A stretch of 64,000 nt of DNA from positions 33,609 through 97,608 of the forward strand of contig JAQBQD010000155.1 of the NCBI GenBank assembly GCA_028287185.1, given 5' to 3'. Numbering within the stretch: position 1 is the first letter of the stretch; each line of letters starts with the position of its first letter. Below are positions 1 to 64,000 of this stretch, piece after piece. The stretch comes from Gemmatimonadota bacterium. Its GTDB lineage: Bacteria; Gemmatimonadota; Gemmatimonadetes; Longimicrobiales; Longimicrobiaceae. A model generated the notes under the pieces. It did not search any database. It saw nothing but the letters and a program-made list of their open reading frames with translations, and had not been told where the DNA came from. The translations under genes and the position numbers were made by a program.

Positions 1-182
1 CGCTCCGTCAGCTCGTCCAGCCGCAGCAGGGTGTTCTCGTAGGTACGCGGGCCCGTGAACGCGATCAGGTCCTCCAGGTCGCGCTCGGCGCGGGCCAGCG
101 CCTCGCGCACGGCGGGCACCACGTGCTCCGGCCGCACCTGGTGGAAGGGAAAGCGGTATTCCCGCGAAAGAAGTGGGTTCAT
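1..182 (-). CDS. M3-family metallopeptidase (oligopeptidase A / peptidyl-dipeptidase Dcp-like), N-terminal fragment; gene continues beyond window start
   Basis: Minus-strand ATG (cat at 180-182) gives MNPLLSREYRFPFHQVRPEHVVPAVREALARAERDLEDLIAFTGPRTYENTLLRLDELTE, typical M3 peptidase N-terminus; ORF runs off the window edge. Confidence 0.5.
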   Translation of the reverse strand, partial: MNPLLSREYRFPFHQVRPEHVVPAVREALARAERDLEDLIAFTGPRTYENTLLRLDELTE

Positions 183-743
183 CAGTCCGTTGGTCGGTAT
201 GGGTCCCCGTCGCGAGGCGCCGTCCCCCCACGCCCGGGCGCGCCTGAAAGGAACGCCTCGCGGGATCGCGGACAAGACTGGCAGCAAGTTCGGTGCGCGG
301 CCCCGCCGCACACGCATCGTCGCAAAGGGAAACGGCCGATATGTCCAGACCCCGGGGGCCCCGCGAATGCTCCCGCGGCCCGTTTCCGGTGGAAATCATT
401 GCCGCGCAAGGCACTTTCGCCCTACACCCCGGCGGAGTGCGTCCCGGTATCCGCGGCGGTGCCGCGAACCTCGCCCGGGTCCGGTGCGGGGCGGCCATGG
501 GACACCGACGGGCGGCCCCGCCCACCGCCGGCCCGAGATTCGTGAAAGAAGTACGACGCGGGGCGCTCCAGCCGGGGGAGCGCCCCTTTCGATCGTCCGG
601 CCTGCCGATGCCGCGGAACCCGGCCGCGTGACGACTCGAGGCGGCCGGCGGATACGATGCCGCCGGATTCTCTCGTGATTCCACGACGGCCCTTCCGACG
701 CTCGTTCGATGGAGGGGTCGGGGCCCGGTGGATACGCTGCCGC

Positions 744-2243
744 CTACGCGACGCGTTCGACGGTGGAGGCCTCCTCGGAGTGCGAGGTGCCGTCGAAGTG
801 CATCGCCAGGGGCCTGTCGTCGTACGTGGTCTCCAGGTGCACGGGACGCTTCCAGATGCGCTGCACGTTGGCGAGCGTCTCGCGGGCCATGTCCAGGCGC
901 AGGGGCACGCCCTCGTAGCGGTGGGCCAGCACCAGCTCGCCGCGGTTCAGGAAGTTGGCGTCGGCCACGTCGATCCGCGGCTGCCCGAAGTTGGTGAGCA
1001 TGAAGAGCAGCTTCTCCTTCACCGCGTGGAAGTCGCGGTCGGCGATCACGTACTGCCGGGCGGCGCGGTCGTACCCGTAGGTGAACAGGCCGTGGCGCCG
1101 CACGAACTCGGGGGTCAAGAAGGCGTCGATGAAGGTCACGTCGTTGTAGTGGCGGCGCACCTCGAAGATCTTCTCCTGGCCCCGCATCTCGCCCGTGTCC
1201 CACCGCTCGCGGGCCGCGTAGTCGTCGCACGCCTCCCAGTCGGGCCCGTGGCGCCCCTTGTTCCAGCGCTCCTCCACGTCGCGCCACAGCTCGATGCCCA
1301 GCTTGTACGGGTTGAAGCGCCCCGGCGCCGGCGCCATCACCCCCGCGTGGTTGTCGGCGTAGTCGATGACCTCCGATCCTTCCAGCAGGCGCTCCGTCAT
1401 CAGCCGCGAGTGCCAGTACGAGGCCCATCCCTCGTTCATCACCTTGGTGCGGCCCTGCGGCGCGAAGTACGCGGCCTCCTCGCGCACGATGCCCAGCACG
1501 TCGCGCTCCCAGTTGCGCAGGGGCGCGTGCTCCTGCAGGAAGAGCATCACGTCGCGCTGGGGCTGCGCGGGAAAGCGCTCCTCCTTCTTCCGCTCGGCCT
1601 TCCTGCGGCGCCGGCTGGCCTCCATTGCGGCGCGGGGGTTCACGAACTCGTCCATGTAGCCCTTGGCCCGCAGCTTCGCCGGCTCCTCGGCCACCGGGTC
1701 CTCGTCCACCGGCTCCCGCGGCTCGGGCCGGCGCGAGGGCGGCGCGTTGGGGTCCACCAGGTTGTCGATCGAAAGGCACAGGTCCAGGAAGCCCTCCACC
1801 GCCTCCACGCCGTGGGTCTCCACGTAGCGCCGGATGCGCGCGGCGTGGTTGGCCATCTCGTCCACCATCCGCCGGTTGGTGCCGGCGAACATGTAGTTGT
1901 GCTTGAAGAAGTCGGCGTGACCGCTCACGTGCGCCATCACCAGCTTCTGGTCCACGAAGTGGTTGGCCGCCAGCAGGTAGGCGTAGGTGGGATCGTTGTT
2001 GATAACCATCTCGTAGATCTTGGACAGCCCGTACGCGTAGCTGCGCGACAGCTCCTGGTACTCCATCCCGAAACGCCAGTGAGGATACCGGGCGGGGTAT
2101 CCCCCGTACGCCGCCACCTCGTTGATCTCCTCCCAGTCCAGCACCTCGTAGACGATGTCGAAGAAGTCCAGCCCGAAGGCGCGGGCGTGGTGCTCCACGG
2201 CCATCTGCAGGGCCTGCAGCTCGCGCGGGGGCTCGTGCGCCAT
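744..2243 (-). CDS. spoVR: SpoVR-family protein (YcgB-like)
   Basis: 499-aa ORF, ATG at 2241-2243 (cat); sequence AHEPPRELQALQMAVEHHARAFGLDFFDIVYEVLDWEEINEVAAYGGYP... is characteristic of SpoVR/YcgB; last gene of prkA-yeaH-spoVR operon. Confidence 0.9.
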   Translation of the reverse strand: MAHEPPRELQALQMAVEHHARAFGLDFFDIVYEVLDWEEINEVAAYGGYPARYPHWRFGMEYQELSRSYAYGLSKIYEMVINNDPTYAYLLAANHFVDQKLVMAHVSGHADFFKHNYMFAGTNRRMVDEMANHAARIRRYVETHGVEAVEGFLDLCLSIDNLVDPNAPPSRRPEPREPVDEDPVAEEPAKLRAKGYMDEFVNPRAAMEASRRRRKAERKKEERFPAQPQRDVMLFLQEHAPLRNWERDVLGIVREEAAYFAPQGRTKVMNEGWASYWHSRLMTERLLEGSEVIDYADNHAGVMAPAPGRFNPYKLGIELWRDVEERWNKGRHGPDWEACDDYAARERWDTGEMRGQEKIFEVRRHYNDVTFIDAFLTPEFVRRHGLFTYGYDRAARQYVIADRDFHAVKEKLLFMLTNFGQPRIDVADANFLNRGELVLAHRYEGVPLRLDMARETLANVQRIWKRPVHLETTYDDRPLAMHFDGTSHSEEASTVERVA

Positions 2244-2246
2244 GGG

Positions 2247-3353
<1,107 letters not shown>

Positions 3354-3740
3354 GCGTCCATCCGCTGCTGTGTGGCCCCTCCACCTCCGCCGCCGCCACC
3401 CTCGCCGCCACCGACCCCGGCCCGTCCGCGCCGCCATCGTTCCACCGGTTTTTCGACGGACCGCCGCCTTGGCCGCGAGGACCGATTCCGCGAGGTGTCG
3501 CCTCGCGTAGCATCCGATTGCGAGCGTTTCCCCACATCACCGGATGGCATCGCTCCGCTCCAGGGGGATGAACCCCCCGGCTGGAACTACGATCGCGATT
3601 TCGATTGGCCCAAGCTCCGCACCGAGCCGATTTCTCGTGGTGCGTTCGTGCATCCACGGCCCTTGTCGAGCGTCGCCGGCTGCGTGAGAACACCCGTCGA
3701 CCACGTCGCGCGAACACCGACCAACCTGCCGGCCGGAGCC

Positions 3741-5798
<2,058 letters not shown>

Positions 5799-6472
5799 GG
5801 GTGCGGCTCCTTTCAGAAGCGGCGGGCACGGCGCGGCCCGCGGACGCCCGCGTGGGCGCCCGGTGAGCGGACGAGTGGCGATGGATGGTGGCGGCGGCTT
5901 CGAATGGACGAGGGGCGTGCTGCGGGCGCTCCGGCAACGGCTCCGCCGGCGCGGCGCGCCGTCCCCCGGGACCGGAGGGGCGCGCCCGGAGCAGGAGAAG
6001 ATCCCCGTCCGCGGGCTGGTGCACGCTGCTGCATGTGCTTTCTGGGGGCTGGGTTCCCCGATCGGCGGGCGGCGGCTACATCGGTAGCGGCCCGCCTTTA
6101 CCTCTATCCCCACACCGCGGCGCGAAGTTCCGCGCCTGCGGAAGCGTCCGCGCGCGGAGGACTTCCGGCGCCGGGATCTCGTCCAACCCCGCTGCATAGA
6201 GCTTGCCGGGCCGCGCAGCCCAGGCGGGGCCTGCACGGGCGACGTTCCACCGAGGCTCCGCGGACACGGATGTTTGGCAGTCCGTGCCGCATCCGGCACT
6301 CCGTGCGGGGTGCGTGGGTATCCAGCGTCCGGCCGTTGACGGTGGATGGGTTCGCTCGCTACCCTCCATCCCCGTCCGTCCATCGAACGTCCGTCGTCGG
6401 CGGATCGGGACGTGCGTCGTCCTTCCGCGCGCCGTCGACGGAATCTACCGAACGATCCCGAGCCTCGTGCCG

Positions 6473-8032
6473 ATGACCCGCATCCACCTCTCCCGCCGCC
6501 TCTGCTTCCTGCCCCTGCTCGCCTCGGCGCTCTCGCTCGCCGGCTGCGCGCACCCCCGCGCCGGGGAAGCGGCCGCTGGCGACGGCCCGCGGCTGCCCGC
6601 GCTCATGCAGCAGGTGGGCACGCCAGACGAGATCGGGCGCTGGGCGGTGGGGCGCTGCGCCGGCGCGGGCGGGCGGCAGATGGCGTGCTACGACGCGGTG
6701 CTGAACGCGGTGCTCGGCCCCCGCGGCGTGCGGCCCACCATGGAGACGCTGGCGGCCATGACGGCGCTGGACCCGGCGGTGGCGCGCGACGGGCACGTGT
6801 ACGCCCACGGAATCGGCATCGCGGCCTACAGGTCCGCGGCGGAGATGAACCGCACCTTCATGGAGTGCACGCCGCTGCACCAGTCAGGGTGCTACCACGG
6901 CGTGATCCAGGCCTACTTCGCGGACATGCAGGCGCACGGCGGGGTGACGGAGGCCTCCACGCGCGCCGCCTGCCACGAGATGGCGAACGACGCATGGCTG
7001 CTCTTCCAGTGCGCGCACGGCGTGGGGCACGGGCTCACGGCGCTGTACGGCCACGACCTGCCGCGCGCGCTGCAGGGCTGCGACCTGCTGGCCACGGAGT
7101 ACGAGCGCAACGCGTGCTGGGGCGGGGCTTTCATGGAGAACGTGGTGAGCGTCGCATCGCCGCACCACCACGACATCACCGCCGCGCTGGACCACGTCGC
7201 GGGGTCCGGCTCCGCGTCCCCCGCGGAGCCCTCCGTCTCCGGCGGGCAGGCGGAGACGGCGGGGATGGAGCACGGGGAGCACGCCGGCCACGCGGAGCAG
7301 GCATCCGCCGCCACGTCGTCCGCCGAGCACGCGGAGCACTCCGAGCACGCGGGCATGGCGGGCATGGCGGGCATGGCGGGGATGGAATCCGGCGAGCACG
7401 CGGGGCACCAGGGGATGGTTGGGACGGGTGGATCGACCGGGTCGGCCGAGCATGCGGGCATGGCAGGGATGGACCCCGGAGCGCACGAGATGGCGGGGAT
7501 GGACCACGCGGGGAACGGGAGCCCTTGGAAGGCGGTCGATCCGTCGGACCCGCTGTATCCCTGCACCGCGGTGGGAGCGCGCTACCAGGGCGCGTGCTAC
7601 AGCATGCAGACCTCGGTGATGCTGCACCTGAACGGCGGCGACGTGGCCGCCGCGGCGCGCGGGTGCGACGGCGCGCCCCTGCGGATGCGGAACGCCTGCT
7701 ACGCCAGCCTGGGACGCGACGTGAACTCCATCTCCGGCGGCAGCCGGCGCGAGGCGGCGCGCCTGTGCGGCCTGGGCAGCGCCGAGCACCGCCCGTGGTG
7801 CCACCTGGGCGTGGTGAAGAACATCATCGACGTCTCTTCCCGCGCGGACGACGGGCTGCCGTACTGCGCCTCGCTCCCCGACTCCCGCGACAAGTCGCGC
7901 TGCTACCGCGGCGTGGGCGAGGAGCTGCGTTACACCCCTGGCGACCTGTCCCAGCGCGAAGCGACCTGCCGGAAGGCGGAGCCGGGGTACGAGGCCGTCT
8001 GCCGCGAGGGGGCCGCGCTCGGGGCGAGATAG
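6473..8032 (+). CDS. Lipoprotein with about 9 Cys-containing repeats (C-x-HG-V/I-G) and a His/Met/Gly/Glu-rich insert ([13 protein letters not shown]); candidate periplasmic metal (copper)-binding protein
   Basis: ATG at 6473 ([25 protein letters not shown] = signal peptide + lipobox); the upstream part of the 609-aa ORF is Arg-rich and non-coding-like; 9-nt DNA repeat ggcatggcg x3 at about 7353-7383. Confidence 0.6.
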
Positions 8033-8171
8033 CCGGATCGGGGAAGCGACACCACCGGCCGTCCGGGCCGCGCCGGTCGCGCATCCCCCAGGGAAGAGAC
8101 TACCGCAATGCCTCGTTGGCCATTACATATAACGGTATTCCGTAAATGAACCCTCTTTCCTCCGCCCTTCC

Positions 8172-9254
8172 ATGACCTTCCCATATCTCCGGAGCGCGTT
8201 CGTGATTGCGCTCACCGCGCTCGCCGGGTGCAGCGACGCCGTGACGACCCCCGTCCAGCCGGATCCGCCCGCGCCGGTGCTGGTGTCCGTGCAGTGGGCG
8301 TCCGTGTCCGCGGGCGACCAGCACACCTGCGGCGTCTCGGTGCAGGGCGCGGCGTACTGCTGGGGCCGCGGGGGTGGCGGGCAGCTCGGGACCGGGACCA
8401 GGGATTCCACGGCCGTTCCCACGCGCGTGTCGGGGGGGGTGGCGTTCGCGCAGGTGGCGGCGGGCGTCACCGGAACGTGCGCGCGCACCGCGGCGAGCGA
8501 GGTGTACTGCTGGGGAGACACGGGCCTCACGCCCCGGCTCGTCCTGGCCTCGGCCGGCGGCGTGGCGCTGCTGAAGGCACCGGGCTCGTACGGGTACGCC
8601 TGCGGCATCCAGGCCGGCGGCGCGCTCGTCTGCTGGAACCCGAGCGCGACGGCGAGCCTTGCCGGACCCTACCGCGACGCCGCGCCCGGCGCCGACTGCC
8701 TGCTGGACGGGGACGGACACGTGCTGTGCGCGCAGCACCGCCTGGTGGGCGACGACCATCCGTTCGCGGCCACGCGGGTGAACCCCACCGCAGGCGATCC
8801 CGACGCCGCGTTCGCCAGCGTCGACGGCGGCGGAGCGAGCGCGTGCGCCCTGCGCACGGACGGAGCCGCGTTCTGCACGACCCGCGCGAGCTCGGGATGC
8901 TGCCTCTCGGCCTGGGTCGACAACCTGACGGCCGTGCCCGGCGGCCACGCGTTCACCCAGGTCAGCGCCGCCGGGCTGCACGCGTGCGGGCTGGACGCGG
9001 AGCACCGCGTGTGGTGCTGGGAGCTGCAGACCACGTCCGCCGGGCCGTCTACCACCTTCCAGCTCGGCGACCCCGTGCAGGTGGCCGGCCTTCCTCCCCT
9101 GACGCAGATATCCGTGGGCTCCGCGCATGCGTGCGGAGCCACGTCCGCGGGAGACGCGTACTGCTGGGGGAGCAACCAGTTCGGACAGCTCGGCACCGGC
9201 AGCTTCGGGGGAACCGCCGCGGCGCCGGTGAAGATCCCGGGCGCGATCTCGTAG
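8172..9254 (+). CDS. RCC1-repeat (beta-propeller) lipoprotein
   Basis: MTFPYLRSAFVIALTALAGC lipoprotein signal; repeated motifs HTCGV..GAAYCWGRGGGGQLGTG / YCWG..GQLG are typical of RCC1-like repeats. Confidence 0.7.
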   Translation: MTFPYLRSAFVIALTALAGCSDAVTTPVQPDPPAPVLVSVQWASVSAGDQHTCGVSVQGAAYCWGRGGGGQLGTGTRDSTAVPTRVSGGVAFAQVAAGVTGTCARTAASEVYCWGDTGLTPRLVLASAGGVALLKAPGSYGYACGIQAGGALVCWNPSATASLAGPYRDAAPGADCLLDGDGHVLCAQHRLVGDDHPFAATRVNPTAGDPDAAFASVDGGGASACALRTDGAAFCTTRASSGCCLSAWVDNLTAVPGGHAFTQVSAAGLHACGLDAEHRVWCWELQTTSAGPSTTFQLGDPVQVAGLPPLTQISVGSAHACGATSAGDAYCWGSNQFGQLGTGSFGGTAAAPVKIPGAIS

Positions 9255-9450
9255 CCGCCGGCCGCTTCGCGCGGAGGTCCGTGGAGGGGACGGGACGTAG
9301 GGCGGCGATGTGGACGCGGAAGATTCGTGACTGGCTTGCCGCGCGAATTTCTGGGATCGAAACGGAGAAACCCAGGAGCAGTCACGGAATCCACCGTCGA
9401 GACAGAACGAAGCTCCGCACGATGGGTACCGGTCGATGAGGAGCGGCAGC

Positions 9451-9480
9451 GGGGCCGGCGAATCACGCCGGCCCCGCTTT
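9451..9480. terminator. Candidate bidirectional rho-independent terminator between convergent genes
   Basis: ggggccggcg-aatca-cgccggcccc (10-bp GC stem) followed by gcttt; lies between the 3' ends of the RCC1 lipoprotein gene (+) and thrC (-). Confidence 0.5.
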
Positions 9481-9570
9481 GCATCCGCCCATCACCCACG
9501 TTCCTCTGCTCCCGCCAATTCCGATTCCGACGATTCCGACGATCCACCGACTGGGCCGATCCTCCCCGGG

Positions 9571-10857
9571 TCAGCCGCCGGCTGCCAGCTCTCGTTTCAG
9601 CGCAGCCAGCGTGGCGTCGATCTCCGCCGCGTGGGACGGGCGCTCCAGCAGCGCGGCCAGGTCGGGCGGCACGGGAACGGGGTGGCCGACCAGGGGCTCC
9701 ACGACGCCCTCGAACTTGGCGGGATGCGCGGTGGCGACGAGGATCCAGTCCTCGCCGCCGATCTTGCGGCGGACGGCGGCGGCGGTGGCGGTGTGCGGGT
9801 CCCACGTCTCGCCCCACTCCGCCTCGCCGCGGCCGATCTCGTCGCGAATCTCGTCGTCCGTCACCGCGAACGTCCGTACGGCCTTCCGCGCGGCATCCTC
9901 CCCGCCGGCCAGGTGCACCACGCGCTCCAGGTTGCTGGGGCGGCCCACGTCCATCGCCGTCGCCAGGGTAGCCACCGTCGGCGTGCCGGGACGCCAATCT
10001 CCGCCGGCCACGAAGTCGCCGAGCGCGCGGTTGGCGTTGGTGGCCATCACCACCTCGCGCACGGGCAGCCCGCAGCGGCGCGCCCACAGCCCAGCGGTCG
10101 CGTTCCCCACGTTTCCGGTGGGGACGATGAATCCCGCGTCGCTCCCGGTCTCCGTGCGATAGCGCAGCGCCGACCACGCGAAATAGCCCATCTGCGCCAG
10201 CAGCCGCGCCACGTTGATGCTGTTGGCGCTCGTCAGCCGGCGGCTCCGCGCCAGCTCCGCGTCCGCGAACGCCTCCTTCGCCAGCCGCTGGCAGGCGTCG
10301 AAGTCGCCGCGCACCGCCAGTGCGCGCACGTTGCCGCCCCAGCAGGTGAGCTGCTTCTCCTGGCGCGGCGACACCAGCCCCCTGGGATACAGCACCACCA
10401 CCTCCATCCCCGGCCGCCCGTGCACGGCCGCCGCCACCGCGCCGCCCGTGTCGCCGGAGGTGGCGACCAGGATCGTGAGCGGCCTCGGGTCGGCGGACGG
10501 GATGCGCGCCAGGCATGCGGCCAGGAAACGCGCGCCATAGTCCTTGAAGGCCGCCGTGGGCCCGTGGAACAGCTCCAGCACCGCCGTCCGCTCCTTCAGC
10601 ATCCGCAGCGGCGTGGGAAACGACAGCGCCTCGCGGACGATGGCCGTCAGGTGCGGCGCCAGCGCATCGGCCGCGAAGAACGGCGCCAGCGTGCGCTCGG
10701 CGGTTTCGGCAAGACTTGCCTCCGGATCGAAGTCATCGGCCGACAGCTCCGGAAACGATTCCGGCACGTACAGCCCGCCGCCCGGCGCGATGCCGCGGGC
10801 GACAGCGTCGGAGAGCGTGGCGGAGTGGGACGGATCGCGCGTGCTGACGTATCGCAA
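9571..10857 (-). CDS. thrC: Threonine synthase
   Basis: 428 aa, (M)RYVSTRDPSHSATLSDAVARGIAPGGGLYVPESFPEL..., typical ThrC N-terminus; start appears to be TTG (caa at 10855-10857) with no in-frame ATG upstream. Confidence 0.88.
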   Translation of the reverse strand: MRYVSTRDPSHSATLSDAVARGIAPGGGLYVPESFPELSADDFDPEASLAETAERTLAPFFAADALAPHLTAIVREALSFPTPLRMLKERTAVLELFHGPTAAFKDYGARFLAACLARIPSADPRPLTILVATSGDTGGAVAAAVHGRPGMEVVVLYPRGLVSPRQEKQLTCWGGNVRALAVRGDFDACQRLAKEAFADAELARSRRLTSANSINVARLLAQMGYFAWSALRYRTETGSDAGFIVPTGNVGNATAGLWARRCGLPVREVVMATNANRALGDFVAGGDWRPGTPTVATLATAMDVGRPSNLERVVHLAGGEDAARKAVRTFAVTDDEIRDEIGRGEAEWGETWDPHTATAAAVRRKIGGEDWILVATAHPAKFEGVVEPLVGHPVPVPPDLAALLERPSHAAEIDATLAALKRELAAGG

Positions 10858-11054
10858 GATGTTTCTGCGGATGGGGTTCGGCGGTCGACGGTCGAGCGCG
10901 GCGGCTCGTGCGGACGCCGCGCCCGCGGGTTGGAAAACCCGGGGTTGCCGTCGGAATCAGGCCCGCCTCGCGACTCGTCGCGGCGATCGGCGGCTCGGGC
11001 GGCCGGAGGCGGCCTACGTTCGACGGCGGAGCGCGGCTCGGGCGGACGGACGGG

Positions 11055-12014
11055 TCAGCCGCTGATGGTTTCGACGATGCGCGCGCCGGGACAGTCGACC
11101 GGCGAGATCCAGGCCTCGGACTCCACGCCGGCGGCGCGGAAGGCGGCGGTCATGGCGGCGCGGACGGCGGCCGCCATGGCGTCCCCATCACACCAGGCGA
11201 AGAGGCTGGGCCCGGCGCCGGAGAGCGAGCATCCCAGCGCGCCGGCCCCGCGCGCGGCCGCCTGCACGGCGTGGAAGCCGGGGACGAGCGGGGCGCGCGC
11301 GGGCTCCACCACGTGGTCCGCCAGCGCGCGGCCGATGAGCGCCACGTCGCCCGCGAAGCAGCCGGCGACCAGGCCCGCCAGCTCCGCGGACTGGCGCACG
11401 TGCAGGGAGAGCGGGATCTGGCGCGGCAGCACGGCGCGGGCGGTGCGCGTGTCCAGGCGCAGCATGGGGTGCACCAGCACGCAGCGGATGCCGGCCGGCA
11501 CGGGCACGCGCACGATGTCCGGCGGGTCGATGGCCCGCACCAGGCGAAGGCCGCCCAGCAGGATGGGCGCCACGTTGTCGCCGTGCATGGCCCCGCTCGC
11601 CACCGCCTCGCCCACCATCGCGTAGGTGAACTGCTCGTCGACGGAGAGGGGCACGTCCAGCACCGCGCTCGCCGCCACCACGCCCGCCACGGCGGAAGAC
11701 GCGGAGCCCCCCATCCCCGAGCCCAGCGGAATCCCCTTCCGGATCGCAACCTCGAATCCGAAGGACAGTTCCAGGTCGTCGACCATCCGCAGCAGCCCCG
11801 CCGTGGCCGTGTTCGCCGCCGGGTCGCCGGGCAGGTCGCCGACGATGCCGTCCACCGACACGATCCGAACGCCGCGCTCGACGGACCGGGTGACGGTGAC
11901 GAGGTCGCCGACGGCGTCCATGGCGTGCCCCAGCACGTCGAACCCGGCGGCCACGTTGCCGATGGAGGCGGGCGCGAAGGCCGTGGCGGAGCGGAGGGGC
12001 CGGTCGGGAATCAT
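11055..12014 (-). CDS. thrB: Homoserine kinase
   Basis: ATG at 12012-12014; MIPDRPLRSATAFAPASIGNVAAGFDVLG... and GHMP-kinase motif PLGSGMGGSASSAVAG; 319 aa; the 919-aa six-frame ORF upstream of this Met is a high-GC artefact. Confidence 0.9.
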   Translation of the reverse strand: MIPDRPLRSATAFAPASIGNVAAGFDVLGHAMDAVGDLVTVTRSVERGVRIVSVDGIVGDLPGDPAANTATAGLLRMVDDLELSFGFEVAIRKGIPLGSGMGGSASSAVAGVVAASAVLDVPLSVDEQFTYAMVGEAVASGAMHGDNVAPILLGGLRLVRAIDPPDIVRVPVPAGIRCVLVHPMLRLDTRTARAVLPRQIPLSLHVRQSAELAGLVAGCFAGDVALIGRALADHVVEPARAPLVPGFHAVQAAARGAGALGCSLSGAGPSLFAWCDGDAMAAAVRAAMTAAFRAAGVESEAWISPVDCPGARIVETISG

Positions 12015-12238
12015 GGGATGTCCGTCCACGGAATCGGTGGATCGAAGGAAACTGCGTAGCGAATCCTTGCGGCATCCCGATCGTTCGATGGACGACGGGG
12101 TGCCCGGATTCGGCGTCACAGGCTGGTACCCAGCTACGATGCCAGGCGCAGGAGATCGGCGAAGATGCCGCCGGTGGTGACGCCGGGGCTCCTTTTCGGA
12201 CGGCCGCGCGCCATCCGTCCAGCGAGGGCCTCCGCCCC

Positions 12239-13927
12239 TCACCGCGGCGTCAGCTTCTCGATGCGCGCGCGGGGTACCGCGGCGAGGCACATCCGCTCGC
12301 CGGGCCGGCCCGCCAGACAGCCGCCGCGGGGCAGCGGGTCCTCCTCGTCCGTCAACCGATACACCACGCCGTCGCCCAGCCTCGCGACGGGCAGCAGGGC
12401 TACGCGCTGCGCCAGCGCCACCAAAGTGCGCGGGTAGCCGTCGGGGTCGCGGTCCAGCCAGACGAACCAGACCGGACCGTCGCCGAGGTAGTCCTCGTAG
12501 TCCTGCAGCGCCGCCGCGGTGGGCAGTGCGGGCCTGTCGCGCGGGACGATGGGCCCCAGGCGCACCGCACGGCCCGTCATCATGTGCAGGGTCCACGGAT
12601 CGTTGCTGAACACGTGGCCGGGCAGCGAGTGCGCGTGAAGCCAGCGGCCGACGTCGGACTGCCGCCAGTCGCGGGCGGCGGCCTCCTCCGCGGGGTCCTG
12701 GATCACTGCCGCCTCCGCGTCCTCCCCCGTCGCCAGCGCCACCCACACGGCGAAGACCCCGGCCGCCGCCAGCTTCAGTGCCCAGCGTGGACGGCGGGCG
12801 CGCACCCGGGCCAGCAGCGCGTGCGCCGCGCAGGCGGCGGCCACCAGCGCGGGCGCCAGCAGCGGCACCGCCAGCCGGTCGCCCACGGGGTCGATGGGGG
12901 TCAGCGTGGCGCTCGCCAGCAGCAGTGCGGCGTAGAGCACCACGTACGTCGCCGGCGGGACCAGCGGACGCAGCGCCGGCCGCACGTCCCGCATCCGCCC
13001 CGCGAGCACGGCGAGGGCGATGCCCGCCGCAACGCAGGCCGCGCCTGCGGCGATGCGCATTCCATCCGCCGACTCCGCCGGAAGGACCCAGCCGCCGAGC
13101 GTTCCCAGCAGGAGCGCGACGTTGTGCGACAGGGGGATGTGCGCCGTCTTCCGCCCGCCCGTGAGGTTGCCTGCGACGTGGTAGTTGCGCAGCGACCAGA
13201 GCACGTTCCCGGCGATGCCGATCGCGCCGAACAGCAGCGCGTCGACCGTCCGCCGCGGCCACGTCGATCCCGGGCGGAGGAGGATCAGCAGTCCGCCGGT
13301 GGCGATGCCCGCGACGCCGACGTAGCGCGTGAGCATGGCGGCGGAGCTGAGGAGGGCAGCCAGCACCAGCCGCGCGCGCCGGGGCTGGGCGTCGTAGGCC
13401 GCCAGCGCGAAGAGGGCGAGGAGGGAGAGTAGAAGGTACAGCGGCTCGGACCAGGCGTAGACCGCCACCAGCACCAGCGGCGCGCTGCGCAGGCAGGCGG
13501 CACAGACGGCGGCGGCCGTGAGCGGCGAGCGGGTGCGGCGCCACGTCCACGCACTCGCGGCCGCGGCGAGGCCTCCGAATGCCAGGGCGTTGATGTACGT
13601 GGCCGCGCGGTGTGCATCGCCCAGCAGCGCCGTTCCCGCGGCGATGGCGAGGGGAAAGAGCGGCGGCCACTCCGTGTACGCGTCGCCGTTGTAGGTGGCG
13701 AAGCCGCGCCCCTGGAGCAGGTGTCGCGCGGTGGCAAGGTACGACACCGAGTCCGGCGTGATGCGCGCGCCGAACGGGGTGCGCGCCAGCACCAGCCCCA
13801 CGCCCGCCGCGCACGCCAGCGCCGGCAGCAGGATGCCGGCGACGCGGGACACGGCTTCGCGTGCGGACGGAGATGCGGGCGCGCGGACGTCCCGGAGCGG
13901 GGCGTGCGGGGGCGGGGGAGACGGCAT
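12239..13927 (-). CDS. Polytopic membrane glycosyltransferase, PMT/ArnT-like (GT39/GT83-type), with C-terminal soluble domain
   Basis: ATG at 13925-13927 (MPSPPPPHAPLRD...); about 10 predicted TM helices, motif DSVSYLATARHLLQGRGF typical of PMT_2/ArnT-type transferases. Confidence 0.55.
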   Translation of the reverse strand: MPSPPPPHAPLRDVRAPASPSAREAVSRVAGILLPALACAAGVGLVLARTPFGARITPDSVSYLATARHLLQGRGFATYNGDAYTEWPPLFPLAIAAGTALLGDAHRAATYINALAFGGLAAAASAWTWRRTRSPLTAAAVCAACLRSAPLVLVAVYAWSEPLYLLLSLLALFALAAYDAQPRRARLVLAALLSSAAMLTRYVGVAGIATGGLLILLRPGSTWPRRTVDALLFGAIGIAGNVLWSLRNYHVAGNLTGGRKTAHIPLSHNVALLLGTLGGWVLPAESADGMRIAAGAACVAAGIALAVLAGRMRDVRPALRPLVPPATYVVLYAALLLASATLTPIDPVGDRLAVPLLAPALVAAACAAHALLARVRARRPRWALKLAAAGVFAVWVALATGEDAEAAVIQDPAEEAAARDWRQSDVGRWLHAHSLPGHVFSNDPWTLHMMTGRAVRLGPIVPRDRPALPTAAALQDYEDYLGDGPVWFVWLDRDPDGYPRTLVALAQRVALLPVARLGDGVVYRLTDEEDPLPRGGCLAGRPGERMCLAAVPRARIEKLTPR

Positions 13928-14115
13928 CCGGGCGGGAGCGGGTGGAGGACAGGCGCGGGGTGGACCCCCGCGAAGGTGTGACGGGGCTACAGGATAGCGC
14001 ACGTGAGACTGGCGCGACAGCGCGACGGGCGCCATTCTGCGTCCGGTGGACACGCGCTGGCCGCCTCCTTGCCGTTCAGCCAGCGGCGACCATCAACCCT
14101 TTGCCCGGAAACCCG

Positions 14116-15675
14116 ATGGGCAGGCCCGAATCCCGCTCGGTGGTGCCCCTCACCAGCGCCCTTCCCGGCGACGACGCGCTCTACCGCCTGCTGGTGGAGC
14201 ACGTGACGGACTACGCGATCGCCGTGCTCACGCCCGACGGCCGCGTCGCGTCGTGGAACGAGGGCGCCGAGCGGATGATGGGGTGGAGCGAGGCCGAGGT
14301 GATGGGCGAGCACTTCGCCCGCTTCTACCCCGCGGACGAAGCGGAGGACGGCGCCCCCGGGCGCGACCTGCGCCGCGCCGCCGACGAGGGGCGGTGCGAG
14401 GCGCTGGCGTGGCGGGTGCGCAAGGACGGCTCGCGGCTGTGGGCCACCACGGTGCTCACCGCCATGCGCGACCCCGGGGGGCGGCTGCTGGGCTTCGGGC
14501 AGATCACCCGCGACCTGACCGACCGCAAGGAGGCCGCGGACCGCTACGAGGAGAGCCGCCAGCGCTGGCGCTCGCTCTTCGAGCACAACCCCGACGCCGT
14601 GTTCTCGCTGGACCTGTCCGGCGACGTGCAGGGCGCCAACCCCGCCGCCGCCGCGCTCTTCGGCTACGGCGTGGACGAGCTGACGGGCGCGCCCCTGGAG
14701 TTCCTGGTGGCCGCCGCGGACCGCGAGCGGGTGCGGACGCTCTTCGCGGGTTCGGCCGCGGGGGAGCCGCAGTACGCAGACCTTTCCGTGCCGCACCGCA
14801 CGGGGCGCACGCTGGAGCTCAGCATCTCGCTGGTGCCCATCCGCACCGGCGACACCATCGTGGGCGTGTACTGCATCGCCGAGGACATCACCGCGCGGCG
14901 GCTGGCCGAGGCGGAGCGCGAGGTGCTGCTGCTGCGCGAGCGCATCGCCCGCGCCGAGGCCGAGGCGGCCAGCCGCGCAAAGAGCGACTTCCTGGCCGTG
15001 GTCACGCACGAGCTGAAGACGCCGCTCAATGCCATCACCGGCTTCGCGGAGCTGCTGGGCGACGGCGACGCGGGGCCGCTGGCGCCGGGGCAGGAGCGCT
15101 GCGTGGAGCGCATCCGCGGCAGCGCCCGCCACCTGCTGCGCATGGTGGACGAGGTGCTGGGATACGTGCGCATGGAGTCGGCCGACGGCGGCCCGGGCCT
15201 GGCGCCCGTGGACCTGAACGAGCTGGTGCGCGGGCTGGCCGACGACACCGCCCCCGCCGCGCTGGCCAAGGGGCTGGCGCTGCGGCTGGACCTGGCGGGC
15301 GGCCCCTTCGTGGTGCAGACCGACCGCGGCCGCGTGGCCCAGCTCGTGGCGCACCTGCTGGAGAACGGGGTGAAGTTCACCGAGTCGGGCGAGGTGCGCG
15401 TGGGCGTGCGCCGCGAGCCTGGCGCCGCCGTGGTGGAGGTGCGCGACACGGGCATCGGCATCGCCGCCGAGGCGCTGGAGAAGATCTGGGAGCCCTTCTG
15501 GCAGGCCGAGCACCCGCTGGTGCGGCGGCACGGCGGCACAGGGCTGGGGCTGAGCGTGGCGCGGCGCCTGGCGGGGCTGCTGGGCGGCGACGTGGGCGTG
15601 GACAGCCGCCCCGGCGAGGGCAGCACCTTCACGCTGCGCCTGCCCGCCACGGGCGCCTCCGCGCGCAACGGTTGA
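14116..15675 (+). CDS. PAS-domain sensor histidine kinase (two PAS + HisKA + HATPase_c), cytoplasmic
   Basis: ATG at 14116 (MGRPESRSVVPLTS...); PAS signatures, H-box VVTHELKTPLNAITGFAELL, G-boxes DTGIGI and GGTGLGLSV; no adjacent response regulator. Confidence 0.85.
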   Translation: MGRPESRSVVPLTSALPGDDALYRLLVEHVTDYAIAVLTPDGRVASWNEGAERMMGWSEAEVMGEHFARFYPADEAEDGAPGRDLRRAADEGRCEALAWRVRKDGSRLWATTVLTAMRDPGGRLLGFGQITRDLTDRKEAADRYEESRQRWRSLFEHNPDAVFSLDLSGDVQGANPAAAALFGYGVDELTGAPLEFLVAAADRERVRTLFAGSAAGEPQYADLSVPHRTGRTLELSISLVPIRTGDTIVGVYCIAEDITARRLAEAEREVLLLRERIARAEAEAASRAKSDFLAVVTHELKTPLNAITGFAELLGDGDAGPLAPGQERCVERIRGSARHLLRMVDEVLGYVRMESADGGPGLAPVDLNELVRGLADDTAPAALAKGLALRLDLAGGPFVVQTDRGRVAQLVAHLLENGVKFTESGEVRVGVRREPGAAVVEVRDTGIGIAAEALEKIWEPFWQAEHPLVRRHGGTGLGLSVARRLAGLLGGDVGVDSRPGEGSTFTLRLPATGASARNG

Positions 15676-15825
15676 GCCGAAAGAAAACACGGGCGCTCCC
15701 CCGGGCCGCTCGCTATCTTCCATCCCCGCCGCGCCGCCGCGCACCGGCCCAAGCGCCTGCGCCGCGCGGCCTTCCATCCCCGTCCCGGCCGCTCCCCGCG
15801 GTCCATCGCTCCCCGTTCCTCCGAG

Positions 15826-16740
15826 GTGCCGCATGTCCCTTCCGCTTTCCCGCCGCTCCCGCGCCGTGCTCGCGCTTCCCCTGCTGGCCCTGGCCGCCGC
15901 CTGCGGCCGTCAGACTCCGGCGGCGGCGCAAAGCCCGAGGACGTGGACCAGAAGGCCTCCGGCAGCGCCACCGAGCAGGAGGTCGCCGCCTTCAAGGCCC
16001 CCGCCGACAGCGCGCTCACCGACGCCCAGGTGAAGGCGTACCTCCAGGTGGCGCTCCTGCAGTTCGACCTGGTGCGCCGCGAGGCGCCGGCGTGGCACCA
16101 GAAGGTGGCCGAGATGAACGATCGCGCCAAGTCGGGCGGCACGCTGGCCCAGTTCCGCAACGCGGTGGAGGGCGTGGGCGCGCTGGGGCAGATGGGCGAC
16201 CTGATCGGCGGAAGCTACGTGCGCGCCTCGCGCGCGCTGCACCAGAACCCCGCCGAGATGGAGTGGGTGCGCGACCGGATGAACGAGGTGGGCGGCTACC
16301 TGATGGCCAAGCCCATGCTGGCCGCCCAGGTGCAGGCCGCCGAGCAGATGCGCGCGCAGGCCAGCCAGATGAGCGGCATGGGCCTGACGGCCGACCAGAT
16401 CGCCGAGATGAAGAAGAACGCCGACGACATGGCGGCCAACGCGCGCGGCGAGAACCAGCCCAAGCACGTGCTGGCGAACGCCGAGCTGCTGCACCGCGTG
16501 CGCCCCGGCGTCCCCGAGGCCCAGTGGACGCAGGTGGGCCTCTTCGGCGCCGCATCGGGCCTGGCCGTCTTCGCCGCCCTGGGCGACAGCACCGACACCG
16601 AGTCGCACCGGAAGCTGGACGAGTTCCGCACGCTCTTCCAGGCCACCCTGGACGGCAAGCCCGCCCCCGGAATGGAAGACCCCAGGCCCGCCGCCCCCGC
16701 CGCCGCTCCGGCCCCGGCCGCACCGGCCCCCACGACCTGA
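15826..16740 (+). CDS. Hypothetical periplasmic protein (Ala/Pro-rich C-terminus). A probable frameshift or assembly indel separates a lipoprotein signal peptide (ATG 15833, frame +2) from the mature part (frame +1)
   Basis: Frame +2 from ATG 15833 gives the canonical MSLPLSRRSRAVLALPLLALAAACGRQT signal/lipobox and then stops at 16033; frame +1 carries the long ORF (AKPEDVDQKASGSATEQEVAAFK...); junction at GGC GGC GGC repeat 15917-15928. Confidence 0.5.
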   Translation: MPHVPSAFPPLPRRARASPAGPGRRLRPSDSGGGAKPEDVDQKASGSATEQEVAAFKAPADSALTDAQVKAYLQVALLQFDLVRREAPAWHQKVAEMNDRAKSGGTLAQFRNAVEGVGALGQMGDLIGGSYVRASRALHQNPAEMEWVRDRMNEVGGYLMAKPMLAAQVQAAEQMRAQASQMSGMGLTADQIAEMKKNADDMAANARGENQPKHVLANAELLHRVRPGVPEAQWTQVGLFGAASGLAVFAALGDSTDTESHRKLDEFRTLFQATLDGKPAPGMEDPRPAAPAAAPAPAAPAPTT

Positions 16741-16990
16741 CACCCTCCGTCTCCGCGCCGGCTGCCATCAACGGCCGGCGGGAGGCTCGGCAGATCAGAA
16801 AGACGAGCCGCCCCGGCCAGCATCGGCCCGGGCGGCTCATCTCGTCCCGTGCATTCCCTCCTCTGTCCACCGCCCGCTGCCCGCACCGCCAGCCGTTCCC
16901 GCGCGGAGCGAGCCCACGAAGGTGGGCGGATCGGTCGTTGCAGCCCCGGGATTCATCCCGAGGCCGTCGCGAGGTCCGCCCGCCCACCTC

Positions 16991-17054
16991 CACGGACTCC
17001 ACGGACTCCACGGACTCCACGGACTCCACCGACTCGACCCGACTCGACCGACTC
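16991..17054. repeat. 9-bp tandem repeat (CACGGACTC x4 perfect, then about 3 degenerate copies)
   Basis: cacggactc cacggactc cacggactc cacggactc caccgactc gacccgactc gaccgactc read directly; intergenic between convergent gene ends 16740 (+) and 17218 (-). Confidence 0.75.
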
Positions 17055-17217
17055 CGCCGATTGCTTTGGATACCGTCCCGAGCATCGACATCTCCGCCGA
17101 TCCCACCATCATCTCACGCCCACCCTCGGCCAACCTCGCAGGCCGATCGCCAGACCACCCCTCATCGATCCACGGATCTCTGCACGTCGCTCGGCGCCGT
17201 CCGGACCGCCGGCCGCG

Positions 17218-18666
17218 CTACTTCTCGCACTCCGCGAACATCACCATGCCGTCGCCGGCGTAGCGGATGGCGGAGGCGGGCGCCTCGAACCGGGACGCGC
17301 CGAACAGGCGGTTGGCATCCTCCTCGCCGCGGTGCGCCAGGCGCCACTCCAGCACGTGGTCCATGAACGCCTTGCTGGGATTGCCGGTGTGGAAGCTGCC
17401 CAGCACCACGCGCCCGCCGGGCTTCAGCAGGCCGTGCACCAGGTCCAGCAGCTTCACGAACATCCCGTCGTCGAAGTAGTCCGCAAGACCCAGGGCGTAG
17501 ATCACGTCCTGGGGCTCCACGTCCAGCGTCGCGCGGCCCAGGGCCAGGTACACGGGGTTGATGCCCACCATGTCCACGCGGTCGCGCAGCCCCGCCTTCT
17601 CGCGGCGCTCGGACGCGAACGCCAGCGCCTGCGGGTCGAAGTCCACCAGCGTCGCGTGGATGCGCTGCGGGTCGCCGACGGCCGCGAAGGCATCGAACAG
17701 CTCCTGCGCCGGCCCCGCCGCCAGCGCCGTCACCCGCAGCGGCTCGGCCGACGTGCTCTCGGACGCCAGCGCGGCGATGCGCTCCGCCATGGACGTGCGC
17801 CGCGCCCGCAGGGCGGCGCCGAAGGGCGAGCGCAGGAAGCAGCGGTCCAGCGCGGGCCCGATGCGGCTGGTGCCGCGCGGCACGTCCTGGTAGAACATCT
17901 CCAGCGTCATGAAGTCGCCGGGGTAGCCGCGCGGCTTGCCGTAGAGGCGCTCGGCGCTGCGCGTGAGCAGGATGTACGGCAGGAGCTGCTTCTGCACGTG
18001 AAGCCCGATCTTCTCGCGCACCTCCTCGGGCTCGCTGCCGGCGTCGCCCGCGGCCTCCTCCAGCAGCGGGTAGAAGTCGTTGAAGCGCCCGGTGAGCGCG
18101 GCCTGCATCTCCTCGGGCACGACCTCGTGGTTGCGCAGCGCGGCGTCGTTCGCGGCGTGGATCAGCCCTTCCAGCTCCACGACCGCCGCCGCCACGCGCC
18201 GGTGCGCCGGGCTCTCCTCGCCCCCCGCCGGCGCGTCCCCCTGCGCCTGCACCGAAAGCCGGCTGTTGGTGCGCCGCAGCTTCTGCGACAGCGACTTGGC
18301 CATGCCGCGGTACAGCCGCGCCGCAAAGTGCGGGTCCTTCTGGAACTTGGCCTGCAGCTCGGTGAACGGCAGGCTCAGCACGGTGCTGGTCTCCTGCGCC
18401 ACCACGTTCTCGGTGGGCGTGCGGTCTTCCAGCAGCGACATGTCGCCCACCACGCCGCCCGGCCCGATCACCGCCAGCCGCTCGCTTGCCATGGCCGGCG
18501 AGAAGACGGCGAGGATGCCCTTGAGCACCACGTACAGCGCCGTCACGGGCTGGCCGGCGCGGATCACCGCATCGCCCTTCATCACCTGCTCCTCGAGCGC
18601 GGTGTTCAGGATCCAGTCGACGTCGGCGTCGCTCAGCTTCTCGAACAGCGCGGCGGCTCGGTTCAT
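17218..18666 (-). CDS. Cyclic-nucleotide-binding (CAP/cNMP) domain fused to a class I SAM-dependent methyltransferase
   Basis: ATG at 18664-18666 (MNRAAALFEKLSDADVDWILNTALEEQVMKGDAVIRAGQPVTALYVVLKGILAV = cNMP-binding beta-roll); C-terminal half has an MTase fold (VDMVGINPVYLALG, LLKPGGRVVLGSF). Confidence 0.75.
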   Translation of the reverse strand: MNRAAALFEKLSDADVDWILNTALEEQVMKGDAVIRAGQPVTALYVVLKGILAVFSPAMASERLAVIGPGGVVGDMSLLEDRTPTENVVAQETSTVLSLPFTELQAKFQKDPHFAARLYRGMAKSLSQKLRRTNSRLSVQAQGDAPAGGEESPAHRRVAAAVVELEGLIHAANDAALRNHEVVPEEMQAALTGRFNDFYPLLEEAAGDAGSEPEEVREKIGLHVQKQLLPYILLTRSAERLYGKPRGYPGDFMTLEMFYQDVPRGTSRIGPALDRCFLRSPFGAALRARRTSMAERIAALASESTSAEPLRVTALAAGPAQELFDAFAAVGDPQRIHATLVDFDPQALAFASERREKAGLRDRVDMVGINPVYLALGRATLDVEPQDVIYALGLADYFDDGMFVKLLDLVHGLLKPGGRVVLGSFHTGNPSKAFMDHVLEWRLAHRGEEDANRLFGASRFEAPASAIRYAGDGMVMFAECEK

Positions 18667-18926
18667 GGGCTCGGAGACGGTGGAGAGGGGGCGGATGGGG
18701 CGTTCGGCAGGCGCGGAGGCCTCGGCCGGCCTCCGTCGTAAGGTGCCGGGCGGGGGTGGGAGCCGCAAGGATGGCGGGGAGGTTGGCGAAGGCGCTTGAC
18801 GCGATCAATGTACACACTCGAAAGCAGTGGCAACGCGCTTCGCTTTCTCGCGGTAACTCTGCACGCGTCGAGATCTTAACGGGTGCGGGTTAGGCGCTAT
18901 CAAGCCAGTGGGCTGCATCCGATAGC

Positions 18927-18961
18927 TACAAAACGGGGGACACTCAGATTAGGTGCCCCCC
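18927..18961 (-). terminator. Candidate rho-independent terminator (minus strand), 3' of the Ntn-hydrolase gene
   Basis: Minus-strand reading: GGGGGGCAC-ctaatctga-GTGTCCCCC followed by GTTTTGT; 8-9 bp GC stem plus U-tract. Confidence 0.35.
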
Positions 18962-19091
18962 GCGAACTATGATTCTCGTCTAGCGCTTGTTTGACCGCGA
19001 GCTACCGGTGTCGTGCAGGACGTGGGATGGAGTGGGATTATTCTCAGCCCACCGCTCAATCCAACGTATCTCCGCTTGAGTCAGCCGAGGA

Positions 19092-19101
19092 GGGGGGGGG
19101 G
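19092..19101. repeat. Homopolymeric G10 tract
   Basis: gaggaGGGGGGGGGGtag read directly; intergenic, about 55 bp 3' of the Ntn-hydrolase stop. Confidence 0.8.
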
Positions 19102-19155
19102 TAGTCTGCGTTTTCGGCGATGTCAGACTGCCCGGGAGCGGGCTCGGTGTATTTT

Positions 19156-20082
19156 TCATTCTTGCCTCCAGTTTGGGGGAGGTGTGTCCAATCTCGGTGG
19201 GTCAACAGGGTTCAACTCCCCAGGGTAATAGTGTTTCCGACTGACCCACTTAAACCCTTGGTGTCTAGTGATTGCGGCAATGTCAATCGGCGGTCCGACA
19301 ACGGGCGCGCCCGGTTTGAACCGCAAATAACCCGCCGTGACATCCGCCAAGTACTTCACCAGATCGATCGCATCTTGGATGGGCATACCCGGGTGCGCAA
19401 GCTGTGTTTCCGAGACAAGAATCGCGTCGGCAGCCTCATGTGTGAGCCCAGCCTCGACTAAGCGATCGTGGGCCTCGGCAGACCACCCGTAAACTAGGCG
19501 GTACAGGGCTTCTGGCTGGGCCCAAAATCGCACAATACCTGTCTGGCCAGCAGGCACGATCTGCGTGGGACCCTCGCAGACGCCGCCTTCATGGACTTCA
19601 ATGGTCCAGACCTCGGGAAGGTACGCATTGGCGGAGAACCCGGCAAGAACAAATCCGAGGGACGGACGCTCTGGCGCCGGACCGATGGGTGGTTGGTCCG
19701 TGTCTCCATCCGACGTACCCGGAGCGTGTGATGGTTGACCAAAGTGACTTACGTACAATTGATCGTAAAAGAATGTTTTTACCAATCCCGCAACTTCTTC
19801 CATCGTATACGTGCGGCGATCAATTTCCCACCCGGGTACGTCTTCGTCTTCACCACTCAACAAATCCCGGAGGACGCGAGCCAGGCTCGCAATTGACGTC
19901 CCAGCCATGCTCCCAAGACCCCAAGTCATCAGTCCGATGGGGAGGCCCTTAACCAGGTTGATCGTCTTCTCCGCATTGGAGTAAATGTTGTGGTAGCGCT
20001 CTCCCGGAAGGACAATCGACGTCGCACTGTCGGTTCCCAGCACCACCCCGTCACCAACAACAAGTGAAATCGCGATTGTCAT
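19156..20082 (-). CDS. Ntn-hydrolase, proteasome beta-subunit / HslV-like protein (solitary)
   Basis: 308 aa, MTIAISLVVGDGVVLGTDSATSIV... has a Thr at position 2 (putative N-terminal nucleophile after Met removal) and a proteasome-beta-like GxxxD/T...K context; lower-GC codon usage than neighbours. Confidence 0.55.
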   Translation of the reverse strand: MTIAISLVVGDGVVLGTDSATSIVLPGERYHNIYSNAEKTINLVKGLPIGLMTWGLGSMAGTSIASLARVLRDLLSGEDEDVPGWEIDRRTYTMEEVAGLVKTFFYDQLYVSHFGQPSHAPGTSDGDTDQPPIGPAPERPSLGFVLAGFSANAYLPEVWTIEVHEGGVCEGPTQIVPAGQTGIVRFWAQPEALYRLVYGWSAEAHDRLVEAGLTHEAADAILVSETQLAHPGMPIQDAIDLVKYLADVTAGYLRFKPGAPVVGPPIDIAAITRHQGFKWVSRKHYYPGELNPVDPPRLDTPPPNWRQE

Positions 20083-20412
20083 GCGTCCTCATGGTTGGCG
20101 GTTACTAGAAATCGTATCCAAGATGCGGCAGCCTACAGACGATGCCCACACACCAACCGACAGCGGAAGGCACGACCAAGGCTGAACGGAGAGTAATCGA
20201 GCATGAATGCAACCGTGAGTCGCAATTACCGGGAGGCGCGCGTGGCTCCAGACTGGCCGGTCGCACTGGCGAGGGCCCCGTCGAGGCCACACGCTTGTCC
20301 GGCCACTTGTTGGAAGGCCCGGGAGTTTCGTAGAATTGCGCTCGCCGCCGCGGACCCCATCCGCGGACCGCACCGCGCAACCGGCAACCGAACCCATCCA
20401 CAGGAGGCAACC

Positions 20413-22461
20413 GTGCCCGAGCAGGCGCAGCAGTTCACCTTCCAGGCCGAGGTGCAGCGGCTCCTGGACCTGGTGATCCACTCGCTCTACACCGACAAGG
20501 AGATCTTCCTGCGCGAGCTGGTCTCCAACGCGTCCGACGCCATCGACCGATTGCAGTTCGAGGCGCTGACCAACCCGGAGCTGCTTCCGGAGGGCCACGA
20601 GCCGAAGATCCGCCTGGTTCCCGACAAGGAGCGGCGCACCCTCACCATCGAGGACGACGGGATCGGGATGACGCGCGACGAGGTGGTGCGGAACATCGGC
20701 ACCATCGCCCGCTCGGGCACGCGCGAGGCGCTGGAGCAGCTCAAGGAGAAGGCCGAGGGCGCGGGGCAGCTCATCGGCCAGTTCGGCGTGGGCTTCTACT
20801 CGTCGTTCATGGTGGCCGAGCGGGTGGAGCTGGTGACGAGGAAGGCGGGAACGGACGAGGCCGTGCGTTGGACCTCTTCCGGCGACGGCTCGTTCACGGT
20901 GGCGGAGGCCCAGCGCGACCGGCCGGGCACCACCATCACGCTGCACCTGAAGGCGGTGGACACGGAGAACGGGATCGAGGACTTCACCGACCGCTGGGTG
21001 CTGTCGCGCCTGGTTCGCCAGCACGCGGACTTCATCACCTATCCCATCGTCCTGCCGGCGGAGAAGGCGGACGAGGTGCCGGAGGGCGAGACGCCGGAGC
21101 CGGAGAAGCCCCTCAACTCCATGAAGCCCATCTGGGCCCGGCCCCCGGCCGAGGTGACGAAGGAGGAGTACGCCGACTTCTACCGCCAGATCGCGCACGA
21201 CTGGTCCGAGCCGCTGGAGACGATCCACACCCGCAGCGAGGGGCTGGTGGAGTTCCAGGCGGTGCTCTTCCTGCCATCGCGCGGGGGGACGGAGCTGTAC
21301 TATCCCGGCTTCAAGCCCAGCCTGCGGCTGTACGTCAAGCGGATGCTGGTGCGCGAGAACAGCGAGGAGCTGCTGCCGCGCTGGCTGCGCTGGGTGCGCG
21401 GCGCGGTGGACTCGCCCGACCTGCCGCTCAACGTGTCGCGCGAGATGCTGCAGAGCGACCGCCACGTGCGCCAGATCCGCCGCGCGCTCACCAGGAAGGT
21501 GCTGGACACCCTCAAACGGCTGCTGGAGAGCGAACGGCCGAAGTACGAGGCGTTCTGGCGCGAGCTGGGACGGGCCGTGAAGGAGGGGGTGGAGGGCGAC
21601 TTCGAGAACCGCGACGCCCTGGTGGACCTGCTGCTCTTCGGCTCGTCGCGCGAGGCCGAGGCGCTCACCACGCTGGCGGAGTACGTGGAGCGCATTCCCG
21701 AGGGCCAGGCCGACGTCTGGTACCTGACGGGCGCCAGCCGCGAGCAGATGGAGAGCTCGCCGGCGCTGGAGGCGTTCCGCGACCGCGGGTGGGAGGTGCT
21801 CTACCTGACCGACCCGGTGGACGAGCTGGTGGTGCAGTCCGTCACCGAGTTCCGGGGCAAGCGCCTGCGCTCGGCCGCCAAGGGCGCGGTGGAGCTGGAC
21901 GGCGCGGAGAAGAAGGAGGAGGGCCTGGCGCGGGAGAAGGAGTTCGAGCCCTTCCTGACCTCCCTCCAGAAGCGCCTGGACACCTGGGTGAAGGAGGTGC
22001 GCCTCTCCGGCCGCCTGACGCGCTCGCCCGCCGTGCTGGTGGTGGCCGAGCACGACTACTCGCCGCAGCTGGAGCGCCTGATGTCCGGCGGCCGCCGCGA
22101 CGCCATCCGCCAGCGCCGCATCCTGGAGCTGAACGCAGCGCACCCACTGGTGCAGGGCCTGCGCCGCCGCTGGGACGCCGGCGCCGAGGACCCGGTGGTG
22201 GGCGACTACGCCGAGCTGCTGCTGGGATGGTCGCTGCTCGCCGAAGGATCGGAGCCGCACGACCCCGTGCGCTTCACCCAGCTCGTCGCCGGCCTGATGG
22301 AGACGGCGCTGGATGCGGCGCCCGCGGCGGCTCCGCCGGCAGCGGAGGTCGCGTCCGAGCCGGCGGGCGCGACCGGTTCTTCGGCGGATGCCGCAGGCTC
22401 GGTCCGTTCCGGAGGCGCGGTGGAGTCGCCGGACCCGGAGGCCCCGAAGAAGGAGAATTGA
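20413..22461 (+). CDS. htpG: Molecular chaperone HtpG (Hsp90 family)
   Basis: GTG at 20413 preceded by aggagg RBS (caggaggcaaccGTG); VPEQAQQFTFQAEVQRLLDLVIHSLYTDKEIFLRELVSNASDA is the Hsp90 N-terminal signature; the 752-aa six-frame ORF extends upstream artefactually. Confidence 0.9.
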   Translation: MPEQAQQFTFQAEVQRLLDLVIHSLYTDKEIFLRELVSNASDAIDRLQFEALTNPELLPEGHEPKIRLVPDKERRTLTIEDDGIGMTRDEVVRNIGTIARSGTREALEQLKEKAEGAGQLIGQFGVGFYSSFMVAERVELVTRKAGTDEAVRWTSSGDGSFTVAEAQRDRPGTTITLHLKAVDTENGIEDFTDRWVLSRLVRQHADFITYPIVLPAEKADEVPEGETPEPEKPLNSMKPIWARPPAEVTKEEYADFYRQIAHDWSEPLETIHTRSEGLVEFQAVLFLPSRGGTELYYPGFKPSLRLYVKRMLVRENSEELLPRWLRWVRGAVDSPDLPLNVSREMLQSDRHVRQIRRALTRKVLDTLKRLLESERPKYEAFWRELGRAVKEGVEGDFENRDALVDLLLFGSSREAEALTTLAEYVERIPEGQADVWYLTGASREQMESSPALEAFRDRGWEVLYLTDPVDELVVQSVTEFRGKRLRSAAKGAVELDGAEKKEEGLAREKEFEPFLTSLQKRLDTWVKEVRLSGRLTRSPAVLVVAEHDYSPQLERLMSGGRRDAIRQRRILELNAAHPLVQGLRRRWDAGAEDPVVGDYAELLLGWSLLAEGSEPHDPVRFTQLVAGLMETALDAAPAAAPPAAEVASEPAGATGSSADAAGSVRSGGAVESPDPEAPKKEN

Positions 22462-22482
22462 CGACCCGCTCGTTCGCTTCGG

Positions 22483-22513
22483 AGGCCGCCTTCCCCTGGA
22501 TGGCGGCCTTCGT
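22483..22513. terminator. Candidate hairpin terminator after htpG, between convergent genes
   Basis: gaggccgcc-ttcccctggat-ggcggcctt followed by cgtcgtt; weak T-tract. Confidence 0.35.
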
Positions 22514-22644
22514 CGTTCAATCGAACCTCTTCGATCTGCGTCGATTCCGAAGGTGCTGGCGAAAGCGATGCACGCGGAAACGACGAAGGCCGCCCTCCTC
22601 GCGGAGAGCGGCCCTGCCGTGGCACCACCGGAAGCGCACGCGCC

Positions 22645-23886
22645 TCAGCCGACGGCTTCCTCCTGCGCGGCGACGGCGATCGGCGCGGGGGCGGCCGGCG
22701 CCGCGGGCGGACCGCCCGCCTCGCCCGCGGACATGTCCTCCGCGTCGGGCACCCCCAGCGGGCGCGGCTCGTCCACCGCGGCGACCGGGGCGGCGACGGG
22801 CGCCGTGACGATGGAGAGCGCCGACGCGGCGGGCGGGCCGGCGGAACCGGCGGGCGCATCGAAGGCGGAGGCATCCGAGGCGGGGGCGGAGACGATCGCC
22901 ATGTTGGGCACGGCGATGGTGGCGCGGGCGGACTCGTCGTCGCCGCCCAGCCCGGGCTCTCCCCCCGTCATCACCGAGTTGACGATCTGGTTGAGCTGCC
23001 GCCGCACGTCGTCGCTGCTGGCGCCCGCGGACAGCTTCTGCTGCAGGGCCACCAGGTCGGTCGTCATCTTCATCCGGTGCTGCGAGATCTCCTCGTCGGC
23101 CTTCTGCTTGGCGGCGCGCTCGCGCCCCTCGACCATCGACTTGGCGTCGCCCTGCACCATCGACTCCATGGTCTCCACCAGCCGCGCGATCACGCGGTAC
23201 ACGGCGGCGGCGGAGAAGCCCCCGAGCATGGCCAGCGTGGGCCGCGCGAAGCCGTGGCCGGCGGTGGCGTTGATGGGGATCAGCGTCACCATGATGAGCC
23301 CGGCGATGAGCCCCAGGAGGAACTTGATCCAGTACGACACCTCGTAGCGCGGATCGAAGTTGCGCTGCACCAGGAAGCGGTTGGCCTCGAACAGGGCGTG
23401 GAACGCCGCGCCCATCCCCGCCGCGGACATGAAGAAGAGCTCGTTGACGAGGAGCGGGATGCCCGAGCTCATCAGGATGTCGCCCGCGTCGGGCTTGTCG
23501 TTGTTGATGAGCGGCGACAGGCTGAGGGCGATGAACGCCACCACGCACACGAACGCGGCCAGCGTCATCCGCCGCACGAAGGGAACCGGGCCCAGGAAGC
23601 TGAGCCCGCTGTCCGACTCCTCGTCCAGAAGCACGAGCGACTGGGGCGTGGCCGGCACCACGATCCTGGCGAGCGCCTCGTGTGCCACGGCCAGGCGCTT
23701 GAGGTCCTCGGGCGAGGCCGGCGCCCCGGCCGGCTGCTCGGACGCGGCGCCGATGACCTGCACCGTCCAGGGCGGAACGCGTAGGCCGCGGGCGAAGGCG
23801 AACTCGGCCATCTCCTCGCACTCGCGCAGGATCTGGGCACGGAGCGGGAGCTGGGCGGCCTGGTAGGCCTGCAGGCGGGAGCTCAT
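22645..23886 (-). CDS. Hypothetical integral membrane protein
   Basis: ATG at 23884-23886 (MSSRLQAYQAAQLPLRAQILRECEEMAEFA...); several hydrophobic helices (LAAFVCVVAFIALSL, FLLGLIAGLIMVTLIPI); Ala/Pro-rich tail. Confidence 0.5.
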   Translation of the reverse strand: MSSRLQAYQAAQLPLRAQILRECEEMAEFAFARGLRVPPWTVQVIGAASEQPAGAPASPEDLKRLAVAHEALARIVVPATPQSLVLLDEESDSGLSFLGPVPFVRRMTLAAFVCVVAFIALSLSPLINNDKPDAGDILMSSGIPLLVNELFFMSAAGMGAAFHALFEANRFLVQRNFDPRYEVSYWIKFLLGLIAGLIMVTLIPINATAGHGFARPTLAMLGGFSAAAVYRVIARLVETMESMVQGDAKSMVEGRERAAKQKADEEISQHRMKMTTDLVALQQKLSAGASSDDVRRQLNQIVNSVMTGGEPGLGGDDESARATIAVPNMAIVSAPASDASAFDAPAGSAGPPAASALSIVTAPVAAPVAAVDEPRPLGVPDAEDMSAGEAGGPPAAPAAPAPIAVAAQEEAVG

Positions 23887-24191
23887 CGGAAGACCTCTGG
23901 GGCTGTCGGAAGGGCCGCCGCCCGTGTGTGGGGGGCGCGGCCGTGGCCGGTCGGGAGTGGCGCGGGGAGGGCCCGGGACGGCTGCCGGGGCCGTAAGTAT
24001 GTGCGATAAAACGCCGAAACGCAAGATGTGGCGGAAACGGGCGGCGCCCGTGCTGGCGTGGAAGGTGCCGGGATGGATCGTTACAATGGATACGTCGCCC
24101 CCGCGGCGGCCGCCGTTTAGCTTGTCCCGTGCCCGCCGCGCACCCGCTTGCCCGCGGACGGGCCCACCACCTCCCCTCCACCGCCTTCTCC

Positions 24192-26396
24192 ATGGCCACG
24201 CAGGAGCGATCCGCCCAGCAGCAGCCCGCCCCGCCGGCCCCGCCCGTGCCCCGCGCGGTGGTGCCCATGCCCGTGCCCGAGGGCGCGGACCTGGAGCACC
24301 CTTCGCTGTACTTCAACCGCGAGCTGAGCTGGCTGGACTTCAACTGGCGCGTGCTGCAGCAGGCGCGCGACGGGCGCGTGCCGCTGCTGGAGCGGGTGCG
24401 CTTCGTGGCCATCACCTGCTCCAACCTGGACGAGTTCTTCCAGAAGCGCGTAGGGGGGCTCAAGCAGCAGGAGGCGGCCGGGGTGCTGTCGCTGTCGCGC
24501 GACGGGCGGGCGCCGGCCGAGCAGCTCCAGCTCATCCGCGGCGCCGCGGGGCTCATGCACCAGGTGATGACGGAGACGTGGGAGAAGGAGCTGCGGCCCC
24601 TGCTGCGTCGCGAGGCGGAAGTGGTGGTGTCCGACTGGGCCGGCCTTCGCGCCCCGCAGAAGCTGGCGCTGAGCCGCTGGTTCCGCGAGCAGATCTACCC
24701 CGTGCTCACCCCGCTGGCGGTGGACCCCGGGCACCCGTTTCCCTTCATCAGCAACCTGTCCCTCTCCCTCGCCGTGCTCATGCGGCACGCCGCGCGGGGC
24801 ACGGTGCACTTCGCGCGCATCAAGATCCCCACCTCGCAGGGGCGGTGGATCCGGGTGGAGGGCGCCTTCGCGCGGCACCACTACGTGCCCGTGGAGCAGG
24901 TGATCCAGGCCAACGTGGGCGACCTCTTTCCCGGGATGGAGGTGCAGAGCGCGCACCCCTTCCGCATCACCCGAAGCGCCGCGACGGGCCGCGACGAGGA
25001 GGGTGCCGAGGACCTGCTGGAGGAGATCTCGGAGGAGCTCCGCGAGCGGCGCTTCGCCCCCGTGGTGCGGCTGGAGGTGGACCGCGCCATGCCCCTCGAG
25101 GTGCGCGAGCTGCTGGTGCGCGAGCTGGAGCTGAGCCCCGAGGACCTGTACGAGACGACCGGCCTGATCGCCCCGGCCGACCTGACGGGGCTGGCCGACC
25201 TGGACCTGCCGGAGCACCGCTACCCGGCCTGGGAGCCGGTGGTGCCCGAGCCCTTCCAGCACGAGGGCGAGACGGAGGACGAGCGCAACGTCTTCAGCAT
25301 CATCCGCCGCGGCGACCTGCTGCTGCACCACCCGTACGACTCCTTCTCGGGAAGCGTGCAGCGGCTGGTCGAGGAGGCGGCGGACGACCCGGCGGTGCTG
25401 GCCATCAAGCAGACGCTGTACCGCACGGGCAGCAGCTCGCCCATCGTGAAGGCGCTGCTGCGCGCGGCGGAGCGCGGCAAGCAGGTGGCGGTGCTGGTGG
25501 AGGTGAGCGCGCGCTTCGACGAGGCCAACAACCTGCAGTGGGCCGAGGTGCTGGAGGACGCGGGGGTGCACGTCACCTACGGCCTGGTGGGGCTCAAGAC
25601 GCACGCCAAGGTCACCCTCATCGTGCGCTACGAGGGGGGCCGGCCCCGCACCTACTGCCACATCGGCACGGGCAACTACCACGCGCGCACGGCCCGCATC
25701 TACAGCGACCTGGGGGTGATGACCTGCGATCCCGCGCTGGGGCTGGACCTGGTGAACGTCTTCCACTTCCTCACCGGCTACGCGCCCGACCAGCAGTACG
25801 CCAGCCTGGTCGTCGCCCCGCGCGACATGCGCCGCGTGTTCGAGGAGCGCATCCGCGCCGAGGTGGAGACGCAGCGGGCGGGCGGCACGGGCCGCATCGT
25901 CGCCAAGCTCAACGCGCTGGACGACGACGGGATCATCCAGGCGCTGTACCGGGCCAGCCAGGCCGGCGTGCGGGTGGACCTGGTGGTGCGCGGCCACTGC
26001 CGCCTGCGTCCGGGGCTTCCCGGCTACAGCGAGAACATCCGCGTGCGCAGCATCGTGGGCCGCTTTCTGGAGCACGACCGCGTGTACTGCTTCGGCAACG
26101 GCGGCGATCCCGTCATCTACCTGGGCAGCGCGGACTGGCGCCGCCGCAACCTGGCCGAGCGCGTGGAGGCCATGGTGCCGGTGCTGGACCCCGCCCTGCG
26201 CGCCCGCCTGGTGCACGTGCTGGAGGTGGCGCTGGCCGACAACCGCCTGGCCTGGGAGCTGGCCGCCGACGGCCAGTACGTGCAACTCCATCCTTCCCCC
26301 GGCGAGCCCGAGGTCGACTACCAGGACACGATGATGCGCGAAGCCCTGGAGCGCTCGCGCAAGGGCGGGCGCCCGTGGGAGCTGGCGGAGGCGTAG
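24192..26396 (+). CDS. ppk: Polyphosphate kinase 1
   Basis: ATG at 24192 (MATQERSAQQQ...); LYFNRELSWLDFNWRVLQQA, FVAITCSNLDEFFQKRV and two PLD-like HxK motifs (LKTHAKVTLIV) are diagnostic of PPK1. Confidence 0.9.
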   Translation: MATQERSAQQQPAPPAPPVPRAVVPMPVPEGADLEHPSLYFNRELSWLDFNWRVLQQARDGRVPLLERVRFVAITCSNLDEFFQKRVGGLKQQEAAGVLSLSRDGRAPAEQLQLIRGAAGLMHQVMTETWEKELRPLLRREAEVVVSDWAGLRAPQKLALSRWFREQIYPVLTPLAVDPGHPFPFISNLSLSLAVLMRHAARGTVHFARIKIPTSQGRWIRVEGAFARHHYVPVEQVIQANVGDLFPGMEVQSAHPFRITRSAATGRDEEGAEDLLEEISEELRERRFAPVVRLEVDRAMPLEVRELLVRELELSPEDLYETTGLIAPADLTGLADLDLPEHRYPAWEPVVPEPFQHEGETEDERNVFSIIRRGDLLLHHPYDSFSGSVQRLVEEAADDPAVLAIKQTLYRTGSSSPIVKALLRAAERGKQVAVLVEVSARFDEANNLQWAEVLEDAGVHVTYGLVGLKTHAKVTLIVRYEGGRPRTYCHIGTGNYHARTARIYSDLGVMTCDPALGLDLVNVFHFLTGYAPDQQYASLVVAPRDMRRVFEERIRAEVETQRAGGTGRIVAKLNALDDDGIIQALYRASQAGVRVDLVVRGHCRLRPGLPGYSENIRVRSIVGRFLEHDRVYCFGNGGDPVIYLGSADWRRRNLAERVEAMVPVLDPALRARLVHVLEVALADNRLAWELAADGQYVQLHPSPGEPEVDYQDTMMREALERSRKGGRPWELAEA

Positions 26397-26549
26397 CACG
26401 AGACCTGCGCTTCTGCCGTGGATGGGAAGATCCCCCGGACCTCTCCAGAGGCTGGGGGATCTTCTCATCCAAAAGCGTCCCGGTCCGCTCCATGCACTCG
26501 CCTCGCCGGTCCCATCTCTGCTCCTGACCCACCGGAACCATCGCTCCCG

Positions 26550-28289
26550 ATGCCGAACGACACCGCCGCGCGGGTGGCCGAATGCATCGCGGGCGCCCAC
26601 GCGGCGCTGGCGGAGGGGTTCGTGGCGCTCACCCGCCGCGCGCCGGGCCGCTTCGCGCGGCGGGAGTGGGCCCAGGGGCAGGCGGACGCCCGCGCCCGCC
26701 TGGAGCTGTACCCGCACGCGGTGCAGGCCGCCGTCGCCGAGGTGCAGGCGCTCGTGGCCGCGGAAGGGTGGAGCGGCGAGCAGGCGGTGGAGGCCAAGTG
26801 GCTGTTCGTGGACCGCATCGCCGAGCGGGACGACGCGGAGCTGGCGGAAACCTTCTACAACTCCGTGGTGCGGCGCGTGTTCGAGACGGTGGGCGTGAAC
26901 GCGGAGGCGGAGTTCACGGCCACGGTGCCCGTCCATGGGCGCGGGGGCGAGCGGGCGATCGGGTTCCGGTCGTATCCGATCGACGATCGAGAAGACGTGT
27001 CGGCGGATCTCGTCCGGCGGATGCTGGTGGAGGCGGCGCCGGACCTTTCGTGGGCCGACCTGACGGGCGATGCCGCGCTCGTGGCGCGGAGCGTCTCCCG
27101 GGATATGGCTTCCCCCGGCGCGGCAGGGGAGAGGTTCGGCTGCGTCCAGGTGCTGCCGGCGCTGTTCTATCGCAACAAGGGCGCGTACCTGGTCGGGCGG
27201 ATGGTCCATGCTGACTGGGACGGGCCTCCGCTGCCGCTCATCCTGGCGCTGGTGCACCCGGAGGGCGGGGTGCGGGTGGACGCGGCGCTCACCACAGCGG
27301 ACGAGGCGAGCGTCGTGTTCGGCTTCACCCGCTCGTACTTCCAGGTGGAGACGGCGCGGCCGTGCGCGGTGGTGGAGTTCCTGGGGTCGGTGATGCCGAT
27401 GAAGCCCGTGCACGAGCTGTACACGGCCATCGGCTACCACAAGCACGGCAAGACGGAGCTGTATCGCGAGCTGCGCGACCACCTCCGCTCGCCCGACGCG
27501 CGCTTCGAGGCGGCGGCGGGCGTGCCGGGCATGGTGATGGCGGTGTTCACGCTGCCGTCGCAGGCGGTGGTGTTCAAGGTCATCCGCGACCATTTTGCGC
27601 AGCCCAAGGACACCTCGCGGCGCCAGGTGATGGCCAAGTACGATCTGGTGTTCCGCCACGACCGCGTGGGCCGCCTGGCCGACGCGCAGGAGTTCGAGCA
27701 CCTCACCTTTCCGCGGCGCTGCTTTCCGGATGCGCTGCTGGCCTCGCTCGTGGCCGACGCGGGGGCCACCGTGAGCGCGGAGGGCGACTGCGTGGTGGTG
27801 CGCCACCTGTACACCGAGCGCCGGGTGCGGCCGCTGGACCTGTTCCTCCGCGAGTCGGGCGCGGACGAGGCCCGCGACGCGGTGGTGGACTACGGGCAGG
27901 CCATCAAGGACCTGGCCGCCGCCAACCTTTTTCCCGGCGACCTGCTGCTCAAGAACTTCGGCGTGACGCGGCACGGGCGCGTGCTGTTCTACGACTACGA
28001 CGAGATCTCGCTGCTAGCCGACTGCCGCTTCCGCACCATCCCCACCGCCCGTTCCGACGAGGACGAGATGTCCGCCGATGCGTGGTATTCGGTGGACGAC
28101 GGCGACGTGTTCCCGGAGGAGTTCCTTCCCTTCCTGGTCCCGCCCGGCCCCCTGCGCGACGCGTTCCTGGAGGCGCACGGCGACCTGCTGAGCGTGCGCT
28201 TCTGGCGGCGCATGCAGGCAAGCCAGGCCGCGGGTGAGATCCCCGACTTCCATCCGTACCGCGCGTCGCGTCGCCTGGGCACGGAGTAG
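26550..28289 (+). CDS. aceK: Isocitrate dehydrogenase kinase/phosphatase
   Basis: ATG at 26550 (MPNDTAARVAECIAGAHAALAEGF...); 579 aa; AceK-like kinase-domain motifs (LLLKNFGVTRHGRVLFYDYDEISLL, MAKYDLVFRHDRVGRL). Confidence 0.8.
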   Translation: MPNDTAARVAECIAGAHAALAEGFVALTRRAPGRFARREWAQGQADARARLELYPHAVQAAVAEVQALVAAEGWSGEQAVEAKWLFVDRIAERDDAELAETFYNSVVRRVFETVGVNAEAEFTATVPVHGRGGERAIGFRSYPIDDREDVSADLVRRMLVEAAPDLSWADLTGDAALVARSVSRDMASPGAAGERFGCVQVLPALFYRNKGAYLVGRMVHADWDGPPLPLILALVHPEGGVRVDAALTTADEASVVFGFTRSYFQVETARPCAVVEFLGSVMPMKPVHELYTAIGYHKHGKTELYRELRDHLRSPDARFEAAAGVPGMVMAVFTLPSQAVVFKVIRDHFAQPKDTSRRQVMAKYDLVFRHDRVGRLADAQEFEHLTFPRRCFPDALLASLVADAGATVSAEGDCVVVRHLYTERRVRPLDLFLRESGADEARDAVVDYGQAIKDLAAANLFPGDLLLKNFGVTRHGRVLFYDYDEISLLADCRFRTIPTARSDEDEMSADAWYSVDDGDVFPEEFLPFLVPPGPLRDAFLEAHGDLLSVRFWRRMQASQAAGEIPDFHPYRASRRLGTE

Positions 28290-28512
28290 TCCTGCGCGAA
28301 GTCGATCGACCTTCGTCGCCCGCGGAGACGGGCCGAACGGGGTCGGCGAGCCGGGCCGCGGATCAACTCCACAGAGCCGTGCAAACCGAAGCGGCTGCGG
28401 CACCTGCGCGGTCGGGCTACGTCACGCGGAAGCGCGGGGCAGGCCTCCGGCTCGCATACGTTCCATGCGTGCCGGTGACGACCCCCTTCGCGTTGGAAGC
28501 AGGAGCCGAGAG

Positions 28513-29196
28513 ATGTCCGCAGCGTTCCCCGTCCCGTTCGTCCGTCCCCTGGCGAAGGCCGCGTGCCTGGCGCTCGCCGTGTCGTCCGCCGGCTGCTCGG
28601 CTCTGTGCGGGGGCGCGGAGGAGCAGGCCGTCAGCGCCGGCACGGACCCCGCCCTGACGCTGGACCGCGGCGCCGGCGCGCCCCCCGTGCAGGTGCAGCT
28701 CCAGGGGCGCATCACCCCCTCCGAGCTGGGCAGGGCAGACTTCGACGCGGTGTTCGGGTCGCTCGGCGAGGGCCGGGGCGCATCCGCCGTCGCCGTGAGC
28801 CTGGGCGGCGAAGACCCCGCCACGCACGAGCAGGTGGCCCTCACGCTGGTGCTGCCGTCCCCCATGCACGAGGGCGACACGTACCCCATCACGAGCACCC
28901 TCCGGATCGCTCCCAACCCCGGCGCGGCAGCGGTCTGGGGCGCGCGCACACCGCCGGCCGGAGGCGGGGCGGCGGTCGCCCTCTCCACCTTCACCTACAC
29001 CTTTCCTCCCGCCGCGTATCACGTGCAGTTCCAGGCCGCGACGGCCACGGGAAGCGCGCGCGTGCTGGACCGCTACCGCGGCGTCGGCTTCTCGCTGGGC
29101 ATCGACCTGGTGGGCACGGACGACGCGGGCCGCGCCATCCACGTGCAGGGCAGGGTGACCGCCGTCACCGAGCGCTACACGCCGCCGTGCACCTGA
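28513..29196 (+). CDS. Hypothetical lipoprotein
   Basis: ATG at 28513, MSAAFPVPFVRPLAKAACLALAVSSAGCSALCGG (signal + lipobox); no recognisable domain. Confidence 0.5.
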   Translation: MSAAFPVPFVRPLAKAACLALAVSSAGCSALCGGAEEQAVSAGTDPALTLDRGAGAPPVQVQLQGRITPSELGRADFDAVFGSLGEGRGASAVAVSLGGEDPATHEQVALTLVLPSPMHEGDTYPITSTLRIAPNPGAAAVWGARTPPAGGGAAVALSTFTYTFPPAAYHVQFQAATATGSARVLDRYRGVGFSLGIDLVGTDDAGRAIHVQGRVTAVTERYTPPCT

Positions 29197-29299
29197 TCGG
29201 CCGGAGATCCGGTCCTGGGTAGCCCGGCCGCCAGAGAGCATCGGCCCCGGCTCCGGGGGTGGGAGCCTGGGCAGGCCTATGTATTCCGCTCGAATCCGC

Positions 29300-29839
29300 T
29301 CAGAGCCGGATATTCACCGCCAGCCCGTGCGAATTGGCCGTGACGGTGGGGGCGATGGAAACGCCGCCCGGCGTGCGGGCATCGCTCCAGCGCTCTCGCG
29401 GGAACAACGCGCCGGCCAGCGCTCCGCCCAGCGCGCCGCCGACCGCGCCGATCATCGCGTTCGTGCCGGTGGAGCGGGTGTCGTCCTTCATGTAGGTAAG
29501 GGTGGCCGCCATGCCTGTACCGATGCCCAGGGAGGCGCCCAGCCCCGCGCTCTTTCCTCGACTGGGGACGCCGAGGCTCACGTACGTATGCCGCACCACG
29601 GCTCGCGGTACGCGGACCGGGGCAGCGCCGGGGGTCGGCTCCACGGAGAGCGAGGTCGAGTCGGCTGCCACCAGCGTACCGCGGATCTGCCGTTTCATGA
29701 GCCCCTCTCCCCCCGGCTGCCCGTGCCCGAGAAGCAGCATCACGCGCTGGCCGGGCTGCGGCGTCGGGCTCTGCGCCGTGGCGGGCGCGGCGAACGCGAG
29801 GAGGGCGGCGAGCGCCAGGATGGGCTTGATCGTACGCAT
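29300..29839 (-). CDS. Secreted glycine-zipper protein (paralog of 40381-41322)
   Basis: Signal peptide MRTIKPILALAALLAFAAPATAQ; C-terminal GAVGGALGGALAGALF glycine-zipper. Confidence 0.55.
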   Translation of the reverse strand: MRTIKPILALAALLAFAAPATAQSPTPQPGQRVMLLLGHGQPGGEGLMKRQIRGTLVAADSTSLSVEPTPGAAPVRVPRAVVRHTYVSLGVPSRGKSAGLGASLGIGTGMAATLTYMKDDTRSTGTNAMIGAVGGALGGALAGALFPRERWSDARTPGGVSIAPTVTANSHGLAVNIRL

Positions 29840-30162
29840 GGAAGGCTCCCGTTACGGATGACGAAGGACCAGCGGAGTACCGTGTTCGAGGGCAAGGCAA
29901 GGGCCCACAAGGAATGTCTCGAACCATCCCATTGTCGGGTTGGAAGATACGCGCGCGGTCCGCGTGCGCGACCGACGTCGTGTGGGGGCATGACTGTTCC
30001 ATCGGAGGGACACAGGTGTACCTGCAGCGCCCCAGAACCGGTGCCGCCCATGGTCACCGGCTCGCGAAGCCGACGTGGTCCCTGACGGCGGACGAGACCG
30101 TACCGTACAGCGCCCGAAGACGGTAGATTGGTGGACACGCGATCCACCCTTCCACACCGGCG

Positions 30163-31389
30163 ATGGACACCACTCCCGACGGCACCCGGCGCATCCTGCT
30201 GGCCGACTGCGACTCGTACTTCGTGCGCTGCGCCATGCTCGCCGACCCGGAGGGGGCGGGCCGGGCGGAGCTGCTGATCGTGGGCGGCAAGGCGACCGGG
30301 CGCGGGGTGGTGACGTCGGCCAGCTACGCGGCCCGAAAGTACGGCGTGCACGCGGGGATGCCGTCGTCGCAGGCCATGCGGCTGTGCCCGGGGGCCATGC
30401 TGGTGCCCGTGCCGGGTGAGATGGTGGGGCGCAAGCACGACGAGGTGCGCGCCGTGCTGGACCGCTTCAGCCCCGTGGTGGAGGCGGCCAGCGTGGACGA
30501 GTTCTACCTGGACCTGACGGGCACGGAGCGCCTGTACGGGGGCGAGCCCCTGGAAGACACCGCCCGCCGCATGCAGGCCGCGGTGATGGACGAGACGGGG
30601 ATTGCGATCTCGGTGGGCGCCTCCACGCAGCGCATGCTGGCCAAGATGGCGGCGTCGGTGAACAAGCCCATGGGCGTGTTCGTGGTGCCGCCGGGGCGAG
30701 AGGAGGAGTTCATGCTGCGCTTCGAGCTGGGCGACATTCCCGGCGTGGGACCGGCGTTCCAGGAGTCGCTGCGGCGGCGCGGCGCCCGCACCGTGCGCGA
30801 CATCGCGGCGCTGGACGAGGACACGCTGGCGGCGTGGCTGGGCGACTCGCGGGGGCGCTGGCTGCACGCGGTGGCGCACGGGCGCGACCCCTCGCGCGTG
30901 CACGAGCGCTCGCCGCAGAAGTCGGTGAGCACCGAGCGCACCTTTCCCGTGGACATCGACGACGACGAGGAGCTTCGCGCCCGGCTGCTGTCGCTGGCCG
31001 GCGAGACGGGGGCGGCGCTGCGCGAGGACGGGCATCGGGGCCGCACCATCACCGTGCGCGTGCGCGACGGGGACTTCACCGACCGCTCGCGGAGCCGCAC
31101 GGTGCCCCAGCCCGTGCAGTCCGACCGCGCCATCTACGGCGTGGCGCTGGAGCTGCTGGCCGAGCTGCGCGCCCGGCGCCGCGGCGGGGTGCGCCTGCTG
31201 GGCGTGGGCGTGTCGCGCCTCAGCACGGGCGACGCGGACGCGCCGCTCACCTTCTTCGGGCCCGACGAGTCGCTGGAAAGCCCCCGCGACCGCACGCTCT
31301 CGGAGGTGTCGGACCGGCTGCGGCGCCGCTTCGGCAAGGGCGCCATCGTGCCCGGACGCATCGCGCCGACGCCTCCGAGGAAGGAATAG
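30163..31389 (+). CDS. dinB: DNA polymerase IV (Y-family translesion polymerase)
   Basis: MDTTPDGTRRILLADCDSYFVRCAML..., SVDEFYLDLTG, IPGVGP motifs typical of DinB/UmuC family; 408 aa. Confidence 0.9.
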   Translation: MDTTPDGTRRILLADCDSYFVRCAMLADPEGAGRAELLIVGGKATGRGVVTSASYAARKYGVHAGMPSSQAMRLCPGAMLVPVPGEMVGRKHDEVRAVLDRFSPVVEAASVDEFYLDLTGTERLYGGEPLEDTARRMQAAVMDETGIAISVGASTQRMLAKMAASVNKPMGVFVVPPGREEEFMLRFELGDIPGVGPAFQESLRRRGARTVRDIAALDEDTLAAWLGDSRGRWLHAVAHGRDPSRVHERSPQKSVSTERTFPVDIDDDEELRARLLSLAGETGAALREDGHRGRTITVRVRDGDFTDRSRSRTVPQPVQSDRAIYGVALELLAELRARRRGGVRLLGVGVSRLSTGDADAPLTFFGPDESLESPRDRTLSEVSDRLRRRFGKGAIVPGRIAPTPPRKE

Positions 31390-31537
31390 CTTCCCCCGGC
31401 GCCCCTCCGGCGCTAAGCTCCTGCGAAACCAGCGCCTTCCGCGTCGCGTAGGGATGCCCGCGCCCGTGGGTGTCCGGCCGCACGGGGCCGCCTCGCGGCT
31501 CCCTCATCCCCGTCCCGCTGTCCAGGAGAAGCCTTTC

Positions 31538-32464
31538 ATGCCCATCAGCCAGATCCCCATCGGCCGCCCCCGCTCGCCCGAGGCCGGCAACCTGGTGCTG
31601 GGGATCGCCCGCAAGCTCCCGTGGATCATCGGCGCGCTGCTGGTGGTCTCGCTGTTCTCGGGCATGTTCACGTACATCAACCCCGGCTACGTGGGCATCA
31701 AGATCGACAAGCTGGCCGGCGGGGTGGAGCGCACTCCCCTGCAGCCGGGCATCCACTTCAAGGCCCCGTTCGCCACGGAGATCGAGGAGTATCCCATCTA
31801 CATGCAGACGCTGGTGCTGACCCGCAGCGCCGGCGAGGGCTCCACGGGCAACGACGAGATCAACGTCAACAGCATCGAGGGGCAGCCCATCTCCATCGAC
31901 GTGTCGCTCTCGTTCGAGCTGGATCCCAGCCGCACGCCGCGCCTGTACACCACCTTCCGCACGGACATCGTCTCCATCCAGCACGGCTTCGTGAAGCAGG
32001 CCATCCGCCAGGTGCTGCAGGAGGTGATCGGCAGCGAGGAGATCGCCTCCATCCTGGGCCCCAAGAAGGCCGAGACGGTGGCCCGCGCCCAGCGCCTGCT
32101 CACGGACCGCCTGTCCACCTACGGCTTCATCGTCAAGCAGTTCACGGTGAACGAGATCCGCGCGCCGCAGGCGGTGATGGAGGCCATCAACACCAAGAAC
32201 GTGATGCAGCAGCAGGCGCTGACCGCCCAGAACGAGCTGCAGAAGAACACCTTCCAGGCCCAGGGCGACAGCATCAAGGCCGCCGGCCGCGCCATGGCCA
32301 TCCTGGGCGAGGCGCGCGCCCAGGCCGAGGCGAACCGGCTGCTCAGCCAGAGCATCACGCCCACGCTGGTGCAGTACGAGATGACGAAGAAGTGGAACGG
32401 CCAGATGCCGCAGGTGACGGGCGGCGCCACGCCCCTTCTCCAGCTCTCCCCCACCAAGCCGTAG
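31538..32464 (+). CDS. SPFH/band-7 (prohibitin/HflKC-like) membrane protein
   Basis: ATG at 31538 with aggagaa RBS; N-terminal TM helix then band-7 domain (VGIKIDKLAGGVERTPLQPGIHFKAPFATEIEEYPI...). Confidence 0.8.
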   Translation: MPISQIPIGRPRSPEAGNLVLGIARKLPWIIGALLVVSLFSGMFTYINPGYVGIKIDKLAGGVERTPLQPGIHFKAPFATEIEEYPIYMQTLVLTRSAGEGSTGNDEINVNSIEGQPISIDVSLSFELDPSRTPRLYTTFRTDIVSIQHGFVKQAIRQVLQEVIGSEEIASILGPKKAETVARAQRLLTDRLSTYGFIVKQFTVNEIRAPQAVMEAINTKNVMQQQALTAQNELQKNTFQAQGDSIKAAGRAMAILGEARAQAEANRLLSQSITPTLVQYEMTKKWNGQMPQVTGGATPLLQLSPTKP

Positions 32465-32557
32465 CCCCTCCGGCCGCCACGCCGGCGGATCGGCCCACGG
32501 TGTGAAACGACGCGGCGCCCCCTGTCGGAACGGGGGGCGCCGCGCCAGCTTGGGGGG

Positions 32558-33112
32558 ATGACGAGCACCCTTCCCGACGCGCTCTCGGTGCTGTCGGCCA
32601 TGATCACGCCCGCCGTGCTGATCTCGGCCTGCGGCTCGCTGATCATGGCCACCTCCGGCCGGCTGAACCGCGCGGTGGACCGGGCCCGCGAGCTGGCCGG
32701 CCTGTTCGCCGCGCTCCAGGCCGCGCCGCCCGGCGGCGAGATGCTGGACGAGGAGCGCCGCATGCTCTTCGCGCAGCTCGACCTCAGCACCTCGCGCTCG
32801 CGGCTGCTGCAGCGGGCGCTGGCGCGGCTGTACTCGGCGCTGGGCACCTTCGTGGGCACCAGCGTGGCGATCGGCATCGTGGCCGTCAGCGGACGGCAGT
32901 ACACGTGGCTGCCCGTGGGCCTCGGCCTGCTGGGCGCCGCGCTGCTGCTGTACGCCAGCCTGCTGCTGGTGCGCGAGTCGCGCGTTGCCCTGGCCGCGCT
33001 GGAGGCCGAGATGGACTTCATCTGGAGCCAGGGCCGCCACCGCGCCACGCCCGAGCTGCTGAACCTGCACCGATCCGCCGAGGGAGGCTTCTTCCGCCGC
33101 CGGCGCAAGTAG
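32558..33112 (+). CDS. DUF2721-family membrane protein
   Basis: MTSTLPDALSVLSAMITPAVLISACGSLIMATSGRLNRAVDRAREL matches the DUF2721 N-terminal pattern; 2-3 TM helices. Confidence 0.5.
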   Translation: MTSTLPDALSVLSAMITPAVLISACGSLIMATSGRLNRAVDRARELAGLFAALQAAPPGGEMLDEERRMLFAQLDLSTSRSRLLQRALARLYSALGTFVGTSVAIGIVAVSGRQYTWLPVGLGLLGAALLLYASLLLVRESRVALAALEAEMDFIWSQGRHRATPELLNLHRSAEGGFFRRRRK

Positions 33113-33272
33113 ACCGCACGGCCGATCATCGATTCGGCCGGTCGATGCGGCTGGATCGTGCGGGGTTCGAATCGACCGGCGACAGGACGCGGCGCTTCCA
33201 GAAGATCGGGAGCGCCGCGCCTGCTTTCTGTGATCGCCGGCCTTTTGAGGTTTCTCGGTCATAGACAGCCCA

Positions 33273-33650
33273 TCACGGTCGATGCGACTCGTCGACTGCC
33301 TCGGTTGCGAGATGGAACACCCGGCTGTCCGCGGGCGCCTCTGCGCGGCTGTGCATGCCGTAGTCGCGCACCACGCCGGCGATGCGCAGGCGGTAGTCGC
33401 GGAACAGCTCGCCGCGGCCCACGCGCTGCGCGTCCCGGTGCGCCTCCAGCCTGCGCCACTGCTCCACCGCCGCCTCGTCGCGCCAGAACGAGAGCGACAG
33501 CACCTTGGCGGGATCGGACAGGCTCTGGAAGCGTTCGATGGAGACGAATCCGTCGATGCCGTCCAGCAGCGGCCGCAGCTCGGCCGCAACGTCCAGGTAC
33601 GCCTGCAGGCAGCCGTCGCGCGGCTGCACCTCGAAGATCACGGCGATCAC
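33273..33650 (-). CDS. Antibiotic-biosynthesis-monooxygenase (ABM/Dabb) domain protein
   Basis: GTG start (cac 33648-33650), overlapping the P450 stop by 4 nt (GTGA); VIAVIFEVQPRDGCLQAYLDVAAELRPLLDGIDGFVSIERFQSLSDPAKVLSLSFWRDEAAVEQWR is an ABM ferredoxin-like fold signature. Confidence 0.6.
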   Translation of the reverse strand: MIAVIFEVQPRDGCLQAYLDVAAELRPLLDGIDGFVSIERFQSLSDPAKVLSLSFWRDEAAVEQWRRLEAHRDAQRVGRGELFRDYRLRIAGVVRDYGMHSRAEAPADSRVFHLATEAVDESHRP

Positions 33651-34843
33651 GGCATCTCCCGGTTCGTTCGATCGATCCCGTCCTCCGCGCACGCGAAGCG
33701 CGGGATCCGGGTGTTCCCGGACGGCTGGTACCCCCGGCCCGCCGCCAGCCGCCCGAGATCCACCCGCATGGCCATCATCTCGGCGATGGCCGCCACGACG
33801 ATCGTGCGCGCGATGCCGGTTCCGGGACACGCGTGGCGCCCGTGGCCGAAGCCGGACGTGCGGCGGGCGGGACGGCGGAGGCGGAACACGTGCGGATCGG
33901 CGTTCGCGCCCGGATCGCGGTTCGCGGCGGCGAGCAGGACCAGCACGGCCTCGCCCGCGCGCATCGCCTGGCCCGCCACGACGCCGTCCTCCGCCACCCA
34001 CCGCCGCGTGTTCTGCACCGGCGGATCGTGGCGCAACACCTCATCGACGAAATCCCCCAGCAAACCGGGATCGCGCTCCACTTCGCCGCGCATCGGTGGA
34101 TTCTCCGCCAGCGCGACGATCGCGTTGCCCAGCAGTCCCGCCGTGGCATCGTGCGTCTGGATGAGCAGCCCGACGGCGTTCGCGGCCGCCGTCTCCGGCT
34201 CCAGGCACCCGGCGGCTCGGAGGCTTCGGTCCAGTGCGCCGATCGGGGCGGACCGGCGCACGCCGCCGCGGGAGAACAGCGCCGTCAGGTGCGTGGCGGC
34301 ATCCGACCCGACCGCGACGAGATCCGCAGCCGCGCCCGGCGCCATCCCCCGGACCAGCTCTCCGGTTCTCCGCGCGACGTGGGGCAGGCATGCGTCCGGC
34401 ACACCGAGCAACCCCGCGACCACGTGGACGGGCAGCCGGAAACCGAGCGGAATGCCTTCCGCGCCCCACCAGCCGCCTTCCCGCCAGAGCGCACGCGTCC
34501 GCCTCCGCGCCTTGCGGTCGACCGCTGTGGAATCCATCGCCGCCGTCGCGGTCAGGACGCCGGCCTTCAGGGTGGCGTGGGTGGCGCCATCCGTCATCCG
34601 AGCCAGGCGCCGAAACACCTCGCCGGCGGATGTGCCTGCGAGGGCGGGCGGTACGGGCTCACCCGGCGGACGCACGCGGCAGAGCGGGGAATCGAGCACG
34701 GCCTGCACAGCTTCCGCAGACGCCGCGACCCAGCAGCGCATCCCGGCGTTCCACGCGAGCGGCTGCGTCCGCGCCAGGCGCTCGTAGTAGGCGTACGGGT
34801 CCGGGTGCGTGACGGCGGCGATGGGATCGAGCGGTTCGGTCAT
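33647..34843 (-). CDS. Cytochrome P450 monooxygenase
   Basis: ATG at 34841-34843 (MTEPLDPIAAVTHPDPYAYYERLAR...); heme-binding loop FGHGRHACPG and ExxR (EVLRHD); 398 aa; forms the 3' part of the artefactual 2263-aa six-frame ORF. Confidence 0.85.
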   Translation of the reverse strand: MTEPLDPIAAVTHPDPYAYYERLARTQPLAWNAGMRCWVAASAEAVQAVLDSPLCRVRPPGEPVPPALAGTSAGEVFRRLARMTDGATHATLKAGVLTATAAMDSTAVDRKARRRTRALWREGGWWGAEGIPLGFRLPVHVVAGLLGVPDACLPHVARRTGELVRGMAPGAAADLVAVGSDAATHLTALFSRGGVRRSAPIGALDRSLRAAGCLEPETAAANAVGLLIQTHDATAGLLGNAIVALAENPPMRGEVERDPGLLGDFVDEVLRHDPPVQNTRRWVAEDGVVAGQAMRAGEAVLVLLAAANRDPGANADPHVFRLRRPARRTSGFGHGRHACPGTGIARTIVVAAIAEMMAMRVDLGRLAAGRGYQPSGNTRIPRFACAEDGIDRTNREMP

Positions 34844-35170
34844 TCGGCTTGCGACGCGTGCGGGAGGAGGACCATCGAGCCATGCAGGGGCTGATCGGCA
34901 CCACGAATATCCATCGACGGTCATCCAAAGCCCAGCCAAATCGTTTTGCTCCGGAGCAAACGATCGGGTCGGACGCGCATCTCGGTTTGTTCGCGATCCA
35001 TCGACCGATACGCCGTCAACACGTTGTCTCGATGATGGATAGCGTTCATCCGCGCCGCCGATCTTCGTGTTCGAGGCGGACTCACGGGTGACGGGAGGCG
35101 TGCTGGCGACGGCTTGCATCCGCGGGCGGCGCGCGGCGATCATGCTGGGGACGAATTTTCCCCGCACAGG

Positions 35171-35884
35171 ATGCGTTCGATGACGATGGAAGGACCCGAT
35201 CTCTCCAGCCTGGCGCGCACCATCGGCGAGCCCAGCCGCGCGCGGATGCTGACGCTGCTGATGCAGGGCCGCGCGCTGACGGCCAAGGAGCTGGCGTACG
35301 GCGTGGGGATCGACCCGGCGACGGGCACCGCGCACCTGCGCCGGCTGCACGCCGAAGGCCTGCTGACCATGGTGGCGCAGGGCCGGCACAAGTACTTCCG
35401 CCTGGCGGGCGCCGAGGTGGCCGCGCTGGTGGAGTCGATGATGGTGGCCAGCGCCGCCCACGCCGCCGCGCCCATGCGCGACGAACCCATCCGCCACGCG
35501 CGCTTCTGCTACGACCACCTGGCCGGCCGCCTGGGCACGGGCCTGCTGAACGCCTTCGTGGAGCGCGGAATCCTGGCGCGGGATGACGGGAGCTTCGCCG
35601 TTACGGCGGACGGGGAGGCGTGGTTCACCGCGTTCGGGGTGGACGTGGACGCGCTCCGCCGCGGCCGGCGTCGGTTCGCGGCCCCGTGCCTGGACTGGAG
35701 CGAGCGCACCGACCACCTGGCCGGCGCGCTCGGGGCCGCCATTGCGGAGCGGATGGTGGCGGCGGGGTGGATCGACCGCGTGCGCCGCTCGCGCGCGGTG
35801 ACGGTCACGGAACTCGGGCGCCACGAGCTGTCCCGGCAGCTCGGCCTCTCGCATACGTCGGAGCCGCGCGCCGCCGCCGGGTGA
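35171..35884 (+). CDS. ArsR/SmtB-family winged-helix transcriptional regulator with C-terminal extension
   Basis: HTH region ARMLTLLMQGRALTAKELAYGVGIDPATGTAHLRRLHAEGLL; divergent from the P450/ABM operon across a roughly 330-bp spacer; start ATG 35171 (alternatives 35180, 35186). Confidence 0.6.
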   Translation: MRSMTMEGPDLSSLARTIGEPSRARMLTLLMQGRALTAKELAYGVGIDPATGTAHLRRLHAEGLLTMVAQGRHKYFRLAGAEVAALVESMMVASAAHAAAPMRDEPIRHARFCYDHLAGRLGTGLLNAFVERGILARDDGSFAVTADGEAWFTAFGVDVDALRRGRRRFAAPCLDWSERTDHLAGALGAAIAERMVAAGWIDRVRRSRAVTVTELGRHELSRQLGLSHTSEPRAAAG

Positions 35885-36069
35885 TCCGACCTGCACCACA
35901 GGCCGGCCGGACCCTGGAGCGCCCACGGCAAGGACGCGGCGGAACCAAGCAGCGGACGAAGCGGACCGGGAGACGTTCTCACGGCCCGCTTCGCCGTCCA
36001 TCCGCCCACCGGTCCGGATCGTCCCGCGTCCGGCCTTCCTTCGAGACCGTCGGAGGAGCTGCGCCGTGC

Positions 36070-38094
36070 CTATCTCGCCGCCGCCCGCTCGCCGAGGTGG
36101 CCGTCGAACCAGCCCAGCACGCGCCGCAGGTAGTCCAGGTGGTGGCTGGGGGTGAAGTTGATGGAATGGCCCTCGCCGGGATAGCGCACCATCTGCGTCT
36201 CCACGCCCAGCCTGCGCAGCGCCACGTACATCTCCTCGCCCTGGGTGATGGGCACGTCGTTGTCCGCCTCGCCGTTCAGGAACAGCACGGGCGTGCGCAC
36301 GTTGCTCACGTGCGCCAGCGGCGACCACTGCCAGAGCAGGGGCCAGTTGTCGAAGGGCGCGCCGCCGAACTCCGTCTCCACCAGGTCCGAGTACAGCGAC
36401 GTGCCGTAGAACGACACCAGGTTGCTCACGCTGGCGCCGGCCACCGCGGCGCGGAAGCGGAGCGTGCGGGTGACGATCCAGTTGGTCATGAAGCCGCCGT
36501 AGCTGTGCCCCACGACGCCCATGCGCGTGGAGTCGATCCACGGATTGCGCTCCAGCGCCGCGTCCACGCCGGCCATGAGGTCGGCGTAGTCGCCGCCGCC
36601 CCAGTTGAGCACCGTGCCGTCGCCGAACGCCTGGCCGTATCCCGTGCTGCCGCGCGGGTTCAGGAACAGCACGGCGTACCCGCGCGCCGCCAGCAGCGCA
36701 TTGGCTTCGTTGAAGGCGTAGCCGTACATACCGTGCGGCCCGCCGTGCACGTACAGCACCAGGGGATACCGCCGGCCCGGCTGCCAGCCGGCGGGCTTCA
36801 TCAGCCATCCCTGCACCGGCGTGCCGTCCGCCGAGCGCACCCACAGCGAGTCGGCCGCGGGAAGGTCGACGCGGGCCACAAGCGCGTCCTGCTCGTGGCT
36901 CACCTGCCGCGCCGCGCTTCCGTCCGCGCGCGCCGTCCACACCTCGGTGGGATGCGCAAAGTCGCCGCGCAGGAAGGCGAGCGTGGCGCCCGACGCGTCG
37001 CGCGCCACCGACCGCGCCTGGAAGGCGCCCTGCACCACGGCGGAGACGGCGCCGGTGCGCGGATCGGCGCGGTAGATGGGGGTGGCGCCGCGGTCGGCGG
37101 CCACGAACAGCAGCGTTCCGCGCGGCTCCCACAGCAGCTCGCTCACGCGCCGGTCCAGCGCCCGCGCCAGCACGCGCGCCGGGCCGCCGGCGGCGGGCAC
37201 CACGGTGAGGTACGTGTCCTCGGGCGAGCTGTCCTTGGTGTTCACGGCGCGCACGTTGCCCAGGTACGCGATGCTGCCGCCGTCCGGCGACCACGCGGGC
37301 TGGAACTCGGGCCCCACGGTCTCCGTGAGCCGCGTCTCGGCGCCCGACTCCACGTCCACCGTCCACAGGTCGTCGCCGTAGTTGGCGTCGGGGTCGGCGG
37401 AGCGATTGCTGATGAAGGCCAGCCGCCGCCCGTCCGGCGACCAGGCCAGCGAGTGCTCGTCCCACCGGCCGTGCGTGACCTGGCGCGCCGGGCCACCGGC
37501 GGCCGAGACGACGTACAGGTGCGTCAGCCGGTTGTCGCTCAGGCCCGTGCGCGTCTTGTACATCGACCGGCTCACCACGCGCGGCGCGTTGGCATCCGTG
37601 GAAACGACAGGGTCCGCCGAGGTGAAGGCGATGCGGCTGCCGTCGGGCGACCACGCGAAGCCCTTCACGGCGCGGTGGCCCAGGAAGTGTTCGGTCGAGA
37701 GCACCCGCGCCACGAAGCGCGCGCTGTCCGCCGCCACGTCCCACGCCCAGATGCCCGCCCGCTCCCCGCGCCCGCCCATGAACGCGATCGTGCGCCCGTC
37801 CGGCGACCAGCGCGGCATGCTTCCCTTCGCCAGGTGCCGCGCGGCGCCACCGGCCGCGGGCACCAGCACCACGTCGGTGCGCGCGGTGTCCGCCGCGTAG
37901 TCCGTGGCGGTGGACGTGTAGGCGATCCAGCGCCCGTCCGGAGAGAGCTGCGGGTCGCCCACGCCGCGCACCAGCGACAGGTCGTCCAGCGTGATCGGGT
38001 GGCGCTGGGCCGGCAGCGCCGCCGGGGCGAGCAGCGCGAACGTCACCGCGGCCAAGTACGCGGCGCGCGAAGCAGAACGTCGGATATGGATCAT
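36070..38094 (-). CDS. S9-family serine peptidase (beta-propeller + prolyl-oligopeptidase/acylaminoacyl-peptidase catalytic domain), secreted
   Basis: ATG at 38092-38094, signal peptide MIHIRRSASRAAYLAAVTFALLAPAALPAQ; WSPDG repeats; catalytic GHSYGG serine motif. Confidence 0.85.
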   Translation of the reverse strand: MIHIRRSASRAAYLAAVTFALLAPAALPAQRHPITLDDLSLVRGVGDPQLSPDGRWIAYTSTATDYAADTARTDVVLVPAAGGAARHLAKGSMPRWSPDGRTIAFMGGRGERAGIWAWDVAADSARFVARVLSTEHFLGHRAVKGFAWSPDGSRIAFTSADPVVSTDANAPRVVSRSMYKTRTGLSDNRLTHLYVVSAAGGPARQVTHGRWDEHSLAWSPDGRRLAFISNRSADPDANYGDDLWTVDVESGAETRLTETVGPEFQPAWSPDGGSIAYLGNVRAVNTKDSSPEDTYLTVVPAAGGPARVLARALDRRVSELLWEPRGTLLFVAADRGATPIYRADPRTGAVSAVVQGAFQARSVARDASGATLAFLRGDFAHPTEVWTARADGSAARQVSHEQDALVARVDLPAADSLWVRSADGTPVQGWLMKPAGWQPGRRYPLVLYVHGGPHGMYGYAFNEANALLAARGYAVLFLNPRGSTGYGQAFGDGTVLNWGGGDYADLMAGVDAALERNPWIDSTRMGVVGHSYGGFMTNWIVTRTLRFRAAVAGASVSNLVSFYGTSLYSDLVETEFGGAPFDNWPLLWQWSPLAHVSNVRTPVLFLNGEADNDVPITQGEEMYVALRRLGVETQMVRYPGEGHSINFTPSHHLDYLRRVLGWFDGHLGERAAAR

Positions 38095-38590
38095 CGACAG
38101 ATCGGGTCTGGGGATGGGACGGCGGCGGCGGCACGGACGCGCGGCCCGACGCGGAACGGAATTCGGTGGATGGTGGGAGATACGGCCGCGCCGCACCGCC
38201 GGTCAAGCCCGCGCCCGCGCACGAAGCCGATCGATCGTTTTCCGAACCGCACCGCCGGCGCACGACTCCGTTCGTCGTCGACCGAGATGCTGACACGGAC
38301 AGGCCTCTCGCGTCCCGGGGGATGAACCGCCGGCTGGAACCATGATCGGCCCCTCCGCCCATGCCGCCCGTCCGGAGGACGGTCGTCGTTCGATCCAGGA
38401 GCTTCATGCCCCTGGAATGCCGGTGGACGTCCGCACGCATCCACAGGTCCGATCGAGCCGCCATCGTCCGATTCGTCGACGCGGGGACACGCTTGCCGAC
38501 GGGCAGGCCCCGTCGTAACATCCGCCAGGCGTTTCCTTCGACGCCGGGCGCTCCCCGCGCGCGATCCCCGTCCAGCGAGATCATCATCCG

Positions 38591-40180
38591 ATGACCTTCC
38601 AACGCACCTCTCGCCGCCCGCTGCTTCGAATCGCCGCCGCGGCCGGCGCGCTGCTGGCCCTCGCGGCGCCGCTCGCCGCGCAGGACCCCGGCTTCAAGCC
38701 CGACGTCGCGGTCATCCAGCTCAACGACGTCTACCGCATCGACGCGGTGGCAAACGGGGCCGCGGGCGGGCTGGGGCGCGTGTCCACGCTGGTGGACCGG
38801 GCGCGAAGCGACGCGGGCGGGGCGCCGGTGGTGCTGGTGCACTCGGGCGACTTCATCGCGCCGTCGCTGGAAAGCCGCTACTTCGGCGGCCTGCAGATGA
38901 TCGCCGCGATGAACTTCCTGGCCACGCGGGCGCCCCTCATCGCCATCCCCGGCAACCACGAGTTCGACGAGAAGGCGCCCGGCATGCTGGCCGGCGCCCT
39001 CAGCGCGTCGCACTTCCCGTGGCTGGCCGGCAACGTGGCCGTCCACACCGGCGACGCGGCGGCGGACGCGCGGATGGGGCGCGACACGGTGGTGACCTGG
39101 GGCGGCATGAAGGTGGGCATCTTCACCGTCACCTTCCTGGACTCGCCGCGGGACTATGCCACGGTGGACGCGGACCACGTGGCCAGCGCCGAGCGCCAGA
39201 TCCGCGAGCTGGAGGCGCGCGGCGTGGACGCCGTGATCGGCATCACGCACCTGGAGATCGCCGAGGACCGGCGCATCGCCCGGCTGCGGCGCGCGCACCC
39301 CAGGCTGCTGTGGATCGCCGGCGGGCACGAGCACTTCCTGGAGCGCGAGGAGCTGACGGACACCACGGCGCTCATCACCAAGGGCGACTCCAACGCGCGG
39401 CGCGTGTGGGAGGTGTTCATGGCCCGCGGACCCTCGGGCCCGCGCATCTTCGCGCGCCCGGTGGTGATGGACGCAAGCGTGGCGGTGGACCCCGCGTACG
39501 AGCACCAGGTGCGCGACGTCTGGTCTGCCCGCCTGCGCGAGAAGCTGCCGTTCGTGGACGCCCGAATCGGCACCGCGTCGCAGCCGCTGGACGGGCGCGA
39601 GGAGACGGTGCGCGACGCCGAGAGCAACTGGGGAAGCTGGCTGGCCGACCAGATGCGCGGCGCCTTTCCCGACCTGCGCGCCGACGTGGCCGTGCTGAAC
39701 GGCGGCGCCATCCGCATCGACGACGTGTTCAGCGGGTCCATCCGCTGGGAGCACCTGGCGCGCACCTTCGGCTTTCCCACGCGCGTGGGCCTGGTGTGGC
39801 TGCGAGGGCGCGACCTGCGGCAGACGGTTCTGGAGCAGGGCGTCTCGGGCGGGCGCGGCGAGGGGCGCTTCCTCCAGGTCTCGGGCCTCCGGTTCCGCTT
39901 CGACCGCGCCCGGCCGGTGGGCCAGCGCGTGCTGGACGTGCAGGTGCCCGCGGGCACGGGCTGGGCGACGCTGGACGACGACCGCGTCTACATCGTCGCC
40001 GTGCCCGACTACATGTACGCAGGGGGCGACGGCTACAGCTTCAAGCTCCGCGCGATCCAGTCCGTCGCGCCCGGTCCCGACCTCAAGTACCTGGCGTTCG
40101 ACGCCCTCACCGCCGCCTACGCCCGCGGCGAGGCCATCGCCCCGGTGGTGGAAGGGCGCGTCGTGGAGGTGAAGCACTGA
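38591..40180 (+). CDS. Bifunctional metallophosphatase/5'-nucleotidase (UshA-like), secreted
   Basis: Signal peptide MTFQRTSRRPLLRIAAAAGALLALAAPLAAQ; calcineurin-like motifs GDFIAP, GNHEFD, GGHEH. Confidence 0.85.
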   Translation: MTFQRTSRRPLLRIAAAAGALLALAAPLAAQDPGFKPDVAVIQLNDVYRIDAVANGAAGGLGRVSTLVDRARSDAGGAPVVLVHSGDFIAPSLESRYFGGLQMIAAMNFLATRAPLIAIPGNHEFDEKAPGMLAGALSASHFPWLAGNVAVHTGDAAADARMGRDTVVTWGGMKVGIFTVTFLDSPRDYATVDADHVASAERQIRELEARGVDAVIGITHLEIAEDRRIARLRRAHPRLLWIAGGHEHFLEREELTDTTALITKGDSNARRVWEVFMARGPSGPRIFARPVVMDASVAVDPAYEHQVRDVWSARLREKLPFVDARIGTASQPLDGREETVRDAESNWGSWLADQMRGAFPDLRADVAVLNGGAIRIDDVFSGSIRWEHLARTFGFPTRVGLVWLRGRDLRQTVLEQGVSGGRGEGRFLQVSGLRFRFDRARPVGQRVLDVQVPAGTGWATLDDDRVYIVAVPDYMYAGGDGYSFKLRAIQSVAPGPDLKYLAFDALTAAYARGEAIAPVVEGRVVEVKH

Positions 40181-40380
40181 GCCGGCACCCGGGCTGAAGG
40201 ACGGCATACGACGTGGCAAACGGGACCGGATGCGGCATGCTGCATCCGGTCCTGCGTCGTTTCGGCGGTGGATACGTATTCGCGGAAGACGGTCATACAC
40301 GTAGCCTTCAGGGCGTGAACGCGTCCGGACGATCCACCACCGGCCGCGGCGTTCCGTCCACCCGTTCCGCCGCCCTTTCC

Positions 40381-41322
40381 ATGCGCCGCCTTCTCCCACT
40401 CCTCGCCGTGCTCCCGCTGCTTCCCTTCGCCGCGCCACCGTGGGCGAACGCGCAGGAGCTCATCCGCGACACACGCATCCGCGTGACGGCGCCGGGGCTC
40501 GCGCCGCAGCGCCAGGTCGGCCGCTTCGTCGGCATGCGGGGCGACACGCTGCTCGCCATGCTGGGCACCGACTCCACCGTCATGGCGCTGCCCACCGCCT
40601 CGCTGGCGCGGGTGGAGGCCAGCCGCGGGTCGCCGGCCCGGCGCGGGCGCGGTGCGCTGGTGGGCGCGGGCATCGGCGGCGCGGTGGCGTTCCTGACGGT
40701 CTACGCCATCGCCTCGCGGCCCGGCGCGGGCGAGGAGGACTATGCGAGCATCTTCGCGGTCCTGTTCGTGACGCCCGTCACCGTGGGCGGAGGCGCGATC
40801 ATCGGGGCCCTCTCCGCGCCGCGCCGCGAGCAGTGGAGCGTGGTGCGCGTCGCCGGCGTGGGCCTGGTGCCCGGCGCGCGCGTCCGCGTCTGGGCCGTGT
40901 CGCCGCGCCTGTACAGGGCGGACGCGACGCTGCAGCAGGTGCGGGGCGACACGCTCGTCCTGCGCGTCGGCGGCGGTCTCGTCACCGTGCCTGCCGACGC
41001 GGTCACGAGGCTGGACGTGCGGCAGGGCGGGGCGTCGTGGGGCCAGGGCGCCCGCCACGGCGCGGTGCGGGGGCTGCTGGTGGGTGGCGTGCTGGGCGCG
41101 GCAGGCGGCGCCGTCGTCTTCCCCGGCGACGACGCCTACGTCCGGTCCACGCTGGTGGGCCAGGGAATCATGATCGGGGTCGGCCTGGGCGCGACGCTCG
41201 GAGCGGTGGTGGGCGCCGTGCACCCGGGCGACGCATGGACGCCGTCGCGAACGCCCGTGCGCGTCACCGTCGGCCGCACCGTGGACGGAGGCACGAAGCT
41301 GGGCGCCAGCATCCGATTCTGA
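40381..41322 (+). CDS. Secreted glycine-zipper protein with internal duplication (paralog of 29300-29839)
   Basis: ATG at 40381, signal MRRLLPLLAVLPLLPFAAPPWANA; two copies of an RVrV..PG..GDTLvL..V.VPa.AVtRL module plus Gly-zippers (GAGIGGAVAF, GVLGAAGGAVV, GVGLGATLGAVVGAV). Confidence 0.5.
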   Translation: MRRLLPLLAVLPLLPFAAPPWANAQELIRDTRIRVTAPGLAPQRQVGRFVGMRGDTLLAMLGTDSTVMALPTASLARVEASRGSPARRGRGALVGAGIGGAVAFLTVYAIASRPGAGEEDYASIFAVLFVTPVTVGGGAIIGALSAPRREQWSVVRVAGVGLVPGARVRVWAVSPRLYRADATLQQVRGDTLVLRVGGGLVTVPADAVTRLDVRQGGASWGQGARHGAVRGLLVGGVLGAAGGAVVFPGDDAYVRSTLVGQGIMIGVGLGATLGAVVGAVHPGDAWTPSRTPVRVTVGRTVDGGTKLGASIRF

Positions 41323-41762
41323 GGCTCGCGCCGACCGGTGGGCGGGGGAAGCAGCCGGTCGATGGGAAGCCTCTTCGGAAGCCCGTACTTCCGAATAGCA
41401 CCGTCTGGACGATGGATGCTGCCGGATCGACTCCGCTTCCTTGGATGATGGAGCAATCCGCCGCGTGCCGCACTTGGCCTTGTCAGGCGGGTGCTTGCGG
41501 CAGTGCTCGGGCGTGGGCAGCGGCGCGAAGTCGCGGAACCGCACGATGCGCCAGCCTCTTGCCGCGGTACGGGTGCGACGCCAGGCAGCCCGCCGGCAGC
41601 GCGGGAACGAGGCGCGTCCTCGGCAGCGCCATCCCGCTGTGAATCCCCGCCCGCCCAATCCGTCCCGCGCCCGTCACCTCCGAATCTCCACGCGCATCCC
41701 TCGAGTACCGGGGTTCACGGATCGAGTGGACCGATCTCGCCTCGCCTGATCGGACGCAGCCT

Positions 41763-42833
41763 TTACGCGTATCGACAGATGAGCAGCACGGCCAGCGCGA
41801 ATCCGCAGACGGTGGCGATACCCAGCCCGGTATCCAGCCGCTCCGCGCGGCGCTCCCCAAGGCGGTCGCCCAGGCGGAACACGGCCACGGAGGCGAGGAT
41901 CGAGAGGAAGACCACCGCCATCGCCAGCACGTGCAGCTTGTCCGTGAGGGTGAACTCGCCCGTCTCGGGCAGGCTGCCGGCCGCGACCACGTACGACGAC
42001 ACCACGCCGAACACGCTCGCCAGCCCCAGCCCCAGCCGCGCATCCACCTGCCTCGCGGAGAGCAGGGTGGCGAGAAAGCCGACGCCGACGGAGATGAACA
42101 TCACCAGGAAGGTCTTCAGGAAGATTCCGGCGCCGGGACGGCGAAGCGGGATGCCCAGCTCGAAGTGCGAGTACACCTCGTCCGCCGCGCCGGCCTCCTC
42201 GCTGCCCAGCGGCGGGTACGTGTGGCGTGTGGCGTCCACGCGCGCTGGGTCCAGGATCCAGCCCGGCAGCCGCACCCGGGGGTCCATCAGCGCCCAGCGG
42301 CGGTCGGGCACGTACGTCAGCTCGCGCACCGTGTGCTGTCCGTCCTCCACCATCACCCGCAGCACGTGCGCGTCCAGCGGATAGCGGCGCTGGTCCAGCG
42401 GCTCGTGGAAGCGGTACTGGCACCGGTAGGTGACGGACCTTCCCTTCGGTCCCGTGGACTCCGCCTCCTTGTCCTGCTGCTCGCGCGTGCCGTTCAGGAT
42501 GCTGAACCCGGTGGGGTCCACATCTCCCGTCCACTCGAACCACAGGTCGAAGTCCACGAAGTACGTGCCCGCCTTCAGGTTCACGTCGTACACGTCGCGC
42601 ACGTAGATCCCCACCCGCACCGGCTCCGGCCCGGCTTTCTCCGCCGCGGAAGGCGTCGCCGTCGAAGCCGACTCGCCGCGCCGCTCGACCCGTGCGCTGC
42701 GATCAGATCTCGAAGCAGTCGACGAGGTCTGCACGTCCGCCGGCGCTTGACCACCGAGAGGGGCCGGATGGACGACGAGAAGGAGGGCGGCGGCGAGCGG
42801 AAAGGCGGAACGACGGGCGGCGGAACGGAGCAT
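41763..42833 (-). CDS. Pentameric ligand-gated ion channel (pLGIC/Cys-loop-receptor-like) homolog
   Basis: ATG at 42831-42833; signal peptide MLRSAARRSAFPLAAALLLVVHPAPLGG; about 220-aa extracellular domain with an RYPLDAHVLRVMVEDG loop resembling the F/YPxD Cys-loop core; pre-M1 IPLRRPGAGIF then 4 C-terminal TM helices. Confidence 0.55.
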   Translation of the reverse strand: MLRSAARRSAFPLAAALLLVVHPAPLGGQAPADVQTSSTASRSDRSARVERRGESASTATPSAAEKAGPEPVRVGIYVRDVYDVNLKAGTYFVDFDLWFEWTGDVDPTGFSILNGTREQQDKEAESTGPKGRSVTYRCQYRFHEPLDQRRYPLDAHVLRVMVEDGQHTVRELTYVPDRRWALMDPRVRLPGWILDPARVDATRHTYPPLGSEEAGAADEVYSHFELGIPLRRPGAGIFLKTFLVMFISVGVGFLATLLSARQVDARLGLGLASVFGVVSSYVVAAGSLPETGEFTLTDKLHVLAMAVVFLSILASVAVFRLGDRLGERRAERLDTGLGIATVCGFALAVLLICRYA

Positions 42834-43049
42834 CGGGTCCGTGCGTCGGATGGGATCCGCGTTGGCCTGCGGGGACTGGATCGATCGGAAAGTACCGGTG
42901 GGACCGATGCTGCCCCGGCGATCGGCTGATGATGCCCGACGGCGCCGGACGCCGCCTCGCGCCAACGCCACGCACGATACGCAATGCGGACGATGGGCGC
43001 GAGAGCGGCGTGCTTCGACGGTGGGGCTTGAGTGGATGCGGCGCGCCGG

Positions 43050-43850
43050 CTACTCGGGCGCGGAGAAGCGGGCGAGCATCCCGCGCACGTCCTCCAGCGA
43101 GGCGCCGGGGTGCCGCTCGCGGATGAGCGCCACGATGCCGGCGATGTGCGGCGCCGCGAAGCTGGTGCCGCTGCGGGGGATGCGGCGGCCGCCCAGCCAC
43201 AGCACCGGCACCTCCAGGCCCCAGGCCAGGCACTCCATCGCCTCGTCGGGCCGATACCGGAAGGTGAAGGGAGAGTCGAGCTTGCCCGCGTCCACGCCCA
43301 CCGCGTTCTCGAAGACGGCGGGATAGCTCCAGCCGCCCACGTTGTTGCCCGCGGCCACCACGATGGTGCCCTGCCGCCGCGCGCGCTCGCACAGCACGTA
43401 CAGGTGGTCGCGAGTGTCGTCGCGGGTGGTGCCCAGGCTCATGTTCACCACGTCCACCCGCTCCTCCACCGCCCAGCGCAGCGCCTCGCACAGCACCGAG
43501 GGCGACGTCTCCAGCCCCGCGCCGAACACCCGCGCGGGCAGCACGCGCGCGTCCGGGGCCATGCGCAGGATCTGGTCGGCGCAGGCGGTGCCGTGGCCGT
43601 TACGGTCGCCGTCGTCGTCGCTGCGCCCCAGCGCCAGCTCGTCCGCCGTGCTGGCCAGGCCGATGCCGGGCAGCACGCGCGGCTCCGGCAGCGAGCGGTC
43701 CCACCCGCTGTCGATGACCGCCACCCGCACCCCGCGCCCCGTCGCGTCGCCCAGCTCGCGCGCCACCCACGCCGGCCGCGCCGTGGGCGGCGCCGGCTCG
43801 TACGGAAGCGAGGGAAGGGAGGTCCTCCGCGCGCCCGCCGTGCCGCTCAT
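43050..43850 (-). CDS. lanP: Subtilisin-like S8 serine protease, candidate lanthipeptide leader peptidase LanP
   Basis: ATG (cat 43848-43850) overlaps the HlyD stop (ATGA); catalytic triad motifs VAVIDSG (Asp), HGTACA (His), GTSFAAPH (Ser); 266 aa with no obvious signal peptide. Confidence 0.8.
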   Translation of the reverse strand: MSGTAGARRTSLPSLPYEPAPPTARPAWVARELGDATGRGVRVAVIDSGWDRSLPEPRVLPGIGLASTADELALGRSDDDGDRNGHGTACADQILRMAPDARVLPARVFGAGLETSPSVLCEALRWAVEERVDVVNMSLGTTRDDTRDHLYVLCERARRQGTIVVAAGNNVGGWSYPAVFENAVGVDAGKLDSPFTFRYRPDEAMECLAWGLEVPVLWLGGRRIPRSGTSFAAPHIAGIVALIRERHPGASLEDVRGMLARFSAPE

Positions 43851-45037
43851 TCGGGGCGTCCCTCCATGCGGTCCCACAGGTAGTCCCACACCAGCACGAT
43901 CACCCGGCCGCGGCGGGTCACGATCTGCCCCTCCACCGTGTAGCCGCGCCGGAACTTGTGGATGCCGATGCGGTCCAGCTGGCGCTGGTCCAGTCGCGCC
44001 GTCACCCGGTACAGGCCCCCCGCCTGCGGCACCCCGCCCGCCGCGGCGGCCGGCGACGCGGAGAGCGGCTCGGGGCTCACGTACACCACGCTGCCGCGCA
44101 GGCGCTCGTCCTCGTCGGCGTTGAAGGCCTGCACCTGCACCTGCACCGAGTCGCCGAGGCGGATGCGGTGCACGTCGCGCTCGCGCACCAGCAGGTTCAC
44201 CCGCCACCCGTCCAGGTCGGCCACCTCCAGCAGCTGGTCGCCCTCGCGCACGTAGCTGCCCGGCAGCCGCTCGATCTGCTCGGTCAGCACCACCCCGTGC
44301 GTGGGCGAGCGCAGCGACAACCGGCCCAGACGCTGGCGCAGCGCCGCGATCTGGGCCGTGAGCTGGGCCTGCTCCACCGTCCGCTTGTCGCGGTCGAAGC
44401 GTTCCAGCGCCAGCATGTCGCGCTGCGTGCCCCCCATGCGCACCTCCGACTCGGCGGCGCGCACCTCGGCCACGGCCAGGTCGATCGCCACGTGCTGGCC
44501 CACCCGGTAGGCCGCCAGCAGCGAGTCGGGATCGCTGCCCATCCCGTTCTCCACCATGCGCTGGCGCAGCCCGGCGCGCGCCGTCACCAGGTGGTTGCGC
44601 GCCTGCTCCACCTTCTCGTCCTGCTGCCGCACCTCCACCGGCGCCGCCCGCTCGGCCCGCGCCACGTCGATCTGCGATGCGCGGAGCTGCGCCTCCAGGC
44701 CGTCCAGGGTGGAGGCGAGCGCCAGCGGGTCCAGCCGCACCAGCTCGCGCCCGGCGGACACCGTGTCGCCCGTGCCCACCAGCACGCGGCTCACCGTGCC
44801 CGCCTCCTGCGCGCGCACCGGCCACACGCCCACGGGCTCCATGCTGCCCGCCGCCTTCACCGTCACGTGGATGGACACCAGGCACGCCACGGCCAGCGCC
44901 AGGGCGGTCAGCCCCGCCAGCGTGCCCAGGGTGAGGCCCACGGCGCGCTTCACGAAGCCGGCGCCGGGGTTGCCCTCGTCGCCCAGCGCGGGCAGCTCCA
45001 GCCGCAGGGGCGGCCGGTCCTTCGGCGCCGTGCTCAC
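43847..45037 (-). CDS. HlyD-family membrane fusion (periplasmic adaptor) protein of the lanthipeptide exporter
   Basis: GTG start (cac 45035-45037) overlapping the ABC stop (GTGA); N-terminal TM (AVGLTLGTLAGLTALALAVACLV), long coiled-coil, C-terminal beta domain; the upstream 829-aa six-frame ORF is artefactual. Confidence 0.8.
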   Translation of the reverse strand: MSTAPKDRPPLRLELPALGDEGNPGAGFVKRAVGLTLGTLAGLTALALAVACLVSIHVTVKAAGSMEPVGVWPVRAQEAGTVSRVLVGTGDTVSAGRELVRLDPLALASTLDGLEAQLRASQIDVARAERAAPVEVRQQDEKVEQARNHLVTARAGLRQRMVENGMGSDPDSLLAAYRVGQHVAIDLAVAEVRAAESEVRMGGTQRDMLALERFDRDKRTVEQAQLTAQIAALRQRLGRLSLRSPTHGVVLTEQIERLPGSYVREGDQLLEVADLDGWRVNLLVRERDVHRIRLGDSVQVQVQAFNADEDERLRGSVVYVSPEPLSASPAAAAGGVPQAGGLYRVTARLDQRQLDRIGIHKFRRGYTVEGQIVTRRGRVIVLVWDYLWDRMEGRPE

Positions 45038-46842
45038 GGCGTCTGCGCCACCGCGCGCAGGCGGCGCGCGTCGTCCACGCCGGCGCCCTGCAGCTGTCGG
45101 TAGGTCTCGCACTCCCGCATCAGCTCGGCGTGGGTGCCCGTGCCCACCACCCGGCCGGCCTCCACCACCACGATCTGGTCGGCCAGCGCCGCCGTGGCCA
45201 CGCGGTGGGTCACGAACAGCACCGTGCGCCCCTGGCCGCGGGCGAACAGGTCGCGCAGGATCTCCGTCTCCGTCTGCATGTCCACGTTGCTGGTGGCTTC
45301 GTCCAGCAGCAGCACCGGGGTGTCGCGGATGATGGCCCGCGCGATGGCCAGGCGCTGCCGCTGCCCGCCCGAGAGCGTGGCGCCCCACTCGGCGACGGAG
45401 GTGGCGTACCCGTTGGGCAGCCCCGCCACCAGCTCCTCCAGCCGGCACAGGCGCACGGCGTCGTCCACCCGCTCGCGCGAGGGCTCGTCCGCGCCCATGG
45501 TCAGGTTCTCCCAGATGGTGCCCTGCATGAGCGCGAACTCCTGCCACACCACCGAGGTCTGCCGGCGCAGGTCGGGCAGCGAGATCTTGCTCGCGGGCAC
45601 CCCGTCCAGGTACAGCTGCCCCTCGTCCGGCTCCTCCATGCGCGTCACCAGGCGCAGCAGCGACGACTTCCCGGCGCCGCTGGGGCCCACGATGGAGGTC
45701 ACGGTCCCGCGGGGAAAGTGCAGCGTCACGTCGTGCAGCACCCGCTTCTCGGCCGAGTAGCCGAACGACACGTCGCGCAGGTGGATGTCGCCGCGCATGC
45801 GGTGCGCCACGGGCGGCGCCGGCGCGTAGGCCTGCGCGGGGTCCTGCTCCACGGGCAGGTCCAGGTACTCGAACATGCGCCCCAGGTTCACGGCGCTCTG
45901 CTGGAAGTCCGAGAACAGCCCCGTGATCTGCGCCAGCGGGTTGTACAGGTATCCCATGTACGAGGTGAAGGCGATGTAGTCGCCCAGCGTCATCTCCTGG
46001 CGCAGGATGAGCATCCACGCGTACCACGTGAACACCGCCGTGCCCAGCGCGCGGATGGTGCCGTTGGCCAGCCCGAAGATCTGCCCGAAGCCGCCCGCCT
46101 TGAGCTGCACCTGCAGCGCGTCCTGCATCTGCCGCGCGGCCCGCGTGTACAGGTGGTGCTCCATCGCCAGCGCTTTCAGGGTGCGGATGTGGCTCAGCAC
46201 CTCCACCTGGAAGGCGCCCAGGTCGGCGTACGCCTCGGCGCTCCGCTTCCAGTAGCGGCGCAGCACCCGGGCCGAGAGCGTGGTCACCATCACCGTCAGC
46301 GGGATGGTGATGAGCGACACGATGGCCAGCTTCCACTGCAGGAGGAAGAGGAAGGGCGGCACCAGCAGCAGGTAGACGCCGTTCACGAACAGCGTCTCGA
46401 ACACCTTGCTCACGCTGTTCAGCGAGCTGCGCACGTCGGCGAAGCGGCTCATCACCTCGCCCACCCGATGCTCGTCGAAGAAGCGCACCGTCAGGTGCTG
46501 CAGGTGGTTGAAGAAGAGCAGCCCGGTGGCGTTGGAAAGGTGCGAGGTGGTGTAGGTGGTGAAGTAGCCCCGGATGGCGCCCATCACCGTCCCGGCGATG
46601 GTGAACGCGAAGGTGCCCAGCACCAGCATCTCCATCAGCGGCACGTTGCGCGCCGGGTAGGCCTGGTCGATGAGCAGCTTGGACAGGTACGGCGGAAGCA
46701 TGCCGAACACGCCCAGCACCAGCCCCAGGGCCATCCCCTTCATGAGGGGGCCCCAGTACGGGCGGATCAGCCGCAGCAGCCGGAAGAACTGCTGGAAGGC
46801 TTCCCGCAGCGGCGGGATGTCGGCACGGGCGGCGGGCGGCAT
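45034..46842 (-). CDS. lanT: ABC exporter (fused TMD-NBD, no N-terminal C39 peptidase domain), candidate LanT
   Basis: 602 aa; six TM helices then Walker A GPSGAGKSS, signature LSGGQRQR, Walker B LLLDEATS; absence of a C39 domain is consistent with a separate LanP (class I). Confidence 0.85.
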   Translation of the reverse strand: MPPAARADIPPLREAFQQFFRLLRLIRPYWGPLMKGMALGLVLGVFGMLPPYLSKLLIDQAYPARNVPLMEMLVLGTFAFTIAGTVMGAIRGYFTTYTTSHLSNATGLLFFNHLQHLTVRFFDEHRVGEVMSRFADVRSSLNSVSKVFETLFVNGVYLLLVPPFLFLLQWKLAIVSLITIPLTVMVTTLSARVLRRYWKRSAEAYADLGAFQVEVLSHIRTLKALAMEHHLYTRAARQMQDALQVQLKAGGFGQIFGLANGTIRALGTAVFTWYAWMLILRQEMTLGDYIAFTSYMGYLYNPLAQITGLFSDFQQSAVNLGRMFEYLDLPVEQDPAQAYAPAPPVAHRMRGDIHLRDVSFGYSAEKRVLHDVTLHFPRGTVTSIVGPSGAGKSSLLRLVTRMEEPDEGQLYLDGVPASKISLPDLRRQTSVVWQEFALMQGTIWENLTMGADEPSRERVDDAVRLCRLEELVAGLPNGYATSVAEWGATLSGGQRQRLAIARAIIRDTPVLLLDEATSNVDMQTETEILRDLFARGQGRTVLFVTHRVATAALADQIVVVEAGRVVGTGTHAELMRECETYRQLQGAGVDDARRLRAVAQTP

Positions 46843-47058
46843 CGGCGGAACGTCACTCCAGGGCTTGCGCGGGCGCGGAGGAGCCGGATCGCTCCCGCCG
46901 GGTCCGCGGAGGGCGGCCAGAAACGGCGCGATTCGCCTTTCCGGCCATCATCCAACATAACCAGAACGCTCTCCCACGCACCACTGCCTCCGCGGCGGAG
47001 GACCGGACGTCCGGCGGGAGCCTTCCCGGCCCCGCCGGCGCCCGGTCCCGCGGGCGGC

Positions 47059-47319
47059 TCAGCACTCGCAGGTCTGCGCGCAGGTGAAGCAGGTGGGGCG
47101 GCACGAGATGCCGCACGACTCGTTCGCCTGGCAGGTGTCGACGAGCGTGCAGTCGCCGCACCCGGTGTACGCGCACGACTCCTCGTCCGTGCAGAAGTAG
47201 GTGCTGCACACCCCGTCGCGCGACAGGTGCGCGTGCACCGTCCCGCGCTCCGGCTCCGCCGCCGCCGTCTCGAACGAGTCCACCGACAGCGCGTCCAGGT
47301 CCAGCCTCAGCTTGCGCAT
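47059..47319 (-). CDS. lanA: Lanthipeptide precursor peptide LanA2: FNLD-type leader + very Cys-rich core (12 Cys, 12 Ser/Thr in about 51 aa)
   Basis: ATG at 47317-47319 with gggagg RBS 7 nt upstream; MRKLRLDLDALSVDSFETAAAEPERGTVHAHLSRDGV | CSTYFCTDEESCAYTGCGDCTLVDTCQANESCGISCRPTCFTCAQTCEC; leader resembles nisin/subtilin leaders (FNLDLVSV / FDLDVVKV). Confidence 0.7.
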   Translation of the reverse strand: MRKLRLDLDALSVDSFETAAAEPERGTVHAHLSRDGVCSTYFCTDEESCAYTGCGDCTLVDTCQANESCGISCRPTCFTCAQTCEC

Positions 47320-47348
47320 GCAAACCTCCCGCTCACGGGTGTCCGCGC

Positions 47349-47454
47349 GGGCCGCGGCACCTCCGCGGCCCGAACCGGCCCGCGGTGCCCGCGGGCCTTT
47401 CCGTCCGGCAGGGGAAGGGACGCGGGGCGGGTGGAAAGGCGCCCGCCCCGCGTC
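47349..47454 (-). other. Three consecutive GC-rich stem-loops in the lanA1-lanA2 intercistronic spacer
   Basis: gggccgcgg-cacct-ccgcggccc (47349-47371), ggcccgcgg-tgc-ccgcgggcc (47378-47398), gacgcggggcggg-tggaaaggcg-cccgccccgcgtc (47419-47454); the last one follows the lanA1 stop by about 10 nt. Confidence 0.6.
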
Positions 47455-47464
47455 TCCGAAAAGG

Positions 47465-47761
47465 TCAGACGCAGTCGTACGGGAAGCCGCCGCCGGGCGC
47501 CGCGGCGGCGCCGGGGGCCAGGCCGCAGCCGTTGAAGGTCTCCGGCGGCGACGCGCCGCAGGTGCCGCCGTAGCTGTACCCGCACTGCGCCCACCCCGTG
47601 TCGGGGCACACCTGCACGACCGAGTCCGGACAGTCCGCCGTGTCGCAGAAGGCGGTGCCCACCATCCGGAGCCCCAGCACCGTTCCCCGTCCGCGCCCCG
47701 CCTCCGCCGTCTCGAACGTCTCCACGTTCAGGTCCTCGAGGTCCAGCCGCAGCTTTCTCAT
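47465..47761 (-). CDS. lanA: Lanthipeptide precursor peptide LanA1: FNLD-type leader + Cys/Gly-rich core (7 Cys, 8 Ser/Thr)
   Basis: ATG at 47759-47761 with aaggag RBS; MRKLRLDLEDLNVETFETAEAGRGRGTVLGLRMVG | TAFCDTADCPDSVVQVCPDTGWAQCGYSYGGTCGASPPETFNGCGLAPGAAAAPGGGFPYDCV; first about 28 aa are near-identical to LanA2. Confidence 0.7.
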   Translation of the reverse strand: MRKLRLDLEDLNVETFETAEAGRGRGTVLGLRMVGTAFCDTADCPDSVVQVCPDTGWAQCGYSYGGTCGASPPETFNGCGLAPGAAAAPGGGFPYDCV

Positions 47762-47885
47762 GGGGCTCCTTCCGTTCTGGGTGATGAGGGTACCCGGGCC
47801 TGCAACCTGCCTCCACCGGTTCCGAAGCGCGGCGCGCCCCGACCGACGGCGCTGGACCGGCGGAGGACCGGCCGGGCTCCGGACG

Positions 47886-49907
47886 TCAGCCCGGCACGCC
47901 CGCCCCGGCCGGCTCGCTCTCCACGAACCCGGCGCGGTAGGCCTGCCGAAGCTGCTCCAGCACGCGGCCCCGCAGCCAGTCGCGGTCGGGCGCGCGGTCG
48001 CCGGACACGGCCTCGGCCACGCGGTCCACCACGTCGTCCAGGAGCGCGGAGCCGCGCGTCGCTTCCAGCACCACGGCGGCGAAGGGCGTCAGCCGGCGCT
48101 CCACCACCTTTCCTCCGATGGACTGCAGGAGCACGAACACGTCGTCCTCGGGCGGCAGGGGCTCGCCGGCCGCGTCCTCCAGCCAGCCGTCCCAGTCGCG
48201 GAGGGAGTGGACGAGCCGCGCGCGGGGCGAGAGCGCGAAGGCGGCCTCGTCCCACGCCACCTCGTCCTCCTCCGCGCGCACCAGCGAGGCGATGAACTCC
48301 GCCGTGTTGTCCTCCACCGCCCGCCACAGCTCCACCCGCGCCAGGTCCAGCCGGGCCGCGTCCTCCAGCAGCGCAGCGCGGTCGCCGCCGCCCTCGGCGG
48401 AGATCCGGGCCTTCACGCCGTCGACCGCGGCGGCGACGGGCGAGCGTTCGCGGTTCCCGTCCGCCGCCGCCGCGGCGCGCACGGCGGCGCCATCCGCCCC
48501 CACCGCGGTGAAGGTCCGCAGCGTACGCCCCAGGTAGCCGTCCACGTCGGCCCCGCGGGCCTCGCGGCGGCCGGGCTCGGCCGCCGCGCGGTCGGGGTGC
48601 GCGCCGTCGCGGGTGACGAGGAGGACGGAGGGGACCTCCGGCAGCGCCAGGCGCAGCAGGAACCACCCGATGCCGGACTCGCCCAGCAGCAGGCCGGGGT
48701 CGGAGACTCCTCCCAGGGTGCCGCAGGGCCAGCTCACCCCGGGCCGCTCCCAGCGCTCCACGCCGGTCAGCATGCAGTCCTCCGCCGTCGTCCGCAGCGT
48801 GTCGTCGCCCAGCACGCGCGCGCCGTACAGCAGCGTCTCGCAGTTGCCCGCGCGGCCATGGCAGAGCGAGTAGTTCATCCGGTCGTCCACGATGGAGGCG
48901 AGCGTGGCGCGGAGGGCGGCCTCCGCCTCGTCGCGGTACAGGGGCTCGCCCAGCAGCTCCCACGCGCGCAGCCGGGTGAGGCCGATGCCGGGCGCGCCGT
49001 GGCACCACGCGCTCATGTGGCGCGGCTCGTAGGCGGGAAATCCCTCGGGGCTCGCGATCCGGCGGCGCAGCTCGTCGATGCGGCCGGCGTGCAGGTACTC
49101 GGACAGGTCGCTGTGGCGCAGGTCGGGCCAGTTGTCGTGCTCGGCGCTGAAGGTGCGCCGCTCGTAGACGAAGGCCTGCTCCGCGCCGTGCAGCCAGTGC
49201 CCCTCGCCGGTGGCGTCGTACAGCTCCAGCAGCGCGTGCCCGAAGCCCGCCGCGCCGTGCGCCAGCCCGTTCAGGTTGCGGGCGGACGACTGCGGCATGG
49301 TGGCCCACGACCACCCGTCGGGCTCGCGCACGGCCGTGGCCAGCAGGTTGTCGCCCATGCGCTGCGCCCGCTCCAGCATCCACGCGCCGTCCAGCTCGTC
49401 CGCCATCGCCAGCAGGGCGGGGATGGCGCCCGCCGCGCCGGCGATCACGTCCAGCCCGCGGTCCTGCGCCTCGGCGCCCTCCAGCGGCGCCAGCGTGCGG
49501 CGGGCGGCATCCCGCATCTCCTCCATCCCCAGCAGCTTCGCGGCGCGCAGGGCGGCGTAGGCGATGCCCACGCGGCCCGAGTGGAAGCCGTTCGAGCCGG
49601 GGGGTAGCCCGTCGGCCTCGGCCAGCGAGAAGCGCAGGGCCCCGGCGGCGGCGCGGGCCGCCTCGCGGTCTCCGGTGGCGGCGGCGAGCTGGGCCAGGAA
49701 GAGGGCGATGCCCGCCGTGCCCTCGTAGACGGTGCCCCCGGCGCGGGCGGGCACCGCCACGCGGGCGGCCTGGTTGTCGCGGTCGGGGCTCATCACCTGC
49801 CAGGTGCAGGCGTCGCCCTCCCACAGCGCCTGGGACGCCACGCGCGCGCCGATGCGCGCGGCCGCGTCCAGCAGCGCGCCGCTGCGGGGGTTCTCCGGGT
49901 TGGGCAT
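47886..49907 (-). CDS. lanC: LanC-type lanthipeptide cyclase with about 240-aa C-terminal extension of unknown function
   Basis: ATG at 49905-49907 (MPNPENPRSGALLDAAARIG...); LanC zinc-ligand/active-site motifs GLAHGAAGFGHALLEL, WCHGAPGIGL, LCHGRAGNCE; ORF continues about 240 aa beyond the usual LanC end without any Met. Confidence 0.8.
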   Translation of the reverse strand: MPNPENPRSGALLDAAARIGARVASQALWEGDACTWQVMSPDRDNQAARVAVPARAGGTVYEGTAGIALFLAQLAAATGDREAARAAAGALRFSLAEADGLPPGSNGFHSGRVGIAYAALRAAKLLGMEEMRDAARRTLAPLEGAEAQDRGLDVIAGAAGAIPALLAMADELDGAWMLERAQRMGDNLLATAVREPDGWSWATMPQSSARNLNGLAHGAAGFGHALLELYDATGEGHWLHGAEQAFVYERRTFSAEHDNWPDLRHSDLSEYLHAGRIDELRRRIASPEGFPAYEPRHMSAWCHGAPGIGLTRLRAWELLGEPLYRDEAEAALRATLASIVDDRMNYSLCHGRAGNCETLLYGARVLGDDTLRTTAEDCMLTGVERWERPGVSWPCGTLGGVSDPGLLLGESGIGWFLLRLALPEVPSVLLVTRDGAHPDRAAAEPGRREARGADVDGYLGRTLRTFTAVGADGAAVRAAAAADGNRERSPVAAAVDGVKARISAEGGGDRAALLEDAARLDLARVELWRAVEDNTAEFIASLVRAEEDEVAWDEAAFALSPRARLVHSLRDWDGWLEDAAGEPLPPEDDVFVLLQSIGGKVVERRLTPFAAVVLEATRGSALLDDVVDRVAEAVSGDRAPDRDWLRGRVLEQLRQAYRAGFVESEPAGAGVPG

Positions 49908-49945
49908 GGGGGCCACGCTCGCTTCTCCTGCCGGTGACGGGGGGC

Positions 49946-50917
49946 TCACGCCGTGGCCTCTGCGCCGGCCGGGGCCGGCACCGCCAGGGCGCGGTGGATC
50001 AGGTACGCCAGGTACGACTCCTCCTGGATGCTGACGCCCAGGCGGTTGTTCATCATGTGCACGTAGCTGGGCACGATGGCCGCGACGGCGAACTCCCAGG
50101 TGTCGATCGCCCCGCCCTCGCGAAGCAGTCGCCCGGCGTCGAACAGCTCGCGGAAGCGGACGCGCACCTCCGCCAGGTCGTCGCGCCAGCGGTCCAGCGC
50201 CTCGGAGAGCTCCTCGCCCGTCGCCAGTCGCTCCCAGGCCTCGTCCACGTACGCCGTCAGGTTCCCCGCCTGCTGCTCGAAGCCGCTGCCGAAGGCGTCC
50301 AGCCACGCGCTACGCCGCTCGTCGTCGGGCACCATCGAGCGCAGGTAGTTGATGCCGTACTGCCGCGCGAACTCCGCGGCCGCTGTGCGCTCGGGGTGGA
50401 AGGCGTGCACCAGCACCACCATCGCCAGCAGCCCCTTGCCCAGGCGGCCGCTGCGCTCGGTGGGGTGCACGCGCGCCAGCAGGGCCAGCGCGGCTTCGCT
50501 GGAGCGGTGGAAGAGCTCTTCCGCCAGCAGCACGCCGTCGGGGCCGCCGTAGCGCTCCGTCTCCGGCTCGTACACCGCCTCGGCCACGTGCGTCACCCCC
50601 TCGCCGCCGCTGCCGATGGGCTCCGGATAGCCCTCCTGAAGGTCGGGATACAGGGCCGCCAGGTGCCTGCGCAGCGCGGGCCTCACCTCGCGCTCCAGCA
50701 CGTCGCGCTCGCCGTGGAACCGCAGCCGCACGTGGAAGCCGCGCTCGCTGTAGCGGATGAAGAACCACCGGTCGGCCCACCCGCGCTCGGCGCAGGCGCG
50801 GACGAACGGCTCCACGGCGTCGCGCACGATGGCGTCGCAGTCCCCGCCGTAGATGTTCTCGCGCAGGAACAGGTACTCGCTCAGCCAGGCCTTCTCCATC
50901 TCAGGCGAGGGCGGCAT
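49946..50917 (-). CDS. lanB: Lanthipeptide dehydratase, glutamate-elimination domain (Lant_dehydr_C/SpaB_C-like); stand-alone ORF of a split LanB
   Basis: 323 aa; MPPSPEMEKAWLSEYLF...WFFIRYSERGFHVRLRFHG matches the WF(F/Y)IRY...H(L/V)RLR start of LanB C-terminal domains; overlaps the upstream ORF by 17 nt in a different frame. Confidence 0.75.
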   Translation of the reverse strand: MPPSPEMEKAWLSEYLFLRENIYGGDCDAIVRDAVEPFVRACAERGWADRWFFIRYSERGFHVRLRFHGERDVLEREVRPALRRHLAALYPDLQEGYPEPIGSGGEGVTHVAEAVYEPETERYGGPDGVLLAEELFHRSSEAALALLARVHPTERSGRLGKGLLAMVVLVHAFHPERTAAAEFARQYGINYLRSMVPDDERRSAWLDAFGSGFEQQAGNLTAYVDEAWERLATGEELSEALDRWRDDLAEVRVRFRELFDAGRLLREGGAIDTWEFAVAAIVPSYVHMMNNRLGVSIQEESYLAYLIHRALAVPAPAGAEATA

Positions 50918-53900
50918 GCGCCTCCCCCCGCGCGGGCGCGGCGCCGGCGTTCGCGGTCCCCTCCGGAAAGTCGAGCTGCACCACCATCTCCGTGGCCCAG
51001 CGCCCGCCGGCCACCTCGGCCAGCGCGTCGGGCCCGGGCAGGCGCTCCTCCACGATCACGTTGAAGTGCTTCACCCCCGCGGCCAGCTTGCCCAGCAGCC
51101 CCACCAGCAGCGGGTTGCCAAAGTCCATGAACTGCGGCTTGTAGAAGTCGCGCGACGGCGTGGTCACCTTCACCGGCGGGCCCTTCGCGTCGTCCTCCGC
51201 CTTCGCTCCCTCGGCCTCGGCCGCCTTCGCCGCCTCGGGCTGCTCCGGCTCGTCCGCGGCGGGCATCGCCTCGGCGCCCACGTTCATGGCCGCCTCCTGG
51301 GCGTCCATCGCCGCCGGCGTCTCGTCCCCCGGCTTCTTGGCCGCGGGGTCCGGAATGGGGATCATCCGCACGTAGCAGCTTTCCGGCAGCCCCGCGTCGC
51401 GCCGCCAGCGGGTGGCGCGCACGAAGAAGTCGGCGGCCGTCTCGTCCGCCGCGCGCTGCGGGACGAGGACGCCCGGCACCAGCCACCGCCGCCGGGTCAC
51501 CAGCACCCGCCCGCCTATGGAGATGCGCGGCCGGTGCGAGATCTCCGGCGGGGCAGGGGGCGGCGCCTCGGCCTTCGTCTCCTCGGCGGACGCATCCTCC
51601 GCGGTCGCCGCCTCAGCTCCGGCGTCCGCCGAGGCGATGGAATCCGTGGCCTCGCCGTCCGCCGTCTTCGCGACCCCATCGGACGCAACCACCTGCGCAG
51701 CGGCGGACGCTTCCGGCGCCGCGGCGTCCGCGGTATCGGGAGATGCGACGCCCTCCACGGGGGCGGCCGTATCCGCAGCCGCATCGACCGGCACGCCGTC
51801 GGCCGGCGGAGCCGGGCGCGGCGGGTTGACGGGCGTCTCGGGCACGGACGGCGCGAAGGTGACGGGCGGGGTGAAGCGCGACAGGAGCTGGTACAGCGGC
51901 GGCCGCATGCGCGGGTTCAGGAACCCCAGGTCCACGGGGATCACCCGCCGGCCGCTGGGCCCGTGGCGCAGGGCGAGCGAGTGCGGGTCCTCGGGATCCG
52001 GCTCCACGAACAGGTCCGAGCTGCGGAGCTGGTCGGCCGCGTCGCCGCTCTCGCCCGTGGGGTAGCTGATCTCCCAGCGCATCAACGAGGGGTGCAGGTT
52101 GGCGTTGAACTGCGCATCGCCGCAGATCTCCGCCAGCAGCTCGTCCGTGAGCGCCTGGTTGCCGGCGCGCACCTCCTCCAGGAAGTCTTCCGGCAGCATG
52201 TACAGGAAGCGCGAGAAGTACTTGCCGTACCCCGCGGTGTAGCTGCCGCTCTGCAGCAGGAAGGCGGGGTCGCCCCCCTCCTCGCGCGGGGGCACCAGCA
52301 GGGTGAACGCGCTCACGGAGCGGCACGGCGCCGGCTGCGGCTCGACCCCCGCCAGGGCCTCCTCCACCTCGGCCAGCGGGATCGTGACCTCGGCCGCGTC
52401 GGGCGCCTCGCGCCAGCGCGCCACGATGCGCTCCTGCAGCCGCATGCGCGCCTCGTTGAGCGCCTGGATAAAGGGCAGCTTGAAGGGGTTGTTGACGTCG
52501 TATCCCTCCAGCGCCGCCTTGTCCGCCCCGCCGCGCGCCTTCTGCTCCTTCTCCACGTGCGCCTTGAAGTGCTCGCGGTAGAAGTCCTCGTAGAACTGCA
52601 AAAGCGGCACGCCGTGCCGGTCGCCGTACTGCATGTCGAAGAAGTGCCGCATGGTGGCCTGCTCGGCCCGCGGCCACGCCAGGCGCGAGGTGAGGCGCGC
52701 CCAGTCCACCAGCGCGTCCGTGGCCCGACGCACGCCGGGCGTGAGCGCCACGGTGGCGTCCGCGTCGGCCGTGGCGTCCTCGTAGAACGGCATGTCCTTC
52801 CGCAGGCGGGCCTTCACCTCCATGGCCGTGAACGCCTCGTCGATGGCGGCGTGGATCTCGGCCACCACGGCCTCGCGCCTCTCCACCGGCGCCGCCGCGT
52901 AGGCGTCCGTGCGCTCTCGCACCTGGCGCAGCAGGGCGGCGGCGCGCGTGGCGTGCTCGTCGTCCAGCGCGTCCAGCAGCGCGGCGAAGGGCAGGTCCCA
53001 GTCGGCGTCCTGCTCGCGGATGCCGGTGTGGAAGCGCAGGAAGCCGATCTCGATCAGCTTCTCCAGGTACGCCTCCGCCTCCTCGGTGCTGGCGTCGATC
53101 TGCGGATCGCGCGTCAGCCGGTCCACCAGGTCGCCCAGCGTGGGCGCCGGGTCGGCGGCGAACACCTGCGTGATCACCTGCAGCACCTCGTTGGCGGCCA
53201 CGCGCTGGAACACCTCGCGCCCCTGCACGGCCGACAGGAAGACCAGGCGGGCGCCCTCGGTGCGCAGCGTGGGGTTGGGCTCCACCACCAGCCGCCGCCG
53301 CACGCCGGGCCGCTCCTTGAGGTGATCCAGCAGGATGCCGTACAGCAGCTTGTTGATGCGCACGAAGCTGCGCTTGGCCCGGGGGTCGCCGTGCAGGCGC
53401 AGCAGGCCGCCCTCGCCGTCCTCCGCCGCCCCGTCCTCGGTGAAGCGGCCGGGGACCACGGCGCAGAACGCCGCGAAGGGCGTCGCCTTCATGGCCATGC
53501 GCGTGTAGTAGCGCAGCAGCCCGCGCTCCGTCTTCTCGTCCTTGCCCGAGAGCGCGCCGGCCGTTCCCGCCGTGTAGCGGTCCAGCGACGCGTGCAGCGA
53601 ACGGCTGGACACCAGCAGCCCCTTCCGGAACTCCGGATCGCGCAGCAGCTGGCGGAAGGCCGCCCGGGCCGTTCCGCTCTCCTCGCCGTACGCCGCCGCC
53701 ACCTCCGCCGCCAGCGCGTCGCGCTCCACCAGCGCCTGCTGCAGCGCTCCAACCTCGGATGCCTGCTCGGTGGAGAGCTGCGCGCAGGCGCCTTCCAGCA
53801 CCTCCGCCGGCAGCGGACGCAGGTTGAACAGCTCGCGCCGGGCGCGCAGCAGGCGTTTGCGCGCCGCGCCGTCGTCCCCCGCCGCGCCGATGGCGGCGAA

Positions 53901-54116
53901 CAGCAGGGCCGAGACGGCCTCGCGGCGCTCCGCGAGCGCGTCCTCGGCCGCCAGCAGCGCGTCCAGGCGCTCCAGCGTGCGGGTGGCGCGCATCTGCTCG
54001 ACGCCGTCCACCGGCGCGCCCGAGATCCGGCATACGAAGCGGCGCACCAGGCGCTCGGCCTCCCGCCCGGGGCGGTCCTCGTTCCAGGTGTCGGCGGTCA
54101 CTTCGGCGTTCTCCAT
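50901..54116 (-). CDS. lanB: Lanthipeptide dehydratase, glutamylation domain (Lant_dehydr_N-like) with long Ala/Pro/Asp/Glu-rich low-complexity inserts
   Basis: ATG at 54114-54116 (MENAEVTADTWNEDRPG...); motif YYTRMAMKATPFAAFCAV corresponds to the conserved Y.TRM..R.TPFGLF of LanB; 1071 aa; the upstream part of the 1144-aa six-frame ORF is non-coding-like. Confidence 0.75.
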   Translation of the reverse strand: MENAEVTADTWNEDRPGREAERLVRRFVCRISGAPVDGVEQMRATRTLERLDALLAAEDALAERREAVSALLFAAIGAAGDDGAARKRLLRARRELFNLRPLPAEVLEGACAQLSTEQASEVGALQQALVERDALAAEVAAAYGEESGTARAAFRQLLRDPEFRKGLLVSSRSLHASLDRYTAGTAGALSGKDEKTERGLLRYYTRMAMKATPFAAFCAVVPGRFTEDGAAEDGEGGLLRLHGDPRAKRSFVRINKLLYGILLDHLKERPGVRRRLVVEPNPTLRTEGARLVFLSAVQGREVFQRVAANEVLQVITQVFAADPAPTLGDLVDRLTRDPQIDASTEEAEAYLEKLIEIGFLRFHTGIREQDADWDLPFAALLDALDDEHATRAAALLRQVRERTDAYAAAPVERREAVVAEIHAAIDEAFTAMEVKARLRKDMPFYEDATADADATVALTPGVRRATDALVDWARLTSRLAWPRAEQATMRHFFDMQYGDRHGVPLLQFYEDFYREHFKAHVEKEQKARGGADKAALEGYDVNNPFKLPFIQALNEARMRLQERIVARWREAPDAAEVTIPLAEVEEALAGVEPQPAPCRSVSAFTLLVPPREEGGDPAFLLQSGSYTAGYGKYFSRFLYMLPEDFLEEVRAGNQALTDELLAEICGDAQFNANLHPSLMRWEISYPTGESGDAADQLRSSDLFVEPDPEDPHSLALRHGPSGRRVIPVDLGFLNPRMRPPLYQLLSRFTPPVTFAPSVPETPVNPPRPAPPADGVPVDAAADTAAPVEGVASPDTADAAAPEASAAAQVVASDGVAKTADGEATDSIASADAGAEAATAEDASAEETKAEAPPPAPPEISHRPRISIGGRVLVTRRRWLVPGVLVPQRAADETAADFFVRATRWRRDAGLPESCYVRMIPIPDPAAKKPGDETPAAMDAQEAAMNVGAEAMPAADEPEQPEAAKAAEAEGAKAEDDAKGPPVKVTTPSRDFYKPQFMDFGNPLLVGLLGKLAAGVKHFNVIVEERLPGPDALAEVAGGRWATEMVVQLDFPEGTANAGAAPARGEAHAALA

Positions 54117-54571
54117 CGTCACCGGAAGGATCTGTTGCGGCAGAATGTGGCAGAAACAGGCAGGCGCGCCGGCCGCGCTGGTCTCGCGGCAGGAATCGGC
54201 CTGCCGAGCAGCCGTGGGCCGAGCCAGGATATGCGATACAAAGCGCTTACGGATGATATTCGCGGAGCCCAAATCTCGCAAGCCGCCGCCATTTGCGTAG
54301 GGCCGCACCCGTCCGCGCCCACCATCCCAGATCACCAGCAGCCATCTCGTTGCTCCTGCGCCCCTTCCGTCTTTTCAGACGCCCGCAGGCGATCGAGTCT
54401 CTGGAACGCCGGCGAATTCTCCACGTCGCAAAGGGAGCGAACCATACATCAGAAATCGACTGGACCGGCTACAGGTGTTTCGATCCCCGGCATGTCTCCC
54501 GTGCTCGGAGCTCGAGGCCCCTCGTCGAAAGAAGTCCGGCCCTTCCGTCCCCGCTGACGGCGTGCGGAGCG

Positions 54572-54862
54572 TTACTGCTCCACCTGCACGCCCTTCCAGA
54601 ACGCCACGTGATCGCGAATGTTCGCGGCGGGGTCCTTCGGCTCCGGGTAGTACCAGGCCGCGTCGCGATTCGTCTCGCCGTCCACCACCACGTCGTAGTA
54701 GCTGGCCGTTCCCTTCCACGGGCAGACGGTCTGCGTGGCGCTGTCGCGAAAGTGCTCGCGGCTCACCGCATCCGGCGGAAAGTAGACGTTGCCCTCCACC
54801 ATCTGCACCCGCTCCTGCGGCGCCTCGGCGATCACGGCGCCCTTCCACGTTGCCTTCGGCAT
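54572..54862 (-). CDS. DUF427-domain protein
   Basis: ATG at 54860-54862: MPKATWKGAVIAEAPQERVQMVEGNVYFPPDAVSREHF...CPWKGTASYYDVVVDGETNRDAAWYYPEPK matches the DUF427 pattern. Confidence 0.6.
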   Translation of the reverse strand: MPKATWKGAVIAEAPQERVQMVEGNVYFPPDAVSREHFRDSATQTVCPWKGTASYYDVVVDGETNRDAAWYYPEPKDPAANIRDHVAFWKGVQVEQ

Positions 54863-55000
54863 GCGACGTTCTCCTGGCCTGTGGATTCGCTGCGGTTCCG
54901 GACCCGTCCGACGCGATTCCACTACGGCGGCGGAAGATGGATGCATCCTGCAACAGTTCATCGTCCACCTCGACGTGCGGCGCTCCTGCGGGAGAGGAAT

Positions 55001-55756
55001 CTATAGCCCGGTGGGATGATCGATGAACTCCCACGCGATGCCGAACTTCTCCTCCAGGTGGCGCGCCAGGGCCTTCACGCCCCACGTCTCGGTGGCGTAG
55101 TGGCCGCCCAGGAAGAGGTTGACGCCGCCCTCCTCCGCGTCGAAATAGTTGTGATGTGCACCTTCTCCTGTGATGAACGCGTCCAGCCCCGCCGCGGCGG
55201 CCGCGCCCACCATGCTGCCCGCGCCGCCGGTGATGATGCCCATCCGGCGCACGCGCTCGGGCCCACCCGGCACCAGCTTCACGCGCACGCCCAGCACCTC
55301 GTCCAGGCGCGCGCAGAGCGCCTCGCGGCGCAGGTCCAGCTCGCCCCACACCCCCAGCGGCCACCCCTTGTAGTCCGCGAACGTCCCCCGCGGCTCCATG
55401 CCCAGCGCGCGGGCGAGCACGGCATTGTTGCCCACCTCGGGGTGCACGTCCAGCGGCAGGTGCGCCGAGTAGACGGCCAGGTCCGCGTGGAACAGCGCGC
55501 GCAGCCGGCGATAGCGCCGTCCGGTGACGGGCTGGCTGCCGTCCCAGAACAGGCCGTGGTGCACCAGAAGCAGGTCTGCGCCGCTGGCGGCCGCGCGCTC
55601 CACCACCGCCTGGGCCGCGTCCACCGCCACCGCGATCCGGCGCACCTCGCCGCGGCCGGTGTCCAGCTGCAGGCCGTTGAGCGCGCCTGCGTAGTCCGGC
55701 ACCTCGCAGATGCGCAGGTAGTCGTCCAGGTACTCGGTCAGCTCGCTCGGGGTCAC
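55001..55756 (-). CDS. Nif3-family dinuclear-metal-centre protein (YqfO/YbgI-like)
   Basis: VTPSELTEYLDDYLRICEVPDYAGALNGLQLD...; start uncertain (GTG at 55754-55756 preferred; the ORF's ATG at 55873 would place a DnaA-box cluster inside an atypical N-terminal extension). Confidence 0.65.
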   Translation of the reverse strand: MTPSELTEYLDDYLRICEVPDYAGALNGLQLDTGRGEVRRIAVAVDAAQAVVERAAASGADLLLVHHGLFWDGSQPVTGRRYRRLRALFHADLAVYSAHLPLDVHPEVGNNAVLARALGMEPRGTFADYKGWPLGVWGELDLRREALCARLDEVLGVRVKLVPGGPERVRRMGIITGGAGSMVGAAAAAGLDAFITGEGAHHNYFDAEEGGVNLFLGGHYATETWGVKALARHLEEKFGIAWEFIDHPTGL

Positions 55757-55780
55757 GCGGGGCGCGGGGTTCCGGCCGGT

Positions 55781-55888
55781 TCCACAATTGTGGATAACGA
55801 CGGTGGATAAACCTGGGATGTTTCTGTGGAAAATCTGCAACCCAATGTGGGACGCAGGTTTAAGACTGCACACCGCGTTTGTGGAGAA
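55781..55888. promoter_or_regulatory. Cluster of DnaA-box-like 9-mers (candidate oriC element or DnaA-regulated region)
   Basis: TGTGGATAA (55789-55797, perfect DnaA box), GGTGGATAA (55802-55810), TGTGGAAAA (55825-55833), TGTGGAGAA (55880-55888), plus inverted TTCCACA (55781-55787); locally A/T-richer; about 3.5 kb from parAB-mnmG. Confidence 0.5.
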
Positions 55889-56356
55889 CTACGCGAAGCT
55901 TTGTTCAGGTTCGCCTGGCGGAAGGGCGTGGGGCAGCGGCTGCGGAGCGCCGTCCATCATCCGGATCTGGCCGTTGAACTGCGCCCCCTCCTCCAGCGAC
56001 AGGTGGTGGGGATGGGTGCGGATCTCGCCCTCGATGTCGCAGGTGGACTGCAGCGTCAGCCGCTCGGCCGTCAGCGTCCCGCGGATGCGCCCGCCGATCA
56101 CGATGGTTTCGGCCGTGACGTCGCCGACGATCTCGCCCTCCTTGCCGATGAACACCGATCGGCCCGCGCGCAGCGTGCCCTGGATGCGTCCCTCCACGCG
56201 GATCTCGCCCTCGGTGGTCACGTCGCCCACCACCACCATCCCGGGACCGATCAGCGAGATCGATCCCACCTCCGCATTGCGGATCGCCGAAGCCACCTTG
56301 TCTCGTGCCACGGACCCTCCCGGCCGGTCGTTCGTTTTCTTTCCGAAGATCGCCAT
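55889..56356 (-). CDS. Bactofilin (DUF583) cytoskeletal protein
   Basis: MAIFGKKTNDRP...; repeated beta-helix pattern IGPGMVVVGDVTTEGEIRVEGRIQGTLRAGRSVFIGKEGEIVGDVTAETIVIGGRIRGTL. Confidence 0.75.
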   Translation of the reverse strand: MAIFGKKTNDRPGGSVARDKVASAIRNAEVGSISLIGPGMVVVGDVTTEGEIRVEGRIQGTLRAGRSVFIGKEGEIVGDVTAETIVIGGRIRGTLTAERLTLQSTCDIEGEIRTHPHHLSLEEGAQFNGQIRMMDGAPQPLPHALPPGEPEQSFA

Positions 56357-56368
56357 TCTCTCACGCCC

Positions 56369-57133
56369 TCATCGCGGGTTGCGGACCAGGCTCCGGGGAT
56401 CGACCGGGCTGCCGTCCTTGCGGATCTCGAAGTGCAGGTGCGGCGCCGTGGACGCGCCCGTGCTGCCGCTCAGCGCGATCACCTGATCGCGCGCCACGCG
56501 CTGGCGCCGCGCCACCAGCAAGCGCGACGCGTGCCCGTACAAGCTCTCGTATCCGCCCGCGTGGGCGATGCGCACGAAGCGGCCGTACACCGGGTCCTCG
56601 CGCGCCTCCGTCACCACGCCCGCGCCCGCCGCATGGATGGCCGATCCCGCCGCCACCGCGATGTCCAGCCCCGGGTGCCCCAGCCCCGCGCGGCCCAGCA
56701 GCCCGCGGGTGACGAAGCCCGCCGGGCTGAGCGGCCAGTCGCGGGGCAGGGAAGCCTGCGGCGAGCCCCCGTGCGCCGGCGTGCTGTCCACGACCGCCGC
56801 GCCCGGTTCCGCCGTGTCGCGCACGATGGAGTCGCGAGGCACGTCACCGCCCAGCATCGCGCGCACCCGGTCGTACTGCGCCTCCATGCGGGCCACGGCC
56901 CGGGACAGCTCCTCCACCCGCTGCCGGTCCTTCTGCAGCGTTGCGATCTCGTGCTTCAGCGCCGGCACGCGCGCCGCCTGCGCCGCGAACCAGAACCACG
57001 TCACCGCCATCAGCACGATCGCCACGCCCGCCGCCGCGCCGCCGATCACGGCCAGGCGCAGCTGACGGTACGTCACCTCGAACGAGCGCGTCGTCAGGTC
57101 CTCGCTTCCGTGCGGGACGATGATGAACGACAT
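56369..57133 (-). CDS. M23-family metallopeptidase (LytM domain) with N-terminal TM and coiled-coil
   Basis: ATG at 57131-57133 (MSFIIVPHG...); HxxxD and HLHFEIR zinc motifs. Confidence 0.75.
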   Translation of the reverse strand: MSFIIVPHGSEDLTTRSFEVTYRQLRLAVIGGAAAGVAIVLMAVTWFWFAAQAARVPALKHEIATLQKDRQRVEELSRAVARMEAQYDRVRAMLGGDVPRDSIVRDTAEPGAAVVDSTPAHGGSPQASLPRDWPLSPAGFVTRGLLGRAGLGHPGLDIAVAAGSAIHAAGAGVVTEAREDPVYGRFVRIAHAGGYESLYGHASRLLVARRQRVARDQVIALSGSTGASTAPHLHFEIRKDGSPVDPRSLVRNPR

Positions 57134-57230
57134 GCGCCGCTCGTCCCGGTCGCGGGGCTTCGCCACGTCGGCCCGCCTCAGCGCAAAAGCGGGGAATGGA
57201 CCCCGCCCCGGGATGTCGATCCCGCGTCGG

Positions 57231-58220
57231 TCACGGCCGGTCCGCCTCGGCGCCCAGGATCAGCTCGAGGACCCGGTCGAAGTCGTCCGCGTTGTAGAAG
57301 GGGATCTCGATGCGACCTGCCTTGCCGCCCTTCAGGTGGATGCGCACCGCCGTGCCCAGCGTGCGCTGCAGGTCCGCCTCCAGCGACCGCAGGTGCGGAT
57401 CGTCCATCCCCCGGCCGCGCCCGCCCACTGCCGGCGTTCCCGAGAGCGCGGCGGAGGGTCGCGCATCCGTGGCGCCCTCCGTGGCCGCCGCGTCGGACGG
57501 CGTGGCTGCGGCGGGAGCACGCCGGGCACGCACCCGCTCCTCCACCACCCGCACCGACAGCCCGCGGTCCACGGTTTCGCGCGCCAGGTCCGCCATGGCG
57601 CGCTCGTCCTCCAGCCCCAGGATGGCGCGGGCGTGGCCCATCGACAGCGACCCCAGGCTCACCATGCGCTGCACGGAGGGGGGAAGCTGGAGCAGGCGAA
57701 GGAGGTTGGCGACGGTGCTGCGCTCGCGGCCCACGCTCTCGGCCACCTCGGCCTGCGTGAAGCCGAACTCGTCGATGAGCTGCCGGTAGCCCTGGGCCTC
57801 CTCCAGCGGCGAAAGCTCGGCGCGCTGGACGTTCTCCACGATGGCCAGGATGAGCATGGCGCGGTCGTCCAGCTCCTTGACCACCGCCGGCACCTCCGTC
57901 CACCCCAGGCGCCGCACGGCCCGCCAGCGCCGCTCGCCCGCCACCAGCTCCCAGTCCGCGCCCTCGGCCGTCGCCGAGGTGGCCGCGCGGACCACGATGG
58001 GCTGCAGCAGGCCGTTCTGGCGGATGGACTCTTCCAGCTCCGCCAGCTGCTCGGGCGCGAACTCGCGGCGGGGCTGGAAGGGGTTGGGGGCGATGCGCGA
58101 GGTGGCGAGCTGGCGTAGCGTCTCGCCGCTCTGGGGGCCGCCGCCCTCCTCGCCCGGCAGGTACTCGCCCAGCAGCGCGCTGAGTCCCTTGCCGAGCCGG
58201 CCCTTCTTCTGCGCCGACAC
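57231..58220 (-). CDS. parB: Chromosome partitioning protein ParB
   Basis: GTG start (cac 58218-58220) overlapping the parA stop by 1 nt; ParB box GERRWRA, HTH and KGRLGKGLSALL N-terminus. Confidence 0.85.
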   Translation of the reverse strand: MSAQKKGRLGKGLSALLGEYLPGEEGGGPQSGETLRQLATSRIAPNPFQPRREFAPEQLAELEESIRQNGLLQPIVVRAATSATAEGADWELVAGERRWRAVRRLGWTEVPAVVKELDDRAMLILAIVENVQRAELSPLEEAQGYRQLIDEFGFTQAEVAESVGRERSTVANLLRLLQLPPSVQRMVSLGSLSMGHARAILGLEDERAMADLARETVDRGLSVRVVEERVRARRAPAAATPSDAAATEGATDARPSAALSGTPAVGGRGRGMDDPHLRSLEADLQRTLGTAVRIHLKGGKAGRIEIPFYNADDFDRVLELILGAEADRP

Positions 58221-59032
58221 TACCTGGCCCCCGCCGCCGCGGCCGCCGCCGGCGCGCTCGCCGTGGCCACCTTCCGCGAGATCACTTCCTTCGCCAGCGC
58301 CAGGTAGCTCTTGGCACCCACGGACAGCACGTCGTACAGCACGATCGGCTTCCCGAAGCTCGGCGCCTCGGCGATGCGCACGTTCCGGGGAATGGTGGTG
58401 CGGTACACCTTGGGGCCGAAGTACTCCTTCGCCTCCTCGGCCACCTGGCGCGACAGGTTGAGGCGGCCGTCGAACATGGTCAGCAGCACGCCCTCGATCT
58501 GGAGCCGCGGGTTCAGGTTCTTCTGCACCAGCGTGACGGTGTTCAGGAGCTGCGAGAGGCCCTCCAGCGCGTAGAACTCGCACTGGATGGGGATGAGCAC
58601 CGAGTCGGCCGCGGCCAGCGTGTTGAGCGTGATCAGGCCCAGGGAGGGGGGACAGTCGATGAGGATGTATTCGTAGCGGTTGCGCACCACGTCCAGCGCC
58701 CGCTTCAGGATGGTGTCGCGGTTGCGGCGGTTCACCAGCTCCACCTCGGCGCCCACCAGGTCGCGCGTGGCCGGTGCCACGTCCAGGAAGGGGAAGTGAA
58801 CCTGGGAGCGGATCACGTCCTCCAGCGGCGTGTCGCCCGTCAGCACGTCGTACATCGACCGCTCCAGCTCGTCCTTGACGATTCCGAGCCCGCTGGTGGC
58901 GTTGCCCTGCGGGTCGGTATCGATCACCAGGGTCTTCTTCTCCGCCACGGCCAGGCACGCGCCAAGGTTGATGGCCGTGGTCGTCTTTCCGACGCCGCCC
59001 TTCTGGTTCGCGATTGCGATGATGCGCGACAC
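58220..59032 (-). CDS. parA: Chromosome partitioning ATPase ParA/Soj
   Basis: Deviant Walker A KGGVGKTTTAINL directly after the proposed GTG start (cac 59030-59032; VSRIIAIANQKGG...); the alternative ATG at 59152 would add a 40-aa non-conserved leader. Confidence 0.8.
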   Translation of the reverse strand: MSRIIAIANQKGGVGKTTTAINLGACLAVAEKKTLVIDTDPQGNATSGLGIVKDELERSMYDVLTGDTPLEDVIRSQVHFPFLDVAPATRDLVGAEVELVNRRNRDTILKRALDVVRNRYEYILIDCPPSLGLITLNTLAAADSVLIPIQCEFYALEGLSQLLNTVTLVQKNLNPRLQIEGVLLTMFDGRLNLSRQVAEEAKEYFGPKVYRTTIPRNVRIAEAPSFGKPIVLYDVLSVGAKSYLALAKEVISRKVATASAPAAAAAAGAR

Positions 59033-59120
59033 GCTGCTCCTCTGGGTGTGGTCTTGCTGCGGGAGTCGGGAGTGGTTCGCGCAATATAACGCGCGTGCGC
59101 GCGAGGCGTCCAGCGAAGCC

Positions 59121-59146
59121 AGCCGTGTTCCACGTGGAACACGGCT
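59121..59146. promoter_or_regulatory. parS centromere-like site (perfect 26-bp palindrome containing TGTTCCACGTGGAACA)
   Basis: agccgTGTTCCACGTGGAACAcggct read directly; 2 symmetric mismatches to the canonical TGTTTCACGTGAAACA; located between mnmG stop and parA start. Confidence 0.8.
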
Positions 59147-59148
59147 TC

Positions 59149-61041
59149 TCACGCACCCACGGGGGGTGCCGCTCGGCGCTTCCGCACCTCCATCACCAGA
59201 TTCTGCAGGTCGCTGGGGCTCACACCCGGCACCCGCCCGGCCTGCGCCAGGGTATGCGGCCGGATGCGGCCCAGCTTCTGCCGCGCCTCGAACGAAAGCG
59301 ACAGCAATCCATCGTACTCCAACTCCGGCGGCAGCACGAAGTCCGCCTGCCGCTGCAAAGCCGCGGCGCGCTCGCGCTCACGGACCAGATACCCCTCGTA
59401 GCGAAGCTCCATCTCCGCCGCCGCCAGCGCCTCACGGACCGCTTCCGCATCCCCCTCGACACCGCCATCGATCGCCGCCGCCAGCTTCTCCGCGGGCACG
59501 TTCGGGCGTCGGATCAGTGCTGCCAGCCGCGTCGGCTCGGTGATCGGCGAGGAGCCCACTTCCCCGAGGACCGGATTCGCCTGCGCGGGAGAGATGTTCG
59601 TGGAATCCAGCCATCCGCTGACCCTTTCCAGCAGCTCCAGGCGCTCGCCGAGCGCTCGCTCCTGCCCCTCCGTCAGCAGCCCACGCGCGGCCGCGATGGG
59701 GCCCAGGCGGTGCAGCGCGTTGTCCTGCCGCAGCGTCAGGCGGAACTCGGCGCGCGAGGTGAACAGGCGATACGGCTCGTCCGTTCCACGCGTCACCAGG
59801 TCGTCCACCAGCACCCCGATGAACGCCTCGTCCCGCTCCAGGATCAGGGGATCGGCGCCATGCGCGGCGAAGGCGGCGTTCGCGCCCGCGACGACGCCCT
59901 GGCCTGCGGCCTCTTCGTATCCCGTTGTGCCGTTCACCTGGCCGGCCAGGAAGAGGCCGTCCAGCGCCTTGCTTTCCAGCGTGGCGCGGAGCTGGTGGGG
60001 TGGGTAATAGTCGTATTCGATGGCGTATCCCACCTTGGTAATGCGCGCATGCTCCATCCCCGGAACGCTGCGCAGCATGCGGAGCTGCACGTCCGCCGGC
60101 AGGGACGTGGAAAGGCCGTTCACGTACAGCTCGTGCGTCTCCAGTCCCTCGGGCTCCAGGAAGACCTGGTGCCGTGTGGCATCCGGAAACTTCACGATCT
60201 TGTCTTCGATGGAGGGGCAGTAGCGCGGGCCACGGCCTGCGATCTCGCCCCCGTAGAGGGCGGATTCGGACAGGCTGGAGCGCACGATGTCGCGCAGCTC
60301 CTCGCCCGTCCATGTGATCCAGCAGGGGAGCTGGGGCAGGAGCGGGGCTTTCTCCCACGTCGACAGGCGGTAGTCCGGGCTCTCGCCGGGCTGCAATTCG
60401 CACCGGGCGAGGTCCACCGTACGCCCGTCCACGCGGGGTGGAGTGCCCGTCTTGAAGCGCGCCACCTCCAACCCCAGGGCCTCCATCTGCTCCGCCAGGC
60501 GGATCGACGGCGCGTCGCCCGCACGTCCAGCCGGCACCCCGGCGGCGCGGCCCACGTGGATTCGTCCACGCAAGAAGGTGCCTGCGGTGAGGACCACGGA
60601 GCGGGCGTGGAACTCGACTCCGCTCTCCGTGCGCACGCCCGCAACGCGGTTTCCCTCGAGGATGAGAGAGCCGACCATCGCCTGAAACAGGTCCAGCTTC
60701 TCGATCCGTTCCAGCAGGCTACGAACGGCGCGGGGATAGAGTCCGCGGTCGCATTGCGCGCGAGGAGCCCACACGGCGGGGCCCTTGGAACGGTTCAGCA
60801 TCCGGAACTGGATGCGGGAGCGGTCCGTCGCCAGCCCCATGATGCCGCCAAGCGCATCCACCTCGCGCACCACGGTGCCCTTCGCGACGCCGCCGATCGC
60901 CGGGTTGCAGCTCATCTGGCCGACGCCCTCCAGGTTCGGCGTGACGAGCAGCGTGCGCGCACCCGCGCGCGCTGACGCCGCGGCGGCCTCCACACCCGCG
61001 TGCCCGCCGCCCACCACGATCACGTCGTATCTCTGCTCCAT
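59149..61041 (-). CDS. mnmG: tRNA uridine-5-carboxymethylaminomethyl modification enzyme MnmG (GidA)
   Basis: ATG at 61039-61041; MEQRYDVIVVGGGHAGVEAAAASARAG FAD-binding motif and GidA-family conservation throughout; 630 aa. Confidence 0.9.
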   Translation of the reverse strand: MEQRYDVIVVGGGHAGVEAAAASARAGARTLLVTPNLEGVGQMSCNPAIGGVAKGTVVREVDALGGIMGLATDRSRIQFRMLNRSKGPAVWAPRAQCDRGLYPRAVRSLLERIEKLDLFQAMVGSLILEGNRVAGVRTESGVEFHARSVVLTAGTFLRGRIHVGRAAGVPAGRAGDAPSIRLAEQMEALGLEVARFKTGTPPRVDGRTVDLARCELQPGESPDYRLSTWEKAPLLPQLPCWITWTGEELRDIVRSSLSESALYGGEIAGRGPRYCPSIEDKIVKFPDATRHQVFLEPEGLETHELYVNGLSTSLPADVQLRMLRSVPGMEHARITKVGYAIEYDYYPPHQLRATLESKALDGLFLAGQVNGTTGYEEAAGQGVVAGANAAFAAHGADPLILERDEAFIGVLVDDLVTRGTDEPYRLFTSRAEFRLTLRQDNALHRLGPIAAARGLLTEGQERALGERLELLERVSGWLDSTNISPAQANPVLGEVGSSPITEPTRLAALIRRPNVPAEKLAAAIDGGVEGDAEAVREALAAAEMELRYEGYLVRERERAAALQRQADFVLPPELEYDGLLSLSFEARQKLGRIRPHTLAQAGRVPGVSPSDLQNLVMEVRKRRAAPPVGA

Positions 61042-61099
61042 CGTACCGCCGTTGAAGTGAGGATCGGCCTCGCTCGTTCTTACCTCCGTGCAGGGTTGC

Positions 61100-61115
61100 T
61101 GTTCCACGTGGAACA
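61100..61115. promoter_or_regulatory. Second parS site (identical 16-mer TGTTCCACGTGGAACA)
   Basis: ctgTGTTCCACGTGGAACActc, about 60 bp upstream of the mnmG start codon. Confidence 0.75.
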
Positions 61116-61203
61116 CTCCTGTTCCGCAGACAAGTCATGACTGGCACACTCGTTGCGCCTGCGGCCCATCCCACGGACGGGGACCTGATCCACGGAGGAA
61201 TGC

Positions 61204-62421
61204 ATGGACGAGAAGAAGACCGGCACGGGAGATGGCGCGGGGTACGGCGCCGGAAGCGGACGGACGGGCTCGGGGGCCAGCAGCTCCGACCGCTCGGGAC
61301 TGACGGACGGATTCGAAGGCAGCGGCACCTCGCGGTCGGGCGCGGAGCGCAACGCGTCGGGCATCGGCGGCACGGGAAGCGAGCGCAGCGGCACCGGAGC
61401 GTCGGCGGGCCTCGGCGGCACGGGCACCAACCGCGGGCTGGGTTCCGACGCAGGGCTCACCGCCTCGTCCAGCGAGATGTCCGGCGGCACGCGCGGCAGC
61501 GGGTACTCGGCCTCCAGCAAGGATCCGCTGGGCGGCTCCGGAGCCTCGGGCGGCACGTCGGGCACATCGGGCGCGTCGGGAAGCTCCGGCTACGGCAGCA
61601 GCGCCCTGTCCGGAAGCGAGGGCACGTCGGGTTCCAGCGGGCTCAGCGGATCGGGGAGTGCCTTCGGGTCGAGCGGCCTCAGTGGCTCGGGATCGACGAG
61701 CGGCGGCTCCGGCCTGAGCGGTTCAAGCAGTTCGACGGGCTCCTCTGGGATGAGCGGGTCCGGGTCTTCGAGCGGATCGTCCGGGCTCAGCGGCTCCGGC
61801 AGCTCCGCGGGCTCGTCCGGTTTAGGAGGCTCCAGCGCGTCGACGGGATCGTCGGGCCTCGGCGGTTCGAGCGCATCGACCGGATCCAGCGGCCTGGGTG
61901 GATCGGGAAGCTCGACAGGGTCGTCCGGTCTCGGCGGCTCTGGATCGTCGTACGGTTCGCCGGGGCTGAGCGGATCCAGCGCCTCGAGCGGGGGCACCCT
62001 CGGCGGCACGGGATCTACCTCGGGGCTCGGCGGAAGCGCGTCGGGTGGCTCGTCCTGGACGCCGGGATCGGCGGAGGGTTCGGGCGCGTCCGGCGTGGGC
62101 GCGCAGGTACAGCAGGCCGCGGCGGGCGTGGCGGGCCGGCTGGAGGATCGGGCAAACGAGGTGATCAACCGCGTGGGCGACGGGCTGCAGCAGGCGGCCG
62201 ACCGCATCGAGGACATCTCGGGCGGCGGCGACATCGCGGCCAAGGCCGGCGACCTGGCGCACAGCGCGGCGGACGGCATGGAGTCGGCGGCGCGCTACCT
62301 GCGCGACAACGACGTGCGCTCGCTGCAGGGCGACCTGGAGCGCATGGTGCGCGAGAAGCCGCTGCAGACGCTGCTGATGGGCGTCGCGGCGGGGTGGCTC
62401 GTGGGCAAGATCCTCCGCTGA
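61204..62421 (+). CDS. YqjD/ElaB-like (DUF883) membrane-anchored protein with about 300-aa Gly/Ser-rich tandem-repeat region
   Basis: C-terminus DLERMVREKPLQTLLMGVAAGWLVGKILR is the DUF883 C-terminal TM signature; central region consists of degenerate GSSGLGGSSASTGSS-type repeats (repetitive DNA about 61560-62060). Confidence 0.6.
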   Translation: MDEKKTGTGDGAGYGAGSGRTGSGASSSDRSGLTDGFEGSGTSRSGAERNASGIGGTGSERSGTGASAGLGGTGTNRGLGSDAGLTASSSEMSGGTRGSGYSASSKDPLGGSGASGGTSGTSGASGSSGYGSSALSGSEGTSGSSGLSGSGSAFGSSGLSGSGSTSGGSGLSGSSSSTGSSGMSGSGSSSGSSGLSGSGSSAGSSGLGGSSASTGSSGLGGSSASTGSSGLGGSGSSTGSSGLGGSGSSYGSPGLSGSSASSGGTLGGTGSTSGLGGSASGGSSWTPGSAEGSGASGVGAQVQQAAAGVAGRLEDRANEVINRVGDGLQQAADRIEDISGGGDIAAKAGDLAHSAADGMESAARYLRDNDVRSLQGDLERMVREKPLQTLLMGVAAGWLVGKILR

Positions 62422-62435
62422 CCGGGAGAACGGCC

Positions 62436-62894
62436 ATGAACGAGCCCCAGATCGCCCGCACGCCGGTGACGGACGGCCGCCCCCTGGGGGGGGCCGATCC
62501 GTCGCTGGGCGACCTCTTCCGGCAGCTCGCGGAGGACAGCGCGACGCTGATCCGGCAGGAGGTGGCCCTCGCCAAGACGGAGATGAAGGACAACGTCCAG
62601 CATGCGGCGAAGAACGCCAGCATGGTGGCGGTGGGCGGGGTCGTCGCCGCGATCGGGGCCCTCGTCCTGGTCGCCTTCCTGGTGATGATCGTCGGCAAGG
62701 CGCTCGGGGCGCCCTGGGCGGGAGCGCTGGTGGTGGGCCTGCTGTTCGTGATCGCCGGCGCGGTGCTGGCGAAGCGTGCGCTGGGCCACCTGAAGCACGA
62801 CTCGCTGGCCCCCGAGAACACCATCCAGAGCCTCAAGGAGGACAAGCAATGGGTGCAGACCGAGATGCAGCAGGCACGCCGGGAGCTGGCATGA
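62436..62894 (+). CDS. YqjE-like (DUF1469, holin-X-like) inner membrane protein
   Basis: ATG at 62436 with gggaga RBS; two TM helices (MVAVGGVVAAIGALVLVAFLVMIV, ALVVGLLFVIAGAVLA); gene order after a DUF883 gene matches yqjD-yqjE. Confidence 0.55.
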   Translation: MNEPQIARTPVTDGRPLGGADPSLGDLFRQLAEDSATLIRQEVALAKTEMKDNVQHAAKNASMVAVGGVVAAIGALVLVAFLVMIVGKALGAPWAGALVVGLLFVIAGAVLAKRALGHLKHDSLAPENTIQSLKEDKQWVQTEMQQARRELA

Positions 62895-63580
62895 CGCCCG
62901 GGGCCGGCCGCGACGACGGCGGACTGAACGCCGGCACCACGCGTTCCATGGCGGGCGACCGTCCGGGAAGCGCGGAGGTTCACGGGGGCCTGCACGCGGG
63001 TGGAAGCCCGGGCGGCTCCACCGCGGCCATGGGCGACACCGCCCGCACGGGCTCCGCGTCCGACGAGTACGGCGCGCTGAGCTTCAGCCGTGGAGCCGAG
63101 GAGGAGGGCCTGCGCGAGAAGGCCACCAACCGGATCAGCGGCGCGCTGGAGGATGCCAAGGACCTGGGCGGCCGCGCCACCGAGCTCGTGGGCCAGGCCC
63201 GCGAGCGCGCAGGCGAGATGGCGGGCGAGGCGCGCGAGCGCATGACCCAGGCGATGGGCCAGGCCGAGGACATGCTTCGCCGCAGCGGCGCCATCGACCG
63301 CGTGAAGGCCAACCCCATGCCCGCGCTTGGCATCGCCTTCGGGGTGGGCTACCTGCTGGCGGGCAGCAGCAAGGGCGTGGTGGGCAAGGCCAAGGGCGAG
63401 CTGAAGCACGCGGTGCTCGCCGGCCTCACCGCCACGGTGGCCCGCGAGGCGCGCGACTACCTGGGCAGCAGCGGCGGCGGCATGCTCAGCCAGTTCCTGG
63501 GCGGGCAGGGGGGCGGGCAGACGGGCCGGAGCGGGAGCACGGCCTCGCACCGGCCGCCCAGCCACCGCGAGCAGCTCTAG
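62891..63580 (+). CDS. Second DUF883-like (ElaB/YqjD family) protein
   Basis: ATG at 62891 overlapping the upstream stop (ATGA); ...RISGALEDAKDLGGRATELVGQARERAGEMAGEARERM...PMPALGIAFGVGYLLAGSSK resembles the DUF883 core + C-terminal anchor. Confidence 0.5.
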   Translation: MTPGAGRDDGGLNAGTTRSMAGDRPGSAEVHGGLHAGGSPGGSTAAMGDTARTGSASDEYGALSFSRGAEEEGLREKATNRISGALEDAKDLGGRATELVGQARERAGEMAGEARERMTQAMGQAEDMLRRSGAIDRVKANPMPALGIAFGVGYLLAGSSKGVVGKAKGELKHAVLAGLTATVAREARDYLGSSGGGMLSQFLGGQGGGQTGRSGSTASHRPPSHREQL

Positions 63581-63582
63581 CG

Positions 63583-63852
63583 GTGGTGGAGGCGGGCCTG
63601 CGGGTTCGGGGCCGGGTGCAGGGCGTGGGATTCCGCTGGTGGGTCCGCGCCCAGGGCACCCGCCTCGGCCTCGCCGGCACCGTGCACAACTGCGACGACG
63701 GGACCGTGGAGGTTCACCTCCGTGGTCCCGCGTCCGTCGTCGACCAGATGACCCGGCTTCTCCACGACGGTCCGCCCGGCGCGCGGGTGGATACCGTCGA
63801 CTCCGTTCCGTTCCGCGAAGCACCCGGCGCCGGCTTCTCTATCCTCCGCTGA
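63583..63852 (+). CDS. acyP: Acylphosphatase
   Basis: GTG start; VRGRVQGVGFRWWVRAQGTRLGLAGTVHNCDDGTVEVHLRG matches the acylphosphatase signature (VxGxVQGVxFR ... GxVxNxxDGxV). Confidence 0.75.
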   Translation: MVEAGLRVRGRVQGVGFRWWVRAQGTRLGLAGTVHNCDDGTVEVHLRGPASVVDQMTRLLHDGPPGARVDTVDSVPFREAPGAGFSILR

Positions 63853-64000
63853 GCCGAATTCCGAACATCACCCGAAGAAAAACGGCTTCTCAGGTTCGCT
63901 CAGGACGCACGAACGCCGATTCGCGAGGGCACTCGTTCGCTTAGAACGTCAAAATGCCTCAGAGGCGAAATTCGGGCGGTTTTTTCGTCGCGCACTCCGC

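What the first reader, a model, noticed from the sequence alone, without database searches (positions are those of the whole stretch)
49946..54116. LanB encoded as two ORFs with a 17-nt out-of-frame overlap, plus large low-complexity inserts
The glutamylation-domain ORF (1071 aa) ends at 50901. The elimination-domain ORF (323 aa, WFFIRYSERGFHVRLRF...) starts at 50917 in another frame. This may be a genuine split LanB, as in thiopeptide-type dehydratase pairs. Alternatively it may be a single LanB interrupted by a frameshift or assembly indel. The N-domain ORF also carries two long Ala/Pro/Asp/Glu-rich disordered inserts, about 120 aa (PPVTFAPSVPETPVNPPRPAPPADGVPVDAAADTAAP...EAPPPAPPE) and about 60 aa. 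These are unusual for LanB enzymes.
Basis: partly seen in the sequence, partly recalled or inferred. Interest (0 to 1): 0.6.

Follow-up and report, generated by a model that had tools for sequence, protein, structure and literature searches.

The report
Genuine split lanthipeptide dehydratase with disordered loops
The two overlapping genes are a real, evolutionarily conserved two-protein version of the enzyme that dehydrates lanthipeptide antibiotics, not a sequencing error, and its odd alanine/proline/acid-rich stretches are floppy surface loops typical of this bacterial lineage.

Summary
A 1071-aa ORF (54116→50901, minus strand; Lant_dehydr_N only) and a 323-aa ORF (50917→49946; complete Lant_dehydr_C) overlap by 17 nt in different frames. 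The split is genuine. All 120 best homologues of each protein carry only one of the two domains. In 70 related genome loci holding both genes, 62 have them as tightly juxtaposed separate ORFs. Their junction geometries differ (overlaps of 1-20 nt, small gaps, all three relative frames), which no single indel can explain. The small protein keeps the catalytic Arg/Arg/His set of NisB-type (anti) glutamate lyases. The large one is closest in fold to the stand-alone glutamylases TbtB and GodF. Context is a class I, pinensin-like lanthipeptide cluster from a Gemmatimonadota (Longimicrobiaceae-like) MAG: LanC, two Cys-rich precursors, an ABC exporter and an S8 protease. The two inserts (aa ~757-857 and ~923-985) are predicted disordered loops at fixed positions. 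They are family-typical, variable in length, and their composition tracks genomic GC. This is a new member of a known kind, of modest interest.

The parts
50901..54116 (-). lanB-N: stand-alone glutamylation subunit (predicted Glu-tRNA(Glu)-dependent Ser/Thr glutamyl transferase), 1071 aa
   Evidence: Pfam PF04738 at E 5.5e-47, with no PF14028. It is 100% identical to NCBI protein P0121, also 1071 aa. The AF2 model has pLDDT 81.6 and pTM 0.81. The best fold matches are TbtB 6EC8 (TMt 0.80) and GodF 9JHQ (0.75). Homologue N-termini support ATG 54116 as the start.
49946..50917 (-). lanB-C: stand-alone glutamate-elimination (glutamyl lyase) subunit, 323 aa
   Evidence: PF14028 covers profile positions 6-255 of 255 at E 7.5e-47. 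TIGR03891 scores 122.7 bits against a cutoff of 48.45. The MP.SPE N-terminus is conserved in homologues. The equivalents of NisB R784/R786, R826 and H961 are present as HVRLRF, ERYGG and YVHMMNNRLG.
50901..50925 (-). Translational-coupling junction: GGAGG (50925-50921), a 3-nt spacer, ATG (50917-50915), and the TGA of lanB-N (50903-50901); 17-nt overlap
   Evidence: Read directly from the sequence. The same GAGGAGG-N3-ATG...CCTGAG arrangement with a 17-nt overlap occurs in L001, L002 and L004, and with a 20-nt overlap in 7 further loci. The nearest relative L081 has GGAGGAGG, a TTG start and an 8-nt overlap.
51546..51848 (-). Insert 1 of LanB-N (aa ~757-857): Ala/Pro/Asp/Glu-rich predicted disordered loop
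   Evidence: pLDDT is below 50 with no secondary structure for aa 773-847. The insert falls between TbtB residues 717 and 724. Across 103 homologues the segment (measured as aa 752-860, including about 20 conserved flanking residues) is 24-170 aa long, median 102, with low conservation. It is long only in Longimicrobiaceae-type loci with GC of 0.70 or more.
51162..51350 (-). Insert 2 of LanB-N (aa ~923-985): Ala/Glu/Pro-rich predicted disordered loop holding a short conserved motif
   Evidence: pLDDT is below 50 for aa 933-977. The insert falls between TbtB residues 789 and 803. It is 24-96 aa long in homologues. It is long in Longimicrobiaceae and Acidobacteriota, and also in low-GC Ignavibacteria where it is Lys/Glu/Ser/Asn-rich; it is short in Cytophagia-type Bacteroidota. 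An embedded motif reads E(I/V)PGY(E/D) in most relatives and AAMN(V/L)G in this subclade.
47886..49907 (-). lanC cyclase with a conserved ~240-aa C-terminal extension that resembles PqqD/RRE (the start could instead be GTG 49952)
   Evidence: PF05147 LANC_like at E 1.1e-54. It resembles the LanM cyclase domain (TIGR03897, 264.8 bits). The extension is conserved in 38 loci. 12 of 20 aligned extensions hit PqqD PF05402, best E 2.9e-5.
47465..47761 (-). Precursor peptide gene A1 (98 aa)
   Evidence: The ORF has GC3 of 0.95. The leader is MRKLRLDLEDLNVETFET, followed by a Cys/Ser/Thr-rich core. Homologous leaders lie next to lanC in related loci.
47059..47319 (-). Precursor peptide gene A2 (86 aa; many Cys in the core)
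   Evidence: The ORF has GC3 of 0.99. It matches the pinensin-leader HMM NF038180 below threshold (E 5.8e-4, 19.7 bits against a cutoff of 24). The core is almost identical in the nearest relative, L081 13305-13565.
45034..46842 (-). ABC exporter (LanT-like, with no peptidase domain detected)
   Evidence: ABC_membrane plus ABC_tran. It is syntenic in 30 or more related loci at 50-80% identity.
43050..44885 (-). Subtilisin-family (S8) protease, the likely leader peptidase; its start is uncertain
   Evidence: PF00082 over aa 383-604. It is syntenic in 24 related loci.
54253..54281 (-). Sigma-70-like promoter candidate upstream of lanB-N (weak evidence)
   Evidence: TTGCGA-17-TATCAT matches 9 of 12 positions and is the only hit in 12.3 kb, where shuffles give 0.3. 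It lies in the 455-nt lower-GC intergenic region.

Best explanation
The locus encodes a two-subunit (split) class I lanthipeptide dehydratase inside a pinensin-like gene cluster of a Gemmatimonadota (Longimicrobiaceae-like) bacterium.

Mechanism, inferred from the NisB/MibB/TbtB-TbtC/SptBa-SptBb paradigm: LanB-N (1071 aa) transfers glutamate from Glu-tRNA(Glu) onto Ser/Thr side chains of the two Cys-rich precursor peptides. LanB-C (323 aa) then eliminates the glutamate to give dehydroalanine or dehydrobutyrine. It probably does so by anti-elimination, because the NisB-type Arg/Arg/His catalytic set is retained. The LanC cyclase adds Cys thiols to form (methyl)lanthionine rings; here it is fused to a PqqD-like leader-recognition domain. 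An ABC transporter and an S8 protease export the product and remove the leader.

The two dehydratase genes are translationally coupled. The start codon and its GGAGG Shine-Dalgarno lie inside the last 25 nt of the upstream gene, giving a 17-nt overlap.

The two low-complexity stretches are intrinsically disordered surface loops inserted at two fixed points of the C-terminal third of the glutamylase fold. They are lineage-typical expansions whose length and composition drift with genomic GC, and they are most likely largely tolerated spacers. Insert 2 carries a short conserved motif that may serve as a contact site.
For: Domains: each ORF holds one complete domain.

The split is conserved:
- The 120 best homologues of the small protein are 298-398 aa and carry PF14028 only.
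- The 120 best homologues of the large protein carry PF04738 only, median 1063 aa.
- Of 70 genome loci holding both genes, 62 have separate ORFs with overlaps of 1-20 nt or gaps of 46 nt or less, in all three relative frames. Seven have the genes further apart. One is fused.
- The nearest relative (76% / 70-71% identity, same chromosomal neighbourhood) is split with a different junction: TTG start and an 8-nt overlap.

Start and RBS: the MP.SPE N-terminus and GAGGAGG-N3-ATG are conserved, and GC3 switches frame at the junction.

Catalysis: the lyase residues align to NisB R784/R786, R826 and H961. The SapT paper gives their roles and describes how syn-type lyases differ (PMC9011353). The glutamylase motif RYYTRMAMKATPF aligns to MadB YLIRMSMRPTPF.

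Fold: TbtB and GodF are the top matches, with full-length LanBs lower.

Cluster: LanC, precursors, ABC and S8 are syntenic across phyla. No YcaO or pyridine synthase is nearby.

Inserts: pLDDT is below 50 only in the inserts and the termini. The positions are fixed but the lengths and sequences vary. Composition tracks GC. Insert 2 carries a motif.

Literature: split LanBs are known for pinensin (pinB1/pinB2) and SapT.
Against: No biochemical or expression data exist for this cluster or any close relative, so all enzymology is inferred by homology.

- The 3-nt SD-to-ATG spacing is shorter than the usual optimum. A second in-frame ATG (50899, 1 nt after the stop) cannot be excluded as the start used.
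- The exact overlap lengths in other loci rest on a heuristic choice of start codon.
- One relative (L042) shows both domains in one frame.
- The precursor leader misses the curated pinensin-leader cutoff.
- The function, if any, of the inserts is unknown. 'Disordered' rests on AF2 confidence and composition only.
Confidence: 0.9

Rival explanations
1. A single full-length LanB gene broken by a sequencing or assembly indel, or by a recent frameshift mutation (a pseudogene).
For: The two ORFs are adjacent, in the order N then C, and overlap out of frame. One relative, L042, has both domains in one frame.
Against: Both products are complete domains with their own conserved termini. The split recurs in about 69 independent loci from several phyla and studies, with different frames and junctions. 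No fused protein appears among the 240 nearest homologues. A conserved SD precedes the ATG. GC3 is high in both frames up to the junction. The L042 'fusion' carries an ambiguous base at the junction and a frameshift elsewhere.
Confidence: 0.02
2. Programmed ribosomal frameshifting in the 17-nt overlap yields a fused full-length LanB in addition to, or instead of, two subunits.
For: The overlap is out of frame, so a +1 shift would join the domains.
Against: The overlap GCATGCCGCCCTCGCCTGA contains no slippery X XXY YYZ motif. Relatives use all three relative frames, in-frame stops and intergenic gaps, so no frameshift signal is conserved. The conserved SD and start codon indicate independent initiation.
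Confidence: 0.01
3. The pair belongs to a thiopeptide, goadsporin-like or other non-lanthipeptide RiPP pathway, or the small protein is a [4+2] pyridine-synthase-type paralogue rather than a lyase.
For: The best sequence and fold matches of LanB-N are TbtB (thiomuracin) and GodF (goadsporin). The small ORF hits TIGR03891 'thiopeptide-type bacteriocin biosynthesis' and, weakly, TbtD_PbtD_pyrid (54 bits).
Against: The pyridine-synthase score is far below its cutoff of 325. The lyase catalytic Arg/Arg/His set is present. A LanC cyclase follows directly, and the precursors are Cys/Ser/Thr-rich with a pinensin-like leader. No YcaO, cyclodehydratase or dehydrogenase gene lies within the cluster or its flanks. 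The same gene set is syntenic in relatives.
Confidence: 0.03
4. The disordered inserts are functional elements rather than tolerated spacers. They might be flexible tethers or docking motifs that assemble glutamylase, lyase and LanC-RRE into one complex. Alternatively they might be acidic nucleic-acid mimics that gate tRNA binding.
For: The insert positions are fixed across the family. Insert 2 persists from 27% to 76% GC genomes and carries a conserved short motif, E(I/V)PGY(E/D) or AAMNxG, with a predicted short helix. The inserts are strongly acidic in this lineage, with net charge of about -16 and -9.
Against: Insert 1 has almost no sequence conservation and its length ranges from 24 to 170 aa. 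Many Bacteroidota relatives, and TbtB and GodF, lack both inserts yet are split too. Acidity is not universal, since the low-GC relatives have polyampholyte loops.
Confidence: 0.2

Closest known systems
Pinensin cluster of Chitinophaga pinensis (pinA, pinB1/pinB2 split dehydratase, pinC, pinT; MIBiG BGC0001392; Mohr et al. 2015, cited in PMC7268733 and PMC10112250)
   Same: It is a class I lanthipeptide cluster with glutamylation and elimination on two polypeptides. It has a LanC related to LanM cyclase domains and an ABC transporter. The leader peptide resembles the pinensin-leader model. More distant members of the same lyase family were found in Pedobacter, Adhaeribacter and other Bacteroidota.
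   Different: - The phylum is different (Gemmatimonadota) and the genome is 72% GC.
- The leader match is below the curated cutoff (19.7 against 24 bits).
- The precursors are much longer (86-98 aa, many Cys).
- The glutamylase carries two long disordered inserts that are short or absent in the Bacteroidota relatives.
- LanC has a PqqD-like C-terminal extension.
- An S8 protease is in the cluster.
TbtB/TbtC (thiomuracin) and GodF/GodG (goadsporin) split dehydratases; structures 6EC7/6EC8 and 9JHQ
   Same: They are stand-alone glutamylation proteins. They are the best sequence matches (profile E 2.6e-41) and fold matches (TMt 0.80 and 0.75) for LanB-N. Each has a separate Lant_dehydr_C lyase partner.
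   Different: Those enzymes act in azole-containing RiPP pathways without a LanC. They are about 860 aa and lack both inserts: insert 1 maps between TbtB residues 717 and 724, and insert 2 between 789 and 803. Sequence identity is only about 19%.
SptBa/SptBb of the SapT cluster (Streptomyces; PMC9011353)
   Same: It is a class I lanthipeptide cluster with a split LanB plus a LanC.
   Different: SptBb is a divergent syn-type glutamyl lyase. It lacks the catalytic His and the NisB Arg826 equivalent, and uses a conserved Lys instead. The lyase here keeps the His and the Arg, so it belongs with the anti-type lyases of split systems described in PMC9486935.
Full-length LanB dehydratases NisB, MibB and MadB (4WD9, 5EHK, 9G04)
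   Same: They have the same two catalytic modules and the same lyase catalytic residues. The glutamylase core has the same fold.
   Different: The domains are fused in one ~1000-1100-aa chain. Similarity to LanB-N is lower (TM about 0.5; profile E of 3.2e-06 for MadB and 5.9e-06 for MibB, with NisB not reaching E 0.01).

Membership tests
Split LanB (two-component class I-type dehydratase) | Glutamylation domain (PF04738) on its own polypeptide, without an elimination domain | tested here: met
   PF04738 at E 5.5e-47 is the only domain. The C-terminus aligns to the C-terminal end of stand-alone TbtB. The fold matches TbtB and GodF.
Split LanB (two-component class I-type dehydratase) | Complete elimination domain (PF14028) on a separate, adjacent polypeptide | tested here: met
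   PF14028 covers profile positions 6-255 of 255 at E 7.5e-47. TIGR03891 scores 122.7 against a cutoff of 48.45. The gene has its own SD and ATG.
Split LanB (two-component class I-type dehydratase) | The split is conserved in orthologues, so it is not a lesion of one assembly | tested here: met
   69 of 70 loci are split, with varied junction geometries.
Split LanB (two-component class I-type dehydratase) | Lyase catalytic residues (NisB Arg784/786, Arg826, His961) | tested here: met
   A profile alignment to NisB and MibB aligns HVRLR, ERYGG and the H of YVHMMNNRL. These residues are invariant in the 20-sequence family alignment: R64, R66, R122 and H287.
Split LanB (two-component class I-type dehydratase) | Glutamylase catalytic residues (NisB Arg83, Arg87, Thr89 and others) | tested here: inconclusive
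   Only the R-x3-(R/K)-x-T-P-F motif was checked, through the MadB alignment: R206, K210 and T212, with K in place of the second R. The assignment to NisB numbering comes from memory and was not tested.
Split LanB (two-component class I-type dehydratase) | Glu-tRNA(Glu)-dependent dehydration activity of the pair | not testable with these tools
   This needs in vitro reconstitution or heterologous co-expression.
Class I lanthipeptide gene cluster | A LanC cyclase and Cys plus Ser/Thr-rich precursor(s) next to the dehydratase | tested here: met
   LANC_like at E 1.1e-54. Two precursor ORFs lie directly downstream. The arrangement is syntenic in relatives.
Pinensin family lanthipeptides (NCBIfam NF038180 leader) | The precursor leader matches the leader_pinensin model above its cutoff | tested here: not met
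   The 86-aa precursor scores 19.7 bits (E 5.8e-4) against a cutoff of 24. The 98-aa precursor gives no hit. The peptides are related in style but are not certified members.
Thiopeptide / linear azole-containing peptide pathways | A YcaO cyclodehydratase (plus dehydrogenase) and, for thiopeptides, a [4+2] pyridine synthase in the cluster | tested here: not met
   No such Pfam domains occur in any gene from 35114 to 61116. TbtD_PbtD_pyrid scores 54 bits against a cutoff of 325.
syn-type glutamyl lyases (SptBb / CoiSA-ED type) | Loss of the catalytic His and of the NisB Arg826 equivalent | tested here: not met
   The His (H287) and the Arg (R122) are present and invariant. The criteria are taken from PMC9011353.

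The most novel reading that the evidence does not exclude
The two disordered inserts, insert 2 with its conserved E(I/V)PGY(E/D) or AAMNxG motif above all, may be functional. They could be flexible tethers or short linear docking motifs by which the stand-alone glutamylase recruits its separate lyase subunit and the RRE-bearing LanC into one processing complex. Alternatively they could be acidic tRNA mimics that regulate access of Glu-tRNA. This would be a previously undescribed assembly or regulatory device in RiPP dehydratases.
Probability: 0.15. Interest if true: 0.5.

Novelty: new member of a known kind. Interest (0 to 1): 0.28.

Why it matters
The result settles an annotation question: the two genes should not be 'repaired' into one LanB or flagged as a pseudogene.

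It also places a well-conserved split-LanB class I lanthipeptide cluster in Gemmatimonadota (Longimicrobiaceae), with relatives in Acidobacteriota, Ignavibacteriota and Bacteroidota. No product has been characterised in the first three of these phyla, as far as the searched literature shows. The precursors are unusually long and Cys-rich, so the products could be structurally new lanthipeptides.

The lineage-specific disordered loops in the glutamylase and the RRE-like tail on LanC are minor architectural variants. They could inform how split dehydratase systems recognise substrates and assemble. Nothing here challenges current understanding.

Tried and rejected
- Frameshift or indel artefact: rejected on conservation of the split and on the diversity of junctions.
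- Programmed frameshifting: there is no slippery site and the frames are not conserved.
- Longer start for LanB-N at GTG 54335: rejected. Homologues and the NCBI model start at the equivalent of ATG 54116, and a promoter-like site falls inside the extension.
- Alternative start for LanB-C at ATG 50899: less likely, because the MP.SPE N-terminus and the upstream SD are conserved. It is not excluded.
- Tandem DNA repeats as the origin of the inserts: only short, weak repeats were found.
- Thiopeptide cluster: no YcaO or pyridine synthase is present.
- The single fused relative, L042: it has an ambiguous base at the junction and a frameshift near the N-terminus, so it is unreliable.
- Sequence-profile search of the LanC extension against PDB: nothing significant. 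Only the Pfam PqqD hits in 12 of 20 relatives were informative.
- Literature search for this cluster family in Longimicrobium: it found only a genome announcement listing uncharacterised lanthipeptide BGCs.

Full report
OBSERVATION

The window has 72% GC. On the minus strand, an ORF runs from ATG 54116 to the TGA at 50903-50901 and encodes 1071 aa; the longest possible version starts at GTG 54335. A second ORF runs from ATG 50917 to a stop ending at 49946 and encodes 323 aa. They overlap by 17 nt, and the downstream frame is +1 relative to the upstream frame.

Pfam finds only Lant_dehydr_N (E 5.5e-47) in the first ORF. In the second it finds a complete Lant_dehydr_C (profile positions 6-255 of 255, E 7.5e-47). 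NCBIfam adds TIGR03891 for the small ORF. Third-position GC stays at 0.95 or more in the N frame until about 51000 and in the C frame from about 50960. This is the pattern expected of two real coding regions that abut.

It is gcggggggaggcgcATG, which holds a canonical GGAGG (50925-50921) 3 nt upstream of the start.

IS THE SPLIT REAL?

Both proteins are 100% identical to NCBI entries from a Gemmatimonadetes MAG, where they are annotated as two proteins (P0001 and P0121).

- The 120 best homologues of the small protein are all 298-398 aa and carry PF14028 only.
- The 120 best homologues of the large protein carry PF04738 only, with a median length of 1063 aa.

I fetched 80 related genome loci and located both domains with HMMs built from these homologues. 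Seventy loci hold both genes.

- In 62 loci they are separate, tightly juxtaposed ORFs. The overlaps are 1, 4, 8, 11, 14, 17 or 20 nt, or there are gaps of 46 nt or less. All three relative frames occur, including in-frame stops.
- In 7 loci the genes lie further apart.
- In 1 locus (L042) the two domains share one frame. That 'fusion' has an ambiguous base exactly at the junction and a frameshift near its N-terminus, so it is unreliable.

The start codons in this survey were chosen heuristically, so individual overlap lengths are approximate.

The closest genome relatives L001, L002 and L004 repeat the window's arrangement: GAGGAGG, 3 nt, ATG CCN ... CC TGA G, with a 17-nt overlap. Seven further loci have the same arrangement with a 20-nt overlap. 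The N-terminus MP.SPE of the small protein is conserved, which supports ATG 50917 as the start.

The nearest relative of all is L081 (76% and 70-71% identity). It has the same chromosomal neighbours: gidA, parA, parB, M23 peptidase, bactofilin, NIF3 and DUF427. It is split as well, but with a TTG start, an 8-nt overlap and GGAGGAGG 6 nt upstream.

A single indel cannot produce this pattern, so the frameshift/assembly alternative is rejected. Programmed frameshifting is also unlikely, because there is no slippery motif and the frame relationship is not conserved.

WHAT THE TWO PROTEINS ARE

The AlphaFold2 model of the large protein is confident (mean pLDDT 81.6, pTM 0.81). Its best structural matches are stand-alone glutamylation subunits of split dehydratases: TbtB from the thiomuracin pathway (TM 0.80-0.81 normalised to the target) and GodF from the goadsporin pathway (0.75). 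Full-length MadB, MibB and NisB score about 0.5. Sequence and profile searches of the PDB rank TbtB, GodF, MadB and MibB in the same order; NisB did not reach the E 0.01 threshold.

A profile of the small protein aligns with NisB and MibB as follows:

- HVRLRF matches NisB HIRLRI (Arg784/786).
- ERYGG matches NisB ERYGG (Arg826).
- The His of YVHMMNNRLG matches the first His of NisB IIHVHNNRL, which by my count of the alignment is His961.

These residues are invariant in the family alignment. According to PMC9011353, the His is the catalytic base and the Arg acidifies the alpha-proton. Syn-type lyases such as SptBb lack both. The protein here is therefore a canonical, probably anti-eliminating, glutamyl lyase. 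It corresponds to the 'anti-GLs of split LanB systems' group described in PMC9486935.

CONTEXT

Directly downstream on the minus strand lie the following genes:

- A LanC cyclase (LANC_like, E 1.1e-54; similar to the LanM cyclase domain).
- Two precursor genes of 98 and 86 aa, with the leader MRKLRLDLxxLxVxSFET and Cys/Ser/Thr-rich cores.
- An ABC exporter and an S8 protease.

The 86-aa precursor matches the pinensin-leader model just below threshold. Its core is almost unchanged in L081.

This gene order is conserved in Longimicrobiaceae, Acidobacteriota/Thermoanaerobaculia, Rhodothermales and Ignavibacteria. No YcaO, dehydrogenase or pyridine synthase gene is nearby, and the flanks are housekeeping genes. 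The cluster (about 43050-54116) is thus a class I lanthipeptide cluster with a split dehydratase.

That architecture is already described for pinensin (pinB1/pinB2) and SapT (SptBa/SptBb), and was noted in genome-wide surveys. The only paper I found that links Longimicrobium with lanthipeptides is a genome announcement listing uncharacterised clusters.

THE INSERTS

I aligned 103 full-length homologues. The large protein is well conserved except in two stretches, aa ~757-860 and ~923-985. In the alignment to TbtB these fall between TbtB residues 717/724 and 789/803. They are therefore true insertions relative to the solved structure.

AlphaFold gives pLDDT below 50 and no secondary structure for aa 773-847 and 933-977, apart from a 6-residue helix. 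Everything between and around these stretches is confidently folded. Both inserts are poor in hydrophobic residues (about 10% against 29% elsewhere) and acidic: 19 Asp+Glu against 3 Lys+Arg, and 15 against 6. No substantial tandem DNA repeats underlie them.

Both sites are variable loops across the family.

- The insert-1 segment, measured as aa 752-860 and so including about 20 conserved flanking residues, is 24-170 aa long (median 102). The insert-2 segment, measured as aa 923-988, is 24-96 aa long (median 80).
- In the wider locus set, insert 1 is long only in Longimicrobiaceae-type genomes with GC of 0.70 or more.
- Insert 2 is long in those genomes and in Acidobacteriota. It is also long in 27-35% GC Ignavibacteria-type and Arcobacter loci, where it is Lys/Glu/Ser/Asn-rich. 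It is short in Cytophagia-type Bacteroidota.
- Composition therefore follows genomic GC, while position is conserved.
- Insert 2 contains a short conserved motif: E(I/V)PGY(E/D) in most Longimicrobium relatives and AAMN(V/L)G in the window's subclade.

My reading is that these are disordered surface loops, largely tolerated spacers, with a possible contact motif in insert 2. Their function was not shown.

VERDICT

The RBS is not weak.

The system is a new, uncharacterised member of a known kind, a split-LanB class I lanthipeptide cluster. It has two lineage-typical architectural variants: disordered inserts in the glutamylase, and a PqqD-like tail on LanC. All enzymatic steps are inferred by homology and none was tested.

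Noticed in passing
window 47889-48617 (-), the C-terminal ~240 aa of the LanC gene 47886-49907: LanC carries a conserved C-terminal extension, found by tblastn in 38 related loci. Pfam finds nothing in the window copy, but 12 of 20 aligned relatives hit PqqD (PF05402, best E 2.9e-5). This suggests a RiPP-recognition-element-like domain fused to the cyclase. I found no paper describing such a fusion, though I did not search for it specifically.
   Followed up: partly
window 47465-47761 (-) and 47059-47319 (-); L081 12273-12659, 12905-13231, 13305-13565: The precursor peptides are unusually long (86-128 aa), share the leader M(R/M)KL(R/K)L(D/E)L..L.V(E/D)(S/T)F.T, and have very Cys-rich cores. 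The 86-aa peptide's core is nearly identical between the window and its nearest relative, which points to a conserved, heavily cross-linked product.
   Followed up: partly
window 51162-51350 (-), insert 2 of LanB-N: A short conserved motif sits inside an otherwise variable disordered loop. It reads E(I/V)PGY(E/D) in most Longimicrobium homologues and is replaced by AAMN(V/L)G in the window's subclade. AF2 predicts a 6-residue helix there (aa 939-944).
   Followed up: partly
L042 1118-4744 (MAG Gemmatimonadetes fen_1231): This is the only related locus in which the glutamylation and elimination domains lie in one reading frame. It has an ambiguous base (X) at the junction and a frameshift near the N-terminus, so it may be an assembly problem rather than a natural fusion.
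   Followed up: partly
window 43050-44885 (-): The S8 protease ORF is 611 aa but the S8 domain covers only aa 383-604. In the nearest relative L081 the same stretch is two genes: an HlyD/AprE-like protein of 400 aa and an S8 protease of 261 aa. The window ORF may therefore be a fusion, an over-extended ORF, or two genes with a missed boundary.
   Followed up: no
window 54117-54571: A 455-nt intergenic region of lower GC (about 0.66) lies upstream of lanB-N. It holds the only sigma-70-like promoter match in 12 kb (TTGCGA-17-TATCAT, 54281-54253, minus strand). No terminator-like sites occur anywhere in 42800-55100.
   Followed up: no
window 55001-61116 (-): The cluster lies immediately downstream of an origin-proximal housekeeping block: gidA/mnmG, parA, parB, M23 peptidase, bactofilin, NIF3 and DUF427. 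The same neighbourhood is kept in the nearest relative L081.
   Followed up: partly

Follow-up and report, generated by a model that had tools for sequence, protein, structure and literature searches.

Accessory clusters of DnaA boxes near replication origins are well known, among them a cluster in Streptomyces, and the classical, near-universal consensus of such a box is TTWTNCACA. The closest described systems show several uses of such sites. In B. subtilis, some of the DnaA-box clusters (DBCs) proximal to oriC regulate the gene next to them, repressing dnaA, ywlC and yydA and activating sda, and by binding DnaA the clusters as a set hold initiation back (Okumura et al. 2012, PMC3245932). 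In P. aeruginosa five DnaA boxes that are bound by DnaA regulate gidAB-parAB (PMC13438810); across such systems DnaA has been described as a repressor, an activator and possibly a terminator (PMC13438810, PMC3245932). Two further kinds of element come from E. coli. The essential boxes of datA point in one direction, with a site for a bending protein between boxes 2 and 3, and early duplication of datA raises its dose just after initiation; the core of a DARS element consists of three boxes, of which I and II lie head-to-head, and it binds ADP-DnaA and releases the ADP (PMC5742627). Origins of the basal-unwinding-system (BUS) type, finally, follow a rule by which at least 3 DnaA-trios (3'-NAN-5', consensus 3'-GAT-5') lie no more than 16 bp downstream of a DnaA box (PMC8287927).

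Replication control is essentially unstudied in the Gemmatimonadota, and our literature search found nothing on origins or DnaA sites in this phylum and no earlier description of the element reported here. The element lies in a 64-kb stretch of DNA, the whole of which we call the window, from a Gemmatimonadota bacterium that is Longimicrobium-like to judge by the relatives of its ParB. Based on Pfam matches and reading of the open reading frames, the genes around it are all on the minus strand, in the order mnmG, parA, parB, an M23 peptidase gene, a bactofilin gene, a spacer, nif3, a DUF427 gene and a class-I lanthipeptide cluster. The gene mnmG (gidA) occupies 59149..61041 (Pfam GIDA, 2e-152). 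It is followed by parA (58220..59152 for the ORF as listed; Pfam AAA_31/CbiA/ParA), whose true start is probably further downstream than that of the listed ORF, and by parB (57231..58220), identified from its translation, from the relatives that it finds and from Pfam ParB domains on contig L067, which is identical to this part of the window. The M23 peptidase gene (56369..57166, Pfam PF01551) and the bactofilin gene (55889..56356, Pfam PF04519), which is the final gene of this upstream operon and syntenic in all relatives, come next. The M23 peptidase and bactofilin genes stand right after parA-parB in the same order in all Gemmatimonadota loci examined, which suggests that parA-parB-M23-bactofilin is a conserved module for segregation and the cell wall. 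Two perfect parS sites, TGTTCCACGTGGAACA, are found at 59126..59141, at the 5' edge of parA, and at 61100..61115, just upstream of mnmG, so that the two parS sites and parA-parB-mnmG, which a preliminary description of this DNA had placed near the boxes, all lie within 5 kb. No dnaA gene is present within the 64-kb window.

Downstream of the spacer, nif3 (55001..55756, minus strand; NIF3/DUF34, Pfam PF01784) encodes 251 aa from a GTG start at 55756. This start had been proposed in place of an annotated one further upstream, and several observations agree with it: the PF01784 match begins at that very residue, a separate gene call, made on the identical contig L067, also gives 251 aa, and in our alignment of related loci (A1) the ATG/GTG column is invariant, with the sequence upstream of it not conserved as coding. 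The in-frame upstream start at 55873 had been described as an ATG; the actual codon is GTG.

The spacer between bactofilin and nif3 (55757..55888, 132 bp, GC 0.55) holds the whole array, which comprises five boxes within about 110 bp, four head-to-tail and a fifth convergent on them. Box 1 (TTCTCCACA, 55880..55888, minus strand) directly follows the bactofilin stop codon (TAG, 55889-55891) and starts at -132 from the nif3 start. Box 2 (TTTTCCACA, 55825..55833, minus strand), box 3 (TTATCCACC, 55802..55810, minus strand) and box 4 (TTATCCACA, 55789..55797, minus strand), the last of which is a perfect consensus box, start at -77, -54 and -41. Box 5 (GGTTCCACA, 55778..55786) is weaker and inverted, lies on the plus strand at -30 and faces box 4, with which it forms a 14-nt palindrome, TCCACAATTGTGGA, at 55781-55794, whose left half is part of the inverted box. 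The four boxes in one orientation on the minus strand, the palindrome made by an inverted TTCCACA with the nearest of them, and the locally A/T-richer DNA (GC 0.51-0.57 at the array, as against about 0.72 in the surroundings and the genome) are thus present as the preliminary description had them.

Such a concentration of boxes is far above expectation. Sequences with at most one mismatch to TTATCCACA occur five times in the 64-kb window, four of them in the array, with 1.47 expected window-wide; the motif TTWTCCAC occurs three times, always in the array, with 0.28 expected. Shuffling the 132-bp spacer 50,000 times never produced more than two boxes where four are observed, even though the shuffles drew on the spacer alone and so retained its box-rich composition. 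A chance cluster or a functionless, neutral relic, for which only the small size of the element speaks, has next to no probability in our estimation, given these shuffle statistics and the box-specific invariance found across 16 loci whose spacers have otherwise diverged.

That invariance is evident from related genomes. The cluster is present in all 16 related loci that reach the bactofilin-nif3 spacer (ParB 57-73% identical); two further loci stop short of the spacer. In the 15-sequence alignment A1, whose mean column identity is 63%, 26 of the 32 invariant columns fall within the 36 columns of the boxes (Fisher p = 4e-17), and 8 of the 9 columns of box 1 are invariant in the 15 sequences. 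The boxes of the family follow the consensus TT(T/A)TCCAC(A/G/C), i.e. TTWTNCACA, while the sequence between boxes drifts and the 30 nt before the nif3 start are not conserved. Spacing is conserved as well: the window, L002 and L006 share the same offsets of all five box starts from the nif3 start, and most other loci lie within a few bp of these. The 13-bp step from box 3 to box 4 is found in 16/16 relatives, the 23-bp step from box 2 to box 3 recurs in most, and the distance of about 46 bp from box 1 to box 2 is conserved. In every aligned relative, box 4 is followed by a convergent half-site, GTGGAA or GGGGAA; at the position of box 5, L014 has a full box, TTATCCACG, and many relatives have a degenerate one. 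High-GC parB loci from other phyla, scanned as a control, show no clusters and just 0-1 boxes per 20 kb, and the same scan finds clusters beside dnaA wherever a locus contains dnaA.

One locus, L016, from a Gemmatimonas MAG, departs from this pattern. Its array is reduced to about two weak boxes, ATATCCACA and an inverted AACCCACA, at 11869-12004; the spacer after its bactofilin gene is strongly AT-rich, a gene for a BMP-like lipoprotein is inserted before nif3, and there is no dnaA within 10 kb of its parB. Because the array is reduced in this one Gemmatimonas locus, we regard it as conserved at the level of the class (the Longimicrobium group) rather than of the phylum. Further afield, two Bacillota loci of Oscillospirales type have DnaA-box clusters in pairs, some 1.4 kb downstream of parB (L024 12239-12467 and L042 12327-12596), and DnaA-box clusters just downstream of parB may thus not be confined to the Gemmatimonadota.

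We infer that DnaA occupies the array. The same 9-mer family is found at two places in this lineage where DnaA is expected, namely the dnaA promoter and the dnaA-dnaN spacer. At the dnaA promoter a consensus DnaA box sits between the -35 and -10 elements, TTGACT-TTTCCACA...TAGGTT (contig L074 8800-8877, window-equivalent about 69.0 kb; L068 9925-9955), a layout that, judged by its motifs, is that of classic autoregulation. The identification of the array's repeats as DnaA boxes is well supported, since the full 9-mer fits the consensus and recurs at these expected targets. It is quite unlikely that a different, lineage-specific DNA-binding protein, such as a nif3 regulator or a ParB-like protein, binds the repeats and that their likeness to DnaA boxes is coincidental. 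Such a protein could be suspected from the core TTCCAC/GTGGAA, which is also a half-site of the local parS TGTTCCACGTGGAACA, and from the position of the last box in a palindrome, as in many repressor operators. However, each of the four direct boxes fits TTWTNCACA over the full 9-mer and not in the core alone, and this full 9-mer is conserved; the lineage has the same 9-mers in its dnaA promoter and its dnaA-dnaN spacer; and four of the five sites are direct repeats, unlike a dimeric operator. The palindrome was also considered as a parS site and rejected: it has 2-6 extra central bases, and no parS-like match (up to 3 mismatches) is found at the array.

Is the array, then, the replication origin? 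We consider it, with a probability of roughly 70%, to be an origin-proximal accessory DnaA-box cluster and not the origin itself, a reading drawn from motif content, synteny and comparison with relatives. A scan of 55.7-55.9 kb for runs of at least 4 DnaA-trios found none within 16 bp of any box in the array, and inspection by eye found no run of 3 trios after box 4 or box 5. The array also has no AT-rich unwinding element; the lowest GC content of any 40-bp stretch there is 0.40, and this minimum lies over the boxes themselves.

A complete candidate origin is found elsewhere in the lineage. The dnaA-dnaN spacers of four relatives (L068, L070, L072 and L014) each hold 8-10 boxes in both orientations, together with a conserved module CCACA-CCCT-CTACTACTAC... 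in which a DnaA box is followed by a 4-bp GC spacer and at least 4 trios of the 3'-GAT-5' type (L068 11689-11745; L070 11644-11700; L072 11784-11840; L014 585-646 on the reverse strand), and after this module a 40-bp stretch of 28-35% GC. This arrangement has the basal-unwinding-system architecture (defined in PMC8287927), and we predict that it is the canonical origin. In L072, a 5.78-Mb Gemmatimonadota contig, six tandem copies of GAGAGTGC were additionally observed at the start of the dnaA-dnaN spacer (11470-11520).

The window can be tied to this arrangement through contig L074, which matches window positions 60199-64000 with 0 mismatches and extends through mnmE, yidC, yidD, rnpA and rpmH, on one strand, to dnaA, on the other. 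The start of dnaA falls at window-equivalent position 69,076, 13.2 kb from the array, and L074 ends inside dnaA; a search with the host's 194-aa DnaA N-terminus found only relatives of up to 67% identity and no DnaA of the same species. In L068 and L070 four divergent small genes separate mnmG from mnmE, yidC, yidD, rnpA and rpmH, which share its strand, and dnaA and dnaN follow on the opposite strand (L072 has no mnmG block in the flank covered). The window is colinear with this layout, and from the relatives and this synteny we predict that the origin of the window genome lies in its dnaA-dnaN spacer, beyond the edge of the window at a window-equivalent position of about 70-71 kb. Both elements can occur in one genome: L014 carries its origin-like spacer 11.6 kb from its bactofilin-nif3 cluster, and in L017 dnaA and the cluster are 11.9 kb apart. 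The dnaA genes of L014 and L017 were located by tblastn with an approximate B. subtilis DnaA sequence as the probe, and Pfam-annotated gene calls confirmed the hits; a search for Longimicrobium DnaA proteins followed, and the contigs that carry them were read.

The possibility that the array is oriC, forms one half of a split origin or serves as a second origin-like element, as oriCII does in Pseudomonas, must be weighed against these data. It has some appeal, with five good boxes in 110 bp and a local dip in GC, in an origin region where parS, parAB and mnmG lie within 5 kb and dnaA 13 kb off; moreover, the boxes of the array are nearer to consensus than those of the dnaA-dnaN spacers, and a gidA-linked second origin-like region is known in Pseudomonas (PMC13438810). 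The cumulative GC-skew minimum within the window, at about 60-61 kb, is also close by, but skew inside the 64 kb tracks the strand of the genes, and because it mirrors gene orientation in this way we did not use it for the origin question. We nevertheless hold this possibility to be highly improbable. Besides having neither an AT-rich unwinding element nor trios at any box, the 132-bp spacer is wholly filled by boxes, a hairpin and the nif3 leader; four relatives have a complete origin module between dnaA and dnaN, and one of them carries both elements; and forks leaving the array would meet the transcription of rpmH-rnpA-yidC-mnmE and of mnmG-parAB head-on. The preliminary description had left the choice between an oriC component and a DnaA-titration or regulatory site, and had named a stronger DnaA-box cluster next to dnaA as the observation that would speak against the former; such a cluster is what the four relatives carry, with its 8-10 boxes, trios and AT-rich stretch. 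Of the two readings the former is therefore not upheld, and the latter fits the evidence.

Between boxes 1 and 2 of the array lies a conserved stem-loop, CUGCG-U-CCCA-CAU-UGGG-U-UGCAG (55835..55857, minus strand), that ends 1 nt before the T-run, this T-run being the TTTT of box 2. In the window it folds with an MFE of -11.8 kcal/mol (z = -2.5). A hairpin is found at the matching place in 10/10 relatives folded, with z-scores of -0.75 to -6.5 that are weak in some of them (about -0.8 to -1.5); these stem-loops are GC-rich, and 1-5 nt separate their ends from the TTTT of box 2. Compensatory changes are seen at 5 of the 7 pairs of the consensus, and the stem sequences differ among relatives. It is probable that the stem-loop is the intrinsic terminator of the parA-parB-M23-bactofilin operon. 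This is the simplest reading because of its place right after the bactofilin stop codon; a strict terminator scan misses it because its T-run has only 4 Ts.

Other signals were searched for in the same region. A promoter and terminator consensus scan of 55500-56100 found no sigma-70-type promoter in the spacer, and no conserved TTGnnn-17-TAnnnT promoter was seen by eye in the aligned spacers of the relatives; that sigma-70-type promoters do exist in the lineage follows from the TTGACT and TAGGTT elements at dnaA. Rfam gave nothing meaningful at E <= 1 in 55600-56000 and no match at gathering score window-wide, and a tRNA scan found nothing relevant. A recurrent CAA-N4-TTG in the spacer between boxes 1 and 2 was examined as an E. 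coli-type IHF site and discarded, for it is without the WATC part and belongs to the arm and loop of the hairpin.

How might the array act? We propose that DnaA binds across the 132 bp that lead up to nif3, including the terminator-like hairpin at the end of the upstream operon. Because the array covers both the end of the operon and the nif3 leader, bound DnaA should control the transcription that reaches nif3 and the DUF427 gene, and the array, as judged from its position, probably gates transcription into nif3. This could happen in several ways: DnaA might reinforce termination, act as a roadblock, or occlude or activate a nif3 promoter, which we did not locate. Expression of nif3 would then follow the level of DnaA and hence the replication cycle.

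The array may also titrate DnaA, by analogy with known clusters. At about 15 kb from the predicted origin it should be duplicated right after initiation, and this early duplication would make it a local sink for DnaA, as are the ori-proximal clusters of B. subtilis and datA of E. coli. Between these two roles we favour gene control as the primary constraint, because the distance of the array to the nif3 start codon is conserved.

A more specialised role would be that of a dedicated regulator of the nucleotide state of DnaA, of the datA type (ATP hydrolysis) or the DARS type (ADP release). The four boxes in one direction with fixed spacing and the conserved interval of about 46 bp that separates box 1 from box 2 do resemble datA, whose origin-proximal place the array shares, and the conserved head-to-head pair of boxes 4 and 5 resembles the DARS core (PMC5742627). 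On the other hand, what is conserved in the spacer is a hairpin whose compensatory changes speak for an RNA or a terminator and not for a protein site; datA and DARS are known only from E. coli and its relatives; and gene control accounts better for the constant distance to the nif3 start. We consider this role unlikely. Similarly doubtful, in our estimate, is a broader scheme in which the array would be a lineage-specific cell-cycle switch: DnaA on the terminator of the parAB-M23-bactofilin operon would couple the DnaA cycle to the segregation machinery, setting both the read-through into nif3 and, in the fashion of datA and DARS, the pool or nucleotide state of DnaA. Under that scheme the array might in addition be a barrier to the spreading of ParB from the parS site 3.3 kb away.

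Several other features of the window were recorded in passing. Beyond nif3 and the DUF427 gene, positions 45034-54374 hold a class-I lanthipeptide set with a split LanB dehydratase (separate N- and C-terminal genes), a LanC cyclase and an ABC exporter; between LanC and the exporter, gene calls on contig L067, identical to the window, give two small ORFs of 98 and 86 aa that could encode precursor peptides. Divergent from mnmG, a gene at 61204-62421 encodes a 405-aa protein, most of it Gly/Ser-rich repeats, whose C-terminal part is conserved; a holin-like gene (PF07332) comes next, and this block is kept in relatives. Upstream of htpG, an island of lower GC (18800-20200, about 0.62 vs 0.72) carries one 308-aa ORF (19156-20082, minus strand) and otherwise no confident genes, and may be acquired DNA. 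A three-gene prkA-DUF444-spoVR-like operon occupies 744-6602 on the minus strand.

For the Longimicrobium group these results lead to two predictions, an origin in the form of a BUS-type module between dnaA and dnaN, and a secondary DnaA site, strongly conserved, between the end of the parAB-bactofilin operon and nif3. They also nominate nif3, a widespread gene (DUF34) whose role is unclear, as a gene controlled by DnaA. For annotation they carry a warning, namely that the best-matching DnaA boxes of an origin region need not mark the origin, and the array offers a compact natural example of accessory DnaA-box clusters beyond the model organisms.

Compared with the described systems, the array shares something with each. 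With a BUS-type oriC (PMC8287927) it has tandem consensus boxes in common, but not the trios or the AT-rich unwinding region. The boxes of P. aeruginosa oriCII/gidA are likewise five in number, near gidA(mnmG)-parAB and apart from the working origin; those boxes, however, precede gidA, where they drive the gid-par operon, and their fragment can replicate on a plasmid (PMC13438810), whereas the array is downstream of the par-bactofilin operon and upstream of nif3 and is without an unwinding element. Like the array, E. coli datA is non-coding and origin-proximal and has boxes in one direction with one longer gap, but it needs an IHF site and about 260 bp and promotes ATP hydrolysis; the array is half that size and abuts the start of a gene, and its spacer between boxes 1 and 2 holds a hairpin where datA has an IHF site between its core boxes. 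The DARS1/DARS2 core of E. coli has a head-to-head pair next to a further box; the array also has such a pair, but with a box 5 that is degenerate in many relatives, and in it four boxes run head-to-tail and only the last pair is convergent.

The DBCs of B. subtilis, like the array, consist of a few consensus boxes in an intergenic spacer near but outside oriC. They belong to another phylum and have other neighbours, the array adjoining bactofilin and nif3, and the array has in addition a conserved internal stem-loop and a convergent terminal box. The array is thus a new example of the known accessory clusters, in an unstudied phylum, and what appears to be particular to it is the combination of the conserved stem-loop within the cluster, the convergent box at its end and the predicted link to nif3.
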